Origin: an uncultured Lachnospiraceae bacterium
GTDB taxonomy: Bacteria; Bacillota; Clostridia; Lachnospirales; Lachnospiraceae
Reading direction: 5' to 3'
Assembly (NCBI GenBank): GCA_946566685.1
Contig: CAMNXA010000006.1
Coordinates: 14,699-78,698, forward strand
DNA: 64,000 nt
Shown: positions 1-64,000 of the stretch, in pieces
How the letters are laid out: every line of letters begins with the position of its first letter
Position numbering within the stretch: the stretch's first letter is position 1
Made by a program: the position numbers and the translations under genes
The notes under the pieces: model-generated
The model's database searches: none
What the model saw: only the letters and a program-made list of their open reading frames with translations
What the model was told of the DNA's origin: nothing

Positions 1-506
1 CTTGTAAAATCAACCACCGTTACCAGTGTGGAATCCGAATTGACTACAAGCCCGGCGTTCTGGAAACCAATAAATGCCACAAACAGGCCGATACCCACGG
101 ATACACCCTTTTTCAACTGTATCGGAATCGCATTGAAGATAGCCTCTCTCACATTCGTTACGGAGAGAACAACGAAGATCAAACCTTCCACGAAGACCGC
201 AAGCAGTGCGATCTGCCAGGAATACCCCATTGCACCGCAGACTGTATAAGCAAAATAGGCATTCAGTCCAAGACCCGGCGCCAATGCGAAGGGATAATTC
301 GCTAACAGCGCCATCGCAATAGTGCCGATGAATGAAGCGAGCGCTGTGGCCATCAAAATCGCCTGACTGTCCATGCCTGATGCAGACAGAATAGACGGAT
401 TGACCGCCAGTATATACGCCATGGTCATAAATGTCGTAACGCCGGCAACCACTTCGGTCTTGATGTTGGTGTTGTTCTCTTTGAGTTTAAACCATTTTTC
501 TAACAT
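1..506 (-). CDS. NCS2-family purine (guanine/hypoxanthine/adenine) permease, N-terminal part; the gene runs off the left edge
   Basis: My own minus-strand translation from the ATG at 506-504 reads MLEKWFKLKENNTNIKTEVVAGVTTFMTMAYILAVNPSILSASGMD... and stays open to position 1. This N-terminus is typical of AzgA/PbuG-type permeases. The gene lies directly downstream of apt. Confidence 0.8.
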   Translation of the reverse strand, partial: MLEKWFKLKENNTNIKTEVVAGVTTFMTMAYILAVNPSILSASGMDSQAILMATALASFIGTIAMALLANYPFALAPGLGLNAYFAYTVCGAMGYSWQIALLAVFVEGLIFVVLSVTNVREAIFNAIPIQLKKGVSVGIGLFVAFIGFQNAGLVVNSDSTLVTVVDFT

Positions 507-532
507 CACATTTCTCCTTTTCTCATAAGGTT

Positions 533-1057
533 TTATTTGCCTTCATAGATGATGACACTGTCAACATTGTAGTTTTTCAGGCGTTCCCGCCCTTTTAAGC
601 CGGCTAATTCCATAAGGAAAATCACCTTGACCACTTCTCCGCCCAGTTCTTCAATCATCTGAATGCTCGCTTCAATTGTACCTCCCGTGGCAATCAGGTC
701 GTCCACAACTACCACTTTCTGCCCCGGTTTGATGGAATCCCGGTGCATTTCCACTACTGCGCTGCCATATTCCAGACTGTATTCCTTTGAAATCGTATCC
801 AGGGGAAGCTTGCCCTTCTTGCGCACTGGCACAAATGCTTTATGCAAGGCATAGGCGATGGGCACCCCAAAAATGAAACCTCTGGATTCCGTTCCCACAA
901 TGACATCGAAATCGATGCCTTCCAGCAGATTCTTCATTGAATCGATTGCTAGTGTCAATCCATCCGCATCTTGCAGCACACTGGTCACATCCCGGAATAT
1001 AATGCCTTTTTCCGGAAAATCGGGAATACTGCGTACATATTCTTCCATCTTCTTCAT
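533..1057 (-). CDS. apt: adenine phosphoribosyltransferase
   Basis: MKKMEEYVRSIPDFPEKGIIFRDVTSVL... and the PRPP-binding loop VVVVDDLIATGGT match apt. The ORF-track start at 1072 is a GTG. The ATG at 1057 lies 8 nt after GGAGG. Confidence 0.93.
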   Translation of the reverse strand: MKKMEEYVRSIPDFPEKGIIFRDVTSVLQDADGLTLAIDSMKNLLEGIDFDVIVGTESRGFIFGVPIAYALHKAFVPVRKKGKLPLDTISKEYSLEYGSAVVEMHRDSIKPGQKVVVVDDLIATGGTIEASIQMIEELGGEVVKVIFLMELAGLKGRERLKNYNVDSVIIYEGK

Positions 1058-1200
1058 TTGCTTTTCCTCCACCCCATAGTCAGAAATCTTTCTGTCATCT
1101 TTATCCTGATATAGTCACAAAATTTTCCAACTTTTTTAACACCTCTTTTACTATACCATAACTCTTTTCAAAATAACAGATGCAAGAATCATAAAACCGA

Positions 1201-1229
1201 TTGACATTCCTTCTGGATTGTATTAAGAT
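1201..1229 (+). promoter_or_regulatory. sigma-70-like promoter candidate for the MATE gene
   Basis: TTGACA (1201-1206), a 17-nt spacer, then TAAGAT (1224-1229), about 45 nt upstream of the ATG at 1275. Confidence 0.35.
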
Positions 1230-1274
1230 GTCAGCACATTGCCCGAAATAAAAGCAAGGAGATACATAACTGCC

Positions 1275-2651
1275 ATGAAACACCTGACTACCACAAAAGA
1301 CAACTTTTATCCCCAGATTCTGAAATTGGTGGTTCCCATCGTGATTCAGAATCTCTTAAGCGCTGCCGTCAATTCCGCTGATGTGATCATGTTAAACGAG
1401 GTGGGACAGTCCTCCATCTCCGCGGTATCACTGGCCGCCAACTACGCCAGCGTCCTTTTTATGATCTACTATGGTCTTGGCACCGGCGCTTCCATGTTGA
1501 GCGCTCAGTACTGGGGAAAGGGGGAGGTACAGGCTATCCGTGTGATCGAGGGCATTGCCCTTCGTTTCTCCCTGCTCATCACCTTATGCTTTTCCGCTTT
1601 TGCCTTATTTGCACCTGAATTAATGATGGAACTCTTTACCAACGATGCCGAGTTGATCGCTATCGGTGCGGACTATCTGCGCGTAATGTCAGTTACTTAT
1701 CTGTGCTGGGGCGTGGTGGAGATTTATCTTGCGATCCTTAGAAGCATCGGCCAGGTAACCATCTCCATGGTCTTAAATGTCATGGCCTTCACCCTGAATA
1801 TCATTTTAAATGCGGTGTTCATTTTCGGGCTGTTCGGCGCCCCCAAATTGGGAGCGACCGGTGTTGCGATTGCTACCGCCCTCTCCCGTATCATCGAGCT
1901 TTTGGGCTGTATCATCGCGTCTTTGTTTAATAAACAGGTGAAGCTGAATCCTGCCTATATGTTTATCCGCAATAAACTATTGTTCAAAGATTTCATCAGA
2001 TTGTCCCTGCCGGCGCTTGGCAATGATCTGTCCTGGAGCGTGGCCTTTTCCATGTATTCCGTAGTGCTGGGACATCTGGGTTCCGATGCCGTAGCCGCCA
2101 ACTCCTTTGTGGTGGTGGTGCGCAATTTCGGTACGGTGCTGTGCTTCGGCACGGCCAGCGCCGGCGGCATCCTTCTGGGCAATGTCATGGGTGCAGGAAA
2201 TATGGAACACGCGAAAGAATACGCCTCCAAACTGATGAAACTCACTGTCATCACCGGTGCCATCGGCGGCGCCCTTGTGCTGGCCGTGACTCCCCTCGTG
2301 CTGCATTTCGCGGATTTAAGCGATACAGCCATGCATTATTTAAAATATATGCTTCTCATCAACACCTACTATATCATGGGTGCCGCCGTCAATACCACCC
2401 TGATTGCCGGTGTGTTCCGGGCTGGCGGCGACAGCCGTTTCGGACTGATCTGCGATACCATAGATATGTGGTGCTATGCGGTGCCTCTTGGGTTTATTGC
2501 TGCTTTCGTCTTTAAGCTGCCGGTGATGGTAGTATATTTCCTGCTGTGCACCGATGAATTTGTGAAATGGCCCTGGGTCATCAAGCATTACCGCAGTGGG
2601 AAGTGGCTTAAGAATATTACGAGGGAAGGGTTGTTTGAGGAAGAGGGGTAA
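1275..2651 (+). CDS. MATE-family efflux transporter
   Basis: A 12-TM style protein with the typical MATE N-terminus ...ILKLVVPIVIQNLLSAAVNSADVIMLN... The ATG at 1275 follows AAGGAG. Confidence 0.9.
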   Translation: MKHLTTTKDNFYPQILKLVVPIVIQNLLSAAVNSADVIMLNEVGQSSISAVSLAANYASVLFMIYYGLGTGASMLSAQYWGKGEVQAIRVIEGIALRFSLLITLCFSAFALFAPELMMELFTNDAELIAIGADYLRVMSVTYLCWGVVEIYLAILRSIGQVTISMVLNVMAFTLNIILNAVFIFGLFGAPKLGATGVAIATALSRIIELLGCIIASLFNKQVKLNPAYMFIRNKLLFKDFIRLSLPALGNDLSWSVAFSMYSVVLGHLGSDAVAANSFVVVVRNFGTVLCFGTASAGGILLGNVMGAGNMEHAKEYASKLMKLTVITGAIGGALVLAVTPLVLHFADLSDTAMHYLKYMLLINTYYIMGAAVNTTLIAGVFRAGGDSRFGLICDTIDMWCYAVPLGFIAAFVFKLPVMVVYFLLCTDEFVKWPWVIKHYRSGKWLKNITREGLFEEEG

Positions 2652-2770
2652 TAGCAACCGCCATTTGCTTTTTGGCCCCTCTTAAGTTCTTTATAAATTT
2701 TTCTATACATCTTATAATAAAGTATATAACGCATCCTGATACAAACACAAAGAAAGCAGGTATCCTTTCC

Positions 2771-3238
2771 ATGAACACCAAACTCACCGCAAAATACCTA
2801 CAGTTTCTGCGCAAAAGCCATAACTACACGCAGGATGACCTGGCAAAAAGACTGGATATCTCCCGCCAGGCCGTTTCCAAATGGGAAACCGGAACTACAC
2901 TGCCTGATCTGGAGGTGCTGCTAAAAATATCCAAATTATATAATGTAACGATAAATGAAATATTAGAACCGCAGACATACCCGCAGAAAATATCCGATTT
3001 TGAGCAGATTCCCATGATTCCGGGCGATGAACTGGAAGAAATATTAGAGCAGTTTGATACACACGCAATTGCAGCCGCCCTTATGGGTGCCTCACCTGAA
3101 ACGAATCTTTATATAGAAAAACTGCTCCCTGATATCGACCTGAAAACGGCTATACAAGCCATTGGACAAATCAGAATAGAAGAAGTAGAAGAGATACAGA
3201 ACCAGATTGTTGCCATGATAAATCTACAGGCACTATAA
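2771..3238 (+). CDS. XRE-family HTH regulator with a FliG_C/MgtE_N-like C-terminal domain
   Basis: The N-terminal HTH is LRKSHNYTQDDLAKRLDISRQAVSKWETGTTLPDLEVLLKISKLYNVTINEIL. The C-terminus HAIAAALMGASPETNLYIEKLL...AIGQIRIEEVEEIQNQIVAMIN resembles the FliG C-terminal / MgtE N-terminal helical motif. Confidence 0.6.
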   Translation: MNTKLTAKYLQFLRKSHNYTQDDLAKRLDISRQAVSKWETGTTLPDLEVLLKISKLYNVTINEILEPQTYPQKISDFEQIPMIPGDELEEILEQFDTHAIAAALMGASPETNLYIEKLLPDIDLKTAIQAIGQIRIEEVEEIQNQIVAMINLQAL

Positions 3239-3240
3239 TC

Positions 3241-3267
3241 AAAGACCGCAAAAGCGGTCTCTGATTT
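3241..3267. terminator. bidirectional stem-loop between convergent genes
   Basis: AGACCGC-aaaa-GCGGTCT (3243-3260) forms a 7-bp perfect stem. T-rich sequence follows on the minus strand (TTTGATTAT) and a weaker run follows on the plus strand. Confidence 0.6.
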
Positions 3268-3805
3268 ACTTTCCCATTCTTATCTTCGCCCGGAAATCCT
3301 TCCGGCTGTAGACTTCCATTTTCTGATATATATGTGATACATGTTTCTTGACCGTAGTTTCCGCGATATACAATTCTTCTCCAATCTGTCTGTTGGTGTA
3401 ACCGCGATAGAGGAGCCATGCCACTTCCAATTCCCGTTCAGACAACGCGCTGCCCTGTGCGGCTTTCAGAAAGTCAGCATATACGTCCTCATAGTTTCTG
3501 GACTCCTGCCGATCCGCCTGCTGGTTCGCTACCTGCCAATCTGCTGCCTCCGAAAGCTCACCTGCCATCTCGTCTTTTCCGGGTATCCCTGTCTGCGCAG
3601 CCTTTCCCTGTCCTTTGATCTGGTCTGTCACACGAATATACAGTACCAGCACTACCGCCAGGGCAATACCAAGAAACAGGGTTCCCAGAACCGAAACGAC
3701 AGAATCTTTCCTCTCTCCCAACATGCCCATCTGATATAACAGCAATCCTGTCACAAGTACCACATAGCCGGCTCCCAAAAGCCAGCGGAGTGCCTGTTTT
3801 TCCAT
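3266..3805 (-). CDS. membrane-anchored LuxR-family (GerE-type HTH) regulator
   Basis: The C-terminus is LSERELEVAWLLYRGYTNRQIGEELYIAETTVKKHVSHIYQKMEV. There are two predicted N-terminal TM helices. The start is uncertain (ATG 3805 versus GTG 3832). Confidence 0.7.
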   Translation of the reverse strand: MEKQALRWLLGAGYVVLVTGLLLYQMGMLGERKDSVVSVLGTLFLGIALAVVLVLYIRVTDQIKGQGKAAQTGIPGKDEMAGELSEAADWQVANQQADRQESRNYEDVYADFLKAAQGSALSERELEVAWLLYRGYTNRQIGEELYIAETTVKKHVSHIYQKMEVYSRKDFRAKIRMGK

Positions 3806-3841
3806 GCCTGTAAATGCCTCCGTCTCCTTCACCCTTGTCAG

Positions 3842-4363
3842 TTACCGGTCACTGCCTGTATCTGGTACGGTCTGCTGTACTGCATCCATTTCCATCTCTG
3901 TCTCCAGTTCCATATAGTTAATGATCCGCCGTTTCACCTCAAGAAGCAATGGCAGAAGCAGCATTTCCAAAATAACCGCATAGAACATGGTCAGAACCAC
4001 CACCGCAATATTAGGGCCAAGCAACGATGGATCGCTGATATTTACCATCACATACATTACAGAGACCATCATTGTCAGTATGCCGGCATACCATATCTGT
4101 TTCTGAATCATTTCCAACACATCCTTTGTCCGGCGCAGTTCACTCAAGTGACAGGTAAAGTCTTTCTTAAGCAGTTGAAAGGCTCTCTTAAAGTCCTTCC
4201 ACAGTCCACCCCTCATGAAAATTGGAACTATAAATACAATCATAATCAATATCGTTGGAAAATCAACAAACCAGCTAAGACTAAAAGTTTTATCCCCCCC
4301 CGTATAGGTCATTAACATCAGAAAAGCCATTCCCCCTACAATACTTATGATTTCCATTATCAT
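3842..4363 (-). CDS. short MotA/TolQ/ExbB-family proton-channel-like membrane protein (orphan; no MotB/ExbD partner seen)
   Basis: FVDFPTILIMIV... near the N-terminus and ...NISDPSLLGPNIAVVVLTMFYAVILEMLLLPL match the conserved TM3-TM4 region of the family. The ATG at 4363 lies 7 nt after AGGAGGA. The upstream Lys/Arg-rich extension of the ORF is discarded. Confidence 0.55.
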   Translation of the reverse strand: MIMEIISIVGGMAFLMLMTYTGGDKTFSLSWFVDFPTILIMIVFIVPIFMRGGLWKDFKRAFQLLKKDFTCHLSELRRTKDVLEMIQKQIWYAGILTMMVSVMYVMVNISDPSLLGPNIAVVVLTMFYAVILEMLLLPLLLEVKRRIINYMELETEMEMDAVQQTVPDTGSDR

Positions 4364-4559
4364 ACCTGATTCCTCCTGTCTTTTATTCTTTTTCCTATTT
4401 TCTTTCTCGCGAGCTGTCAACGCTTTTCGGCGTCTCTTTGATAAAACCTTACCATGGTATGATGCCAAAATCTATACTACTTTCTATCCTGAAGGGTAGT
4501 AAATTGAGCAAAAAGGAACCGGTACACACCGATTCCTCATAATGCATCACTTTTATAAA

Positions 4560-5336
4560 TCAATACTTCGTCAAAAACTGTCTCGTTCTCTCTTCTTTCG
4601 GATGATCGATCACCTGTCTGGCATCTCCCTGCTCCACGATCACACCCTCGTCCATAAAGATGATCTGATCTGCCACATCCCTGGCAAAACTCATCTCATG
4701 GGTCACGATGATCATGGTCGTATGCTGATCCGCCAATCCACGGATGACCTTCAAAACTTCTCCGGTCAGTTCCGGATCCAGGGCGGAGGTGGGTTCATCG
4801 AAACACAGGATATCAGGCTGCAAGGCAAGGGCCCTGGCTATCGCTACCCTCTGCTGCTGCCCGCCGGAAAGCTGATGAGGATAATGCTCCATGCGCTCCG
4901 CCAGTCCCATCTGTTCCAGGAGTGCTTTGCCATGTTTCTCTATCCCTTCCAGAATCTCTTTCTTATTCTGTTTAAAATCAGGTCTCTCCTTTGCCAGAAG
5001 CTTTTCTGATAAAGTCACATTTTCCAGGGCTGTATATTGCGGAAACAGGTTAAAGGACTGAAATACCATTCCAAAATGCAGCCGTTTCCGGCGAAGATCC
5101 TTTTCCTGCTCCTTCAGTGGTCTGGCCGCGTCAAACAGCGTCTCCCCGCGTACCATAATAGAACCCCTGTCCGGCACTTCCAGAAAATTCAGACAGCGCA
5201 GCAAAGTGGTCTTGCCCGACCCGGAAGAACCGATGATTGCCAGCGCGCTGCCCTCTTCCAGATCAAAACTCACATCGCGCAGGACTTTGGTAGATTCAAA
5301 ATGTTTTTCGATATTTTTTACTTCCAAAACAGCCAT
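4560..5336 (-). CDS. polar amino acid ABC transporter ATP-binding protein
   Basis: Walker A is GSSGSGKTT, the signature is [15 protein letters not shown] and Walker B is [12 protein letters not shown]. The ATG at 5336 follows AGGAGG. Confidence 0.93.
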   Translation of the reverse strand: MAVLEVKNIEKHFESTKVLRDVSFDLEEGSALAIIGSSGSGKTTLLRCLNFLEVPDRGSIMVRGETLFDAARPLKEQEKDLRRKRLHFGMVFQSFNLFPQYTALENVTLSEKLLAKERPDFKQNKKEILEGIEKHGKALLEQMGLAERMEHYPHQLSGGQQQRVAIARALALQPDILCFDEPTSALDPELTGEVLKVIRGLADQHTTMIIVTHEMSFARDVADQIIFMDEGVIVEQGDARQVIDHPKEERTRQFLTKY

Positions 5337-5351
5337 ATCCACATCCTCCTT

Positions 5352-6008
5352 CTACCTGAAATAATCCAGCCTGCGCTCGATATAATTAAACAACAGTGTC
5401 AGAATACCCACAAATGCCAGATAGAACACGCCCGTGTAGAAAAGGGGCCAAGTAATGCCCTGACTCTTCATAAAGGAATAGCCGGCAAAGGTCAGTTCAT
5501 AGGCGGCAATGATACGCGCCAGGGAAGTATCTTTCACCAATGTCATGACTTCATTGGACATAGGCGGCACCACTCTCTTGATCATCTGCAACAGCGTAAC
5601 CTTGAAAAAAATCTGGCTCTTGGTCATGCCCAGCACTTCTCCTGCCTCCCGCTGTCCCACCGGCACCCCTTCGATGCCGCCGCGGAAGATTACGGAGAAA
5701 TAGCAGGCATAATTGATGCTGAAGGCCACCACCGTAGCCGTGATCCGCCCCGACTCACTGCCGTTCCAGATGTTATGGCCAAGCCACAGGCCGGGGCCGT
5801 AAAAGATAATAATCAGCTGTAACATCAAGGGTGTGCCCCGGATGATCCACACCAATGTCTGTATCAATCCACGAAGCAGTCCCCACCTGCTCATCACCCC
5901 AAAAGACAGGACCAGTCCCAGAGGCAGTGAAAAGAGCAAGGTGAAAATAAATATTTCAAAGCTGGTCCAAAGCCCGTCCAGCAAAGACAGCGTAACACTC
6001 CAAAACAT
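5352..6008 (-). CDS. amino acid ABC transporter permease (His/Glu/Gln/Arg type)
   Basis: It has a multi-TM profile and the EAA-like loop REAGEVLGMTKSQIFFKVTLLQMIKRVVPPMSNE. Confidence 0.9.
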   Translation of the reverse strand: MFWSVTLSLLDGLWTSFEIFIFTLLFSLPLGLVLSFGVMSRWGLLRGLIQTLVWIIRGTPLMLQLIIIFYGPGLWLGHNIWNGSESGRITATVVAFSINYACYFSVIFRGGIEGVPVGQREAGEVLGMTKSQIFFKVTLLQMIKRVVPPMSNEVMTLVKDTSLARIIAAYELTFAGYSFMKSQGITWPLFYTGVFYLAFVGILTLLFNYIERRLDYFR

Positions 6009-6017
6009 GCCATCTTA

Positions 6018-6027
6018 CCCCCCCCCC
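6018..6027 (-). repeat. homopolymeric C10 (G10 on the coding strand) just upstream of the permease start
   Basis: The minus strand reads GGGGGGGGGG-TAAGATGGC-ATG. The tract occupies the Shine-Dalgarno position of the gene starting at 6008. Confidence 0.9.
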
Positions 6028-6067
6028 GCACAAAAATCTGTTATATTAATGACGCGTGCAACCGTCA

Positions 6068-6880
6068 TTATTTATTCGGCACCACAATCACCTGCGCATT
6101 ATTGCAATAAGGATTCGTGCACTCCATTGCCTCTTTCACTTCATTGGTCAATGTCATGCCGTTCCACACCACATCGATATTTTTAGATTCCAACTCCATA
6201 CTCTTATTATCCCAGTCGATGATCACAAACTGTGCTTCCACACCCAGCTTATCTGCCACCACACGAGCCATGTCCGCATCAAAACCGATCCACTCTCCGG
6301 AAGCATCTTTATAATCCATGGGCTCAAACTCCGTGATGCCTACGATGAGAGAACCTTTACCCTGAATATAGGCCACATCACTGTCCGAAGCGGAAGCCGT
6401 ATACTCCGCAGCCGCCTGCTCTACCAATGCCTCCTGCACACCATAGGTGGTCGCAATCTCTTTCATGGATCCGTCCGCATAACTTTCCGCAAACACGGCA
6501 TTGATATAAGAAGCCAGGTCAGAACCCTTGCGGCATCCCACTCCATATTCTTCTGTCGTCAGCTCATCCGTATGTACCAGGCCGGGATAACTGGTGCCTT
6601 CCCCAATCATGGCACCCGCCATCAAAAGGTCGATGATTGCCGCATCCGAAGTACCGGACGCCACCTCCATCAGGGCATCGGCCTGGGATGCCACGGAATT
6701 GGTCTTAAAACCTTTCTCCGCTGCCACCGCTTCCCCGGCGGAACCGGTCTCCACCGCATACACCAGATCCATACCGCCTTCGCTGGCAGATGCCGCCGCT
6801 TCTTTACTCCCGCCGCAGCCTGTCAGCACCGCACAGGACATGACAGATACCATTACCATCATTGCAAGTTTCTTTTTCAT
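6068..6880 (-). CDS. amino acid ABC transporter substrate-binding lipoprotein
   Basis: There is a signal peptide with lipobox VLTGCGG and a type-3 SBP pattern (...VVWNGMTLTNE...). The ATG follows GGAGGAGGA. Confidence 0.85.
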   Translation of the reverse strand: MKKKLAMMVMVSVMSCAVLTGCGGSKEAAASASEGGMDLVYAVETGSAGEAVAAEKGFKTNSVASQADALMEVASGTSDAAIIDLLMAGAMIGEGTSYPGLVHTDELTTEEYGVGCRKGSDLASYINAVFAESYADGSMKEIATTYGVQEALVEQAAAEYTASASDSDVAYIQGKGSLIVGITEFEPMDYKDASGEWIGFDADMARVVADKLGVEAQFVIIDWDNKSMELESKNIDVVWNGMTLTNEVKEAMECTNPYCNNAQVIVVPNK

Positions 6881-6986
6881 AATCTTCCTCCTCCAACTTC
6901 ATTACAGATATTAATAATGTTTTCACACACTTTTGTATTTTATCATAGTAGTATGCTAAAGTAAATCTATATTTTCCATTTGGTGC

Positions 6987-9050
6987 TTACAGCATTTCCA
7001 CCGCAAGCCGGACGTTTCTTCCTTCACACGTATAAGTCCCATCTGCTGCCACTGTAATTCTTGTCATATGATCCGGCTCGTCATACTTCTTGCCCATCCC
7101 GTCATCGTCATACCATTCATACACGGCACGCTCTTTCACGAAAGCAAAGACTTTCATATGATCCGTATGCACATCCTCCGTATATTCTCCGCCATCGGAC
7201 ATGAGCAGCAGCTTATCCGGACGGATAAAGAGAAGCGTTTCGTCAAGCCCTGCCTCTATATAATGATGCCCTGCCGGATATCTGGCCGTATCATAATCGT
7301 CCAGGCTGCGCATCCTGATCATCGCCATCTCCTCCGGCAGATACACATATCTTCCTTTCCCGTTCTGGACAAACACCGGCGCTGTCATAACGCTGTCTCC
7401 TGCCAGCAGCTGATCTTCCACCTGCGGGGCATATGCATCTGCCGTGTACAGGAAAGACAGCGGTTTAAAATACATCTCGTCCCCAAGCGCCGCTTTCATA
7501 AACTCACTGTACAGATAAGGAAGCAGCCCGTAACGGATATGTAAAGTATTCCGCAAAATCTCCTGATTATCAAACCGGTAAACCTCCTGCTCTCTTGTAC
7601 CCATAGCGCTGTGGTTACGCATAAGCGGCATAAAGAGCGCCATCTGCGTCCAGCGGATCAGCAAATCTTCCGTAACGTCCGCCCCAAATCCGCCGATATC
7701 TCCTCCCGTGTACAAAAATCCCACCATATTCAGGGACGGCTGCATCTTATAGTTTAGGAGCATATGCTGCCACCAGGACTTATTGTCCCCCATCCAGATA
7801 CCGCCATAACGGTGCATCCCCACATAGGAAGACCTGGAGAACATCAGAATCCTCCTGTCCGGGCACAATCGTTCAAAGGCTTCTCCCGCCGCTCTGGTCA
7901 TATTATATCCGAAGAGATTATGTACCCGGTCATGACTCACTCTGCCCTCCGGTGTCTGGTGATAGAATTTCTGATAATCCTCCCTGTTATCGGAAAGACT
8001 TCTCACCGCCCCCATAAACTGCTCAAATGTCTCCAGATCCAGATTCAGTTTTCTGCCTTTTAACGCCGCGATCTGGTCTATCACACTGTCCAGACGCTCC
8101 TGCGCATAGAATATGGACGGTTCATTCATATCATTCCAGAATCCATCGACTCCCATATCCAACAGAACACGGTACTGCTCACCAAACCACTTCCTCGCTT
8201 CCGGATTCAGTACATCAGGAAAATGTACCCGGCCAGGCCAGACACCTGCCGTAAATTCTTTGCCGTCTTCCTCTTTACAAAAATACCCTTTCTCAAGCCC
8301 TTCCTCGTAAACGGAATATCCCTCTTCCACTTTGACGCCCGCGTCAATGATCGGTACCACATGCACATGGTCTTCTTTCAGATCCTGCACCATCTTCTCA
8401 AAATGAGGCATCCGCTCCCTGTCAACGGTAAAATCCTTGTACCGCTCCATATAATCAATGTCCAGATAAATGCTGTCCAGCGGCAGATGATTATCCCTGT
8501 GCATCTTGACCACATGATAGATATCTTCTTCCGTCTTATATCCCCAGCGGCTCTGCTGGAATCCAAACGCCCATTTCGGGGGAATATAACTTCTTCCGAT
8601 CAGTTTCCGGAACTCCTTCACAATATCCAGGACGCACATTCCCTCAAACACATAAATAGCAGCATCCGGATAGGCGAGCGTAATGCTCATCTCATCCAGA
8701 TGTGTATAGCCGATATCAAACGTCACAACACCGGGCGTATCCAAAAAAATACCAAAACACGTCTGTCCCCGCACCACCAGGAAGTTATGGGCCGCATAGA
8801 GTGACTGTCTGTCTTCCGTATGATTCGGTTCATCCACACAGCAGCTGCAATACCGCCAGCCTCTCTTGTTGATCCCCCTCACATTTTCTCCCAGTCCATA
8901 CACTGCATCCTCTGCCCCTAAATGACAGGAAAAGCTAAGGTTTGCCCCATTTTCCCGCTTCATATACGGGACTTCTCCCTGACTGCATGCGATATCGCGC
9001 ACCACTGCATCCGTCTGAAAAGGACTGCCAAATATATATTTTCGTACCAT
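6987..9050 (-). CDS. glycoside hydrolase family 31 alpha-glucosidase
   Basis: The GH31 nucleophile motif is GVDGFWNDMNEPS, with ...GGDIGGF... downstream. The length is 687 aa. Confidence 0.9.
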   Translation of the reverse strand: MVRKYIFGSPFQTDAVVRDIACSQGEVPYMKRENGANLSFSCHLGAEDAVYGLGENVRGINKRGWRYCSCCVDEPNHTEDRQSLYAAHNFLVVRGQTCFGIFLDTPGVVTFDIGYTHLDEMSITLAYPDAAIYVFEGMCVLDIVKEFRKLIGRSYIPPKWAFGFQQSRWGYKTEEDIYHVVKMHRDNHLPLDSIYLDIDYMERYKDFTVDRERMPHFEKMVQDLKEDHVHVVPIIDAGVKVEEGYSVYEEGLEKGYFCKEEDGKEFTAGVWPGRVHFPDVLNPEARKWFGEQYRVLLDMGVDGFWNDMNEPSIFYAQERLDSVIDQIAALKGRKLNLDLETFEQFMGAVRSLSDNREDYQKFYHQTPEGRVSHDRVHNLFGYNMTRAAGEAFERLCPDRRILMFSRSSYVGMHRYGGIWMGDNKSWWQHMLLNYKMQPSLNMVGFLYTGGDIGGFGADVTEDLLIRWTQMALFMPLMRNHSAMGTREQEVYRFDNQEILRNTLHIRYGLLPYLYSEFMKAALGDEMYFKPLSFLYTADAYAPQVEDQLLAGDSVMTAPVFVQNGKGRYVYLPEEMAMIRMRSLDDYDTARYPAGHHYIEAGLDETLLFIRPDKLLLMSDGGEYTEDVHTDHMKVFAFVKERAVYEWYDDDGMGKKYDEPDHMTRITVAADGTYTCEGRNVRLAVEML

Positions 9051-9255
9051 AATCCTCCCCCTTTATGTTTTTGTGCAACTATAACATATCCATTTAAATC
9101 TATCAATATCTTTTGTGCATAGGCCACTATATTTGGCCATGTAATTCCCCCTGAAAAAATAGGAGCCCTGATCACTTTGCCTGCTATTGACTTTCTTCCT
9201 TTCTATATGATAATTTTTTATCGTATACCATGTCACATCCCGTAAAGGAGACACT

Positions 9256-10218
9256 ATGGACAAGCAATCTTCCGTTCTCAAAGAAATCCGTCCCCATGGC
9301 ACGAAATCTTTTCCCTGTGCCATCTACCGTACCCATTCCATCGGCAAAGGTGTACTGGTAAAGCACCACTGGCACGATGAAATTGAATTGTTATATTTTT
9401 CCAACGGGGATTTTCGGCTGGAGATCAATATGGAGTCCTTTCCCATCCGGTCAGAATGTTTCTATTTTATTAATCCCGGGGAATTACACAGCATCACTAC
9501 GGAAACCAGCGATGTGCACTGGGAAGACGCCGTTGTATTCTCCCCTGACATCCTGAATCTTGATTCCTATGATGAAGCGCAGGTTCATCTGATGAAACCG
9601 ATCCGCAACGGGAAACTGCTCTTTCCACGCTGTATCACCCCTGATCATCCTGCGTTTGCACCAATCCGAAATACCTTTCTGGATATTATGCGTGCTTTCG
9701 GACAGATAGTCAATGATACCGACACAGGCTCCGATACTGCAAAGAACACCGGGCTTTGCCTGCCGCCATCGGACAGCAGTCTTGTAACCGATGACTTGAC
9801 CAGTCAATTATATATCAAATCCTCCCTGCTCTACCTTCTGGCTACCCTCTCGAGGCACGGACTTTTTATGCCTACGGAAAAGAACCTTGACAAACGTGTG
9901 GAGAGCATTAAAACTGTGCTCACTTATATAAAGGAAAATTATCAGGACAAAATCTATATCGCCGACCTGGCCGGGCAGGTGAACCTGAATGAGCAATATT
10001 TCTGCCGCCTTTTCAAGAAGGCAATCGGCTGTTCTCCCATAGAATATCTCAACGAGTATCGTATCAAACAGGCAAAACGTCTTCTGGAAGAGACGGATCT
10101 GCCTGTGATGGAAGTCTGTCTGGAATGCGGCTACAACAATCTTGGTAATTTCCTGCGGGAATTTCGGAAGTACACAAATACTACGCCTTTACAATATCGG
10201 AAGCATTCTGAGGAGTAA
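9256..10218 (+). CDS. AraC-family transcriptional regulator (cupin N-terminal domain, 2xHTH C-terminus)
   Basis: The C-terminus is ...IADLAGQVNLNEQYFCRLFKKAIGCSPIEYLNEYRIKQAKRLL...GYNNLGNFLREFRKYTNTTPLQYR. AAAGGAG precedes the ATG. Confidence 0.9.
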   Translation: MDKQSSVLKEIRPHGTKSFPCAIYRTHSIGKGVLVKHHWHDEIELLYFSNGDFRLEINMESFPIRSECFYFINPGELHSITTETSDVHWEDAVVFSPDILNLDSYDEAQVHLMKPIRNGKLLFPRCITPDHPAFAPIRNTFLDIMRAFGQIVNDTDTGSDTAKNTGLCLPPSDSSLVTDDLTSQLYIKSSLLYLLATLSRHGLFMPTEKNLDKRVESIKTVLTYIKENYQDKIYIADLAGQVNLNEQYFCRLFKKAIGCSPIEYLNEYRIKQAKRLLEETDLPVMEVCLECGYNNLGNFLREFRKYTNTTPLQYRKHSEE

Positions 10219-10382
10219 ATTGTTTGTCTTGCTGGAATAATCACCTGTTATCCCTCTGCAATCCAGTATAAATTGTATAGGAAGTCATAATATTGTATTT
10301 TTTAATCAAATAAACGTAAGACATCTCCTTGGTATGTCATTAAAATCTACCTAAAGTAAGTTGCTTCGCAGGAGGTACCGTT

Positions 10383-12053
10383 ATGAACAGAAAATGGTGG
10401 CACGATAAAGTTGCATATCAGATTTATCCCAAGAGTTTTTATGATTCCAATGGAGATGGTATTGGAGACATTCCCGGTATTATCAGTAAGCTAGATTACC
10501 TCAAAGACCTGGGGGTTGATATTATCTGGCTCTCCCCCTGCTATCAGTCCCCTTTGGCTGATCAGGGTTATGACATTTCGGACTATTATAAGATAGATCC
10601 CCGCTTTGGCACCATGAAGGATATGGATCAGTTGATTGCCGAGGCCAAAAAGCGCAATATGTATATTCTTATGGACCTGGTGATAAACCACTGCTCCGAT
10701 GAACACGAGTGGTTCCGCAAGGCCTGCGAAGATCCTGATGGGAAGTACGGCAATTTCTTTTATCTGCGGGATAAAAAGGAAGGCAGCCTGCCCACCAACT
10801 GGCGTTCCTATTTTGGCGGCCCCGTATGGGATGACCTGCCCGGCACCAATAAACAGTATCTCCATGTATTTCACAAGAAACAGCCGGATCTTAACTGGGA
10901 GAATCCCGAACTGCGGGAGGAAGTGTATAAGAACATCAACTGGTGGCTGGACAAAGGGCTTGGCGGGTTCCGCCTGGATGCGATTATTAATATCAAAAAG
11001 GCAGTCCCTCTGCACGACTACGCCCCCGATAGGGAGGACGGTCTTTGCAGTGTGCAGGCCATGCTGCAAGAAGCTGCGGGCATTGGGGAATTTCTCGGAG
11101 AAATGCGAGACCGTACTTTCCGGAAATATGATGCCTTCACAGTCGGCGAGGTATTCAATGAAAAACCGGAAGAAATCCCGGACTTCATCGGAGATGAGGG
11201 TTATTTCTCCAGTATGTTTGACTTCAACGAGACAATCTTTGGCGGCAGTGAGAAGGGCTGGTATGATGCCACACCGATCACCCCGGATGATTACAAAGAA
11301 TGCTGCTTTACGGCACAGGCCAAAGTCGGGGACATCGGCTTTCTCTCCAATATCATCGAGAACCATGACGAGCCCCGCGGCGTCAGCCATTACATACCGG
11401 AAGGCGACTGCTGCCTCGAAAGCAAAAAGATGCTGGCGGCTCTGAACTTCATGCTGCGCGGTCTCCCTTTTATCTATCAGGGACAGGAGCTTGGCATGGA
11501 AAATGTGCCAATCTCTTCCATCGATGAGGTGGACGATATCTCCGCCCGCAGTGAATATCAGGTTGCCCTGGAGGCTGGCCTTTCCCCACAACAAGCTTTA
11601 AAAGTAATATCCCGCTTCAGCCGCGACAATGCCCGCACTCCCATGCAGTGGTCGGATGATCCAAATGCCGGCTTCACCAGCGGTACGCCCTGGCTGAAGG
11701 TCAATCCCAACTATACCTCCATCAACGCGGCAATGCAGATAGAGGATGCGGATTCGGTCTACTCCTTTTATAAGAAACTGATCGCCCTGCGCAAGGATCC
11801 CGACTATAAGGAGACCATTGTGTACGGCGGCCTGGAACCGCTGTGGAGAGACCGGCACAATCTGATGGCATATTACCGCAAAGGAGACCGCACCCTGCTG
11901 GTGGTCGGCAACTATCAGCGCGAAGAGCAGGAAATCACACTGCCCGGAACATGTCGGAACGTACTATTGAATAATTATAAGGATATTGCGGAAGATAAGG
12001 GAACGATTACCTTACATGGATATCAGGTCTTGATATTGGAAATGGCGCTATAG
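10383..12053 (+). CDS. GH13 oligo-1,6-glucosidase / alpha-glucosidase
   Basis: The conserved GH13 regions are DLVINHCSDEH, GFRLDAINIIKK, GEVF and IENHDEPR. Confidence 0.92.
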   Translation: MNRKWWHDKVAYQIYPKSFYDSNGDGIGDIPGIISKLDYLKDLGVDIIWLSPCYQSPLADQGYDISDYYKIDPRFGTMKDMDQLIAEAKKRNMYILMDLVINHCSDEHEWFRKACEDPDGKYGNFFYLRDKKEGSLPTNWRSYFGGPVWDDLPGTNKQYLHVFHKKQPDLNWENPELREEVYKNINWWLDKGLGGFRLDAIINIKKAVPLHDYAPDREDGLCSVQAMLQEAAGIGEFLGEMRDRTFRKYDAFTVGEVFNEKPEEIPDFIGDEGYFSSMFDFNETIFGGSEKGWYDATPITPDDYKECCFTAQAKVGDIGFLSNIIENHDEPRGVSHYIPEGDCCLESKKMLAALNFMLRGLPFIYQGQELGMENVPISSIDEVDDISARSEYQVALEAGLSPQQALKVISRFSRDNARTPMQWSDDPNAGFTSGTPWLKVNPNYTSINAAMQIEDADSVYSFYKKLIALRKDPDYKETIVYGGLEPLWRDRHNLMAYYRKGDRTLLVVGNYQREEQEITLPGTCRNVLLNNYKDIAEDKGTITLHGYQVLILEMAL

Positions 12054-12089
12054 AATGACGATTTGGAGAGAGAAAGGAAGGATAACATT

Positions 12090-13757
12090 ATGGACAAAAC
12101 ATGGTGGAAAGAAGCAGTTGTTTATCAGATTTACCCCCGCAGCTTTATGGACAGCAACGGGGACGGTATCGGCGATCTGCAGGGAATCATCAGCAGGCTG
12201 GATTATTTAAAATATCTGGGAGTGGACGTGATATGGCTCTCCCCGGTGTATAAGTCTCCCAATGATGACAATGGCTATGATATCAGCGATTACCAGGATA
12301 TCATGGACGAATTCGGTACCATGGAAGACTTTGACGAACTGCTGGCGGCCGCCCATGAAAGAGGCCTCAAGATCGTTATGGATCTGGTGGTAAACCATAC
12401 ATCCGATGAACATAAATGGTTTATGGAGAGCCGCAAATCCAAAGACAATGCATACCGTGACTATTACATCTGGCGTGAGGGCAAAGACGAACAGACACCG
12501 CCCAACAACTGGGGCTCCTGTTTCGGCGGATCGGCCTGGCAGTACGATGAAGCCACCGATATGTACTATCTGCACCTTTTTTCCAAAAAGCAGCCGGATC
12601 TGAACTGGGATAATCCCAAGGTGCGCAAGGAAGTGTTCGACATGATGACATGGTGGTGCGATAAAGGCATAGACGGGTTCCGTATGGACGTGATCAGCAT
12701 GATCTCCAAGACAAAAGAAATGCCTGACGGCGAGGTGCACGACCTGTACGGCAGTTTCGATCCCTACTGCGTACATGGCCCCAATGTGCATCAGTATCTA
12801 CAGGAGATGAACGAAAAGGTACTGTCCAGATACGATATCATGACCGTAGGCGAGACGGCAGGCGTGACCACACAGCTGGCCAAACAGTACGCCGGCAAAG
12901 ATACCCATGAACTCAATATGGTATTCCAGTTTGAGCATGTGGAAGGGGATGGCAAATATGGAAAATGGACAGATGAAAAGACCCCTCTCACCACCTTAAA
13001 GAAAATCCTGTCCCGCTGGCAGACTGACCTTTATGATCAGGCATGGAACAGCCTGTTCTGGGATAATCATGACCAGCCCCGCGCCGTGTCAAGGTTTGGC
13101 GATGACCGCCCTCAGTATCGGGAAGTATCCGCAAAGATGCTTGCCACCTGCCTGCACATGATGCAGGGTACCCCTTATATCTACCAGGGGGAAGAACTGG
13201 GCATGACCAACTATCCTTTCCAAAGTCCGGCAGACTTCCGCGACATTGAGAGCATCAATGCCTATAAAGAATGGTGCAGCGAGGGCACCCTGTCCCATGA
13301 AACCTTCTGGCCCTGCATCACTTTTAAGAGCCGCGACAATGCCCGAACTCCTGTACAGTGGGATGACTCTGAACAGGCTGGTTTTACCACCGGTACGCCC
13401 TGGATTGCCGTCAATCCCAACTATAAAGAGATTAATGCCAAGGCGGCAACCGCTGATCCCAATTCCGTATTTCACTACTATAAGAAGCTGATCGAGCTCA
13501 GAAAGGCAAATCCGGTCATCGTCTACGGTAAATACGAAGCCATGCTGGAAGACAGCGAGGAACTGTTCGTTTACACCAGGACTCTGGAGGATGAGAAACT
13601 TCTGGTGGTATGTAACTTCTGCGACCACGAAGTTCCCTTCACCCTGCCTGATGAGTTCGTGAAGGCGTCCTGCCTGATTGCCAACAGGGAGAATACGTAT
13701 GATTCAACCGAAATAAGCGTGAAGCCCTATGAGGCCTTTGTACTGCACAAAAAGTAA
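12090..13757 (+). CDS. GH13 oligo-1,6-glucosidase / alpha-glucosidase (tandem paralogue)
   Basis: It carries DLVVNHTSDEH, GFRMDVISMISK, GETAG and WDNHDQPR. I take the ATG at 12090 (MDKTWWKEAVVYQIYPRSF); the track start at 12063 is a TTG. Confidence 0.92.
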   Translation: MDKTWWKEAVVYQIYPRSFMDSNGDGIGDLQGIISRLDYLKYLGVDVIWLSPVYKSPNDDNGYDISDYQDIMDEFGTMEDFDELLAAAHERGLKIVMDLVVNHTSDEHKWFMESRKSKDNAYRDYYIWREGKDEQTPPNNWGSCFGGSAWQYDEATDMYYLHLFSKKQPDLNWDNPKVRKEVFDMMTWWCDKGIDGFRMDVISMISKTKEMPDGEVHDLYGSFDPYCVHGPNVHQYLQEMNEKVLSRYDIMTVGETAGVTTQLAKQYAGKDTHELNMVFQFEHVEGDGKYGKWTDEKTPLTTLKKILSRWQTDLYDQAWNSLFWDNHDQPRAVSRFGDDRPQYREVSAKMLATCLHMMQGTPYIYQGEELGMTNYPFQSPADFRDIESINAYKEWCSEGTLSHETFWPCITFKSRDNARTPVQWDDSEQAGFTTGTPWIAVNPNYKEINAKAATADPNSVFHYYKKLIELRKANPVIVYGKYEAMLEDSEELFVYTRTLEDEKLLVVCNFCDHEVPFTLPDEFVKASCLIANRENTYDSTEISVKPYEAFVLHKK

Positions 13758-13813
13758 ATTTGCTTCGCAAATTAACTTTGCGAGATCCGCTTTGCGAACT
13801 CGGATAAGCGGAG
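13752..13813 (+). repeat. structured intergenic repeat, copy A
   Basis: AAGTAAATTTGCTTCGCAAATTAACTTTGCGAGATCCGCTTTGCGAACTCGGATAAGCGGAG matches 47500-47561 with 2 mismatches. It contains two hairpins (AATTTGC-ttc-GCAAATT and TCCGCTT...AAGCGGA). Confidence 0.8.
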
Positions 13814-13841
13814 AAATGTCATATACAGAGAGAGTACCCTT

Positions 13842-14273
13842 TTAAAGGTACTCTCTCATATCTTTCACCAGAGTCTCCTCTGCTTCAATCGTCTCTCTGG
13901 CAATTTTCTTTGCCTTTTCATCCGCTGCCTGATACTGATGCAGATAGCGGTACAGTGACTTGACACCCATATTACAGCCATCCGTGATCAGGTCTGCCAC
14001 GACCCTGTCAGATTCCTCTCCACCCAGCTTGACATTGGTCTTCATCCAGGACATCACCTTGGCCATCGGCGCAGGTTCCTTACCCTCATCGTGATATTCC
14101 CGCAGATAATCATGTGTCTTATCTCCCAGTTTGCAATGCGTGTCCTTACTTTTTCTCAGCAGGTTTTCCAGCGTGCTGTCCTTCACATGCTCCATCACAT
14201 CGTCCAGGGAAGAAATGCCCATCTTAATTCCCGCATTACACTCCCGCAGCAGTTTAATCGTATCGTCTTCCAT
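13842..14273 (-). CDS. conserved hypothetical protein, predicted all-helical
   Basis: A clean 143-aa ORF with GGAGG upstream. I recognise no motif. Confidence 0.5.
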   Translation of the reverse strand: MEDDTIKLLRECNAGIKMGISSLDDVMEHVKDSTLENLLRKSKDTHCKLGDKTHDYLREYHDEGKEPAPMAKVMSWMKTNVKLGGEESDRVVADLITDGCNMGVKSLYRYLHQYQAADEKAKKIARETIEAEETLVKDMREYL

Positions 14274-14366
14274 TATGAGGCCTCCTTTTGTTCATCATTT
14301 ACCATGTAGTATGTGTTATCTGAACAATATTATCCTGTGGGACCTCAAACCTTTGAAAAGTAACAA

Positions 14367-15128
14367 CTACTGCCTGTCAAAATATGCCTTCCCGTCTTCC
14401 GGCTTAAAATACGTCCGCAGAAATCCATCGGTAGACACGATCACAAACTCATTGGTAGCTTCCAGATAATACACATCGTCCCCATCTTCCGCTTCCAATT
14501 TATGTAATACATCTGCTGAGGCAATCACCCGATTGGCTCCCGCCAGATATTCTTCCGCCGAGGCATAGCCAAATTCTGCCCCATGTTTCGCAAAATGTTC
14601 CTGCAAATATTCCGCTTTGCGGAAATTATAGGTATAAGTGACTGCTGGGGTTACTACTGCCTCTGGCTCACTGGTGGATAACTCTGCGGCAGCTGGCTCT
14701 ACCGCCGGTTCATCAGTGGACAGTTCTGCGGCAGCTGGCTTTTCCGCAGACATCTCTTCAGCAGCCGCTATATCCGCCCTTTCGCCCGCAGGCATCTGCA
14801 CGGTCTGCTCTTGGACTGTACCGCCATCCTGTCCAGGCATAAATCCCATCCGGGATCCAATAATAACAGCTGCCAGCAGTATCAGAACCGCCACGATTAC
14901 CGCCCAAGATTTTTTCCGGCCGTTTCCTCCTCCGTGATACGCCCTGACGACCTGGCTATTGTCCTGTGCCACTGGCTGTATCTGCTTCCCTGTTTTACCG
15001 CTCGCTCTATTCTCCCTGCGGCATGCTTCACATCGCTTCGGAATATGTAAATTTTTACTTTGATAAAAGGCAATCTCGTCCTGTGTCAGGACAAATTCCT
15101 TTCCACATTGTTTGCATATTCTCTTCAT
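14367..15128 (-). CDS. zinc-ribbon membrane protein with a repeat linker and a conserved C-terminal domain of unknown function
   Basis: The N-terminus has CKQCGKEF...CEACRR (a C4 zinc ribbon), followed by one TM helix (WAVIVAVLILLAAVIIG). A Pro/Ala/Glu linker contains the duplicated PAAAELST[DS]EP. The C-terminus is ...YLQEHFAKHGAEFGYASAEEYL...TNEFVIVSTDGFLRTYFKP. Confidence 0.6.
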   Translation of the reverse strand: MKRICKQCGKEFVLTQDEIAFYQSKNLHIPKRCEACRRENRASGKTGKQIQPVAQDNSQVVRAYHGGGNGRKKSWAVIVAVLILLAAVIIGSRMGFMPGQDGGTVQEQTVQMPAGERADIAAAEEMSAEKPAAAELSTDEPAVEPAAAELSTSEPEAVVTPAVTYTYNFRKAEYLQEHFAKHGAEFGYASAEEYLAGANRVIASADVLHKLEAEDGDDVYYLEATNEFVIVSTDGFLRTYFKPEDGKAYFDRQ

Positions 15129-15185
15129 TTTTCACCACACCATCTTTCTAGTACTTAATCTCTTTCTCTTCCAGTCTCCATTGCC

Positions 15186-16553
15186 TCAACTCCGCATCAT
15201 CCTGTCAACAATTTTCTTTTGTTTATAAAAATAATAACCACTCACCAAAGCCGCACACATGATCCAACTGATCGGATAGCAGGCCACAATCTGCCGCAGG
15301 CCCTCCAGACCTTCCGATACCGGAATCATACTCACCCAAATAATACGGAATACACAGATACCAAAGACCGATATGATTGTTGTCACAAAGGTATACCCCT
15401 GCGCTCTGAGTGAACCTGAAAAAATCTCAATAAACACAAACATCACAAAGAAAGGTGCAATACTTCTCATCATTGTCAGACCAATCTCCACCACTGCCAC
15501 ATCCCCTGTAAAAATCCCCAGCAGGAAACGCCCCGCCATCATCAGGATTGCCGTCAGACAGACAGCCGTACCCACTGCCATGCCAAGACAGTCTCTGGTA
15601 CCCTTTTTCACACGATCCCATTTACCGGCACCGTAGTTTTGCCCCACAAAGGTGGTAAGTGCAATGCCAAAAGAAGAATTGATCATCCAGAATACACTGT
15701 CCACCTTGCCATAAGCCGTCCACGCCGCCATGGTATTGACTCCCAACAGATTGAGAGACGCCTGCACGATCATATTGGAAATGCTGTACATGGAAGACTG
15801 CAAACCGGAAGGAAACCCAATCTGCAACATATTTATCAGAACTTCCGAATGAATCCTGATCTTGCGGATGGACAACGTCATACAATCCACCTTGTGCATC
15901 AGCGCCCAGGTAACCATCACTGCGCTGATTGCCTGTGACACCAGCGTAGCTACCGCCACACCCAGGACACCCAGGTTGCAATAAAGCACCAGCACAAGAT
16001 CCAGCACGATATTCACGATACAGCACACCACCAGATAGTACAGCGGCCGCTTGGAATCCCCGATAGCGCGCAGAATTGCCGCCCCCATATTATAGATAAA
16101 CACAAAGACCAGACCGGAAAAATAAATCCTTATGTACAACGTGGACATATCCATCAGTTCCGCCGGCGTATTCATCCAATCCAGAATTAATGGCGCAGCC
16201 ACAACTCCCAGAACACCCAGGCCGATTCCTCCCAGGATTCCGAACGCATAAGAAGTATGCAGCGCGTCTTCCAGCCTCTGCTTATGAGCCGCCCCATAAG
16301 CCTGAGAAATCAGCACCGTTCCGCCCGCTGTCAGGCCCGTAAAAAATCCCACCACCATATTGATGATCTGGGCAGAAGAACCGCCCACACTGGACAGAGC
16401 CTCCTTCCCGGCAAACTGACCCACGATCACCGTGTCCACTGTATTGTAAAGCTGCTGAAAAAAGGTGCCGATCAGAATCGGAAAGAAAAAGACCAATAAC
16501 TGCTTCCAGATCACACCTTCCAATATTCCATTCTGTTTTTCTTTCGTTTCCAT
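15186..16553 (-). CDS. MATE-family efflux transporter
   Basis: It has a 12-TM profile and the N-terminus ...LLVFFFPILIGTFFQQLYNTVDTVIVGQF... Confidence 0.9.
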   Translation of the reverse strand: METKEKQNGILEGVIWKQLLVFFFPILIGTFFQQLYNTVDTVIVGQFAGKEALSSVGGSSAQIINMVVGFFTGLTAGGTVLISQAYGAAHKQRLEDALHTSYAFGILGGIGLGVLGVVAAPLILDWMNTPAELMDMSTLYIRIYFSGLVFVFIYNMGAAILRAIGDSKRPLYYLVVCCIVNIVLDLVLVLYCNLGVLGVAVATLVSQAISAVMVTWALMHKVDCMTLSIRKIRIHSEVLINMLQIGFPSGLQSSMYSISNMIVQASLNLLGVNTMAAWTAYGKVDSVFWMINSSFGIALTTFVGQNYGAGKWDRVKKGTRDCLGMAVGTAVCLTAILMMAGRFLLGIFTGDVAVVEIGLTMMRSIAPFFVMFVFIEIFSGSLRAQGYTFVTTIISVFGICVFRIIWVSMIPVSEGLEGLRQIVACYPISWIMCAALVSGYYFYKQKKIVDRMMRS

Positions 16554-17620
16554 TATTCTACCCTTAACCTATATTCCAACTGACAATCAAATGGCTCCCG
16601 CTCCACATGCGCTGTATCATACATCTGTGCCTCCACGCACCCTATCGCCTGATAAAACGCCTGCGTCTCCACCGCCGAATGAGCCGATATGTATAGCTTG
16701 TCTGCGCCCTTTTGTCTGGCCCAGGCCGCCGCCTGCTCAAAAAGCTTCCTGCCGATTCCCTGACCGCGCATGTCCTCCGACACATGAATGCTGGACAAAT
16801 CCAAATAACGATGCCCCCCGCCAAACAACGAAGATTCTACCGAGACAAATCCTTTCAGCCACCCTCGATAAAAAACCCCGCACACCAATCCACCTGTCCG
16901 TACCGTATTCTTAAGGCAGTCAATCAACAGCCGATACTCTTCCTCAGACCAGTCATCCGTAAACGGATCCTCCACAATAACCCACTCCCCGTTTATCTTT
17001 CTCCTGCACTTCGTCACCTTCTGATGACGCACAAAACGTTCAAACAAAGCCGGACATATCTCCTGTTCTGCCAATAGTCTGTACCAACTACTATCTTCGA
17101 TATAACTTTGCGTCCCTTCCATGACATATGCTAAAATTTCCAGATTCCGCCCCGTGTCTTCCGGGATTTCCAGGGAATGGTTTGTGTTCTCAATGATGCA
17201 TAACGGCAAATCACTTTCCCTGCATTTCGTCCGTATCATCTCAGTCTCCGCCCAGGGATCTCCGGTCCCGTGAAATACAATCCCTGGTTGCGGCGCAAAC
17301 GTGAAAGTCCTTTCCAACGGCGTATAATAAATATTTCTACAATTCACAGAATATTTGTCGGCATAGGCACAGGCGACAGCCGTCCCAATGCTTTTCGACA
17401 CAAAAAGAATATCCTCGTACTGCTTCCAGTCCACCTCTGCCAGACAGGTTTCCGTCTGGGAAAGAGCGCCGGTGAAAGCTTCGTCCAAATCTTTGCTCAG
17501 TCCCTCGTATTTTATCTTAATCGTCTCATATTGATACTGTTTTGCAAGCTTTTCACTGTAATAAAGAAGCGGTTTATCACAGTGATATCCTATCCCCGGA
17601 AAAAATACCGCCAATTTCAT
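16553..17620 (-). CDS. alpha/beta-hydrolase-like domain fused to a GNAT N-acetyltransferase
   Basis: The ATG at 17620 (MKLAVFFPGIGYHCDKP...) follows GGAGGAG. The N-terminal half has ...FVSKSIGT... (GxSxG-like). The C-terminal GNAT acetyl-CoA motif is MRGQGIGRKLFEQAAAWARQKGADKLYI. There is a 1-nt stop/start overlap with the MATE gene. Confidence 0.7.
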   Translation of the reverse strand: MKLAVFFPGIGYHCDKPLLYYSEKLAKQYQYETIKIKYEGLSKDLDEAFTGALSQTETCLAEVDWKQYEDILFVSKSIGTAVACAYADKYSVNCRNIYYTPLERTFTFAPQPGIVFHGTGDPWAETEMIRTKCRESDLPLCIIENTNHSLEIPEDTGRNLEILAYVMEGTQSYIEDSSWYRLLAEQEICPALFERFVRHQKVTKCRRKINGEWVIVEDPFTDDWSEEEYRLLIDCLKNTVRTGGLVCGVFYRGWLKGFVSVESSLFGGGHRYLDLSSIHVSEDMRGQGIGRKLFEQAAAWARQKGADKLYISAHSAVETQAFYQAIGCVEAQMYDTAHVEREPFDCQLEYRLRVE

Positions 17621-17702
17621 GATTTCTTTTCTCCTCCACCAATACCCAAAGGCAAAACTGCCTACATCCGACCTCAATACCCGCCATTCCTCAAACAACA
17701 AC

Positions 17703-18677
17703 TCAATTCTGCCACCTAATCTGCTCCTGCTTAATCAAGGGATACCGGATTAAGTCCTGTCTCTCCAAATCTTCCCTGTACATATCCACCGCCGCAATCT
17801 GATGATTGTCATAAGTGGTATAATAATAAATCCCCCTGTCTGCATTACAGCAGGAAGTATAAATCGTTATTTCATACTTGCCGTCTTCCAGTTCACAGCA
17901 TCCCCTCTGCTGATCCACGGAACCCAGAATATGGAAAAACTGACTGACACTCTCCGCCTCTCCCTCTCCGGAAACCGAATTCATCCTGACAAATGCCGCC
18001 CGCACAAACCTTGACTGGGACGATACATCTCCCGGCAGTCCCAGAGCGCCAAGCCCACGGCTGTAAGGCTGCAAATCAAGCCCTTTTGCAAAGGTATTGA
18101 CCGGCGACCTGACCGACAGATGCATATAATCATTCAAGTGAAACAACTGTTGGTCAAACGGCGGATTATTCGTCAGCACACCCACAGGATTCTCATAAAT
18201 CTTGATCCCCTCTTTCACTGCTTCCACCACAATGGCTTCCTCTCTGTCCGCAATGATCCAGTGTAACTGGGCTGCCGGCAGAGTTTCGGCAAATGATGCA
18301 TCAAACAGATTCATCCTTTCCACAAGCGTCCGGGCTTCCTTGACCGTTGCACACTGACACAGTATCCATGGAATCAGCTCAAACTGCGCAATGTTATCCT
18401 TTCCTTCCGTCTTCTTCCAAAAAGCAGCATTCCCCACAAAATTAAGACCTGCCATCCCCAGGCCTTTTTCGTTGACCGCATCATAGTAGAGCGGATAACC
18501 CGATGCTACATGCGCCATTCCAATAAACGCATAATGCGTGTTACATTCCCCCGCTTCCACAAAATGGAAAGGATAGTTTCTGGGGGTAATGGTCACTTCT
18601 TCCCCATAGGAAAAATCATAATCCAATGTCCGCCCAAAATAAAAATCTCTGGTCTTATAGGTTGCCGCTGTACACAT
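17703..18677 (-). CDS. choloylglycine hydrolase family protein (bile salt hydrolase / penicillin V acylase type Ntn hydrolase)
   Basis: It starts MCTAATYKTRDFYFGRTLDY: Cys2 is the nucleophile, and Arg and Asp sit at the expected spacing. The length of 324 aa is typical. Confidence 0.85.
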   Translation of the reverse strand: MCTAATYKTRDFYFGRTLDYDFSYGEEVTITPRNYPFHFVEAGECNTHYAFIGMAHVASGYPLYYDAVNEKGLGMAGLNFVGNAAFWKKTEGKDNIAQFELIPWILCQCATVKEARTLVERMNLFDASFAETLPAAQLHWIIADREEAIVVEAVKEGIKIYENPVGVLTNNPPFDQQLFHLNDYMHLSVRSPVNTFAKGLDLQPYSRGLGALGLPGDVSSQSRFVRAAFVRMNSVSGEGEAESVSQFFHILGSVDQQRGCCELEDGKYEITIYTSCCNADRGIYYYTTYDNHQIAAVDMYREDLERQDLIRYPLIKQEQIRWQN

Positions 18678-18699
18678 GGTTTCCTCCAGTTCGGAGCGT

Positions 18700-19089
18700 T
18701 TATACTCCTCTGTTCTTTAATTGATCAATCAGGCCCCTGTCCGCCGGCAGCCATGATACGCTGTCCAAGTTCTCCTTCGTAAGCCACCTGGCCGCTTCAT
18801 GTTCTTTCAATACAAGATCGCCGGACTTGATTGTGCAGAAGAAGCAGTCCATGGATAGGTGAAACGCAGGATAATCGTACTCCACGGTATCAATCAGTTC
18901 TCCCACTTCAATCTCTGTATCTAATTCTTCCCGAATTTCACGAATTAATGCTTCCTGAGGCGTCTCTCCCTCTTCAATCTTACCGCCGGGAAATTCCCAG
19001 CCGTCCTTGAATTCGCCATATCCCCGCTGGGTGGCGAAAATCTGGTGGTTGTGGGTGATGATGGCGGCTACTACTTTGATGGTTTTCAT
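18700..19089 (-). CDS. NUDIX hydrolase (MutT/8-oxo-dGTPase-like)
   Basis: The Nudix box is GGKIEEGETPQEALIREIREELDTEI. I prefer the ATG at 19089 (MKTIKVVAAII). Confidence 0.88.
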   Translation of the reverse strand: MKTIKVVAAIITHNHQIFATQRGYGEFKDGWEFPGGKIEEGETPQEALIREIREELDTEIEVGELIDTVEYDYPAFHLSMDCFFCTIKSGDLVLKEHEAARWLTKENLDSVSWLPADRGLIDQLKNRGV

Positions 19090-19102
19090 GGTTGTGTGTC
19101 TC

Positions 19103-22048
19103 CTATCCATTTATAATATATTGGTAAATATCTTCCCTTACAGGAGTATCCAAAAGCCACTCAATTTCAACAGCTGTCTTATCCGTATTAGGCATAGTAA
19201 AAACCTGTGCTTCACCGCTTGCCATCACACGGCCTAAATAATAAAATTCCTTTGAAATCTTATCATCTTTATTCTTACGTACAAATAAGTGTACATCAAT
19301 TCCTCTCTCTTTTGCTCTCAGGAAATTCTGCACATCTTCTGATTCAAGATCACGCCCGCTCTTCGAAATAGCTATCAGCATACTATTATTTATAAAATGA
19401 TCCTCATATTTTGTTGTATCGCTGATATCGTCCGCTTTATCATAATTAATGAAAATAGGAAATGTTTTTGTTTTCTTGTCCAATTTATACCCGCCTATGT
19501 TCAGAGGTACTTCATTATTTTCCCAATTCAAAAGCCGGCATACATCTTCATATGTATACTTTTGATACAACACTAGGTTTGTATCCTGGTAACGATTACT
19601 ATAATTTGTTCTATATCTTTCTATTCCAAACTCTAACAATTCCTTCAAAATGGAATAAAAATCCGGATTTTGCAACATCTGAGCCATTGTATTAGAAATT
19701 TTATATTCGACTTTCTGGTCGTTGCCGCTTTCTTCTTCCAAAAATATACACTCTTCATAAGTTTTCTTTCCAGAACCTGTCGGAAATTCATTTGTCATAA
19801 TGCTCACAACATTTTCCATACAATCCTGATTCATTGACTGACCATAGTTTCTCTGTAAAGAATCCTGTAGCGCGCCAATCAATCCATGCCCCAAAGTAAA
19901 CATCCTATTTAAAAGCGCCAACTCATGTATTCTCTTTCCACTTGCCAACTTTTTAGACACAAATTCAATCATTTTCTCTTCTGTCTTGGACAAACGAATC
20001 TGATATTCCTTCTCATACTTTACTAAAAATTTATAATAGGAGCCAAGACTATTATTATCAAAAATGCGAAGCACATCCATTTCTCCATATTTATCAAAAT
20101 CCCGCAAAGCCGGAATATGGCCTAATTTATTCTTTAGGTTGAAATAGTTATCTTTAATTAATTTAATATCACTAAAATTAGCCGAATCAATAGCTGCAAA
20201 AATACGTTTTTTTGATATTTCATCAAAATGTATCGTAGAGGCACCCGGAATAATACGCTCTCCCTCAAGCACATAACGGCGGATATTGTCCTTATTGTAA
20301 CTTCGATCCCCCGACAGTGCAATCGGAATCATAAAGTTATTCTTATAGTTTCCAATAAAATCAAGAATTACCGTGTATTCTTTACCCTCTGCTCTACGAA
20401 GTCCTCGGCCAAGTTGCTGTACAAATACAATCGGAGACTCTGTAGGCCGTAACATAACGACCTGATTAATCTCCGGAATATCAACACCTTCATTAAAAAT
20501 ATCAACAGTGAGAATATAATCTAGGTTTTCCTCCTCATCTGTCACTAGGCGTTCAATTGCTTCCTCTCTCTTTTCCTGGCTATCTTTACCGGTCAAAGCC
20601 AAGGTTCTATAGCCCCTATCGTTAAATTTCTCACTAAGTATATTGGCTTCCTTCTTAGAGCTGCAAAAAATCAGTCCTTTTACACGATCACCACTATAAC
20701 CATAATACTCAATTTGTTCAACTATATAATTCACACGATCATCTGACGTTAACCGATTAAAATCTTTAAATCCTGTCTCTTCGTCCACTGTCTCACCGTC
20801 AATCTGTAAATCCGTAATACCAAAATAATGAAAAGGACATAATAAACCTTCTTCTAATGCCTGTTGCAAACGAATTTCATAAGCAATATTATGATCAAAG
20901 GCTTGATATACATCATAGTTATCTGTTCTCTCCGGTGAGGCCGTCATGCCGAGCCAAAAGGCCGGCTTAAAATATTCCATTATATTCTGATAACTAGATG
21001 CACCTACTCTATGTGCCTCATCAATAATAATTGTCTGAAATTCATCTTTAGCAAATTGCGCAAGAACTTCTGGCTTAGCCATCATCTGCATGGTAGAAAA
21101 AAGATAATCTGCCTCATATTCTTTCGCATTTCCAGATAATAATCCAAATGTTTTCGTATTTCCAAACACTCTCTTATAGCTGGCAATTGCCTGCTTTGCA
21201 ATTTGTTCCCTATGCACAAGGAATAATGCCTTTTTAGGGTTATCATCCCGCAGAGCAAACGCAGAGGCATATGTCTTACCTGTCCCCGTAGCCGAAATAA
21301 GAAGCGCTCTTTTTCCTCCCGCTTCTCGTATTTTACGTAAATTGGCAATAAAACTTACCTGCATAGAATTGGGCTGTAACTTATATGTTTCTATAGAAGA
21401 AATTTTTTCTTTCTTCGCAATTATTCTCTGTTTCTTCGCTATTTCATATTTGATTCGATACTCTTCAATAATTTCTTCATACTTCCGCGTATGTTCGGAA
21501 TTCCACAATTCATCAAATTCTGTCACAATAGCCTTTGAGAATTCACCCTGATCTGTCGAAACAATCTTAGTATTCCACTCCTTATTTGTCGTTAAAGCAC
21601 TCGAAGTCATATTAGAACTACCTATAATAATCTTATAAATCTCTTCATTTCTAAAAATATAACCTTTGGTATGAAATCCATGATTTGCTTCCTCCACATC
21701 ATACATTTTTAATGTAATATTTTCTAATTCAGACAATTTTTCTAATGCTTTTGGTTCACTAAAATTCAAATAATTGGTTGTCAAAATACGTCCTTTGATT
21801 TCTCGCCTTTCTAATTCTTTTAATGTCTGTAAAAATGGTGTAATACCACTCAACGTAATAAATGCAACACTGATTGCAAATTCTGAACACGCCAAAAGTT
21901 CATCTTCCACAGATGAAAGCACTTTACTTCCTGCTTTATAATTGTTGGAAACAAATTGAGGTTTATAGGCAAGGTTTGAAATAATAGAGGAATCTATAAA
22001 TGCTGTATTGAATCCTTGTTTAAGTTGACTAAGCTTATCATTTGTCAC
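19103..22048 (-). CDS. PLD-family nuclease domain + SF2 (DEAH) helicase + DUF3427-like C-terminal domain protein
   Basis: The N-terminal HKD motif is GFHTKGYIF...IIIGSSNMTSSAL. Helicase motif I is SATGTGKTYA, motif II is IIIDEAHR, and the helicase C-terminal region includes VQQLGRGLR. The C-terminal ~250 aa (...GGYKLDKKTKTFPIFINYDK...LFVRKNK...FYYLG) resembles DUF3427 as I remember it. The start is a GTG 9 nt after AGGAGA. The gene is AT-rich. Confidence 0.8.
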   Translation of the reverse strand: MTNDKLSQLKQGFNTAFIDSSIISNLAYKPQFVSNNYKAGSKVLSSVEDELLACSEFAISVAFITLSGITPFLQTLKELERREIKGRILTTNYLNFSEPKALEKLSELENITLKMYDVEEANHGFHTKGYIFRNEEIYKIIIGSSNMTSSALTTNKEWNTKIVSTDQGEFSKAIVTEFDELWNSEHTRKYEEIIEEYRIKYEIAKKQRIIAKKEKISSIETYKLQPNSMQVSFIANLRKIREAGGKRALLISATGTGKTYASAFALRDDNPKKALFLVHREQIAKQAIASYKRVFGNTKTFGLLSGNAKEYEADYLFSTMQMMAKPEVLAQFAKDEFQTIIIDEAHRVGASSYQNIMEYFKPAFWLGMTASPERTDNYDVYQAFDHNIAYEIRLQQALEEGLLCPFHYFGITDLQIDGETVDEETGFKDFNRLTSDDRVNYIVEQIEYYGYSGDRVKGLIFCSSKKEANILSEKFNDRGYRTLALTGKDSQEKREEAIERLVTDEEENLDYILTVDIFNEGVDIPEINQVVMLRPTESPIVFVQQLGRGLRRAEGKEYTVILDFIGNYKNNFMIPIALSGDRSYNKDNIRRYVLEGERIIPGASTIHFDEISKKRIFAAIDSANFSDIKLIKDNYFNLKNKLGHIPALRDFDKYGEMDVLRIFDNNSLGSYYKFLVKYEKEYQIRLSKTEEKMIEFVSKKLASGKRIHELALLNRMFTLGHGLIGALQDSLQRNYGQSMNQDCMENVVSIMTNEFPTGSGKKTYEECIFLEEESGNDQKVEYKISNTMAQMLQNPDFYSILKELLEFGIERYRTNYSNRYQDTNLVLYQKYTYEDVCRLLNWENNEVPLNIGGYKLDKKTKTFPIFINYDKADDISDTTKYEDHFINNSMLIAISKSGRDLESEDVQNFLRAKERGIDVHLFVRKNKDDKISKEFYYLGRVMASGEAQVFTMPNTDKTAVEIEWLLDTPVREDIYQYIING

Positions 22049-22164
22049 GATTTATGTTCTCCTGTACTCTTTATTTTATCTCCGTCAAAAAAATACATCC
22101 AATTTACTTCACCGCAAATCACGATTTCTCTTACATTGTAAATTGAATGTACTTCCCATTTACT

Positions 22165-22605
22165 CTATATACTGCCTTCTTTTCTTTTCACTAATTCATA
22201 CACATTTACCATAGGAAAGCGAATTGGATTGACAAATCCGGACAACGCAGTTGAAGCTGTTACATATGCCCTGCTCAATTGCATCAGCGTACTAAGTCCA
22301 TTGATTTTGAGCATATTTAAAAATCTTCCTTTATCCAACTGTTCGCTTTCTCCCTCAAAAGTCCCCATTATATCTAATCGAATCTGAAATAACTCTTCTT
22401 CTGCATCCGTTCTGCCTGTCATTTCAATAAACAAATGTAATTCCGACTGTAATATTCCATCTATTTCTGTAATTTCCGATATCTCATAATCCGCTCCAAA
22501 AGAAACCTTTTGGCTTCCATACTCACCAGTTGCTTCCTTTTGCTTAAACTCAAAAGATACAATCCGATTTTCTTTCATCTGGAACGGTGAAATCATCCCA
22601 CTCAT
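22165..22605 (-). CDS. SecB-like chaperone (third component of a TAC module)
   Basis: The 146-aa product is colinear with the SecB pattern: FQMKENRIVSFEFK..., ...FQIRLDIMGTFEGE... and ...NGLSTLMQLSRAYVTASTALSGFVNPIRFPMVNVYEL. An ATGA start/stop overlap links it to the upstream antitoxin gene. Confidence 0.7.
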   Translation of the reverse strand: MSGMISPFQMKENRIVSFEFKQKEATGEYGSQKVSFGADYEISEITEIDGILQSELHLFIEMTGRTDAEEELFQIRLDIMGTFEGESEQLDKGRFLNMLKINGLSTLMQLSRAYVTASTALSGFVNPIRFPMVNVYELVKRKEGSI

Positions 22606-22970
22606 GACGCAAACCCCATACTATCAATATATTCCTCATTTGGTTCAGATACTATCTGTTCAAAGATATATGTCTCGCTTTTTACACCACTTTCAAATTG
22701 TATATTAAATTTCCAAGACAATTTCTGTGCAATCTCAAATAGCATTTTGACAGTAGGGTTATATTCGCCGCTTTCCAGCTTTGAAACCATGGCCTGCGTA
22801 ATCTGCAATTTTTCAGCCAGATCTTTTTGTGACATTTTATTTTTAGCACGAAAATTAATAAATTCACATGCTATATCTACCAGCAGATCTTCAACTGCCA
22901 TTTTTTGATTAAATTCATTACTTTCTCCCTCGAAAAAGGAATACGCATCAACTAACATTTTGTTCTCCAT
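22602..22970 (-). CDS. XRE-family HTH antitoxin (HigA-like) with a C-terminal tail
   Basis: The HTH is MSQKDLAEKLQITQAMVSKLESGEYNPTVKMLFEIAQKL, followed by a tail of about 45 aa. I prefer the ATG at 22970. The alternative TTG at 22994 would overlap the toxin stop. Confidence 0.75.
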   Translation of the reverse strand: MENKMLVDAYSFFEGESNEFNQKMAVEDLLVDIACEFINFRAKNKMSQKDLAEKLQITQAMVSKLESGEYNPTVKMLFEIAQKLSWKFNIQFESGVKSETYIFEQIVSEPNEEYIDSMGFAS

Positions 22971-22987
22971 ATTACTCTCCCATTCTA

Positions 22988-23395
22988 CTAGCAAATTAAT
23001 TTACTTCTTCTTTCTTTTGCAACGCGTTTCGGATCTCGATAATCTTTTGTACTCTTTTCTTGAAAACAACAATATAAAATTACAACTTCTCTGTCATTTA
23101 CCACTTCAAATGAAAAAAGAATCCGAATATTTTTCTTCCCTTTTAATTTAATTGCATGTAATCCTTCTGCTTCGTTTAAACACTCAAATAAATTGGACTG
23201 CATAACACAGCTTCTTTTCAGATTTTCTAAAAATCTGAGACTCCTACGATATTTTGTCTTAAACTCCTTCACATAACCACTTTTTTCCATTATGTCCGCT
23301 AATTCTTCATTAAAAGAAGGATAAGTATAAATATACGTTGTCTCATATTCATCTGGATACCAAATATTTTGCAGTTCAATTAGATTATCATTCAT
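22988..23395 (-). CDS. RelE/HigB-superfamily (phage Gp49-like) toxin
   Basis: The core is ...FECLNEAEGLHAIKLKGKKNIRILFSFEVVNDREVVILYCCFQEKSTKDYRDPKRVAKERR. It is the first gene of a three-gene overlapping set. Confidence 0.65.
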   Translation of the reverse strand: MNDNLIELQNIWYPDEYETTYIYTYPSFNEELADIMEKSGYVKEFKTKYRRSLRFLENLKRSCVMQSNLFECLNEAEGLHAIKLKGKKNIRILFSFEVVNDREVVILYCCFQEKSTKDYRDPKRVAKERRSKLIC

Positions 23396-23408
23396 AGTAT
23401 ATGACCAT

Positions 23409-23437
23409 CTTTACCGAAAGTATACAACTTATAAGTT
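23409..23437 (-). promoter_or_regulatory. promoter with an embedded palindromic operator for the TAC module
   Basis: The minus strand reads TTGAAA, a 17-nt spacer, then TATACT. The spacer contains the perfect 12-bp palindrome AACTTATAAGTT (23417-23428). Confidence 0.45.
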
Positions 23438-23561
23438 ATATTTTCAACCCTTTCTTTCCTTTTTATTGATTTAAATATATCAAGCTTCTATCTATTACAT
23501 TTATAATATCATTTTTATCTTTTGCCAACAATATTTGATATAAGAGATGGCCTCCTTCCCT

Positions 23562-25475
23562 TCACCGCTTCTTCCCCTTCCCCAAAACCTCGCTCAACTC
23601 CCCAAAATAGAACTTCTCCCGAATCCCGCCGGTATGCTCCCGAATACATTCCAAAAACCGCCCCCCATACTTCTCATACTTAAACGCCCCCATCCCGTTC
23701 ACTTCCATCATCTCTTCCCGGTTCATGGGCAGGCGCACACACATATCCACCAGCGTCTTATCCGAAAAGACCAGATACGGCGGCAGGCTCTCCTCGCGGG
23801 CAATGCTCATGCGCAGTCCCCGCAGAATATCGAAAAACTCAAGTCCTCTGGTATTGAGGATATCGGAGCGTCTTTTCCCTGTCCCTTTGATTCTGTCGTC
23901 TTCCTCAATGATCCGGCTGCTCCTGGGCTCCATCTTCACAGTCACTGTACAAATACCATCCATGATATCCTGCGCTTTACCGGTGGTCTGTAGCAGGGCA
24001 TACTTATCCTGCGTCTGTCTCAGATATCCTTCCTGCATCATCTGTCCGATCAGATCTTTGATCTCCTGCTCCCGGAACTTATGCAGCGTGCCATAGGAAG
24101 GATAGCGCTCCACCCGGTACTCCCGCAGTTTTGCACTTTTTCCGCCGAGCAGCGTTCCTACGACCACATTGATCCCATACCTCTCGTCCAGGTCGTCCAG
24201 GCACTGAATCACCTGTCTGGCCTCACTGGTCATGTCTTTCTCCACATAATGCTTCTGACAGTTCCCGCATTTCCCACAGGCGCCTCTGCTTTCTTCCCCG
24301 AAATAGCGCAGGATATAAGTCCGCAGGCACTCTTTGGTATTGCAGTAGAAATTCATGGTTTGCAGGCGTTTTTCATCCCGCTCGCGGATGGTTCTGTACT
24401 CTTCTTCCGTAAAGTTGGGGTTGACTTCTTTGTTTTCCAGAAGGAAACGGTTGATCATAATATCCTGTGCCGAGTAGAGAAGAACGCAGTCGGAAGGCTC
24501 TCCGTCCCGCCCGGCGCGCCCCGCCTCCTGGTAGTAATTTTCCATGCTCTGCGGCATATTATAGTGGAGTACATAGCGCACATTGGACTTATCAATGCCC
24601 ATGCCGAAAGCATTGGTCGCTACGATCACCGATTTTCTGTCATAGATAAAATCATCCTGGTTCTGTCGGCGTTCCTCATTGGTGAGGCCGGCATGGTATT
24701 TGGTGACCGCTATGCCCTCTTTCAGCAGAGTCTCGTAGACCTTCTCCACGTTCTTTCTGGTAGCACAGTAGATGATGCCGCTCTCTTTGTCGTGATCTGC
24801 CACATAATGCTGCAAGTATCTGGTTCTGCTCTTTGCATGTTCCACAGAGAAGAAAAGGTTCTGCCTGTCAAATCCTGTCACCAGCGTTTCCGGATTGTCC
24901 AGACCAAGCACGCAGATGATATCATCCTTCACCTCTCCGGTAGCGGTAGCGGTAAAGGCGCTTAAGATGGGACGTTTGGGAAGTCTCCTGACAAACTGTA
25001 CAATGTTCAGATAACTGGGACGGAAGTCCTGTCCCCATTGGGAAATGCAGTGCGCTTCATCCACCGCTACCATACTGATGTCCACAGATTGTGCGAAATG
25101 CAGGAAACGCTCTGTCTCCAACCGCTCCGGCGCCACATAGATAATCTTATACTGTCCCTGTCCTGCAAGGGTAAGTGCCTTAGCAATCTGGTTCTCGCTA
25201 AGGGAGCTGTTGATATAAGCGGCATGGACACCTGCCTGATTGAGAGACTGCACCTGATCTTTCATCAAAGATATCAGGGGCGAAATCACCAGGGTGATAC
25301 CCGGCAGAAGAAGCGCCGGCACCTGGTAGCAGACGGATTTACCCGCCCCGGTAGGCATGATTCCCAGAACGTCTTTACCTTGAAGGATCTGATCAATCAG
25401 CACTTCCTGGCCTTCTCTGAAAGAATAGTAGCCATAGTATTTTTGTAAAATATCATATTTGGTCATACTTGTCAT
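23562..25475 (-). CDS. recQ: ATP-dependent DNA helicase RecQ
   Basis: It has MPTGAGKSVCYQ, VAVDEAHCISQWGQDFRPSY, a zinc-binding CGKCGNC cluster and an HRDC-like C-terminus (...LRMSIAREESLPPYLVFSDKTL). Confidence 0.93.
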   Translation of the reverse strand: MTSMTKYDILQKYYGYYSFREGQEVLIDQILQGKDVLGIMPTGAGKSVCYQVPALLLPGITLVISPLISLMKDQVQSLNQAGVHAAYINSSLSENQIAKALTLAGQGQYKIIYVAPERLETERFLHFAQSVDISMVAVDEAHCISQWGQDFRPSYLNIVQFVRRLPKRPILSAFTATATGEVKDDIICVLGLDNPETLVTGFDRQNLFFSVEHAKSRTRYLQHYVADHDKESGIIYCATRKNVEKVYETLLKEGIAVTKYHAGLTNEERRQNQDDFIYDRKSVIVATNAFGMGIDKSNVRYVLHYNMPQSMENYYQEAGRAGRDGEPSDCVLLYSAQDIMINRFLLENKEVNPNFTEEEYRTIRERDEKRLQTMNFYCNTKECLRTYILRYFGEESRGACGKCGNCQKHYVEKDMTSEARQVIQCLDDLDERYGINVVVGTLLGGKSAKLREYRVERYPSYGTLHKFREQEIKDLIGQMMQEGYLRQTQDKYALLQTTGKAQDIMDGICTVTVKMEPRSSRIIEEDDRIKGTGKRRSDILNTRGLEFFDILRGLRMSIAREESLPPYLVFSDKTLVDMCVRLPMNREEMMEVNGMGAFKYEKYGGRFLECIREHTGGIREKFYFGELSEVLGKGKKR

Positions 25476-25498
25476 AAGTAAATTTCCTTTTAGAATTT

Positions 25499-26299
25499 TC
25501 AACTGTGTTGTATATATTTACCATAAGCCCAGCCCACTTTTTTGCCGGACAATAAGTACTCTTTTACCTTACGCTGCAATGTGGTATATTCCGGAAGCTG
25601 TTCATAGGGCAAATCCCTTGAAGGATAAATCCAATCCATAAAGGCGGGGCTGTCCTCCTCCACTTCTATCACTGAGAATTGTCTTTGAAAGGCAAGGATA
25701 TTGGAATCTTCCGGTAAAATCTCTGCCAGAGCCGGCGCTAATAACCAGGAATTACAATAAATTTCTGCATGGGAGTATTCGGGATAAAATTTTTCTACAA
25801 AGGGGTAAATCCCATCTATTTTTCCGGTTTTCAAGTTGGCATCAGACGGGATGTGTATGTAAATCTTTTTAACGCCGTCCTCTTCCAGTAATTCATATTC
25901 ATATTCGCCTATCCTGAATTCGCACATGGCTATTTGTCTTGGAAACCAAAAAGCCCAGGTAAATGCGCTGTATCCATGTTTTGCTTTATGTTCTTTGACA
26001 AAGCGGGGGATAAATGCAACGGTATCCCAAAAGATGGTTTCGGAAATGCCTTTTTGCAGATACCTGTCATAGGTTGTTAACAGGCAGTGCATATATAGCG
26101 TTACAATTTTAATGCCCCTTTCATCCGTCCCAACATAGGTCTGTAGTTTTTGGAGCGCCTCATCCCATGCAGTACAATCAAATAATAACGCCAGGGTATC
26201 TGCTATCTCTTCATAATCGACAAGCTTATCATAATTCAGGATTTCATCTGTAAAGCTGTCTTCCATTTCAAATGCCGAACATAGTTTATTAATATTCAT
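25499..26299 (-). CDS. conserved hypothetical protein (acyltransferase-associated/DUF5596-like by recollection)
   Basis: A clean ORF 23 nt upstream of recQ. I see no catalytic motif that I can name. The start is ATG 26299 or 26323. Confidence 0.45.
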   Translation of the reverse strand: MNINKLCSAFEMEDSFTDEILNYDKLVDYEEIADTLALLFDCTAWDEALQKLQTYVGTDERGIKIVTLYMHCLLTTYDRYLQKGISETIFWDTVAFIPRFVKEHKAKHGYSAFTWAFWFPRQIAMCEFRIGEYEYELLEEDGVKKIYIHIPSDANLKTGKIDGIYPFVEKFYPEYSHAEIYCNSWLLAPALAEILPEDSNILAFQRQFSVIEVEEDSPAFMDWIYPSRDLPYEQLPEYTTLQRKVKEYLLSGKKVGWAYGKYIQHS

Positions 26300-26495
26300 A
26301 TGTCTCTCCCAAAATACTGCCATTTTTCATCCATTATAATTCTAAATTACCTGTAAAGCAAATGGGATGTGGTGGTGACAGGACATACATGAACGTAATC
26401 CCACCCAATGATGTATAGAACATTTAGTAGAAAACTTCTAAATTAGATACTAGAATACAAATCACATAATAATAATCAATTAAAACTTTGCCAGC

Positions 26496-26522
26496 TTTCC
26501 CCGGTATCTGCTACCGGGGAAA
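26496..26522 (-). terminator. stem-loop downstream of the ABC operon
   Basis: TTTCCCCGG-9 nt-CCGGGGAAA (a 9-bp stem) lies 47 nt after the stop at 26569. There is no clean U-tract. Confidence 0.4.
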
Positions 26523-26568
26523 ACCTGCATTTAGTCAAATCATAAACCGGCCGTGCTCCAAAATCTTA

Positions 26569-27336
26569 CTACTCGGAAACAGCCTCCGTATACTTCACTG
26601 CCAGTTCATTGATGGTGCCGTCAGCTAACATCCCCTCAATGGACTTATTAATCTTCTCAAGCAGTTCGGTGTTGCCCTTCTGCACTGCGATCGCATATTC
26701 TTCGGACTCGAATGCGCTTGCATCTTCTACAATCTTTAAGCCCTCATTATCGCTCACATACTTCTGTGCAGTAGCGGAGTCGATCACCACCACATCGCAC
26801 TTTCCGTTCACCAGTTCCATAACTGCCTCTGTGCCCTTTTTGAAAGCCTCGTAAGGATAACCCATATCCTGTACGCAGATTTCACCGGTATAACCCTGTA
26901 TTACACAGATCCTCTTATCCGCCATATCCGCTGCCGTTGCAATATCGGAATCCTCTTTCACGATCATAACCTGTGTCGCGGTGTAGTATGTGGTAGAGAA
27001 GTCCACGGTCTCCCTTCTCTCGTCTGTTGCTGTCATACCTGCGATAACCGCATCGATCTGACCATTCTGCAACGCCACTAAGAGGGAATCAAACTCCATG
27101 TTCTCGATTGCCGCTGTCATACCGTTCTGCTCTGCAATGTTTTTGGCGATGGCCATATCGATACCGTCATACTGGTCGATCACACCCTCAGATGCCACAA
27201 ACTCAAAGGGCGGGAACTCCGCATTGGTACCGAAAGTGATTTTGCCGCCTTTGCCAGAGCCGCCGCAGGCTGTCAGTGTACCTGCCAGCATTACCATTGC
27301 CGCTGCAAGTGCCATTACTTTAGTTACTTTTTTCAT
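26569..27336 (-). CDS. amino acid ABC transporter substrate-binding lipoprotein
   Basis: The lipobox is LTACGG. The type-3 SBP pattern is KITFGTNAEFPPFEF...DAVIAGMTATDERRETVDFS. Confidence 0.9.
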   Translation of the reverse strand: MKKVTKVMALAAAMVMLAGTLTACGGSGKGGKITFGTNAEFPPFEFVASEGVIDQYDGIDMAIAKNIAEQNGMTAAIENMEFDSLLVALQNGQIDAVIAGMTATDERRETVDFSTTYYTATQVMIVKEDSDIATAADMADKRICVIQGYTGEICVQDMGYPYEAFKKGTEAVMELVNGKCDVVVIDSATAQKYVSDNEGLKIVEDASAFESEEYAIAVQKGNTELLEKINKSIEGMLADGTINELAVKYTEAVSE

Positions 27337-27474
27337 AATCTTATCCTCCTCTGAAATTTTTGTGGGGTTCCGGATATTTGACTGCGAAAAGCAAATCCCC
27401 TATCCTGTCTCCACATCCTGTATTACAAGCCGACATCCTTGTTAATCCAATACTCGCCGGCATAATACTCAGTT

Positions 27475-28197
27475 TTAAAGCACCTTACTGAGGAAATTCT
27501 TCGTCCTCTCATTCTGCGGATTGCCAAAGACTTCCTCCGGCGTACCGCTCTCCATGATCACGCCCTGATCAATGAACAACACTCTGGAAGCTACTTCCCT
27601 GGCAAATCCCATCTCATGGGTAACGATCACCATCGTCATGCCGGACCTGGCCAAATCTTTCATAACATCCAGCACTTCGCCTACCATTTCCGGATCCAGG
27701 GCCGATGTGGGCTCATCGAAAAGCATGATCTCCGGATCCATCGCCAGCGCCCTGGCAATGGCCACACGCTGTTTCTGTCCGCCGGAAAGCTGTGCGGGAT
27801 AAGCATCCGCCTTTTCCGCCAGGTTAACACGCTCCAAAAGTTCCTGGCCGCGCTTTACCGCCTCCTCCTTCGTCATCTTCTTTAAAAGTACCGGAGCCAG
27901 CGTAATATTCTCCATAATGGTCAGGTGGGGAAACAAATTGAACTGCTGAAACACCATGCCCATCTTCTGGCGTACTCGGTTCACATCCACCTTCGGCGCC
28001 GTGATCAGTTCATCATCCACGTATATCTCTCCCTCGGTGGCTGTCTCCAACAGGTTCAGGCATCTTAGAAAAGTACTCTTGCCGGAACCGGAAGGGCCGA
28101 TCACCACCACCACTTCTCCCGGTGTGATATGCTCGTCAATTCCGTCCAATACATGGAGATCTTCAAATGTTTTATGTAAGTTTTTTACTTTGATCAT
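27475..28197 (-). CDS. amino acid ABC transporter ATP-binding protein
   Basis: It has [24 protein letters not shown] and [12 protein letters not shown]. Confidence 0.95.
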
Positions 28198-28209
28198 GGC
28201 CTCTTCCTC

Positions 28210-28899
28210 CTACCTGGCATCAGCCTTACGAAGCCTTGCCTCTATCCTGCCAAGCAGCAAGGTCAGTATCTTGATAAGTACATAATAGATAACCGCAGTG
28301 CCGATCAACGGCATGAAAGCAATAAAGGTCGCACTCTTGATAAAGTCACCCGCTTTCTGGATATCCATAAGTCCCACATAACCAACAATCGCTGTCTCCT
28401 TAATCAGCACGATAAATTCATTGCAAAGAGCCGGGAAAATATTTTTCACCGCCTGGGGAATGACAATCCTGCTCATGGTCTGAAAAGCGCTCAGGCCAAG
28501 GGATCTGCCCGCCTCCGTCTGTCCTTTGTCAATGGAAAGGATACCCGCCCGGATAATCTCGGACACGTAGGCGCCGGAGTTAATGCCAAAAGCGATCGCG
28601 GCAATGATCCATTTATCCAGCTGCACCGAGGCAAAAATAACAAAGTAGATGATCATCAGCTGTGTCACCGAAGGTGTTCCCCGAATCACATCCGTATAGA
28701 CACCGCCGACAAACCGCAGAATCTTTTTCCTGGACAGATTGCACATGGCAATCAGCATACCGATCATGATACCGATGATGACCGCCAGAAGGGATACTTT
28801 GATGGTCACGCCGATACCGCTTAAGAGCAGCTTGTACCGGTCCTCTCGAATGAAACATTTATAAAAAAGGTCACTGAAATTTGCCGCCCACTCCGCCAT
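28210..28899 (-). CDS. amino acid ABC transporter permease
   Basis: The EAA loop is TEAGRSLGLSAFQTMSRIVIPQAVKNIFPALCNE. It is the first gene of the permease-ATPase-SBP operon. Confidence 0.92.
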   Translation of the reverse strand: MAEWAANFSDLFYKCFIREDRYKLLLSGIGVTIKVSLLAVIIGIMIGMLIAMCNLSRKKILRFVGGVYTDVIRGTPSVTQLMIIYFVIFASVQLDKWIIAAIAFGINSGAYVSEIIRAGILSIDKGQTEAGRSLGLSAFQTMSRIVIPQAVKNIFPALCNEFIVLIKETAIVGYVGLMDIQKAGDFIKSATFIAFMPLIGTAVIYYVLIKILTLLLGRIEARLRKADAR

Positions 28900-29307
28900 T
28901 TGTTCTTCATCCTTTCGCCGCCGGCCTGCCGCTTCACATACTGCCGGTTTTATCTATGAAAATCTGATAAGCTTTCTAATTCTGAATCGCATTATATCAC
29001 AACGTTCCCCCAATGAAAAGCATAAATATACTTAAATAATGTGTAAAAACACAAAAAATATAGGCCAATTTCTCTAATTCCAAGCCAAATGTCCCTTTAC
29101 AAAGCAAACATTTATCCTTTTTATTTGCAGTGTGCCTTATAATAATGTATAAAAATACGTTATCAATTATAAATTAGGCATTCCCAAACTAGCTTTTTAT
29201 CGAAGCCTATGTTATACTCAAACTGTTTCTATGCCGATGCAATGGTAATATTAATTTCATGCCGGATAGAAATCCATTTAACAAAGACAAAGCGAGAATA
29301 CAAGACT

Positions 29308-31116
29308 ATGACAAAGGATATAACAACTCAAAAGACAATCAGAAATAAAGATAACATTAAGGAACTGCAAAGGACACATGAATTGATCTATGAGCAGGCT
29401 GCCATCTTAAGCCGCTCCGAAGATATTCCTACGGCAATCCAGGGGATGCTCGCCGCCATCGGCAGCTTCGTGGACGCAGAACGCGCCTACATTTTTGAGG
29501 ATAAGGGAACCCACTATGCCAACACTTTCGAATGGTGCGCTCCTGACATAAATCCTGAAAAAAACAACCTGCAAGAAGTGAGTCTGCAAACCGTATCAGC
29601 CTGGACAGACGTCCTGATCCACGGAGATTGTATCATCATTTCCGAGGTGGAATCCATCAGAGAGTCTCATCCGGCAATCTATGAAATTTTAAAACCGCAG
29701 AATATTTCCAATGTTGTGGAGGCGCCCATCATGGTGGACAATCATCTGCTCGGTTTTCTTGGCGTAGACAACTCACCGGTCAAGACTTCTCAGAGAGTCG
29801 CCGAAACGCTCCAGATCCTCGGGACTTTTATTGCCATTACCCTCAAAAATCAGGAAGGCCGGCTGGAGTCATTGGAGCAGGCCAACACAGCCCTCTCTGA
29901 GAGCAATGCCGCACTGCGTGTGGCTTATGAGAGCGCCAACCAGGCCAATGCCGCCAAAACAAATTTCCTCTCCAAAATGTCCCACGATATCCGCACGCCC
30001 ATGAATGGTATTATGGGCATGACCACCATCGCCATTGCACATATTGACGATAAGGAACGTGTACTGGACTGTCTGGGGAAGATTTCTTCCTCCAGCCGCC
30101 ATCTGCTCGCACTGATCAATGATGTGCTGGATATGAGTCAGATTGAGAGCGGCAAGACAACGCTTGCCAAAGAGGAATTTAACCTCTCCAATCTGATCGA
30201 GACCTCCCTTGACATGATAAAACCCCAGATTGCGGAGCGCAATCATCATCTGAATATCCGCTCCATGAATATCACGCACGCGCATGTGATCGGTGACAGT
30301 CTCAGGATCCGGCAGGTATTCTTGAATATCCTGGGTAATGCAGTGAAATATACCCCTGACGGCGGTATCCTAAGTATCTCTATCTCTGAAAAAACTTCTG
30401 CGAAAAAGGGATACGGCTGTTATGAATTTATTTTTGAAGATAATGGTATCGGCATGTCAGAAGAATTTCTGTCAAGGATCTTCCAGCCTTTTGAGCGGGA
30501 AAAAGATGAACATGCCACCAATGTACAGGGAACCGGACTGGGTATGGCCATCACCAAAAACATCATAGAAATGATGCATGGAGATATCAAGGTGGAGAGT
30601 AATCCGGGAGAGGGTACCCGTTTTATCATTACGATTTTCCTGGAATTGCAGGATCTGAACAACATACCGACCCCTATCGGGGAAGGATCTTTTGCCAGAC
30701 CGAAGGATCAGCTTGCCGATCTTGCCAAGGCCGACTATTCGGACAAGCGTGTCCTGATCGTGGATGACAATGAATTAAACCTGGAGATTGCCTCAGAAAT
30801 TCTTGGTATAAGCGGTATCCAGATTGAGACAGCTGAAAACGGCAAACTTGCCGTTGATATGGTAGCGGATCACCCGGACGGATATTATGACATCATCTTC
30901 ATGGATATCCGGATGCCGGTTATGAACGGCTACGAGGCTGCCAGCGCCATCCGCGCCCTGGATCGAGGCTACACAAGGCATCTTCCGATCATCGGCCTGT
31001 CCGCCAACGCCTTTGCCGAAGATGTAGCCATGTCCAGAAACGCAGGAATGAATGCACATATTTCCAAGCCGCTGGATATCGACCAGCTTGCCAAAACACT
31101 GGAAAACTGGATTTAA
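29308..31116 (+). CDS. hybrid sensor histidine kinase / response regulator with an N-terminal GAF-like domain
   Basis: The H-box is SHDIRTPMNGIMG and the G-boxes are EDNGIGM and GTGLGMAI. The C-terminal receiver is VLIVDDNELNLEIA...IIFMDIRMPVMNG. The start is uncertain (ATG 29308 or an upstream ATG). Confidence 0.88.
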   Translation: MTKDITTQKTIRNKDNIKELQRTHELIYEQAAILSRSEDIPTAIQGMLAAIGSFVDAERAYIFEDKGTHYANTFEWCAPDINPEKNNLQEVSLQTVSAWTDVLIHGDCIIISEVESIRESHPAIYEILKPQNISNVVEAPIMVDNHLLGFLGVDNSPVKTSQRVAETLQILGTFIAITLKNQEGRLESLEQANTALSESNAALRVAYESANQANAAKTNFLSKMSHDIRTPMNGIMGMTTIAIAHIDDKERVLDCLGKISSSSRHLLALINDVLDMSQIESGKTTLAKEEFNLSNLIETSLDMIKPQIAERNHHLNIRSMNITHAHVIGDSLRIRQVFLNILGNAVKYTPDGGILSISISEKTSAKKGYGCYEFIFEDNGIGMSEEFLSRIFQPFEREKDEHATNVQGTGLGMAITKNIIEMMHGDIKVESNPGEGTRFIITIFLELQDLNNIPTPIGEGSFARPKDQLADLAKADYSDKRVLIVDDNELNLEIASEILGISGIQIETAENGKLAVDMVADHPDGYYDIIFMDIRMPVMNGYEAASAIRALDRGYTRHLPIIGLSANAFAEDVAMSRNAGMNAHISKPLDIDQLAKTLENWI

Positions 31117-31133
31117 CACCATATGAAAGGTCT

Positions 31134-32021
31134 TTACCGGATACACATGGCAAAATAATCCCCCTTTTCCGTTCGGAACAAAAGACTGTAGGGCGGATAT
31201 TGCTTTTCAAACTCAAATGCCCTGGCCACCTGTTCAAAGGTCAGGGTATTGATTTTTTCCAGCTTATCCCCGTCTCCCACAGCAAAATGTGTTTCCATAC
31301 ATCCCATGAATTTATTGGAGATGAGTTTCATTGCCTCCACAATGGTCTTATCTATTCTGTTGACCTGTTTGCCTAAAAGTCCGCTGATCAGCTTATAAAC
31401 CATCTGCTCTTCATAAATGAGGACCACCTGCCTGTTGTGCCCGTCCTGCCTATGATAATTTAACCGATAGCAAAGGGCCTTTCCGGAAGCAAAATCCTCG
31501 CCGCTGTAATTATCGCTGACAAGTTCCGCTTCCAGCCGGAACAGATCATGAAAGGTCTGGATCACCGCCTTTTCCAGAGAAACCAATTCATCTTCCGTTG
31601 CTTTATGTACCCATTTATGTGAAGTTTTGCCCGTGATGGCATAGTCTTCGATCATGATGTGTGCATTCAGCCAGCCCACACAGATACCCAGAAAATGCTG
31701 AATCGACTCCGCAGAATAATCCTGTGATTCCATCTCCTGTTCCAGGGCGGGAAGCGTATGATTCTGCATATTGTCATGCAGGCTCTTATGAATCTCATAA
31801 TCCGGGTAGCCAATCTTTCTCATATAGGCTTCTTCTTCCGCAAAATGCTTCCTGGTGTAACTTTTGAAATACTTAATGCCCTCCTGGCAGGCATGTTTTT
31901 GTTTCTCTGCGTCTTCCGTCAGGCTCAGCAGCTTCCCCACAATGGAGAATAGTTTCCTGTGCGCATGGTCTACAATCTCCACACCGATATTAAAGCGGTC
32001 ATTCCATTTTACTTCACTCAT
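31134..32021 (-). CDS. hemerythrin-like metal-binding domain protein with an extra C-terminal domain of about 150 aa
   Basis: The N-terminus WNDRFNIGVEIVDHAHRKLFSIV...HFAEEEAYM...HKSLHD fits the bacteriohemerythrin His/Glu ligand pattern. The C-terminal half is unassigned. Confidence 0.75.
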   Translation of the reverse strand: MSEVKWNDRFNIGVEIVDHAHRKLFSIVGKLLSLTEDAEKQKHACQEGIKYFKSYTRKHFAEEEAYMRKIGYPDYEIHKSLHDNMQNHTLPALEQEMESQDYSAESIQHFLGICVGWLNAHIMIEDYAITGKTSHKWVHKATEDELVSLEKAVIQTFHDLFRLEAELVSDNYSGEDFASGKALCYRLNYHRQDGHNRQVVLIYEEQMVYKLISGLLGKQVNRIDKTIVEAMKLISNKFMGCMETHFAVGDGDKLEKINTLTFEQVARAFEFEKQYPPYSLLFRTEKGDYFAMCIR

Positions 32022-32302
32022 AGTATCTCTGCTTCCTTTGCATTATTGTATTGGTATTCCCATCTCCTCTATTTTACCATATCCTTTCCCGGGATTCCAG
32101 AATAAGAACCAGAACCGCTCTGGCATAAAAAACCACGGTAATAATGCGCAATCATGCGTAAAAGACGACATTGCATTAATATCCTATTTGAAGTATGATA
32201 GAAGAAGTGATTCTTTAGGAAAAAGCGACAGGAATTTTTATAAAGTTTCACGGAGTCCTCTTTGCGGCTTCTCAAATATAAAAAGAAAAGACAGGGTACT
32301 TT

Positions 32303-34231
32303 ATGCAGAAAACCTTTATCAAATATACATTTATCATTGTAACCACGGCTATTTCTCTGATACTGCTCATCAATTTTGTCTGTAGTCTGAAAACCCTGGA
32401 AAACCGACAGTATGATACTTTCTATACGAAGACGGAGCAGATGATCCATACATTGGAAAACAACCGGGAGGAACTGCGCCTTTTGCGGGAAGGGCTGGAT
32501 GAAGATTATCTGACCAGGGCCAGGGCCGCCGCTTATGTTCTGGATAATCTGGAAGAGGTATCCATGGATGTCTCCGAAATGCAGTATCTGGCAAACCTTC
32601 TCAATGTGGATGAAATCCACATTATTGATGGGAACGGCTTTATTGTCGCGGGTTCTGTTTCCAGGTATATCGGGATGGATATGCACGATCATCCTCAGAC
32701 AAACGCCTTTATCCCCCTGCTGGAGAGCGATGACGAGGACGCCTATTTCATTCAGGATGCTCAGCCCAATGCGGCGGAAGGAAAGATCATGCAATATATC
32801 GGCGTTGCCAGAAAGACACAGAAAGGATTTATTCAGGTGGGCTTAACCCCCACAAGACAGCTTGAAGCGCAGTCAAGAAACACCTACAAATATATTTTTT
32901 CCAAGTTTCCTACCGACAAAGGTGAGGAACTGTATGTGGTTGATACCCGCAGCGGGGAAATGCTGGGACACTCCGATGGTGTCAATCAGGACTTCAGTGC
33001 GGAATGTTACCAGTTGGAACAACTGTTGGACTGCTCTCAGGGTGCTTATAAGGCAGGCCCTGACAACCACCGGATGTATGTGGTAAGCAGGCAGTATGAC
33101 AACGTATTGTTGTGCGCTGCCCTGCCTCAAAATATCCTCATGCACAGCTTATGGCTCGGTATGTTCGCAACCCTCGTATGCCTGCTTTGTATCGAGGCTG
33201 CTGTCATCCTTCTTCTGACGTATCTTGTGAAACAGAAAGTGATCAATGGTATACACCGGATCAACGAAAATCTTACCATGATCACGAATGGCAATCTGGA
33301 TATCCAGGTTGCGGTAGGCGGCAATCGTGAATTTGAAGAATTGAGTACCGGCATCAATAAAATGGTCAAAAGTATCATCAGCCTTTCAGACCGCATATCC
33401 GCCATCATCGAGATCAGCGGCATCCCGTTAGCTGCATTTGAATACGGACAGGACGGCAGAAATCTTTTTGTCACCTCCGGCCTCAGCGGACTGCTGGATC
33501 TGTCTGACCAGGAAGCCGCGCAGATCTATCAGGATTATGCAACATTTGATAAGTATATCCGTACCCTCACGCAGACGCCTGTGGAGGGGGAGACTGACAT
33601 CTACCAGATTAATGAAGCCAAATATATCCGCATACACATGTCTGAATCTGAAGATGGACGGCTTGGCGTCATATCGGATGCCACGAAAGATATGCTCCAG
33701 AAAAAGCGGATGCAGTACGAAAATACCCATGACCCGCTGACCAGACTGTATAAATATAACCCCTTCAAGCACCTGGCTGCCAAAAACCTGCATGCCATGC
33801 CATCCGGCCAAATATGTGCCCTGGTAATGCTCGATCTGGATTTCTTCAAGACCATCAACGACACTTTCGGACACGATGCCGGAGATCTGTACCTGCAAGA
33901 ATTTGCTGAAATCATGCTGAAAATGCCTAAAGAACATTGTCAGTCCGCAAGGCGTTCCGGCGATGAATTCTGTATGATGATCCATGGCTGTACCGCTGTA
34001 AAGGAGATTACGGACTTGCTGGATGTGTTCTACCAAATGCTCTCCCAGCATGAGGTTGCCGTGTCATCTGACCAGGTCAAGACCATATCTGTCTCCGCCG
34101 GCTATGCGTGGACAGATACGCCGGATATCAGCATCGAAGATCTGCTCGCCCACGCGGACGAAGCCCTCTATAAGGTAAAGCGTACCATGAAGGGACGTTA
34201 TGCCGAATATGAGGACAAAACGGTTGAATGA
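32303..34231 (+). CDS. membrane diguanylate cyclase (periplasmic sensor, HAMP, GGDEF domain with SGDEF variant)
   Basis: The GGDEF-domain pattern is LVMLDLDFFKTINDTFGHDAGDLYL...RRSGDEFCMM. There are two TM segments and a HAMP-like linker. Confidence 0.85.
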   Translation: MQKTFIKYTFIIVTTAISLILLINFVCSLKTLENRQYDTFYTKTEQMIHTLENNREELRLLREGLDEDYLTRARAAAYVLDNLEEVSMDVSEMQYLANLLNVDEIHIIDGNGFIVAGSVSRYIGMDMHDHPQTNAFIPLLESDDEDAYFIQDAQPNAAEGKIMQYIGVARKTQKGFIQVGLTPTRQLEAQSRNTYKYIFSKFPTDKGEELYVVDTRSGEMLGHSDGVNQDFSAECYQLEQLLDCSQGAYKAGPDNHRMYVVSRQYDNVLLCAALPQNILMHSLWLGMFATLVCLLCIEAAVILLLTYLVKQKVINGIHRINENLTMITNGNLDIQVAVGGNREFEELSTGINKMVKSIISLSDRISAIIEISGIPLAAFEYGQDGRNLFVTSGLSGLLDLSDQEAAQIYQDYATFDKYIRTLTQTPVEGETDIYQINEAKYIRIHMSESEDGRLGVISDATKDMLQKKRMQYENTHDPLTRLYKYNPFKHLAAKNLHAMPSGQICALVMLDLDFFKTINDTFGHDAGDLYLQEFAEIMLKMPKEHCQSARRSGDEFCMMIHGCTAVKEITDLLDVFYQMLSQHEVAVSSDQVKTISVSAGYAWTDTPDISIEDLLAHADEALYKVKRTMKGRYAEYEDKTVE

Positions 34232-34247
34232 TTATTGCCATGAAAAC

Positions 34248-34291
34248 TCTCAGGCAGACCATGGATAACTGAGTCTGCCTGAGAATTTTTA
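34248..34291 (+). terminator. rho-independent terminator of the GGDEF gene (probably bidirectional)
   Basis: TCTCAGGCAGAC-13 nt-GTCTGCCTGAGA (a 12-bp stem) is followed by ATTTTTA. Confidence 0.7.
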
Positions 34292-34921
34292 TGCCATTTT
34301 CACCGGATGTCTGACAACGGTCTTTAACTTAGCAGGCGCCACTCTCCTCACATCGCTTAAGTAAATTTCATGATGAAGTCTTTGATCCGTTATATCCAGT
34401 ACGTATCCCTGCGCAGTCATATACTCATGCATTGCCTGTACCGTAGCAGGTTCATCGTCATAAGGCCCGATGTGCATACACTGTACACACAGTCCTTCTT
34501 CATAAGTGAAAAATTCCACCCTGGAGAAATCTGTCTTTTTCTTCCTCACCGCCTCCTCGATGGCCCAGTCAAAATCCTTTCTGGTAACAAAATCCGGAAG
34601 CCGAATTACGGAGATAAACTGAAAATCCTCTTTGTGCGCATAATCTATTCCCTGCACCCCATCCTGCCACCAGAATCCCTCCAACGGCGGCACCACATAG
34701 TCAAAGTATCCCTCGATGCGATGATCCCCCATTTTGCTCATCTTGATGGTAAAGGCAATCCCATAAAGCAGGCCGATCGACTCCTTATACTCACCGCCCT
34801 CCACATTCGGATCCCCCTTACCGCGGACCGCGATAAAGTTCATGGACGGCACCTCGATGATACCGGGTCTGTTTTTTGGCATATAAAACTCTTTGTATTC
34901 TTTCTTGTAATCAAATGCCAT
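34289..34921 (-). CDS. GyrI-like small-molecule-binding domain protein
   Basis: MAFDYKKEYKEFYMPKNRPGIIEVPSMNFIAVRGKGDPN... is a very typical N-terminus of this family. Confidence 0.8.
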   Translation of the reverse strand: MAFDYKKEYKEFYMPKNRPGIIEVPSMNFIAVRGKGDPNVEGGEYKESIGLLYGIAFTIKMSKMGDHRIEGYFDYVVPPLEGFWWQDGVQGIDYAHKEDFQFISVIRLPDFVTRKDFDWAIEEAVRKKKTDFSRVEFFTYEEGLCVQCMHIGPYDDEPATVQAMHEYMTAQGYVLDITDQRLHHEIYLSDVRRVAPAKLKTVVRHPVKMA

Positions 34922-35279
34922 GATTTAAAACCTCCTGCTGCTTTTTCTTACTGAGTCCGCCCAACACCAGTTGATAGGACTTGTCCAGCAAATCTTTTAA
35001 GAGATCGTCCGGTACTGCTCCGTCCGGTTTGACAGAGTTCCAGTGCTCCTTATTCATATAATAACCGGGCACGATATCCTCGTACTGCTGCCGCAGGAAG
35101 TCTCCCTCCGCCGGTTCCAGTTTCAGCGTAATATAATACGGCTCATTATCCTCTCCCAGGCAGACCGCCGCAAACATCTTCCCGCCGATCTGATAGCGGA
35201 TCCAGTTCCACTCTTCCTTCAAATCTTTGGTGACGCCCGGTTTTTGTAATAAAAATTCGTCAATCCATGTGTATCTCAT
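34911..35279 (-). CDS. MmcQ/YjbR-family DNA-binding protein
   Basis: Size and pattern fit (...WNWIRYQIGGKMFAAV...YYITLKL...Y.NKEHWNSV). There is an 11-nt overlap with the downstream gene. Confidence 0.75.
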   Translation of the reverse strand: MRYTWIDEFLLQKPGVTKDLKEEWNWIRYQIGGKMFAAVCLGEDNEPYYITLKLEPAEGDFLRQQYEDIVPGYYMNKEHWNSVKPDGAVPDDLLKDLLDKSYQLVLGGLSKKKQQEVLNHGI

Positions 35280-35297
35280 CTGAACTCCTCCTACTTT

Positions 35298-36254
35298 TCA
35301 TAGGTTAATCCGTTGATAAACTTTCTCATGCGCAGCCAAGCTTGTATTATCCATATACTTCTCAGCAATGCGCAGGGCGCTGTCCCTGATCCTATTCCTT
35401 AAATACTCCGGCTCCAGAAGCTCTACTTTATCCCGAAAAGTAAGAAGCCAGGTGAGCAGTTCCTCCCTGTTTGTATAATCCGCCTGAAACAGAAGTTTGC
35501 CCTCCGCCGTTTCCTGAAAACAGCCTGTCCCGAATTCCTCCACCAGCCGCCATTTACATGCCGGTTCAAAGAGCGCTTTTACCCGAATCCCGCCCGGAAA
35601 AATCTTCTCATTATCCAGATCCGGCATGGGCACCTGTCTCTTGATAAATTTCAGTTCTGTAATGCGGACTTTATCCATGCGGTTTAATTTAAACAGACGA
35701 AATGCCTCCTTTGTCCTGCAAAAGCCCCACACATACCAGTTCGACCAGCGAAATATCAGATAATATGGTTCTATACAGCGAAGCGACTCTCCGCTGGGTG
35801 AATAATAAAAAAACTCCAACTCCCTGCACTTTTCAATCGCCGTGCGTACCAGTTCAATCTTCGGGGCAAGGGATTCTTTATACCAGGAAGACAGATCGAT
35901 GAGCACGGACTGGTCGCCCATCATGAAATCGGAATAGCCTGCGGAAAGCTTCTCCATCAGTTTTCCATAGCGGTTCGTGCCATTTACACTGTCAAGGCTT
36001 CTGAGCCCTGCAAGGATATCCATCATTTCCGCATTGGTGAACAGCGTCCTGTCCACTCGGTAACCTTCCATGATCGAAATACCGCCGCCTGCTCCCTGCC
36101 TGGTCATGATAGGAATCCCCGCCCTGCACAAATCTTCAATATCCCGGTTGATCGTCCGTCTGGAAACCTCGAACTGTTCCGCCAGATAAGGCGCCGTAAC
36201 CGTATCCATCTGCAACAAGATGGACAGGATGCCAAGCTGTCTGTCGATTTTCAT
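35298..36254 (-). CDS. YafY-family (HTH + WYL domain) transcriptional regulator
   Basis: The HTH is LAEQFEVSRRTINRDIEDLCRAGIPI. The WYL region is YYLIFRWSNWYVWGFC. Confidence 0.85.
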   Translation of the reverse strand: MKIDRQLGILSILLQMDTVTAPYLAEQFEVSRRTINRDIEDLCRAGIPIMTRQGAGGGISIMEGYRVDRTLFTNAEMMDILAGLRSLDSVNGTNRYGKLMEKLSAGYSDFMMGDQSVLIDLSSWYKESLAPKIELVRTAIEKCRELEFFYYSPSGESLRCIEPYYLIFRWSNWYVWGFCRTKEAFRLFKLNRMDKVRITELKFIKRQVPMPDLDNEKIFPGGIRVKALFEPACKWRLVEEFGTGCFQETAEGKLLFQADYTNREELLTWLLTFRDKVELLEPEYLRNRIRDSALRIAEKYMDNTSLAAHEKVYQRINL

Positions 36255-36296
36255 TTGTTCCCTTTCTTACATATCATATTCATATTATACACGCCT

Positions 36297-36322
36297 AAAC
36301 AGGACATCTGTATGTCATGTTT
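36297..36322. promoter_or_regulatory. candidate operator (imperfect inverted repeat) upstream of the WYL regulator gene
   Basis: AAACAGGACAT-ctgt-ATGTCATGTTT has 11-bp arms with 1 mismatch. It lies 43-68 nt upstream of the ATG at 36254. Confidence 0.3.
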
Positions 36323-36514
36323 GGGTGATAAATTAATTGAAACAATATATCTCTCTAAAAATCCGCAATTTTATCCAAGTCTGTTTTCACGCTTTCTCTT
36401 ATAATGACAACATATAGTTTCGGACAGCCCTCAGACAATACACAGCCTGCATAGTATCTGTATATCTGTCTGTACATACCTCTGTCCGCCCAAGACAATA
36501 AGGAGGAAAGTACA

Positions 36515-36970
36515 ATGTCTCAACAAAATTCAGAAAAGACCAATCAGGAAAAAGGAAACATTATGAATCAAACTGCTTTGCGGTCACTGTTTGAAAGCTT
36601 CGACAGCGGTTCCCTCAAACTGCCATCAGGAAACACTGCATTCTCCGACCTTCCCTGGTCGAAACATCCCGCCTTTGAGGGCGTGGAACTCAAACATATC
36701 GTCACCGCCAAAGATACGCAGGGGCAGTTCAGCTATCATCTGGTGCGCATTGCGCCGGGTAAAAGCATTAAGACCCACATCCATGAGACCCAGCTGGAAA
36801 CCCATGAAGTCATTGCTGGCTCCGGTGTCTGTATCAATGAAGATACTGAAATCATCTATGAACCCGGAACGATTTCCATCCTGCCTGCCGGTATCCCTCA
36901 CGAAGTAAATGCGGGAAAGAAAGGATTGTATCTGTTTGCAAAATTTATCCCGGCATTGGAAAACTCTTAA
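36515..36970 (+). CDS. cupin domain protein
   Basis: The cupin motifs are ...HIHETQLETHEVIAGSG... and ...PAGIPHEV. AGGAGG precedes the ATG. Confidence 0.8.
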   Translation: MSQQNSEKTNQEKGNIMNQTALRSLFESFDSGSLKLPSGNTAFSDLPWSKHPAFEGVELKHIVTAKDTQGQFSYHLVRIAPGKSIKTHIHETQLETHEVIAGSGVCINEDTEIIYEPGTISILPAGIPHEVNAGKKGLYLFAKFIPALENS

Positions 36971-37577
36971 CCACTTTCTTATATTCCCCTGGCGTTAATC
37001 TGACAATCTTATGAAAACACCGGTCGAAGTGGCTCTGGTCGCAAAACCCTGCGGCGTAAGCCGCTTCGACTACACTTCGCCCTTCTTCCAGTAGTTTCTG
37101 CGCTTTCCTGACCCTGCACTGTATCTGAAACTGGTGCGGCGTCAGGCCGCAGGCATTTTTGAACTTCCTGATCATATGATAGGGGCTTAGTGCAATGCTT
37201 CCGGCCATGTCTTTTATGGACAATGGCAGCTGCGGTGTATTGGCAATCAGTTGCTTTAAACGCATGGCATCGGTATTTTCCTGCCCCTTTTCAGATAATA
37301 TGACCGGAACCGGTATACACATGGTTATGATTGAATAGGCCTTATCCTCCGCCGGCTCTAAGGCGTGAGGTATGTCCTGCCCTATATAAAACCATTCCCC
37401 TGCATCATAGATTCTTTTCTGTCCGCCGCAGATGACACAGACACTTCCCTCCTGAATGAATCCCACCACCACATGCTCCGCATGGGTATGCACCGGATAG
37501 GATTTGTGAAAATTCTCACAATGAATATAGGTTATCTCCTTTTTGCCTCGATAATATATAATCCTTTCATGCATCAT
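36945..37577 (-). CDS. AraC-family transcriptional regulator (cupin + HTH)
   Basis: It has ...YPVHTHAEHVVVGFIQEG... and the C-terminus IKDMAGSIALSPYHMIRKFKNACGLTPHQFQIQCRVRKAQKLL. Its 3' end overlaps the cupin gene by 26 nt. Confidence 0.85.
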   Translation of the reverse strand: MMHERIIYYRGKKEITYIHCENFHKSYPVHTHAEHVVVGFIQEGSVCVICGGQKRIYDAGEWFYIGQDIPHALEPAEDKAYSIITMCIPVPVILSEKGQENTDAMRLKQLIANTPQLPLSIKDMAGSIALSPYHMIRKFKNACGLTPHQFQIQCRVRKAQKLLEEGRSVVEAAYAAGFCDQSHFDRCFHKIVRLTPGEYKKVVKSFPMPG

Positions 37578-37785
37578 TTTCTCCCAGCCCTTCAACATTC
37601 TTGCAAAATATGGTCTGCTAAAATTCGGTCCTTTTTTCTTTCCCATTATGTAAGGTTTCTAGTCATGATAGTATTATTTTCTATCACTTTGGAAAGTTTT
37701 GCAACAGGGTTTGCCAAAATATTTTTCAACCAAATGAACTGGCCCAACGGCTCTCTTCTTTACCTGGGCCGCCCAAACTCATAGT

Positions 37786-38157
37786 TTGAAAAATCATCAT
37801 ATTTATAGTGGTAATTTCGTTTTGAATGTGATAGACTTATCTCAGATAGATTTGGCAACGGAAGAGGATAAAAAATACCACATTGATAAATGGGCTAAAT
37901 TCTTTAAAGCCAACACCTGGGAGGAGGTCAGAAAAATGGCAGAACAGAACGAACATTTACAGGAAGCAGCCAGAAGCATCTTCCATTTCAGTGCAGATGA
38001 CCAGATTCGAAAGATGTGCCGCGATCGAATAGAATATCATCAGGATCTTCGCAATTATGAGCGGTTCATTGCAAAGCAGGAGGATATTATCGCAGATTTA
38101 CGTTCTCAGGTTCAGACATTAACCGCCGAAATTAATGAACTAAAATCCAATTTATAA
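37786..38157 (+). pseudogene. C-terminal remnant of an Rpn/PD-(D/E)XK-type recombination-promoting nuclease (putative transposase family)
   Basis: ...FVLNVIDLSQIDLATEEDKKYHIDKWAKFFKANTWEEVRKMAE... matches only the C-terminal third of this family. There is no nuclease core upstream, the ORF has a non-ATG start, and the patch is AT-rich. Confidence 0.55.
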
Positions 38158-38164
38158 TTACATG

Positions 38165-38203
38165 TAAATCAAAAGAGCCGTTTACTGAATCCTGCGGCTC
38201 TTT
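38165..38203 (-). terminator. terminator closing the long minus-strand array
   Basis: The minus strand reads AAAGAGCCG-14 nt-CGGCTCTTT followed by TGATTT, 29 nt after the stop at 38232. Confidence 0.55.
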
Positions 38204-38231
38204 CCTATATGCCTGTTTTACTTCTAACCTG

Positions 38232-38441
38232 TCAGCACTGCTGCTCTTCCGCCAGCCCATAAATCTGGTACAGAGATAGTATATTCTGGTACATCAGCTT
38301 CCGAGACATCAACTGCTGATAGGTTACCGTCTTTACTTTCCCTTCTGCTTTCATCTTATCCATGGAAGACAAAATCCCGGCATACTCTTCCTGCACTGCG
38401 GCAAGCATCTTTTCAAACGCTTCCAAACGCTTTTCATCCAT
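38232..38441 (-). CDS. small hypothetical helical protein (69 aa)
   Basis: A clean ORF 29 nt downstream of the 5'-nucleotidase gene. I recognise no motif. Confidence 0.4.
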   Translation of the reverse strand: MDEKRLEAFEKMLAAVQEEYAGILSSMDKMKAEGKVKTVTYQQLMSRKLMYQNILSLYQIYGLAEEQQC

Positions 38442-38470
38442 ACACAGCTTCTCCCTTTCCGGCTCTGCGT

Positions 38471-40150
38471 CTATTTTACCACAATTCGCCCCTGCGGCAC
38501 AGCATATTCTTTTCCGATTGTTCCACCCAGATGATTGGCTATGTAATCGATCAAAACCTGATAATCCATAGTTCCCTCATCCAAGATCAGAGGATTGTCC
38601 ATAAACATCCGCTGGCCGTCTCCGCCCCGTTTGAGCAGGTAATTCTGGGAAGCAAGCGTATAAATCCTGTCAGGGTCAATGGGCGCATAACTCCCATCTT
38701 CCTGAAGTACCCTGACATCCTTTACCCGGCGCACACTCCCGCAGGATACAAACATTTCATTCTCATCCATAGCGACCGAGGACTCCACGGAAGTATCCAC
38801 CGTAAAGGTAATCCCCGACACCTGGAGGAATCCGCCGTTCTCTCCCACGGCATTTGTGCCATCGCTAAACTCCGCCTGTACTGCCCGGTTCGCCATCTCC
38901 AAAGCATCCAGTATCTCCTGTCCGCTTACCTGGGCAACGCAAAGGGTATTTCCGTAAGGATGTACGGCAAGCAGATCCCCATAGGTAATATCGCCCGCCG
39001 GCAGATTGGCCCGGATACCGCCGCCATTTACCATGGCAATATCCGCCCCGGAGACAATACGGCAGGCATCGGCACAGAAATCTCCCAGGTTAGTCTCCCG
39101 GCTTCTCACTATACGGATACCATCCTTAGAGGCAATGGACAAGTCTGCTTCACTGTGTCCTGCAACCCGCTTCATATCTTCCTCGAAACTGCCCAAAACC
39201 TCATCGATATAACATTCTGTTTCCTCGTCCTTCTCCGGATATGTAATCAGTCCCGTGGTAATGGTTCCGCCTGGGGTTATCGTAAGCTGTCCAATATAGT
39301 TTAATTCCGTTCCCGTTGAAGACAGTAATACCTCACCGCCGCTTTTATTCTTTACAACCTGACAGGGAATCACACTGTGGGAATGGCCGTCCAGCACAGC
39401 ATGCACCCCTTCCGTATGCTCGATCAGATTAATAGAACGAAACGGTGCAGAATCCTCATCCACACCCAAATGTGTCAGGAGAATGACATACTCTACCCCT
39501 TTCTCCAGACATTCATCCACCGTGGCCTGCACCTGTGTATAAAATTCTTCCCCATTATCCCCGACATAAAAATCATAGACAAATTCCCCCGCCTCATCCA
39601 TAAAATAGGTCGGCGTGGAACTGGTAATGTTCTCCGGGGTGCAGACGCCGACAAAGGCGACCTCCACATCTCCGTATCTTTCTATACGATAGGGCGAAAC
39701 TTCTTTCAGGGCGCTTTCCCCTGTACCGGTATATCGTACATTACAACACAGATACGCTGCCTCTGCTTCCTGTATAAGCCGGGAAAGCCGTTCCATGCCA
39801 TAGTCAAATTCATGATTGCCGGGCACAGCCAGATCATAGCCGATGCGATTCATCATCTGCACAGGATACTCGCCTTCTGACAAAAGGCCGATTACATCCC
39901 CCTGTATGGCATCCCCACAATCCACCAGGGTCACATAGGGTGTTTTCTCTTCCATATATTTCTGATAAGCCGCCAATCCCGCATAACCGATGTTGTCCTC
40001 CACGGCACAGTGGACGTCATTGGTATAGAGAATGACAATATCCTCCTGCTCCCGTCTGGCCGTCCCACAGCTGCATAACAATAAAAGAACTAATATTATT
40101 ACAAGCAAAACATTGATAGTACGTCTTCTGTATTTCATCTCTATCATCAT
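38471..40150 (-). CDS. secreted bifunctional metallophosphatase / 5'-nucleotidase (UshA-like) lipoprotein
   Basis: It has YTNDVHC, DCGDAIQG, VPGNHEFDYG and the lipobox LLLCSCG. The start is one of three ATGs between 40138 and 40150. Confidence 0.88.
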   Translation of the reverse strand: MMIEMKYRRRTINVLLVIILVLLLLCSCGTARREQEDIVILYTNDVHCAVEDNIGYAGLAAYQKYMEEKTPYVTLVDCGDAIQGDVIGLLSEGEYPVQMMNRIGYDLAVPGNHEFDYGMERLSRLIQEAEAAYLCCNVRYTGTGESALKEVSPYRIERYGDVEVAFVGVCTPENITSSTPTYFMDEAGEFVYDFYVGDNGEEFYTQVQATVDECLEKGVEYVILLTHLGVDEDSAPFRSINLIEHTEGVHAVLDGHSHSVIPCQVVKNKSGGEVLLSSTGTELNYIGQLTITPGGTITTGLITYPEKDEETECYIDEVLGSFEEDMKRVAGHSEADLSIASKDGIRIVRSRETNLGDFCADACRIVSGADIAMVNGGGIRANLPAGDITYGDLLAVHPYGNTLCVAQVSGQEILDALEMANRAVQAEFSDGTNAVGENGGFLQVSGITFTVDTSVESSVAMDENEMFVSCGSVRRVKDVRVLQEDGSYAPIDPDRIYTLASQNYLLKRGGDGQRMFMDNPLILDEGTMDYQVLIDYIANHLGGTIGKEYAVPQGRIVVK

Positions 40151-40173
40151 CCTATTGTGCTAACACCGTCTTC

Positions 40174-40578
40174 TTATTGCAGAAAACGAAACCTGCCCTC
40201 GGTCTCTTCCACCAGCACCGACTCCAAATCAAGTTTCTCTCGGATTTCTTCCGCCAGGCTCTCCACCTCGTCTTTTTCCACAAAAATCATCTGATAAATG
40301 AGAGCCTCATTCTCATGTACGGTTCCCGCCTCCACATACGCGCCATTAGCCGTATATTCGGTATACCCAAGTCCTCTGTCCGTGATCAGCTGCCGAATCT
40401 TCTCTCCCGCCTCCTGCGTTGAAAGAACCTGTGCACCCGTCTGTGCATTATTTAAGCCACAGTAGATTTTAAAATATTTCTCCTGCGTTTCGCCGTCCGC
40501 ATTGGTTTTGCCGCAGGCAGTGAGTGCCATCATTGCCACTGCCAAAATCATCACTGTCTTCTTTAATCTACTTTTCAT
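40174..40578 (-). CDS. small lipoprotein, unknown function
   Basis: MKSRLKKTVMILAVAMMALTACGK is a signal peptide with a lipobox. GGAGG lies upstream of the ATG at 40578. Confidence 0.6.
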   Translation of the reverse strand: MKSRLKKTVMILAVAMMALTACGKTNADGETQEKYFKIYCGLNNAQTGAQVLSTQEAGEKIRQLITDRGLGYTEYTANGAYVEAGTVHENEALIYQMIFVEKDEVESLAEEIREKLDLESVLVEETEGRFRFLQ

Positions 40579-40600
40579 TGCATCCTCCATCTTAATCTGC

Positions 40601-41287
40601 TCAATCATCCGTCATTGTAAAATACAAATACCCGTCTCCATAATAGGGCAGTTCATCAATCGTATACAGTCTGGCCGCATAATCGATCGCACTGTTCTTT
40701 TTCATCTGCTGCAAAGAATCCTTTCCCAGTTGAAACATGACACCCTCATAGGTAACGGGACAAGTCACTGCAATCGCCTTATAGACGGTACTGCCCTCAT
40801 TTCCCGACATAAACTCCACTGATATATCATAGGATTCGTCTCCGTTCTGGATTGTCACAAACCCCTCCTGGGCCGTATGTTCTCCCTCCAGCTGCTCGTT
40901 CACCGCACTGTCAAACTCAAAGCTGGTTCCCGTATATCTGTCAAAAGCACTGCACCAGAAAAGAATGCCATCACCCGTACAACCACTTGCATCAATGGCA
41001 AATTGTGCGCTCACTTTCTTAAATCCGTCTGCCACACCCTCAGTAGCCTCTGCGATGGATACCTTCACATCCGCCGTAAAGTCCCCGGTGATCTCACCGC
41101 TTGCCGAATCAAAGCCACCCATCTCCACCTGACAATCTCCCTGCGGTGTGACGGTAATTCCCTGCTTGGCACTCCATCCCTCTTCCTTTTTCTTCAAATC
41201 CTTATCATCAGTGCCGCACGCGCATAATAATACAACAGCCAGCACAACCAGCATACCCAGCTGCCACCTGTTTCTCCCTGTTATCAT
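40601..41287 (-). CDS. lipoprotein, unknown function
   Basis: ...LVVLAVVLLCACGTDD contains a lipobox. I prefer the ATG at 41287 (9 nt after AGGAG) over 41296. Confidence 0.6.
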   Translation of the reverse strand: MITGRNRWQLGMLVVLAVVLLCACGTDDKDLKKKEEGWSAKQGITVTPQGDCQVEMGGFDSASGEITGDFTADVKVSIAEATEGVADGFKKVSAQFAIDASGCTGDGILFWCSAFDRYTGTSFEFDSAVNEQLEGEHTAQEGFVTIQNGDESYDISVEFMSGNEGSTVYKAIAVTCPVTYEGVMFQLGKDSLQQMKKNSAIDYAARLYTIDELPYYGDGYLYFTMTDD

Positions 41288-41310
41288 CACACTCATCTCC
41301 TGCTATTTCC

Positions 41311-41718
41311 TCAGATACTCTTCCTGATCGTTAAAATATTCTGTCCGTCCTTATATTCATAAGCAATATCATCCATGGTCTTTTTGACCATATAGATGCC
41401 AAGGCCGCCGATTTCCCGCTCCTCCGCAGAAAGCGTAATGTCCGGGTCATCTTCTGTGAGTGGATCATAAGGAACGCCGTTATCAATAAAAGTAATCACC
41501 ACAGACAAAGGATCATTCAACACCTCCACCCGCACCGTAGCCGGACCCACTTCCGGATTATAGGCATAGTGGGCGATATTTCCAAATAACTCGTCTATGG
41601 CAATATCAATCTGCATCTGCGCCTTCATCGGGCAGTCCATCGCTTCCAGTTGCTCATTCACAAAAGCAGTGACCTCCGCTATATTTTCAACTATCGCATC
41701 GACTGTCAGTTCCTTCAT
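41311..41718 (-). CDS. RsbW/SpoIIAB-type anti-sigma factor serine kinase (HATPase_c_2)
   Basis: The N-box is DELFGNIAHYA. It also has ITFIDNGVPYDPL and the G-box EIGGLGIYMVKK. The length is 135 aa. Confidence 0.8.
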   Translation of the reverse strand: MKELTVDAIVENIAEVTAFVNEQLEAMDCPMKAQMQIDIAIDELFGNIAHYAYNPEVGPATVRVEVLNDPLSVVITFIDNGVPYDPLTEDDPDITLSAEEREIGGLGIYMVKKTMDDIAYEYKDGQNILTIRKSI

Positions 41719-41741
41719 CCCGTTTTCTCCTTTACCCCTGC

Positions 41742-42239
41742 TTACACTTCCAGCAGTCTGCGTAATTTCTTAAGTGCACTGCCATGGATCAACTTAGCAT
41801 AACTATAGGAAATATGCATGATATCCGCAGTCACTTTCAAGGTATGTCCGCTATAATAATGCAGAATAATCAAATCCCTCTCCCGCTTCTCAATCCGTAA
41901 AAGGGCATCCGCCAGACGTTCCAACATCTCTTCAGAAAGAACCTGTTCTTCAATTCCCTTATCCTCCGCAGTCAGTTCCGTCAACTCGCTAAACTGCTTC
42001 GAAGTACGATAATAATCTATCACCACATTGCGCGTGATCGTATAAATCCAGGTCGAGACGGACGCTTTGCCTGCATCAAAAGAAGACAGGGCCGCAAACG
42101 CTTTCACAAACACGCCGGAAACCAGATCCTCCACCATGTGAGGATCTGGTACTTTCCCGGAAATATAACGGGTCACTTTTTCCTTATAGTCCAGATAAAT
42201 CTGTTCCTGTAATTTTTGATTCTCAACTGTTTCAGACAT
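41742..42239 (-). CDS. ECF-like sigma-70 family RNA polymerase sigma factor
   Basis: The region 2 pattern is ...DLVSGVFVKAFAAL..FD.....STWIYTITRNVVIDYYR. Region 4 is RERDLIILHYYSGHTLKVTADIMHISYSYAKLIHGSALKKLR. I take the ATG at 42239; the Arg-rich upstream extension is discarded. Confidence 0.85.
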   Translation of the reverse strand: MSETVENQKLQEQIYLDYKEKVTRYISGKVPDPHMVEDLVSGVFVKAFAALSSFDAGKASVSTWIYTITRNVVIDYYRTSKQFSELTELTAEDKGIEEQVLSEEMLERLADALLRIEKRERDLIILHYYSGHTLKVTADIMHISYSYAKLIHGSALKKLRRLLEV

Positions 42240-42429
42240 GGGGATGATCCCCCGTGGCCGCACCCGGCCTGGGCGAAGCCGGCACTTCCCCTGCCGCATT
42301 GACAAATTCCAGGTCATCATCCGACAGCGGCACACAGTATCCGGATGCCGCCTGCCCGATGACCGCTGCAAGCCGCTTATTGTTCGCAAACTGTTGATAA
42401 TCAAACAACCCTCTCAATACCCTGTCCAT
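42232..42429 (-). CDS. small ORF (65 aa) with a double-glycine-leader-like motif, translationally coupled to the sigma factor gene
   Basis: MDRVLRGLFDYQQFANNKRLAAVIGQAASGYCVPLSDDDLEFVNAAG|EVPASPRPGAATGDHPHV. An AAAGG lies 6-7 nt before the ATG. Its stop overlaps the sigma ATG in ATGTCTGA. Confidence 0.4.
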   Translation of the reverse strand: MDRVLRGLFDYQQFANNKRLAAVIGQAASGYCVPLSDDDLEFVNAAGEVPASPRPGAATGDHPHV

Positions 42430-42480
42430 AGACTTACCTTTCTCACATATCCGCTGCTATGCGATCGGTGTTAACCTGTT

Positions 42481-42657
42481 TTATCGTCTTTTACCATTGG
42501 GTTCATCCCAGTTCCATCTTCCACCGCCAGTTACCTGATCCAGGGCATCGTCACTCAAAGCCTCTGTCTTAGGTGTGATGATAAGTCCTCCGTTTACATC
42601 CTTCAGGGCATCGTCCTTTACTCTGTTTTCCTGGTTCTGATTCATCTTGTCTGTCAT
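42481..42657 (-). CDS. 58-aa precursor-like peptide with two double-glycine motifs (peptide B; not in the ORF track)
   Basis: My own translation gives MTDKMNQNQENRVKDDALKDVNGG|LIITPKTEALSDDALDQVTGG|GRWNWDEPNGKRR. AGGAGG lies 8 nt upstream of the ATG. Confidence 0.55.
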   Translation of the reverse strand: MTDKMNQNQENRVKDDALKDVNGGLIITPKTEALSDDALDQVTGGGRWNWDEPNGKRR

Positions 42658-42820
42658 TGTCTTTTCCTCCTTTTTTCCATATCTTTATCTGATTCATCTT
42701 TTCCAGCGGAACTTATCCCGCTAACCACCATACTGTTACAAAATACTTGCTGCCTCTCCTGCATGCATTGTCTATGTACTTTGCGCTCTCATGCCACCAC
42801 TCACATCTTCCAGCGCCTCG

Positions 42821-42985
42821 TCATCTATCGGTTCTGCCCCCCCCCCCTGAAATATTCGGGGTTTTACCCTCTGTCTGCTCAATCCATGATCTGGTTTCGT
42901 TCTGTATCCTCATACCGCCGTTCACCTCATCCAGTTCTTCCTCTTCCAACAAAATACCCTGTACATTTTTTTCTTTATGATCCAT
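42821..42985 (-). CDS. 54-aa precursor-like peptide with a double-glycine leader (peptide A); apparently frame-split at a G11 tract
   Basis: MDHKEKNVQGILLEEEELDEVNGG|MRIQNETRSWIEQTEGKTPNISGGGGRTDR*. GGAGGTG lies 5 nt upstream of the ATG. It is the internal part of the 111-aa track ORF. Confidence 0.55.
   Translation of the reverse strand: MDHKEKNVQGILLEEEELDEVNGGMRIQNETRSWIEQTEGKTPNISGGGGRTDR
42837..42847 (-). repeat. G11 homopolymer inside peptide-A coding sequence
   Basis: I counted 11 consecutive C on the plus strand (42837-42847). Confidence 0.9.
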
Positions 42986-43070
42986 CTTTTCACCTCCGTT
43001 ATTGACTATACCGCTGCTTACACTTTGATACGAATCACTTCCGCCGCGGTCTAATAAAATCGTAAATTTA

Positions 43071-45284
43071 TTAAAATAATGTGGTTTTCCCCACATGCTG
43101 TACATCATCAAGCCGTTGTCTTGCCACCAACTCCGAGAAGTACCCACCCTTATCAATCAATTCGTCATAGGCGCCGTCCTCGATAATCTTCCCCTTGTCC
43201 AGCACAATGATCCTGTCGCACTGCCTGATGGTGGACAGGCGGTGGGCAATCACGATCCTGGTGCATTTTAACCTGTCAAGGGACTCCGAAACCGTCTTCT
43301 GCGTCAGGTTATCCAGGGCGGAAGTGGCCTCATCAAACATGAGAATCTTCGGTTTGGGGGCGATGGCGCGGGCAATCATCAGCCGCTGTTTTTGGCCGCC
43401 GGAAATGCCGCCTGCCCCCTCGGCAATCATGGTATGCATCCCCATGGGCATCCGCCTGATATCCTCCGCCATCCCCGCAAGTTCCGCCGCTTCCCAGGCC
43501 TCATCCAAGGTCAGCCAGGGCGCGGAGATGGTGATATTGGAATAAATATCTCCCAGAAACAGACTGCCGTTTTGCATCACCACACCAATCCGGCGGCGCA
43601 GGGACTTTAAGTCAATCGTGGTCAGGTCTTTGCCATCATAATAGACCGCGCCTTTCTGGGGCGTCTCAAATCCCAGCATCAGCCGCATCAGCGTGGACTT
43701 GCCGCATCCCGTTGCGCCCACGATGGCCACGTACTGGCCGGGACGGATTTTTAAGGAAAGATTGTCCAGAATCAGCGGCATATTTTCCTTGTAACGGAAG
43801 GACACATTGTTTAACTCTATCCCGCCGGAAAGTCTGGTAATCACCTGTTTGTTCTCGGCAATCTCCGGCACGTTTTCGAGAATCGGTCCGACCATTTCCA
43901 TCATGGGTCTAATCTGCGCAATGGTGAGCGCCACAGAGGACAGGGTCATAAAAGCCCCGGAGACCATGCCGTAAGCGGTATAAAAAGCATAGTAGTCCGC
44001 CACCGATATCTTCGTGCGGATGGCGGCATAATATATCACAAAAGTGCCCACCAGCGAAATGGCCGTGGAGATAACGCCGTTTATCTTGATCAGCATCGGC
44101 GGGTCATAGGCCAGCTTTGCCTGCTTCGCATAAAGATTGCCCCATCTGGCAAAGGCCCGCTTCTCCGCACCGGAGAGTTTGATCTTCTGTACCCCGGAAA
44201 TCATGGCATAGGACATACCGCCCTCCTTGGAAGCTAACTCCATCTGCCGCCTTACCAGTCTCATCTGCATCAGGGAAGTCAGCACCGTCACCAGGAACGT
44301 CACCCCGATCACCAGCAGAGCCGGCGTCACAAGAGCCGGCGCATATACAAATATCTGCGAGATATATAGCAGGGAAAAGAGGGACGTCAGGCCGGCGGAA
44401 AGCGCCACCGACACCAGCATCGTACACAGTTCCCCCACATACTGCATTCGGGAAGAAAGTTCCCCGGCGCTGTAATCCTTAAAAAAATCCGCCGGCAGAG
44501 ACATCACCCGGGACATCACCGCCGCCTGCACATGCACATCCAGCTTCGTTTCCATCCGGGCCATGACCAGTTGTTTTACCGCTGCAAAAAGTGCTGAACT
44601 GATGGCAACACAGACCATAAACACCAGGATGGACGATAACAGCCGCATACTGCCGGACGAAATCACCTCAGAGAACAAAATATGATTCAGCTTCGGCGCA
44701 AACATTCCCATCAGCGTGACCACGCATACCATCGCCAGAATCATGATAAAGTCCTTGACAGAGAAGGTCTGTAGCATATAGCGGATCAAATCCGAAAGAC
44801 CCAGCTTTTTCAGGGGAAACGGCTTATAGAAAGCAATCGCCTCCTCCTCGAACAACTCCTGGTTGTTATGATCAAACCTCTCTCTCTTCCCGCTTGCCGC
44901 ATCCAGATAGCTGTAACCGGAAATTCCGGCAGGGAGAAAAGCCGTGACGGCGCCATCGCTTTTACGCACCCCCAGCATCGCCCCGTCCGCATCCCGATAC
45001 CAGCCATCCGTCAATTTAACGGTTCTTCGCATAATGCCGTTGGGCCTTAGCAGAAATTCCAACTGCTCATTCATATCTTTGATACTGTCCGGTATCTCCC
45101 TGGATTTCACATGGTAGTATTTCAGAATCTCCTCCATGGCGTTTCTTGCCGTCTGCCTAGAATCGTTCAATGCCACAGATACACGGGATCCCATGACTGC
45201 ACCCGCAATGTTGACGAAGGCATCCTCAAGCATTTCGTTATCATTCTGTTTTCGTAAGCGGATCTGCTCGTCAAACCAGCCCAT
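43071..45284 (-). CDS. NHLM-type bacteriocin-system ABC transporter, ATP-binding/permease subunit without active peptidase (ABC2)
   Basis: It has a 6-TM domain, Walker A GATGCGKST, the signature ISGGQKQRLMIARA and FDEATSALD. The N-terminal ~160-aa domain has no CG... cysteine motif. GGGAGG lies 6 nt before the ATG. Confidence 0.85.
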   Translation of the reverse strand: MGWFDEQIRLRKQNDNEMLEDAFVNIAGAVMGSRVSVALNDSRQTARNAMEEILKYYHVKSREIPDSIKDMNEQLEFLLRPNGIMRRTVKLTDGWYRDADGAMLGVRKSDGAVTAFLPAGISGYSYLDAASGKRERFDHNNQELFEEEAIAFYKPFPLKKLGLSDLIRYMLQTFSVKDFIMILAMVCVVTLMGMFAPKLNHILFSEVISSGSMRLLSSILVFMVCVAISSALFAAVKQLVMARMETKLDVHVQAAVMSRVMSLPADFFKDYSAGELSSRMQYVGELCTMLVSVALSAGLTSLFSLLYISQIFVYAPALVTPALLVIGVTFLVTVLTSLMQMRLVRRQMELASKEGGMSYAMISGVQKIKLSGAEKRAFARWGNLYAKQAKLAYDPPMLIKINGVISTAISLVGTFVIYYAAIRTKISVADYYAFYTAYGMVSGAFMTLSSVALTIAQIRPMMEMVGPILENVPEIAENKQVITRLSGGIELNNVSFRYKENMPLILDNLSLKIRPGQYVAIVGATGCGKSTLMRLMLGFETPQKGAVYYDGKDLTTIDLKSLRRRIGVVMQNGSLFLGDIYSNITISAPWLTLDEAWEAAELAGMAEDIRRMPMGMHTMIAEGAGGISGGQKQRLMIARAIAPKPKILMFDEATSALDNLTQKTVSESLDRLKCTRIVIAHRLSTIRQCDRIIVLDKGKIIEDGAYDELIDKGGYFSELVARQRLDDVQHVGKTTLF

Positions 45285-45299
45285 AGGTTACCTCCCATA

Positions 45300-47477
45300 C
45301 TATGCACTTGCCACCAACTCCGTATACGCCCCGCCCTTGGCATACAGTTCCTCATGTGTGCCCCGTTCTATCACTTCTCCCTGCTCCAGCACAATGATCT
45401 CATCACAGTCCCTTATCGTGGAAAGGCGGTGGGCCACCACGATGCAGGTAATGCCCCTGTCCTTGATGGCCTTGACCACCTCATATTCGGTCTTGGCATC
45501 CAGTGCCGATGTAGCCTCGTCCAGGATAATGATGGTGGGATCCTGAGCCAGCACCCTGGCAATCTCCATGCGCTGCCTCTGACCACCCGAAAGATCCTTG
45601 CCGCCCTCCGTGATCTTATAGTTATAGCCGCCGTCCCTCAGCATGATATCCTCATGCAGCCTGGCATCCCTGGCCGCCATGATCATTTCAAAGTCCTCAA
45701 TCGAACTGTCCCACATCTTGATATTGTTGGCGATGGTATCTTCAAACAGGATAATGTCCTGATCCACCACCGCCAGGGATCCTGTGAAAATGCTTCTATC
45801 AATATCTTTCATCGGTTTACCGTCAAATAAAATCTCACCACTCCAGGGTTTGTACAGTCCCGATATCAGTTTGGAGAGTGTGGATTTCCCACAGCCGGAG
45901 GCGCCCACAAAGGCAACCCGGCTTCCCGTTTTCAAAGACAGGCTGAAATCCCTGATCAAAGGTTCGGCCAGTCTGGAATAACCAAAAGTCACGTTTCTCA
46001 GTTCCACGTTGCCCGACAGTTTGCCGTATTCCATGTCCTCTCCCGCTTCCTCATCATCAAATTCCACATCCACGGGATATTCCATCACATCCTCCACCCG
46101 CTCCATCTGCGTGCGCATCTCCTGCAAGGTCTGCCCCGCCGAAATCAGTGTCTGTGCCGGCGCGCTGAAAGATAAAAGGAATCCTTGAAAAGCCATGATC
46201 ATACCCACCGTAAACTGCCCCTGCATGGTAAGGTATGCACCAATGAGCAAGACCGCTATATTCGCAAAAGAGGCTGTCATCTCCGGGATTGCACCCAGAT
46301 ATTGGTTCAGACGGACAAACTTTACCTGCTGGGTATTTACACTGGCCTGATACCCCGCCCATTTTTCAAAGTATCCGTTCTCCGCGCCGCTGGCCTTAAT
46401 GGTCTCGATCATCTCGATACCGGAGGCAGTGGCCCCCGCCAGCCTGCCCGCATCACGCATCTGCACACGGGTGATATTCACCCGCTTCCTGGAGATGATA
46501 TTGGACACGAAAAGGTTGATCACGATCGAAGATAAGCTGATAAGAGCCAGTATGACACTGTAGCGAAGCATGACAATCAAATAGAACACCATCATCACCG
46601 TATTGAGTACAAGCGGCGCCAGCGTATTCACCAACTCCTGAGCCACGGAAGCGTTCATCGTCTGCCGCTGTTGGATATCTCCTGCCATCCTCTGGGCAAA
46701 AAATTCCATCGGCATACGGAGTACTTTCCACATATAGCCCGTACTGCCCACCACGGCCAGCCTGCCGTTAATCCGCAGGGAATAGACCGCTCGGATCCAT
46801 TCCACCACCAGCTGCAAGATTCCGATCCCGCCCAGCACAAGCAGAAACGGCGGCGCCCAGCCAGGATTGCGGCCCGTCAGCAGTCTGTCCAGAAATATCC
46901 GGGAAAAAACAGGATTGATAATCCCCAGCAGGGACGTGATCATAGTCGTCAAAACCACAAAGGCGATAGCGCTCCCCGCGCCTTTTAATCTCTTTTTCGC
47001 AAAGGAGAGCATACTCTTTTGTCTGCCGTCCGGTGCAAAGTCCTCTGCCGGCTCAAACATCAGACAGATGCCCGTAAAAGCCTCGTCAAAATCCTGCATG
47101 GTCACCGCATAGTTTCCTTTGGCAGGATCGTTTAAGTACGCTTTATTTTTCTGAAAACCGTTTAATACCACAAAGTGGTTGAAATTCCAATGGATGATGC
47201 AGGGAAAGGTTCCGTTCTGCTTTAGGTCTTCCGGCTCATAGCGGTACCCCTGGGCCTTAAGCCCATAACTTCTGGCCGCCCGCAGTACATTTTTGGCATT
47301 GGAACCGTCCCTGGATACGCCGCAGTCCGCACGCACCTGCTCCAGAGGAATCCATTTTCCATAATAGGCCAGAATCATGGTCAGTGAGGCGGCACCGCAC
47401 TCCAGCGCTTCCATCTGCATGACCACCGGCACCTTCGCCACGCCGTTTTTGACAGGCTTATTTATCGCCTTACCCAT
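45300..47477 (-). CDS. C39-peptidase-domain ABC transporter (double-glycine leader cleaving/export ATPase, ABC1)
   Basis: The C39 motifs are VVMQMEALECGAASLTMILAYYG and ...IIHWNFNHFVVL. It also has GASGCGKST, LSGGQRQRMEIARV and LDEATSALD. I prefer the ATG at 47477 (5 nt after GAGGTG) over 47498. Confidence 0.9.
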   Translation of the reverse strand: MGKAINKPVKNGVAKVPVVMQMEALECGAASLTMILAYYGKWIPLEQVRADCGVSRDGSNAKNVLRAARSYGLKAQGYRYEPEDLKQNGTFPCIIHWNFNHFVVLNGFQKNKAYLNDPAKGNYAVTMQDFDEAFTGICLMFEPAEDFAPDGRQKSMLSFAKKRLKGAGSAIAFVVLTTMITSLLGIINPVFSRIFLDRLLTGRNPGWAPPFLLVLGGIGILQLVVEWIRAVYSLRINGRLAVVGSTGYMWKVLRMPMEFFAQRMAGDIQQRQTMNASVAQELVNTLAPLVLNTVMMVFYLIVMLRYSVILALISLSSIVINLFVSNIISRKRVNITRVQMRDAGRLAGATASGIEMIETIKASGAENGYFEKWAGYQASVNTQQVKFVRLNQYLGAIPEMTASFANIAVLLIGAYLTMQGQFTVGMIMAFQGFLLSFSAPAQTLISAGQTLQEMRTQMERVEDVMEYPVDVEFDDEEAGEDMEYGKLSGNVELRNVTFGYSRLAEPLIRDFSLSLKTGSRVAFVGASGCGKSTLSKLISGLYKPWSGEILFDGKPMKDIDRSIFTGSLAVVDQDIILFEDTIANNIKMWDSSIEDFEMIMAARDARLHEDIMLRDGGYNYKITEGGKDLSGGQRQRMEIARVLAQDPTIIILDEATSALDAKTEYEVVKAIKDRGITCIVVAHRLSTIRDCDEIIVLEQGEVIERGTHEELYAKGGAYTELVASA

Positions 47478-47499
47478 TTCTTCACCTCGTTTTGTCATA

Positions 47500-47561
47500 A
47501 AGTAAATTTGCTTCGCAAATTAACTTTGCGAGATCCGCTTCGCGGACTCGGATAAGCGGAG
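47500..47561 (+). repeat. structured intergenic repeat, copy B (a partial third unit lies at 47573-47585)
   Basis: It matches 13752-13813 at 60 of 62 positions. It lies between the HlyD-like gene and the C39-ABC gene. Confidence 0.8.
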
Positions 47562-47597
47562 CACTTTCTTAGAATTTGCTTCGCAGCCTCGTAAACC

Positions 47598-48101
47598 CTA
47601 ATCATTTTCCGCAGTAGTGTTTAACAAAAACGACATCGGAGAAATACTCTCTGTTATCATGGACACCTCATAGACACCGTCAGGAAGCGTGGTCTTTGCT
47701 CTCACTTCATACACCCACTCCCCGGCCTGAAACCCGCCCAGATACAACAGATAGGCATCCGCACCCTGTGGGATTGCCACAGGCGCTGTCCCGATATCCA
47801 TAATCTGAAAGGACTGTTCTGCCACCGTAAGTTCCATCCCCGCTCCCACAGCCTTCCTCACCGCCTCGATATCGCTTTCCCTGACATAACAGGTAAACAC
47901 GCCGTCCTCACATGTCCCCGCGCTCTCAAGCCGAGTATCCAGATGCCCGAAAATGCCCCAGACGCACACGCCCACAAGCAGAATGATCACCGCCAGAAGC
48001 ACCATCCATACGCCCAGGCTTGATACCCGCACATAGTCATCCAGCTGCTCCGGTGAGGAAATCCGCTGGATACTGGATTTGCGAAATAATTGTCCGTTCA
48101 T
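47598..48101 (-). CDS. short HlyD-like secretion adaptor of NHLM-type bacteriocin systems
   Basis: The N-terminus LFRKSSIQRISSPEQLDDYVRVSS plus one TM helix is the hallmark start of this adaptor family. At 167 aa it is much shorter than canonical HlyD proteins. Confidence 0.7.
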   Translation of the reverse strand: MNGQLFRKSSIQRISSPEQLDDYVRVSSLGVWMVLLAVIILLVGVCVWGIFGHLDTRLESAGTCEDGVFTCYVRESDIEAVRKAVGAGMELTVAEQSFQIMDIGTAPVAIPQGADAYLLYLGGFQAGEWVYEVRAKTTLPDGVYEVSMITESISPMSFLLNTTAEND

Positions 48102-48123
48102 CTGTCTTCCTCCCCCATCCGCC

Positions 48124-49503
48124 TTACTTCTCCGCCACGCCTACCTGGAACTTATATTTCTTCTGAAAACGGTCATGGTTAAAGGCATTGACCACATCCC
48201 AGCCGTTACAGTGCCCGGAACACATAAAGCTCTCACATCTGGACAACATGTAGAGAGCATAAAAATAGTTGACGGTGGTATCCTCCAGCGCCGCTTCATA
48301 CGCTTCCCCGCTCTTTTCCTGCTTCTCCAGGTCACTGATCAGCGCCACATCCTTAAAATCGCTGACCCGATGTCTTTCCTGCGCAATGACGCGTATCTTA
48401 CCCTGAAACTCAGCCTGCATCACATCCAGAATATCCTGATCCTCGGTAGCCAGGAAAATGGCATCATATCGATCCTCCTCCATCCACTCATGTATCATGG
48501 GCAGCATTTCGTCCACCGTAGCCATCTTGCGGGCGCCGGTCATCCTGGAGACCACATAGTCCGTTCCCCGCATGAGGATTCCCAGCATCCGTCTGTTGCC
48601 GATGACTGCCTCCTCATACTCTTTCAATTCCTGAATAAAACTGTCGCTTAAGATACTGTCATCAAAATCCGCATTGCATTTCGCCACGAAATGAGTCGGT
48701 ACCAGCGGCACCGTGTTGGTCACATAGATGGTATTGGTCTCATCGGAATCCTCACAGGCCACATCCAGGTTAAAATACCGCTCCAGCATGTCATCCTTGT
48801 ACCGGGTGCTGTCCCGTTTCAACACTGTTTTCCAGCCTAATTGCTTAAAGGCATTATTAATCCTTGTATAATGTGCCAGGATCGCACCGATTCCTGCCAC
48901 CATACCCAATCCCACTTCCACATACTTCACATCAGACAGCGGGATATCCATCAGCCACTGCCAGATAAAGACATTGTTAAATAACGGGATCAGGCTGATG
49001 GAGCGAAAATCCGCACTGTTAAATCCCAGTGAAAACTGCTGCCCGCTGCGAAGGACATTCCCTTCCGCCCTGTCGGGGAGGTCTGTGGTCACATGCAGTC
49101 TCTCATGGGGTTCCACAAACCAGTAAATCCGTTCATCAGGAATCCACACTTCTTTCTCTGTGTAATCCAGGATAATCTTCGTCAGAACCACGCTGTACTC
49201 GTTAAGATCCTCAAACACGGCGCCGTTGTACTCCTGAAATACGTCCAGATATAAAGCTTCCCGATCCGTCTCATCGTACAGGTAATACGGGGGCAGCATC
49301 CTATATCCTTTCAGCACAGCCATATTGGGCGCCTGTTCATTATTTTCCATATAAATCAGGTCATAATCCTCCCCCTTGTCGTTTCTCACATGAAATCTGT
49401 TCTCGCCCTTCAGGACTGCCCGCAGTGCGTTGTGAAATACCTGGTCATTATGCCTTAAGGTCCTGCAATTCTCATTTTTATCCGCTTCTACAATCTGTAA
49501 CAT
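48124..49503 (-). CDS. hypothetical 459-aa protein; the C-terminal half has fucosyltransferase-superfamily-like motifs (tentative)
   Basis: A clean ORF with GGGAGG upstream. The motifs LGILMRGTDY (HxRxxD-like), AIFLATEDQD and DTTVNYFYALYMLSRCESFMCSGHCNG occur in the order seen in GT11/GT23/POFUT-like enzymes. The N-terminal ~280 aa are unassigned. Confidence 0.6.
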   Translation of the reverse strand: MLQIVEADKNENCRTLRHNDQVFHNALRAVLKGENRFHVRNDKGEDYDLIYMENNEQAPNMAVLKGYRMLPPYYLYDETDREALYLDVFQEYNGAVFEDLNEYSVVLTKIILDYTEKEVWIPDERIYWFVEPHERLHVTTDLPDRAEGNVLRSGQQFSLGFNSADFRSISLIPLFNNVFIWQWLMDIPLSDVKYVEVGLGMVAGIGAILAHYTRINNAFKQLGWKTVLKRDSTRYKDDMLERYFNLDVACEDSDETNTIYVTNTVPLVPTHFVAKCNADFDDSILSDSFIQELKEYEEAVIGNRRMLGILMRGTDYVVSRMTGARKMATVDEMLPMIHEWMEEDRYDAIFLATEDQDILDVMQAEFQGKIRVIAQERHRVSDFKDVALISDLEKQEKSGEAYEAALEDTTVNYFYALYMLSRCESFMCSGHCNGWDVVNAFNHDRFQKKYKFQVGVAEK

Positions 49504-49580
49504 GCGTTTTCCTCCCTTTTTGTTCTCTGGCTTTTATCGTCTACAGACAGACCAACTACTAACCGGCTTTATTGTTATCT

Positions 49581-52500
49581 TTACAGCCAGACTACCAACT
49601 GATTTTTCCCTTCTTCATATGTATAACTGCTGTCCACAAGCACAGACTTCACCAACCGGATAGAGAGTTCCTCCCCCTCCTCCAGCGGATGATACTGCCT
49701 GCCGCCCCATACAAACCGCATGGCCAGCCTGCCGTCCGCCTCATAATATTCCGTGGTAATCTCCAGAGCGTCCTCCCCATCCCGGTTCGGCACAATATTG
49801 AGCGCACAGATTTCCTCGAATGCCCGGCGCAGATTCTCTACCTGTCTGCGGCTCAAAAGATGCTTTTCGCCAAACTGCTGCAGGGACTCGCTCATGGCAA
49901 TAAAGTCATAGTCCGGCGAAGTAATCCGGAACTGCAATACTTTTAGCCGTTTAACAAAAGCCCTGGTTTTCTCTTTCACGGGATTATCAAAAATCTCTTC
50001 CGGCGTCCCTTCCTCATATATCTCCCCCTGATCCATATAGAAAATCCGGGTACTCACATCCCTGGCAAACTTCATCTCATGGGTGACGATCATCATCGTG
50101 AGTCCTTTGGCCGCAAGCTGCCTGATGACCGCCAGTACCTCGCCCACCATGGTGGGATCCAGAGCGCTGGTGGGCTCATCAAACAGCACGATCTCCGGCC
50201 GCATGGCCAGGGTCCTGGCAATGGCCACACGCTGTTTTTGGCCGCCGGACAGCTCATCCGGATAGGAGAGCGCCCGTTCTGCCATACCTACGGTCTTTAG
50301 CAGATACATGCCATAGGCAAAGGCCTCCTGTTTCATCTCACCTTTTAACTGCGTGGGCGCCAGCATCACATTTTCAATCACAGTCAAATGCGGGAACAGA
50401 TTAAAACTCTGAAACACCATTCCCATCCGCTTGCGAAGGCTGCACAAATCCACATCCTTCTTCCCGGTGTCTTCCCCAAACACGGTAATCTTCCCGCCTG
50501 TAGGCGTTTCCAGACGATTCAGGCAGCGCAGGAAGGTAGATTTACCGGTTCCGGACGGCCCGATGATGGTAATGACCTCCCCGCTGTGAACCACCGTATT
50601 CACATCCTTTAACGGCGACACATCGGCATACTCCTTATGTAAATGCTCCACATGGATCAGATCCCTGGCCTCTCCTGACAATGCCTGTTCCTTCGTCTCT
50701 TCATAACAGGCGCTGGTATCTACGCCCTGGGGATATCTGCGCGGCCCGCGCTTCACATCCAGCTTCCACTCCACCCTGCCGATGGCAAAGGCCGCCACCG
50801 CCGAGATGGCAAAGTAAATCGCCGCCGTAGCAATCAGCGGGAAAAACGCCTCGTAAGTACGACTTCTGATAATGTCCCCCGCCTTGGTCAGATCCTCAAT
50901 GGAAATATAACCCACGATGGAGGTCAGCTTTAACATGGAGACAAATTCTCCCCGGTAAATGGGCAGCACCTGCCGCACCGCCTGGGGCATGATAATCTGC
51001 ATGAAGGTTTTACCCCTGCCAAATCCCAGGGCCTGGGCCGCCTCCCACTGGCCGGCATCTATGGTATGGATACCAGTATTTAAGATTCCCGCCACCGCCA
51101 CTGCAAAGATCAGGGAAAAGGAAATGATACCCACCGTCACCGGCGCAATCTTCACCGAAGCAAACACCACAAAATAAATGATCATCAACACTACAAGACT
51201 GGGGATACCCTCCATCAGATGACAGAGTCCCTTTGCCAGCATGGCAAGGGGTTTATTACGGCATCTTAACCATAGGCACAGCAAAAATCCCAGAACTGTT
51301 CCGATCATACCCGCCAGAACGGCAATCTCAAGTGTCACCAGCAGGCCGCTCCAGATCAGCTTCCAGCGGTCTTCCCGGATAAAGGTTTTTTCAAAGCTGT
51401 CCGCCAGTCCATCAAAAAAGCCGGCCTCTTCCACACAGTCTCCCTCATCCGCCACCGCCATGACGGTTTCCACATAAGTATAGGGGATGGAAAAAGCCAT
51501 CACTTCCCGTTTCTCCGGTGTTTCAAACAGGTTGGACATGATATAGTCCACCTTGCCGGACACACAGGCCGGCGTGATCCCGTCCCAGTCGTAAGTCTCC
51601 ACCGCCAGTTCTGCATTGCACCAGCCGGCAAAACGTCTCATCAATTCCAGGTCATACCCTGTCAGTTCTGTCCCTTCATAGAAAGAATAAGGTTCCACCA
51701 GTCCTGTGGTTCCCACAGTGATGGTATAGTCCGGTTCCTCGGCCTCTGCGACCTCCGGCATGGTATAATCGTGTTCTACCAGCCAGCGTCTGCGCATATC
51801 TTCCAGTGTCCCATTTTCTGACATTTCTGTCAGAAATGTATTGATCTTATCCTCCGCATCCGGAATCCCCGTCACCGGGCTGATGGCCACTGCCACATTG
51901 CCCGGCTCTCCGACAGTGGCATTCCCATAGACACGCAGTCCCTCATTACCGCTGGCAAGATAGCTTTCAAGAGTCGTCTTATCTACGGCAAAGGCATCCG
52001 CTTTCCGGCTTGTCACCGCCAAAAACCCACCTATGGCATCGTCCACAATAATAAACTTCGCCCGCGGATAGACTGCCTTTGCGGCAGTTTCTGTGGTCGT
52101 ACCGGTCTCTACGGCAATCACGGCAGACTCTCTGTTCAGATCAAAAGTCTCCGCTCCGTCCACATTTTGCGTCCGGCACAGAAAGACCGTGCCGCCCGAA
52201 TAATAGGATTCACAAAAATCCACACTCTCGGCACGTTCTTGCGTAACAATGATACAGCAGGCCGCAATATCCGCTTTATTCTGCTGGATAAAAGACACCA
52301 GGGAGGCAAACTTTGTCTCGATCAGTTCCACTCCCATATCCAGTCTGTCCGCGATCATCAGTACCAGTTCTGTCTCAAGTCCTGCCGGCTTTCCATCATT
52401 GCCAATATAGAGCATGGGCATATTGGTGCCGTCAAAGGCAAAGCGCAGCACGCCGCCGGGACGCTCGGAAAGATCATACAAAGACCAGTCAATCTTCATG

Positions 52501-52994
52501 ATCTCCTCGTCTCCGCTGAGCCATTTCCCGGCCAAGGCCTCAATGGTTCCATCCGCTTTCAACTCCCGGATGACTGCTGACACCTCATCCGTCAAAGGCC
52601 CATCCTTTTTCAGGATCATGCTGTAATCATCCGCAGAAATAATCTCCGGAAATACCGCAAACTCCCCCGGTCTCTGGGCTGATGCCATCTGCGCCACAGG
52701 GCCGTCCAAGGCCACCGCCTCCACATCGCCCTTTTTCAGGGCCTCCAATTGCGTAGTCAGATCGTCATAATGGTTGTAGCTTAAATCATCAAATTTTTCA
52801 TCCAATACCTGGTCATACAAAGATCCCGTCAGCGTGGCAATGGTAGTGCCCTCAAAGTCTTTCAGCGTCCGGTAGACTGCATCTGTCTGTTCCTTATTGC
52901 CGCATCCCGTTACTTCGGCCAGCGCCGTACATATTATTAAAATGAAAAGTGCCGCCTTATATCTCGCCATTTGTGCTTTCATTCCTTTTATCAT
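49581..52994 (-). CDS. single-chain amino-acid-type ABC transporter: lipoprotein signal + substrate-binding domains + permease + ATPase + RsbW-like tail
   Basis: The lipobox is VTGCGN. SBP_bac_3-like segments come next, then the permease (…[33 protein letters not shown]…). The ATPase has [24 protein letters not shown] and [12 protein letters not shown] 118-aa C-terminal extension follows. An ATGA overlap links it to the upstream STAS gene. Confidence 0.85.
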
Positions 52995-53287
52995 TCCACC
53001 GTCAGGATATCCGAAAATCCTGTGACTTCAAACACTTCCATCACTGTCTCACAGACATTCCGGATGACCATACTGCCCTGTTTGTTCATGATCTTCTGTG
53101 CCGAGAGCAGGACTCGTAACCCCGCAGATGAGACATACTCAAGATTCGCAAAATCAAGAGCCAGTTCCGTCATGCCGTCAAGGGATTCCTTGAGCGCCTT
53201 TTCCAGTTCCGGGGCCGTCATGGTGTCCAGCCTGCCTTCCACTCCCACTGTCAATGTTGTCCCTGTTACATTTTTGTTGATTGTCAT
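52991..53287 (-). CDS. STAS-domain anti-sigma-factor antagonist (SpoIIAA/RsbV-like)
   Basis: ...[22 protein letters not shown]...[20 protein letters not shown]... contains the conserved phosphorylatable Ser context. The ATG at 53287 follows AAAGGAG. Confidence 0.88.
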
Positions 53288-53371
53288 AATGCTTCTCCTT
53301 TTCATTGTTATTGTGAAATTACTTCTGATGCTTTCACAGTCCGCACTTTCCTTCCGAAAACCATCACCGCG

Positions 53372-54787
53372 TCACTTTCTGACTTTGACCGCCATCATGG
53401 TAATATCATCGAACTGCATGGCATTTCCCACAAAGTCATCGATATCCGCCCTGACCTCCTGAAGCAGTTCCTGGGAACTGGCATCCTTCTTTCTGTTCAG
53501 AGCCTGTAGCATCCTGTCCGTACCGTAAAGCCGGTCGTCCTCATCGGAAGCCTCCGCCACCCCATCGGTATACACAAAGAGCATATCTCCCTTATGGAGT
53601 TCTATCACATACTCCTGATAGGAAACATCTTCCATACCCGCCATCACAAAGCCATGTTTATCTTTCAACAGTTCAAAAGAGCCATCCGCCCGTTTCACCG
53701 CCGGATATTCATGTCCGGCATTGACCGCCGTCAGTTTTCCCGTGGCGATCTCATAGACGGCCAGCCAGACAGTGACAAACATCTCGGCTTCGTTATTTTC
53801 CAGAAGCTGGTTATTTACGGTCTCCATCGCCTCCTTGGGTGACAGTCCCGACTGCACGGCATTTTTTAATAAAGTCTTGGTAATCATCATAAACAGGGCC
53901 GCCGGCACTCCCTTACCGGAAACGTCCGCTATCACAAGCGCCAGATGGTTCTCATCCACCAGAAAGAAATCATAGAAATCGCCGCCCACTTCCTTGGCCG
54001 GATGCATGGATGCATAAATATCAAACTCCTCATATTCCGGAAATGCCGGAAAGACACAGGGAAGCATGGAAGCCTGAATCTGCGTGGCCACATGGAGTTC
54101 CGCACCGATCCGCTCCCGCTCCCGGTTATCCAGTTCCTGCTGCTTAAGCAGACCATGCGTCCGTCTGGAGAGGGTAACGCCAATCAGATAGACCACCACC
54201 AGGATCACGGCTCGCGGGATATAATAAAAATTAAACACCCGCAGCAAGAGATTATCCCCGGCCGCTGTGGCCTCTCTGATAAAAGCCGCCCGGAATGCAG
54301 CATCTCCCGGCAGATCCACACAGCGCATCATATTGGCATCCCATACCCCGAAATACAGCCCGACATACACCGAACAGAGCATGCAAAGCAATACCCCTGC
54401 CAGCGTGATATGGGCAAACTTCGGAGAATAATAGTGACAGGAAAGGATAATCGGACAGGCCCATGCCATCACCAGCTGAATCGTCAGTGTGGAAGACAGA
54501 ATCCCCAGCCCCAGAAGAAAACACCCCATAATGAGATATTTCAATAACCACTCCTGCCCTTTCCACACCCGTACCAGTAATGACGGCAGCAAAAATAATG
54601 CCACACCGACAGGCATAGCAGTGTTCATTAAACCCTTGTCCACTATAAAAAATCCCAGTATATTCAAGATCCACATGAGCGCCGCAATGCCTGCCGCGAT
54701 CAAAAGACAGAAGGCCGTATAACGGTTCGCCTTCTTTTCATTCAACTTAAAAATATCCAAATGCATTGTATCCATCAGCTTCAACAA
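53372..54787 (-). CDS. membrane-bound PP2C-family serine phosphatase (SpoIIE/RsbU-like)
   Basis: It has a multi-TM N-terminal half. The C-terminus is ...EVGGDFYDFF...VIADVSGKGVPAALFMM...YTDGV...DDITMMAV. The start is TTG 54787 or ATG 54775. Confidence 0.88.
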   Translation of the reverse strand: MLKLMDTMHLDIFKLNEKKANRYTAFCLLIAAGIAALMWILNILGFFIVDKGLMNTAMPVGVALFLLPSLLVRVWKGQEWLLKYLIMGCFLLGLGILSSTLTIQLVMAWACPIILSCHYYSPKFAHITLAGVLLCMLCSVYVGLYFGVWDANMMRCVDLPGDAAFRAAFIREATAAGDNLLLRVFNFYYIPRAVILVVVYLIGVTLSRRTHGLLKQQELDNRERERIGAELHVATQIQASMLPCVFPAFPEYEEFDIYASMHPAKEVGGDFYDFFLVDENHLALVIADVSGKGVPAALFMMITKTLLKNAVQSGLSPKEAMETVNNQLLENNEAEMFVTVWLAVYEIATGKLTAVNAGHEYPAVKRADGSFELLKDKHGFVMAGMEDVSYQEYVIELHKGDMLFVYTDGVAEASDEDDRLYGTDRMLQALNRKKDASSQELLQEVRADIDDFVGNAMQFDDITMMAVKVRK

Positions 54788-54961
54788 TCTCCTTAAGCGT
54801 AAGACGATATCCCTATTCTATATCATTTTATGCATAAAAAAAGCGTCCGGCAAAAATGTTACCTGACGTTTATTTTCGCAGTTAAATTTTGAAATTTACA
54901 CAAATACTTTTATGCTATACTTATGTTTAAATCAATCTTCAGGAAATTAAGAGGTGAAAAG

Positions 54962-55654
54962 ATGTACAGGATACTAATGGTGGATGACGATCCCATGATA
55001 TTAAAGAACAATCAGACTTTTTTCTGTGCGATGGGATATGATGTGATCTGTGCTGATACCGCTGCCGCGGCGGAAGAGATCATTCTCTCCAATGCTCTGG
55101 ATTGTATTATTCTGGACGTAGACCTTCCGGACATGGATGGCTTTGCGCTGTGTGAAAAGATACGTTTAAAGACCGGTCTCCCCATCGTCTTTCTCTCCGG
55201 CTATACCGAAGAAGAAAGCCGCATCCGCGGACTCTCCGTGGGCGGCGATGACTATGTATGCAAACCTTACAGTCTGAAAGAACTGGAACTGCGCGTACAG
55301 GCCCGCATCCGGGCAGGCAGGGCGGCCGAACCGCCTAAAACACTTAACTTTGGCGCTTTTTCCATCAGCCCTTCCTCTTGCAGTGCAAGCTATGACTCCC
55401 GCTCCGTGGACTTTTCTTCTTATGAATTTGATGTGCTGTATTTCCTGGCCAGACATCCCGGCAAAATCTTTACCCCGGAGCAGATCTATGATTCCGTGTG
55501 GAAGGCGCCTATCATCAAAGGTCAGAAATCCCTGCAAGTCATTATGGGACGTATCCGCAGAAAACTCTATGAACTATGCCCTGACCACGACTACATCCAG
55601 ACCAAACGCTATAAGGGATATCTCTTTGTCCCTGATGAAAAGAGTGACGTATAG
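54962..55654 (+). CDS. OmpR-family response regulator
   Basis: The receiver is ILMVDDDP...CIILDVDLPDMDG. The winged helix is ...YEFDVLYFLARHPGKIFTPEQIY...GYLF. GAGGTG precedes the ATG at 54962. Confidence 0.92.
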   Translation: MYRILMVDDDPMILKNNQTFFCAMGYDVICADTAAAAEEIILSNALDCIILDVDLPDMDGFALCEKIRLKTGLPIVFLSGYTEEESRIRGLSVGGDDYVCKPYSLKELELRVQARIRAGRAAEPPKTLNFGAFSISPSSCSASYDSRSVDFSSYEFDVLYFLARHPGKIFTPEQIYDSVWKAPIIKGQKSLQVIMGRIRRKLYELCPDHDYIQTKRYKGYLFVPDEKSDV

Positions 55655-55658
55655 TCTG

Positions 55659-57482
55659 TTATCGTCTATTTCCTTTTGGACGGCGGCTCTTTGGGGATGC
55701 TTTCTTTGTCCGCCTGTGTCTGCGCAGACTGCCTGTATGGACAAAGTACCCTGCCACACCGGCGCCGGCCGACAAAGTGATAAACCCTGACACAAGAACA
55801 ATATTTCTGGTGGTGTTAAGCCGCTGCTTGATGGTTACCTGCCGGTGCCTGCTGACATTCGTATCCTCTCCGTCAGATGCAGGGGACGCCAGTTCCTGCG
55901 GCATAACTTCCATGATTTCCGTTGAGACCGTCTCCACTGTGGTGGAATTACTGTCTTTGCTTTCGCCTTTGGAATCTTCGGGCATGTCCGTTATAGAAAT
56001 ATTACTGCCATCTGCATTTTCTGGGACATTGCTGCTTTGGGACACATCGGCATCCACAGAGCTTGTGGTGCTCTGATCGGCTGACTGACCGGCAGCGCTG
56101 CTGTTACTCTCAGATGATGACTCAGTATCTGATGCGTCATCCGGCGCCTCATTGTCACTGTCCTTATTTTCCCCGGGCTTTGTGCTCTGTGACGGGTTCC
56201 GATCGCCTGTAGAGGTGTCGTCAGAGTCCTCTTTCGGATTGTCTGGCGGATCAACAATGGATGTGCCTCCTCCGCGGCTGCCGCCTATATCTTCTGCGGC
56301 CACCATATTACCTGCCTCATAACGCAACACATTAGATAAGTACGTTTTATCGTTTTTTTCTCCCCGCAGGCGTATATATAGGTAAGGGCTCCGTTCCTTG
56401 TCCCAGTTATCATAAGAGAAGTAGATACAAAAGCCCTCCTTCTCGGAAGTTACGGTTTTCTTTTCACTCTCAATCCAGCTTGTACCATCAAAAGAATACT
56501 CTTCCGTCACCGTAAGAGGAAGCTGCCCCTGGGGTTTCGTATAATCGCCCTGAACGTAATATACACTGCCGCGTAAAAAAGCATCCACCTCGGTAAAAGT
56601 CAGCGGATAATCATTATAAACCACAGTACAGACCGGCGGCACTTCAAATACCGCCTGAGAAGAAAGGCCTTCCACCCGAAACCGCCGTCTTTCCTCCTGC
56701 TGTTTTTCAGTTCCTGCAAGATCCCAGGAAACCTGTATCATCCTGTTATACTGTATCTGCCCCTGATAATTGACTTTACATGGAATCTGTGCAGGCAGAA
56801 GACCGTCTGCGGACTGCTCCTTTTCCACAACCACGCAGACAGAAGAGGATTCCATCACAAAAGGCGTGTCCGCATAATGAATCTCTCCGGACACCCTGCA
56901 CGAGGCATAAGTATTCCCCAGAAGAAGACCTGCGCCTTCCTCCTGCCACAGGGTATACTGCGAAGAAGTCCCTTCCGCCGTACTTTCCACAATGACACCG
57001 TCAAGTGTCAGCATGCCGCCTTTGATTGCATGAAAAATGCCCTTACTGCCGCCTCTGCCGCGAAAAATAAGATGTCCGTCACTGATAAAGGCGATATTGC
57101 CGGCAGCCGTAACTGTATAAACATCCGTATCCACCACAATATCCGGCAGATTAGCCCCGTTAGGCGCAAAATAATAAAACTCTCTCAGGACAATATTATT
57201 TGTCAGTTTTACACTGCCGCCGCCGTTTTTGTGTGAGTCAAGCCACTCTATAAAATCCTCGGCTGTGGATACCGTATCCGGTTCTGTATCCTGTGCCGTA
57301 TTCTGACTGATAGTCGTTACCGGCTTTTGCAGCGCATTCTGACTGATTGCTGCCTTTGCATTTTGTGATGTATTCTGACTGATCGACTCAGGCGCAGCCA
57401 TTGCCACAGATGTATCCAACAGATATAATGAAAATATCATTATAAGGGCCCAGAACCCTACATCCTTTTTCCTATTTTTCAT
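55659..57482 (-). CDS. secreted, C-terminally membrane-anchored surface protein with Ser/Asp-rich stalk
   Basis: It has a signal peptide, ISQN repeats and a central folded region. An acidic low-complexity stretch (…SDDTSTGDRNPSQSTKPGENKDSDNEAPDDASDTESSSESNSS…) follows, then a C-terminal TM helix and a basic tail. There is no LPXTG. Confidence 0.6.
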   Translation of the reverse strand: MKNRKKDVGFWALIMIFSLYLLDTSVAMAAPESISQNTSQNAKAAISQNALQKPVTTISQNTAQDTEPDTVSTAEDFIEWLDSHKNGGGSVKLTNNIVLREFYYFAPNGANLPDIVVDTDVYTVTAAGNIAFISDGHLIFRGRGGSKGIFHAIKGGMLTLDGVIVESTAEGTSSQYTLWQEEGAGLLLGNTYASCRVSGEIHYADTPFVMESSSVCVVVEKEQSADGLLPAQIPCKVNYQGQIQYNRMIQVSWDLAGTEKQQEERRRFRVEGLSSQAVFEVPPVCTVVYNDYPLTFTEVDAFLRGSVYYVQGDYTKPQGQLPLTVTEEYSFDGTSWIESEKKTVTSEKEGFCIYFSYDNWDKERSPYLYIRLRGEKNDKTYLSNVLRYEAGNMVAAEDIGGSRGGGTSIVDPPDNPKEDSDDTSTGDRNPSQSTKPGENKDSDNEAPDDASDTESSSESNSSAAGQSADQSTTSSVDADVSQSSNVPENADGSNISITDMPEDSKGESKDSNSTTVETVSTEIMEVMPQELASPASDGEDTNVSRHRQVTIKQRLNTTRNIVLVSGFITLSAGAGVAGYFVHTGSLRRHRRTKKASPKSRRPKGNRR

Positions 57483-57555
57483 ACAACTGTTCCTCTCACC
57501 AATCAGATGGCTATCTGTTATACCATCGCCTCAATGCCCCGAAATGGAGATTACC

Positions 57556-59553
57556 ATGAAACAGACAATCTTTTCCAATTATGCAAAACAGGCCGTCCTG
57601 ATCATAGCCGGCACAGCCATCCTGACTCTGCTCGGGCTTTGGGCAATCACCTGTTATGATAACAAATATATAGCAAAATCCGCGCACACACAAGATAATT
57701 CTACACAAATCCCCGCAAAAGGATATGTCTCCCTGGTGGATGGCTGGACACTGTACCCAGATATTTTACTTAATCCGCAAGATCTTGCCTCCCAGGCTGC
57801 GGCAGACCATCCGGCCTACAGCACCTGGGCCGGTGAATATCCGAATCTCTCCCTGTTTCACGAAGATCGAAGTCCCTACGGCACCGCCACATGGCATCTG
57901 CGTCTGCAGGGCAAGGGTGTATTCACCCTCTATCTGCCGGAACCCCTGTGCGCTGCCAGGGTGTTTGTGAACGGGCAATGTCTTGGTCAGACAGGGGAAG
58001 TCCATCCGGAAAGTTACAAGCCCCTGATTCGTGATTCTTTCTTTTCCTTTGCCCTGGACGGCGAGGCAGAACTGCTTATTCAGACAGCCAATTACTCTCA
58101 TTATTACGGGGGCATCTGGTATGTGCCCGTAATCGGAGATCCGGACAGCATCCATCATCTGACTGCCGCCCGGATGACTGTCTATGTACTGCTCTTTGCA
58201 GTCTCCTTCACCCTTTCCCTGTTTTGCATGGTTCTCTGGAAACGCAGCCACACTGCAAAAGACCGGGTAAACTTTTACTTTGGGATGGGGAGTATTTCCT
58301 TCGCCCTGCGCATCTGTTATCCAGTCTTTCGTCTGTCAGGCGTACCGCTTGTGCGAACCCTCTATGCTCTGGAAGACGGTGCGGCGATGCTGGGCATCTA
58401 TTTTTCCCTGCAAATTGCACTTCTGCTGTTCTTGCCAAACAGTTCCCAGCGCTTCAAGAACGTCCTGCGTGCCATTGCCCTGATCGTTTCCGGCACAGTC
58501 GTTGTGATGCCCATGCTTATACTGCCCGCGGTTCCCGGTCTTGTCCCCCTGTACGGGACATTCATCTCCTGGTATAAACTGCTCATGTCCGGTCTTTTCA
58601 TCAACCTCACCATCTATGGCGGTTTTACAGGCGCTGACCATACCAGAAGCATTCTTGCGGCCGCCTGTGCAAACGGTATCTGCCTGCTGTACGGTGTTCT
58701 CTCCATCGGCGGATACGAACCGATCATTGGCGCATATCCGGAAGAATATGGCGCCTTCTGCATGGTCATTGCCTTCGCAGTTCTCATGATACAGCGAAAT
58801 CATGCCATGGCTGAGGAGAACAGGAACCTGAATCTGCATTTACAGGAAGAAGTACAGGAAAAAACAAGACATTTACAGAAGCTTCTTGCTGAAAGAGGAC
58901 AGCTGCTCGCAGAACTGGGACACGATATGAAATCGCCTCTGACCGCCCTCTCCAACATGGCACAAATCATCCGCTTAAACGACATTATGCTGGACGAAGA
59001 TACCCGTGAGAGAATGATCCACATAGAAGAGCAGTGCGATATTTTGTCCAGACGGCTCAAATCCATTCAGGAGATAGCCGCCCAGACCAGCGCTCCCATG
59101 TCCATGGAACCTGTCGTACTGAACACTTTTCTCTCTGATTTCGGACGCAACTGCCGTCCGATTATAGAACTGAACGGTACCAGTTTTATAGAAAAAATCG
59201 ATTCCTGTCCATATCGTGTTATGGCCAGCCGCGACCAGCTTTTCCGCGCCCTGGAAAACCTGCTGTATAACGCTGCCGACTTTACTCCTGCTGACGGAGA
59301 GATCTCGCTTTCCCTGACGGCAGATAAATCAACCGCATATATTACCATTGCCGATACCGGATGCGGGATATCGAAAGAGGACCTGCCGCGCATTTTCCAT
59401 CGCTCCTATACCACCCGCGCTGACAAAGGCGGCCAGGGTCTGGGACTTGCCATCACCCGCGCCATTGTATTGGAGCACGGCGGACAGATCTCGGCGCAGT
59501 CCATAGAAGGAGAGGGCACCACATTTACCATCAGGCTGCCGTTACTTTCCTGA
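57556..59553 (+). CDS. sensor histidine kinase with N-terminal extracellular + 7-TM (7TMR-DISM-like) module
   Basis: The H-box is ELGHDMKSPLTAL. The N/G boxes are LLYNAADFT, DTGCGI and GQGLGLAITRAI. The ATG at 57556 lies 5 nt after GGAGA. Confidence 0.88.
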   Translation: MKQTIFSNYAKQAVLIIAGTAILTLLGLWAITCYDNKYIAKSAHTQDNSTQIPAKGYVSLVDGWTLYPDILLNPQDLASQAAADHPAYSTWAGEYPNLSLFHEDRSPYGTATWHLRLQGKGVFTLYLPEPLCAARVFVNGQCLGQTGEVHPESYKPLIRDSFFSFALDGEAELLIQTANYSHYYGGIWYVPVIGDPDSIHHLTAARMTVYVLLFAVSFTLSLFCMVLWKRSHTAKDRVNFYFGMGSISFALRICYPVFRLSGVPLVRTLYALEDGAAMLGIYFSLQIALLLFLPNSSQRFKNVLRAIALIVSGTVVVMPMLILPAVPGLVPLYGTFISWYKLLMSGLFINLTIYGGFTGADHTRSILAAACANGICLLYGVLSIGGYEPIIGAYPEEYGAFCMVIAFAVLMIQRNHAMAEENRNLNLHLQEEVQEKTRHLQKLLAERGQLLAELGHDMKSPLTALSNMAQIIRLNDIMLDEDTRERMIHIEEQCDILSRRLKSIQEIAAQTSAPMSMEPVVLNTFLSDFGRNCRPIIELNGTSFIEKIDSCPYRVMASRDQLFRALENLLYNAADFTPADGEISLSLTADKSTAYITIADTGCGISKEDLPRIFHRSYTTRADKGGQGLGLAITRAIVLEHGGQISAQSIEGEGTTFTIRLPLLS

Positions 59554-59771
59554 ATGTTTTCTGCGCTTTTTAATTGTTACAGGTTCCTAATTATGTCAGG
59601 ACTATGATATTTTTCACTTTTTTGCCTCCCATATTTTGAAATTCTGATATAATTCCTGTATAATTTTTATGTAATACGTTTTGAGCCTTTTACTTTATCA
59701 TGACTCGGGTCAGGATACCGTTACAAAACATTGTAAAATTCCAACACATACCACAGAAAGGAGCATCCACA

Positions 59772-62471
59772 TTGAAAGCCATAACATTTACCGATGAACA
59801 CGGAAGTTTTACCATGAAACAGCCCGAAAATACAAGTTATCTGTATTTTCCCCTTGCCTCGGAAACCGGATTGAAAAGCTGCGTCACACCAAACCTTGGC
59901 GGCGATGCCAAGATCGATCAGGAGACCTTCCTTCTGGAGCCGGTGAGTTCCGAAAACCTGCATAACAATCGTTCCGTCAGAAATTTCTGGTGTGTCATAG
60001 ACGGTGTGGGCGTATATTCTGCTATGGGCGCTTCCGCCGAACAGGAAGCCGCCAGATTCTCCCCCGCACAGGACGAGTGCGAACTGTCTGCCAGTTTTAT
60101 GTGGCAGACCATTAAACGCTCCTCCAAATCTCTTCCGATCGAAACCACCGTCACCTCTTTTGTGCCAAGAGATGCAAATGTTGAAGTCATGTCTGTGACC
60201 GTACAAAATATGTCCGGCAACCCTCAGCAGCTGACTGCTTACGGCGCCATTCCTCTTTACGGCCGCAGCGCAGACAACATCCGCGACCACAGGAATGTTA
60301 CTTCCATGTTGCATCGTATCCGGACGACCAAGAACAGTATTTTGGTCTGTCCCACCATGTCTTTTGATGAGAAAGGGCATCGTCCGAATCATAAGATTTA
60401 TCATGTCAGCGGTTTTACAGGCAGCGGTAATATGCCCGAAAGCTTCTACCCCACCGTAGAGGATTATATCGGCGAAGGCGGAACCTACACCCATCCCCGC
60501 GCCATATATGAACAATATCCCGGAGTTTCGGCTTTTTGTACCGCCCAGGGAAGAGAGGCAATGGGTGCGATGCGCTTTGAGAAAGTCTCCCTCGCTCCCG
60601 GAGAAAAGGCCGAATATATCCTTCTGCTGGGTGTGGAGGAAACGGAAGACCAGATTACGGATGTTCTTCAAAAATACAATACCGCCGAAAAGGTTCAGGC
60701 TGCTTTGATCCAAACCAGATCATATTGGCAGGATCGGGTATCCGTCAGTTATCATACAGGAGATGCCGACTTTGATCAGCTTATGAAATGGATCAGCTTT
60801 CAACCGTTTCTGCGCCGCATATTTGGCTGTTCTTTCCTGCCCCATCACGATTATGGCCGCGGCGGCCGTGGATGGCGCGACCTGTGGCAGGACTGCCTTT
60901 CACTGCTGTTGCTGGAGCCTCAGGGCGTTGGAAAAATGATTGCCGCAAACTACGGCGGTGTCCGCATCGATGGCACAAATGCGACCATTATCGGAAGCGG
61001 AGACGGTAACTTTATTGCAGACCGCAATGGCATTGCCCGTGTCTGGATGGATCACGCCCTCTGGCCGTTCATGACTACCAGGCTTTATATCGATCAGACT
61101 GGGGACTTTGAAATCCTTTACAAACAGATTCCCTATTTTAAAGATGCGCAGGCCATGCGCGGAACCGACATCGATACTTCCTGGTCTTTGACAGACGGCA
61201 ATCAACAGCTTACCGACCAACAGCAAATTTATGCAGGCAGTATTTTAGAGCATCTGCTGATCCAGCATCTCACCGCCTTTTATGAAGTTGGCGACCATAA
61301 TATCTATCGTCTGCGCGGTGCGGACTGGAATGATGCACTTGATATGGCAGCAGAACACGGGGAAAGCGTTGCCTTTACCTGCGCCTATGCCGGCAACTTA
61401 CAGGATCTGGCAGCCATGCTTCGTCTTCTGGACAGCGATTCCCCCGCCCACACGGTTGAACTGTTGGAAGAAATTGCCATCCTGCTGAACGATGATGCTC
61501 AAATGTATGATGATATCCACCAAAAGCGCAAGATTTTAGAGGAGTACCTGGAACACTGCCGCCATACGATTCCCGGGAAACGCAGAGCCTTCTCCCTCTC
61601 TTACCTTGCCGCGAACCTGTCTGCAAAGGCAGACTGGCTGATGAGACATATCAGGTCTCAGGAGTGGATCACCGTTTCCAAGGAGGAGGGATGGTTTAAC
61701 AGTTATTATGACAATCATGGCCGGTCTGTCGAAGGATTACACAACGGCCAGATCCGCATGATGCTGACAGGCCAGGTGTTTGCCATTATGAGCGGCACGG
61801 CGCAAAATGAACAGATCCATAAGATTGTCAGAAGCGCCGATCATTATCTTTACCAGGAAAAGATTGGCGGCTATCGCCTGAATACGGATTTTCAGGAATT
61901 GAAATTTGACATGGGCAGAATGTTCGGGTTTGCCTATGGGGAAAAGGAAAACGGCGCCGTCTTCTCCCATATGACGGTCATGTACGCAAATGCCCTGTAT
62001 CGCCGCGGTTTCGTAAAAGAAGGCTGGAAAGCCCTGAAAACGCTGGCCGCAACTGCCCTCGACTTTGATACCAGCCATATTTATCCGGGCATCCCGGAAT
62101 ATTTCCGTGCTGACGGACGGGGCATGTATCATTACCTGACCGGCGCCGCAAGCTGGTTCATGATGACCATGATCACGGAAGTTTTCGGGATTCGCGGAGA
62201 GGCCGGGGAACTGACCCTCTATCCCAAACTGCTGGCGGAACAATTTGATGAAGCGGCAACCGCTTCCATCACTGTCCCCTTCGCCGGTAAAATGTTCAGG
62301 GTCATTTATCGCAATGAATCCGGGAAGGATTTCGGTACATACACAATAGGTTCCGCCTCCTGTGATGGAACTGAGCTTACCGTAAACGACAGCCCCTTCG
62401 CTGTCCTTCCCCGGCAGATGCTTGAAACATTGTCAGATGGGATTCATGAAATTATGATAGAACTTGTTTGA
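59772..62471 (+). CDS. large glycoside hydrolase/phosphorylase with a GH94-like (cellobiose-phosphorylase-like) architecture
   Basis: A protein of about 900 aa. The N-terminus ...FTMKQPENTSYLYFPLASETGLKS... and the central ...GRGGRGWRDLWQDC...DWNDALD... recall the (alpha/alpha)6-barrel phosphorylase/hydrolase group. A TTG start at 59772 lies 8 nt after AAAGGAG. The family assignment is tentative. Confidence 0.5.
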   Translation: MKAITFTDEHGSFTMKQPENTSYLYFPLASETGLKSCVTPNLGGDAKIDQETFLLEPVSSENLHNNRSVRNFWCVIDGVGVYSAMGASAEQEAARFSPAQDECELSASFMWQTIKRSSKSLPIETTVTSFVPRDANVEVMSVTVQNMSGNPQQLTAYGAIPLYGRSADNIRDHRNVTSMLHRIRTTKNSILVCPTMSFDEKGHRPNHKIYHVSGFTGSGNMPESFYPTVEDYIGEGGTYTHPRAIYEQYPGVSAFCTAQGREAMGAMRFEKVSLAPGEKAEYILLLGVEETEDQITDVLQKYNTAEKVQAALIQTRSYWQDRVSVSYHTGDADFDQLMKWISFQPFLRRIFGCSFLPHHDYGRGGRGWRDLWQDCLSLLLLEPQGVGKMIAANYGGVRIDGTNATIIGSGDGNFIADRNGIARVWMDHALWPFMTTRLYIDQTGDFEILYKQIPYFKDAQAMRGTDIDTSWSLTDGNQQLTDQQQIYAGSILEHLLIQHLTAFYEVGDHNIYRLRGADWNDALDMAAEHGESVAFTCAYAGNLQDLAAMLRLLDSDSPAHTVELLEEIAILLNDDAQMYDDIHQKRKILEEYLEHCRHTIPGKRRAFSLSYLAANLSAKADWLMRHIRSQEWITVSKEEGWFNSYYDNHGRSVEGLHNGQIRMMLTGQVFAIMSGTAQNEQIHKIVRSADHYLYQEKIGGYRLNTDFQELKFDMGRMFGFAYGEKENGAVFSHMTVMYANALYRRGFVKEGWKALKTLAATALDFDTSHIYPGIPEYFRADGRGMYHYLTGAASWFMMTMITEVFGIRGEAGELTLYPKLLAEQFDEAATASITVPFAGKMFRVIYRNESGKDFGTYTIGSASCDGTELTVNDSPFAVLPRQMLETLSDGIHEIMIELV

Positions 62472-62522
62472 GTCAGACAACAGCAGCAGATTATCCCTTG
62501 TCCAATAAACGCACAAAAATGC

Positions 62523-62568
62523 TGCCTCGCATTGATGATATATTCAATGCGAGGCACTTTTCTATTTT
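62523..62568. terminator. strong bidirectional rho-independent terminator
   Basis: TGCCTCGCATTGA-8 nt-TCAATGCGAGGCA (a 13-bp stem) is followed by CTTTTCTATTTT. Confidence 0.7.
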
Positions 62569-63379
62569 ACTGCTTATATCTCAAATTGCCATTCTGTAAT
62601 ACTTCCAGCTTTCCGGCATACATTTCTTCAATCACCTGCTCACACGGAACTTTGCGCATTTGCATCTCTTTTGAAGCATCATGGACTCTGAACATAGTTT
62701 GGTTTCGCTTTCTTAGTTCTTCAAAATACGCCTGGATATACGGATCCGCATCCTCCCTTGAAAGAGTTCCGCCCTTGTTAAGCAGCATAAATGCTGAGAG
62801 TACGCTGATGCATCTTGCCCTGCCAAGACTCACTATTCCGTTTCGTGCATTTTTATCGTCCGAACAGAAAATATAAATCTGTTCACCCAGTTTTGTGCTC
62901 AATATTTGAAATAGCACATAATTTTTCAATTCACCAAGATTCTTTCCTTCTCCAATTTCACCACAATCTGCCTCTAATTCCTGTAAAAAGGAATCCCCAG
63001 ATATTGTAGAATAGTCCAATGCCTGCAATCGTGCAAAGTTCTCCTCAAAGTATCCTTTCTTGTATGCTTCACACCCGTTCCTTAACATACTCGCATACAT
63101 AGCCTCAGCCGAACCAAAATAGATGGTATGAAGGTCATCTATTATCTCCTCATCAGTAACGCAATGAACAGATCCATCTGAAATCTTCGCATTCAGCCAT
63201 TCAGGCGAATTGCCTATATTATGTCTTGCAATCTCAATCTTTATCTGTTCATGACAGTAAAATCTGTATCCCTGCATTTCCATTATCCGGTCAATCATCT
63301 TATTTTGATCGTCCTTCCGAATCAGATGAGTCTTGGAAATAAAATCAGTATCCAGAAGAGCATATTTTTCTTTTGTCAT
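62567..63379 (-). CDS. hypothetical protein with PIN-like acidic motif pattern
   Basis: LLDTDFISK sits at the N-terminus, ...GEGKNLGELKNY... mid-protein and ...IFCSDDKNARN later, giving D / E / D-D spacing as in PIN nucleases. It lies 8 nt downstream of the ImmA-like gene. The region is AT-rich. Confidence 0.4.
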   Translation of the reverse strand: MTKEKYALLDTDFISKTHLIRKDDQNKMIDRIMEMQGYRFYCHEQIKIEIARHNIGNSPEWLNAKISDGSVHCVTDEEIIDDLHTIYFGSAEAMYASMLRNGCEAYKKGYFEENFARLQALDYSTISGDSFLQELEADCGEIGEGKNLGELKNYVLFQILSTKLGEQIYIFCSDDKNARNGIVSLGRARCISVLSAFMLLNKGGTLSREDADPYIQAYFEELRKRNQTMFRVHDASKEMQMRKVPCEQVIEEMYAGKLEVLQNGNLRYKQ

Positions 63380-63387
63380 ATGCCACC

Positions 63388-64000
63388 TTAACCTTCATTA
63401 CAAAAGCCCTTTCTGATTTTTTCCAGGTATTCTCTGTCCGATTCCTCCCGGCTGTCAGTCAGCAGTTCGTTGTTCCTGTTGTATTCCATATCGTCTAAAA
63501 GGCTGCCAAAATAAGAAACATCTTTACTGTTCTGCTGCCATGCAAGAGCTCTTCCAGTAAGATTTATACGCTCTGACACAAAAGAAGCATCCATTTTCAG
63601 AAGCTTCTGAGCCTTCGCAGGTGTAATGTCATGATTTTCAACAAGACGGAGTACTACTGCCTTATATGGAAGCGCAAACAAATCCATCAGCGTCAGCACG
63701 TCATCTACTGTTATTTTCTCACCGATAATTCCATAAAGCTTTATCTGCTCATCCAACATGCTGTCCGGCATCAAAAGTACTCCGGCAAATGCATTTGCCT
63801 CAAAATCCTCTTGTGACACAGCCATATCATCAGCAGTTTTCGAATCCAACAGTGATCCGCCTGCAATCGTATCCGGAACAATATCTTCCGCATAACAATG
63901 GATATGGTATAACTCGTGCGCTACGGCAAAAATCTGTTTGCACATAGCAAGCTCGGCATTCACGCAAAGAAACAGTGTTCCTTTCTTTACGAATGTAAAT
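63388..64000 (-). CDS. ImmA/IrrE-family (COG2856) metallopeptidase, C-terminal part; the gene runs off the right edge
   Basis: It has a HEXXH motif (FAVAHELYHIH). The reading frame stays open upstream to position 64000 (…FTFVKKGTLFLCVNAELAMCKQ…). Confidence 0.75.
   Translation of the reverse strand, partial: FTFVKKGTLFLCVNAELAMCKQIFAVAHELYHIHCYAEDIVPDTIAGGSLLDSKTADDMAVSQEDFEANAFAGVLLMPDSMLDEQIKLYGIIGEKITVDDVLTLMDLFALPYKAVVLRLVENHDITPAKAQKLLKMDASFVSERINLTGRALAWQQNSKDVSYFGSLLDDMEYNRNNELLTDSREESDREYLEKIRKGFCNEG

Follow-up and report, generated by a model that had tools for sequence, protein, structure and literature searches.

A polar amino acid ABC transporter encoded by an uncultured Lachnospiraceae bacterium ends with a domain of 118 residues which is almost certainly a degenerate RsbW homologue (HATPase_c_2 family), and which, judging by the residues lost, is very probably without kinase activity. 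The best explanation overall, to which we assign a probability of about 0.5, is that a partner-switching module acts on the transporter via this dead RsbW-like tail. The transporter and genes for a STAS protein, a PP2C phosphatase and an intact RsbW-type kinase all reside in the 64,000-nucleotide stretch of DNA analysed here (the window). The lid-less domain is a family spanning at least four transporter classes, and extends well beyond this one tail.

The transporter is a 1137-aa ORF on the minus strand (49581..52994). According to Pfam and NCBIfam, it is made by two SBP_bac_3 domains, a BPD_transp_1 domain, a GlnQ-like ABC_tran domain and the tail, and the combination of SBP_bac_3, BPD_transp_1 and GlnQ-like ATPase marks it as a polar amino acid importer of the GlnPQ/HisP type. 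All domains are given here on the minus strand. The best-scoring fused substrate-binding domain (51780..52448) is matched in three stretches (PF00497, E = 1.5e-47). The permease domain (50769..51302; PF00528, E = 4.6e-15) covers residues about 565-742, and the GlnQ/HisP-type ATPase domain (49947..50657; PF00005, E = 2.9e-34) residues about 780-1016. NCBIfam GlnQ matches the ATPase domain at E = 3.3e-85, over positions 2-238 of the 240 of the profile, ending at residue 1016. The ATPase domain is complete, and the tail therefore lies beyond a full ATPase, whereas canonical GlnPQ/HisP-type importers end with the ATPase domain. The tail, a lid-less RsbW/SpoIIAB-like domain predicted to be catalytically dead and a candidate receiver for STAS docking, corresponds to residues 1020-1137 (49584..49937), the same 118 residues quoted in an earlier note on this DNA. 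Homologues of 1120-1161 aa have identical fused architecture. An assembly or frameshift artefact was ruled out as the source of the fusion, the identical architecture being present in many independent assemblies.

The earlier note had described the tail as colinear with the 135-aa RsbW-like protein encoded at 41311..41718. In a single BLASTP comparison residues 71-116 of the tail align with residues 73-131 of this protein (E = 3e-6), and both aligned blocks were recovered, pairing segments of 13 and 14 aa with ITFIDNGVPYDPL and IAYEYKDGQNILTI, respectively. The alignment has a single gap, which removes ...REIGGLG... from the tail: the segment holding the GGLG lid is absent, as had been claimed, but measures 13 residues rather than about 14. 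A spacing reported as 84 versus 85 residues was slightly wrong (84 from Leu1 to Leu85, 83 from Leu4 to Leu87), and colinearity is unaffected. Profile-profile comparison by hhalign of 60 tail homologues with 20 RsbW homologues gave a probability of 96.8% (E = 3e-10; tail 28-117, RsbW 29-132), and 82.7% when just 5 tail sequences were used. HATPase_c_2 (PF13581) is the sole Pfam family recurring in the 60 tails, 8 of which match it at E <= 0.01 (best 3.9e-5); the window tail scores E = 0.12 and 12.8 bits, under the gathering cut-off of 27.4. The expected HATPase_c_2 relationship was found, then, by profile-profile comparison, and stayed below threshold with Pfam alone. Searched alone, the tail had no match in NCBIfam, and phmmer and hmmsearch against PDB sequences returned chance matches only (PvuII, a dioxygenase, OspA).

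Structure prediction points to the same family. The AF2 model of the tail reached a pLDDT of 66.6 with 5 sequences, and of 92.2 (pTM 0.85) with 9 sequences. The model displays the Bergerat alpha/beta fold, with strands and helices in the order found in RsbW. In Foldseek searches against the PDB the top 19 matches are all RsbW, UsfX, SpoIIAB, Rv1364c or SiaB (TM up to 0.81, rmsd 2.3), and the top PDB matches of both independent AlphaFold models are exclusively anti-sigma Ser kinases. Many of these structures have been solved with STAS partners, as RsbV/RsbW (6m37), UsfX-RsfB (8ih8), SpoIIAB-SpoIIAA (1tid, 1th8) and SiaB-SiaC (6kko). The fold proposed for the tail is thus borne out by profiles and models alike. 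Fold and order of secondary structure elements are shared with the RsbW, SpoIIAB and UsfX kinases (TM 0.7-0.8 to 8jzt, 8ih8, 6m37 and 1tid), as are the N-box Glu, the G1 Gly and the G-x-N motif of the C-terminal strand. Unlike these kinases, the tail is fused to transporters rather than being a free protein, seldom has a sigma factor nearby, lacks the 13-residue ATP lid (GGLG), and carries Trp or Tyr in place of the adenine-binding Asp, and Leu or Gln in place of the Mg-binding Asn.

The catalytic motifs have been lost throughout the family. The window tail has lost the 13 residues of the ATP lid, and has Trp (W77) for the adenine-binding Asp of G1 and Leu (L46) for the Mg-binding Asn of the N-box, while the N-box Glu is kept (E42). 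The lid motif GxG[LIVMFY]G was found in 19/20 small RsbW proteins and in 7/7 PP2C-RsbW fusions, but in 0/68 ABC tails and 0/29 domains fused to other transporters. The adenine Asp is present in 26/27 kinases versus 0/97 fused domains (Tyr in 61/68 tails, Trp in the window), and the Mg Asn in 26/27 kinases versus 0/68 ABC tails (Gln in 63/68, Leu in the window); the N-box Glu is found in 68/68 tails. These changes agree with the view, already put forward, that the tail is a pseudokinase, and from its sequence neither ATP binding nor Ser kinase activity on STAS is predicted.

Components of a partner-switching module are encoded in the window, all on the minus strand. A gene at 52991..53305 encodes a STAS anti-sigma-factor antagonist (TIGR00377, E = 6.3e-20), and overlaps the transporter start by ATGA (...GTGGAATGATAAAAGG...), as previously remarked. 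A phosphorylatable Ser marks the start of helix 2 in the STAS protein. In alignments this residue (Ser60) falls on the Ser that is phosphorylated in RsbV (6m36_B, DSTGL) and SpoIIAA (1th8_B and 1tid_B, DSSGL), the aligned Ser being the one mutated to Ala in the 1tid chain, and the surrounding SSAGLR motif is invariant in 22 orthologues. A PP2C and an intact RsbW are encoded along with STAS. The PP2C is a membrane-anchored, SpoIIE-type phosphatase (53372..54787; NCBIfam SpoIIE, RssB and SiaA matches at residues about 208-469), presumed to dephosphorylate STAS-P and to serve as signal input, and is about 50% identical to module phosphatases of other loci (L002, L007, L012, L025, L050). The 135-aa RsbW-type Ser kinase (41311..41718; PF13581, E = 6.8e-20) keeps E43, N47, D79, G81 and GGLG104-107, and is the presumed STAS kinase; kinases that end STAS-PP2C-RsbW modules beside tail-bearing transporters of other genomes (L002, L012, L025, L050, L058 and L064, from Phascolarctobacterium or Clostridia) share 72-78% identity with it. 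Directly upstream of the kinase lies a gene for an ECF-type sigma factor (41742..42404; TIGR02937, E = 4.2e-25), the tie of which to the partner-switching module is uncertain. The true start of the sigma gene is probably internal. A sigma output is possible in this window, since the kinase lies 8 kb from STAS and adjoins the ECF sigma gene.

At least 280 clusters of proteins (50% identity) match the tail at E <= 1e-3, always at the C-terminus of polar amino acid ABC ATPases. Tail-bearing proteins measure either about 360 aa (ATPase plus tail) or 880-1160 aa (fully fused), and are annotated at the source merely as 'amino acid ABC transporter ATP-binding protein'. The tail residues D11, E41, E42 and G79 are conserved in >90% of the members. 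The family was collected by an exhaustive search of protein representatives, which was needed because word-indexed protein search, even with a 60-sequence profile, found few tail relatives (4, then 8). Lid-less domains were found also at the N-terminus of SDF transporters (L002, L011, L064), at the C-terminus of MatE transporters (L025, L035) and of a Xan_ur_permease (L021), and on a 300-aa hydrophobic protein to which no family is assigned (L067).

Tails and partner-switching genes often reside together. Among the 29 loci flanked by 5 kb or more on each side, retrieved with a 13-sequence subfamily alignment and hence biased to the tail subfamily [FV]EE[LI][CG][VDQ]Q.. and not phylogenetically independent, STAS genes were found in 15, PP2C genes in 19, small RsbW genes in 14, and at least one of them in 21; in the remaining 8 loci there was no module part inside 10 kb. 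STAS genes were found in 15/29 tail loci versus 0/31 equally flanked control loci (Fisher p = 1.5e-6; for any module part p = 5e-10), a contrast that may be somewhat inflated: the HMMs with which STAS, PP2C and RsbW genes were sought in tail and control loci alike had been trained on the tail loci, and may miss distant STAS proteins. Control loci were drawn from metagenome contigs, not from GTDB genomes. STAS, PP2C and RsbW matches were absent from 80 control loci surrounding tail-less polar amino acid ATPases (895 kb). The STAS gene frequently adjoins or overlaps genes of the ABC operon, and is part of the same operon; STAS, PP2C and RsbW genes are contiguous in L002, L003, L005, L012, L019, L055, L058 and L161. 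A sigma homologue was found in 4/80 related loci. The phosphatase of one locus (L047) features a dCache plus HAMP sensor. A locus assigned at its source to Otoolea muris (P0044), found from the kinase side, includes genes for an SDF transporter, a cNMP-binding protein, an SBP-permease, an ATPase plus tail, STAS, a MatE transporter plus domain, GH3, SpoIIE and RsbW; a sigma factor is absent from this locus.

Tails, STAS proteins and ATPase domains diverge to different extents, the mean proportion of differing aligned positions being 57%, 35% and 25%, respectively. The STAS protein is slowly evolving, the one in the window being 64-69% identical to those encoded beside tail-ABC operons in Phascolarctobacterium and Clostridia loci. 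STAS divergence correlates with tail divergence once that of the ATPase domain is taken into account (partial Mantel r = 0.47, p = 2e-4), a figure which unequal rates or saturation in the tail and the ATPase domain can distort. Taken with the genomic context, this makes it likely that the tail is functionally linked to the STAS/PP2C/RsbW module.

Partner switching is known chiefly for the control of sigma factors, with few enzyme outputs. STAS, PP2C and RsbW-type kinase components with non-sigma outputs occur in the P. aeruginosa SiaABCD and HsbA-HsbD, Bordetella BtrUVW and Vibrio SypE/SypA systems, and the structures matched by the tail include SiaB-SiaC (6kko). To our knowledge, the STAS target in these systems is never an RsbW-derived receiver, but an enzyme or a partner as yet unknown, and no transporter is involved. 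C-terminal additions to ABC ATPases serve as sites of regulatory input, as in MalK with EIIA-Glc and MetN with methionine. The regulatory domains known to us in ABC importers (MalK, MetN, ModC, OpuAA) have TOBE, NIL or CBS folds, none the Bergerat fold. In the MlaB-MlaF pair an ABC ATPase is under the control of a protein with a STAS fold, MlaB, which binds the ATPase core directly. Assignment of the window STAS to the MlaB type was rejected (NF033618, E = 2.7e-4, 21.3 bits versus a cut-off of 90); unlike MlaB, it is a typical anti-sigma antagonist. A close parallel is found in mycobacteria. The anti-SigF protein of M. smegmatis on which the STAS antagonist RsfB acts is RsbW1, a homologue closest to UsfX and lacking kinase activity, and a separate protein, RsbW2, phosphorylates RsfB, so that a precedent exists for kinase-dead RsbW homologues binding STAS proteins (PMC7693655). 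In structure searches UsfX ranks with the best matches to the tail, and the same division of labour may be shared, a dead RsbW being the partner of the STAS antagonist and a second, active RsbW phosphorylating it. The SigF system, however, uses its dead RsbW as a soluble anti-sigma factor to control transcription, whereas here the dead RsbW is a domain of membrane transporters, with transport activity as its presumed output. A literature search on transporter-fused or lid-less RsbW-like domains, or on links between STAS proteins and ABC amino acid transporters, yielded no relevant paper, and such transporter targets are not mentioned in a STAS review.

According to the mechanism which we propose, the cluster would hold a partner-switching module with three separate jobs. 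The intact RsbW (41311-41718) would phosphorylate STAS at Ser60, and the membrane PP2C (53372-54787) would strip the phosphate upon a signal. Unphosphorylated STAS (52991-53305) would then dock onto the dead RsbW-like domains of the two ATPase subunits of the transporter. Docking may alter closure of the ATPase domains, and thus turn amino acid uptake on or off post-translationally; either sign is conceivable. The tail would be an RsbW/SpoIIAB derivative which has lost ATP binding and catalysis, has kept the fold, and has been appended to transporters as a receiver. In related genomes one STAS could act on several domain-bearing transporters together (ABC, SDF, MatE, xanthine/uracil permease). 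That STAS binds the tail, that phosphorylation governs this binding, which way the signal runs and how transport is affected are all inferred; direct docking with the transporter as output, for which linkage, co-divergence and precedent are strong though indirect evidence, is given an even chance. In SpoIIAB the ATP lid reportedly forms part of the surface that contacts SpoIIAA (work on 1TH8), and a lid-less domain might bind STAS differently, or fail to bind.

The same homology and linkage evidence would equally serve if the transporter were a sensor, its tail retaining or freeing either STAS or the kinase, depending on the transport cycle or on substrate load; flux would then set the phosphorylation of the module, and the output would lie elsewhere, for example with an ECF sigma factor such as the one adjoining the window kinase. 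Signalling 'trigger transporters' are known. We consider this possible but unlikely. The module owns sensor phosphatases, with a membrane domain here and dCache plus HAMP in L047, a sigma or output gene is usually absent, and unrelated classes of domain-bearing transporters within a locus look like several outputs more than several sensors, a point which is not decisive. Because of these features a signal running from the module to the transporters fits better than the opposite direction, favoured in the earlier note. The tail could also pair with the intact kinase through the RsbW dimer interface, either recruiting the kinase to the membrane or silencing it. RsbW and SpoIIAB proteins are homodimers, and a small RsbW gene accompanies the tail in 14 of the 29 loci. 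A heterologous pairing of this sort has been described in M. smegmatis, where RsbW3, an RsbW homologue, binds and antagonises RsbW1 (PMC7693655). Such a heterodimer is nonetheless doubtful, as it is STAS, not the kinase, that most often adjoins or overlaps the ABC operon, the two tails of each ABC transporter could already homodimerise, and STAS divergence follows that of the tail in a Mantel test which covered STAS rather than the kinase.

C-terminal ligand-binding regulatory domains are common in ABC importer ATPases, and the tail residues with the strongest conservation (E41, E42, Y/W77, G79, D89, S92) surround what was once the nucleotide site. The tail might accordingly be an autonomous small-molecule domain acting through a remnant pocket, by trans-inhibition as in MetN or ModC, with the partner-switching genes merely co-regulated. 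Loss of the lid and replacement of the adenine Asp by a bulky aromatic residue, which probably fills the pocket, make this improbable, as do the occurrence of the domain on transporters of four unrelated classes, which differ in substrate, and the tight linkage, often in one operon, to STAS, PP2C and RsbW genes. Still less credible is a membrane-tethered, non-kinase anti-sigma domain holding a sigma factor, here the ECF protein encoded at 41742-42404, until STAS frees it. UsfX, structurally the closest relative, belongs to the anti-sigma group without kinase activity, and a sigma gene is part of the window cluster, but RsbW-type anti-sigma factors normally partner sigma factors of the SigB/SigF type, not of the ECF type; tethering of the ECF sigma was rejected, a sigma homologue being missing from 76/80 loci and from the Otoolea-type locus. 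Loss of the catalytic motifs would also be expected of a decaying, functionless relic of an old gene fusion. This view is strongly disfavoured, and hardly compatible with 280 clusters at 50% identity in which D11, E41, E42 and G79 are near-invariant, with a confidently predicted fold, and with the recurrence of independent fusions to other transporters.

Control of transporters by the partner-switching module remains the preferred reading. The presence of the same dead domain on several transporter families, beside STAS, phosphatase and kinase genes, suggests that the module switches nutrient transporters directly. More broadly, and at slightly less than even odds, a sigma-less module, widespread in gut Clostridia and present too in Negativicutes and some Spirochaetes, may use STAS as a hub to gate nutrient and efflux transporters directly (polar amino acid ABC, SDF, MatE and xanthine/uracil transporters) through fused, lid-less receivers derived from RsbW. 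The proposal is open to direct testing with small soluble proteins. If true, the three-protein switch would also govern membrane transport post-translationally, and the 'anti-sigma' partner would have found a second use as a catalytically dead docking module, attachable to unrelated transporters. This would define a previously unrecognised class of transporter-regulatory domains, add a new output logic to partner switching, assign a function to a domain unannotated in at least 280 protein clusters of gut and rumen anaerobes, and explain STAS/PP2C/RsbW modules without a nearby sigma factor. For the abundant gut Lachnospiraceae, Oscillospiraceae and Phascolarctobacterium, it would mean a signal-dependent, coordinated control of amino acid uptake.

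The 1137-aa fused ABC transporter (49581..52994, minus strand) features SBP_bac_3 domains, a BPD_transp_1 permease and a GlnQ/HisP-type ATPase, as identified by Pfam and NCBIfam, and ends with the 118 residues quoted in the earlier note, which match exactly the C-terminus of the ORF product (49584-49937). Since the ATPase profile match stops at residue 1016, this tail (residues 1020-1137) is an additional domain, appended to an already complete ABC importer of the polar-amino-acid type. Upstream, a gene for a STAS anti-sigma antagonist (52991..53305, minus strand; TIGR00377, E = 6.3e-20) overlaps the transporter start by ATGA, as previously noticed, and is in turn preceded by a membrane-anchored SpoIIE/PP2C phosphatase gene (53372..54787, minus strand; NCBIfam). 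The 135-aa HATPase_c_2 protein (41311..41718, minus strand; Pfam E = 6.8e-20) adjoins an ECF-type sigma gene.

The colinearity of the tail and the 135-aa protein was recovered by BLASTP (tail residues 71-116 against residues 73-131, E = 3e-6). The ATP-lid segment had been described as missing from the tail; a single gap indeed removes ...REIGGLG..., but measures 13 residues rather than about 14. Pfam HATPase_c_2 matched the window tail alone below threshold (E = 0.12), and PDB sequence searches with the tail returned only noise. When 1.84 billion cluster representatives were searched exhaustively with HMMER, the tail was found in 280 clusters (E <= 1e-3), always at the C-terminus; apart from fragments, the proteins measure about 360-380 aa (ATPase plus tail) or 880-1160 aa (fully fused). 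The profile-profile comparison of 60 tails with the RsbW family gave 96.8% probability (E = 3e-10), the alignment spanning tail residues 28-117 and RsbW residues 29-132, again with one lid-sized gap. HATPase_c_2 was the sole Pfam family recurrent in the 60 tails, 8 of which matched at E <= 0.01. At the sequence level, the resemblance to RsbW is real.

The structure predicted for the tail has the RsbW-family fold (AlphaFold2 pLDDT 92.2, pTM 0.85, from a 9-sequence alignment; pLDDT 66.6 with 5 sequences), the elements being ordered as strand, helix, helix, strand, strand, short helices, strand, strand. The top Foldseek matches of both models in the PDB are anti-sigma Ser kinases only. With the better model, ranks 1-19 are all RsbW (6m36/6m37), UsfX (8jzt, 8ih8), SpoIIAB (1tid, 1th8, 1til), the RsbW domain of Rv1364c (3ke6) and SiaB (6kko), the best match having TM 0.81 and rmsd 2.3 A; many of the matching entries are complexes with STAS partners.

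Catalytic elements were tabulated by class in 124 distinct aligned domains from related loci and the window: 27 kinases (20 small RsbW, 7 PP2C-RsbW fusions), 68 ABC tails and 29 other transporter-fused domains. The lid motif GxG[LIVMFY]G is present in 19/20 small RsbW and 7/7 PP2C-RsbW fusions, in 0/68 ABC tails and 0/29 other fused domains. The adenine-binding Asp (RsbW D79) is found in 26/27 kinases, and in none of the 68 ABC tails (Tyr in 61, Trp in the window) or the 29 other fused domains. The Mg-binding Asn (N47) is found in 26/27 kinases, 0/68 ABC tails (Gln in 63, Leu in the window) and 6/29 other fused domains. The N-box Glu is maintained in 27/27 kinases, 68/68 ABC tails and 25/29 other fused domains. 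The view of the tail as a pseudokinase is thus supported in the window by deletion of the lid and by the changes of the adenine Asp to Trp and of the Mg Asn to Leu. Such a lid-less, or dead, domain cannot plausibly bind ATP. In a wider set of 89 sequences, D11, E41, E42 and G79 are near-invariant, and F22, Y64, Y/W77, P84, D89, S92 and N112 are likewise highly conserved; this conservation, grouped around the former nucleotide site, indicates that the dead domain is under selection.

Scanning GTDB species genomes for the pattern of a 13-sequence tail alignment yielded 80 related loci (denoted by L numbers) in Lachnospiraceae, Acutalibacteraceae, Oscillospiraceae and other Clostridia, plus Phascolarctobacterium, Spirochaetales, Formimonas and Pelotomaculum. 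Module genes were sought with HMMs iterated from the STAS, PP2C and RsbW proteins of the window. Among the 29 tail loci that extend 5 kb or more on both sides, 15 have STAS, 19 PP2C, 14 small RsbW, and 21 at least one of them. The same HMMs found zero module matches in 80 metagenome loci (895 kb) surrounding relatives of a tail-less polar-amino-acid ATPase from the same window (Fisher p = 1.5e-6 for STAS, 5e-10 for any module part), a contrast to be read knowing that the HMMs are tuned to the window's subfamily, the control comes from a different collection and loci are not independent. The two further polar-amino-acid ABC systems of the window (4560-6880 and 26569-28899, minus strand) have SBP, permease and ATPase as separate genes, with no tail and no STAS, PP2C or RsbW neighbours.

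The typical gene order is [SBP-permease][ATPase-tail][STAS][PP2C][RsbW], the gap between tail gene and STAS measuring 15-120 bp (L002, L003, L005, L012, L019, L055, L058). Alternatively, STAS lies immediately before the permease gene or overlaps it (L008, L035, L050, L052, L054, L069, the window). In L072 (3-1124), the STAS domain (E = 5e-24) belongs to a 373-aa protein instead of standing alone, and the gene for this protein lies immediately before two SBP-permease genes and an ATPase-tail gene.

The dead domain is not confined to ABC transporters. It is found at the N-terminus of Na+:dicarboxylate/amino-acid symporters (SDF; L002, L011, L064), and at the C-terminus of MatE proteins (L025, L035), a xanthine/uracil-family permease (L021) and a hydrophobic protein of 300 aa that matches no Pfam family (L067). 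In some loci (e.g. L005) four or five dead-domain transporters surround a single STAS gene. The locus of an 81%-identical kinase, labelled Otoolea muris in the source, encodes SDF, cNMP-binding protein, SBP-permease, ABC_tran (357 aa), STAS, MatE (584 aa), GH3, SpoIIE and HATPase_c_2 (precomputed Pfam labels), and no sigma factor; according to HMMs, the dead domain ends both the 357-aa ATPase and the MatE protein. In this module the gene for the small cNMP-binding protein separates SDF from the ABC genes. In L161 (6624-8294), as in L162 and L163, a GH3-family (acyl-acid amido synthetase) gene resides between the MatE-plus-domain and PP2C genes; the same gap of ~1.6 kb occurs in L035, L050 and L052.

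The window kinase is 72-78% identical to kinases ending STAS-PP2C-RsbW modules elsewhere (e.g. L002, L012, L025); STAS and the catalytic half of PP2C share 64-69% and about 52% identity, respectively, with module counterparts, even in Phascolarctobacterium. From these identities the 135-aa protein is most probably the kinase of the module, displaced in this genome to the far end of the minus-strand cluster. Such conservation of kinase and STAS across Lachnospiraceae-like, Acutalibacteraceae and Phascolarctobacterium (Negativicutes) genomes is unusual, and suggests that the cassette has spread horizontally or that a hub protein is strongly constrained. In the STAS protein, Ser60 corresponds to the Ser that is phosphorylated in RsbV and SpoIIAA and that has been changed to Ala in the 1tid chain; the surrounding SSAGLR motif does not vary among 22 orthologues. 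In L047 (4463-6910; the one scanned with Pfam), phosphatase, intact RsbW kinase and dCache/HAMP sensor domains reside in one protein, which puts both enzymes on a single sensor polypeptide. Other single proteins combine PP2C (SpoIIE) and intact RsbW (L067 3081-5612, L068 3249-6065, L075 4791-7241, L076 3164-5698).

The cluster runs PP2C, STAS, ABC-tail, two unknown proteins with no Pfam match (459 aa, 48124-49503; 167 aa, 47598-48101), an ABC exporter pair (45300-47498 and 43071-45284, one with a Peptidase_C39 domain), a small peptide ORF, ECF sigma and kinase, all on the minus strand. The peptide ORF (42821-43156), immediately 3' of the exporters, yields from an internal Met a double-glycine-leader-like peptide of ~54 aa (MDHKEKNVQGILLEEEELDEVNGG|MRIQNETRSW...); peptide and exporters may form a bacteriocin or signalling-peptide export unit inside the partner-switching cluster. 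As similar pairs of ~730-750-aa exporters (43071-47498 in the window) recur by STAS/RsbW genes or tail-bearing transporters in L033, L039, L044 and L074, the peptide exporter may be part of the same conserved neighbourhood. Judged from translation, a response-regulator-like protein (243 aa, 54923-55654) and a membrane histidine-kinase-like protein (669 aa, 57544-59553) flank the cluster on the plus strand.

The observations are most economically explained by a proposed partner switch in which the labour is divided. Intact kinase and sensor phosphatase would set the phosphorylation state of STAS, and unphosphorylated STAS would bind the dead RsbW-like receivers on transporters. C-terminal regulatory domains of other ABC importers (MalK, MetN) act on closure of the ATPase domains. 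Because RsbW and SpoIIAB are dimers and the ABC transporter has two ATPase subunits, STAS on a tail dimer could restrain or promote this closure. A comparable division is known in M. smegmatis, where the STAS protein RsfB is phosphorylated by RsbW2 only, and the kinase-negative RsbW1, closest to UsfX, is an anti-SigF antagonised by RsfB (PMC7693655); UsfX is among the best structural matches of the tail. Slight additional support comes from evolutionary rates, STAS diverging more slowly than tails (mean distance 0.35 vs 0.57), as fits a hub, and from STAS divergence following tail divergence once ATPase-domain divergence is removed (partial Mantel r = 0.47, p = 2e-4).

The earlier note had also proposed docking of STAS on the tail, but with signals flowing the opposite way, in which case sensing would fall to the transporter. 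Alternatively, tail and kinase may form a heterodimer, an RsbW3-RsbW1 interaction being documented (PMC7693655), or the tail's remnant pocket may bind a small ligand. A role as tethered anti-sigma for the neighbouring ECF sigma is disfavoured by the rarity of sigma homologues, found in only 4/80 tail loci. The tail is also hardly a relic, being conserved and recurrently fused.

Tail proteins are annotated at source only as "amino-acid ABC transporter ATP-binding protein", and the dead domain is not recognised by Pfam at threshold. Full-text literature searches and a STAS review yielded nothing on transporter-fused RsbW-like domains or transporter-controlling partner switching. The system is not categorically new, since all its parts are of known kinds: the GHKL fold, partner switching, kinase-dead RsbW homologues, non-sigma STAS targets and the Mla STAS-ABC pairing. 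The pattern at family level, in which partner switching would act on transporters, is to our knowledge undescribed, and readily testable.
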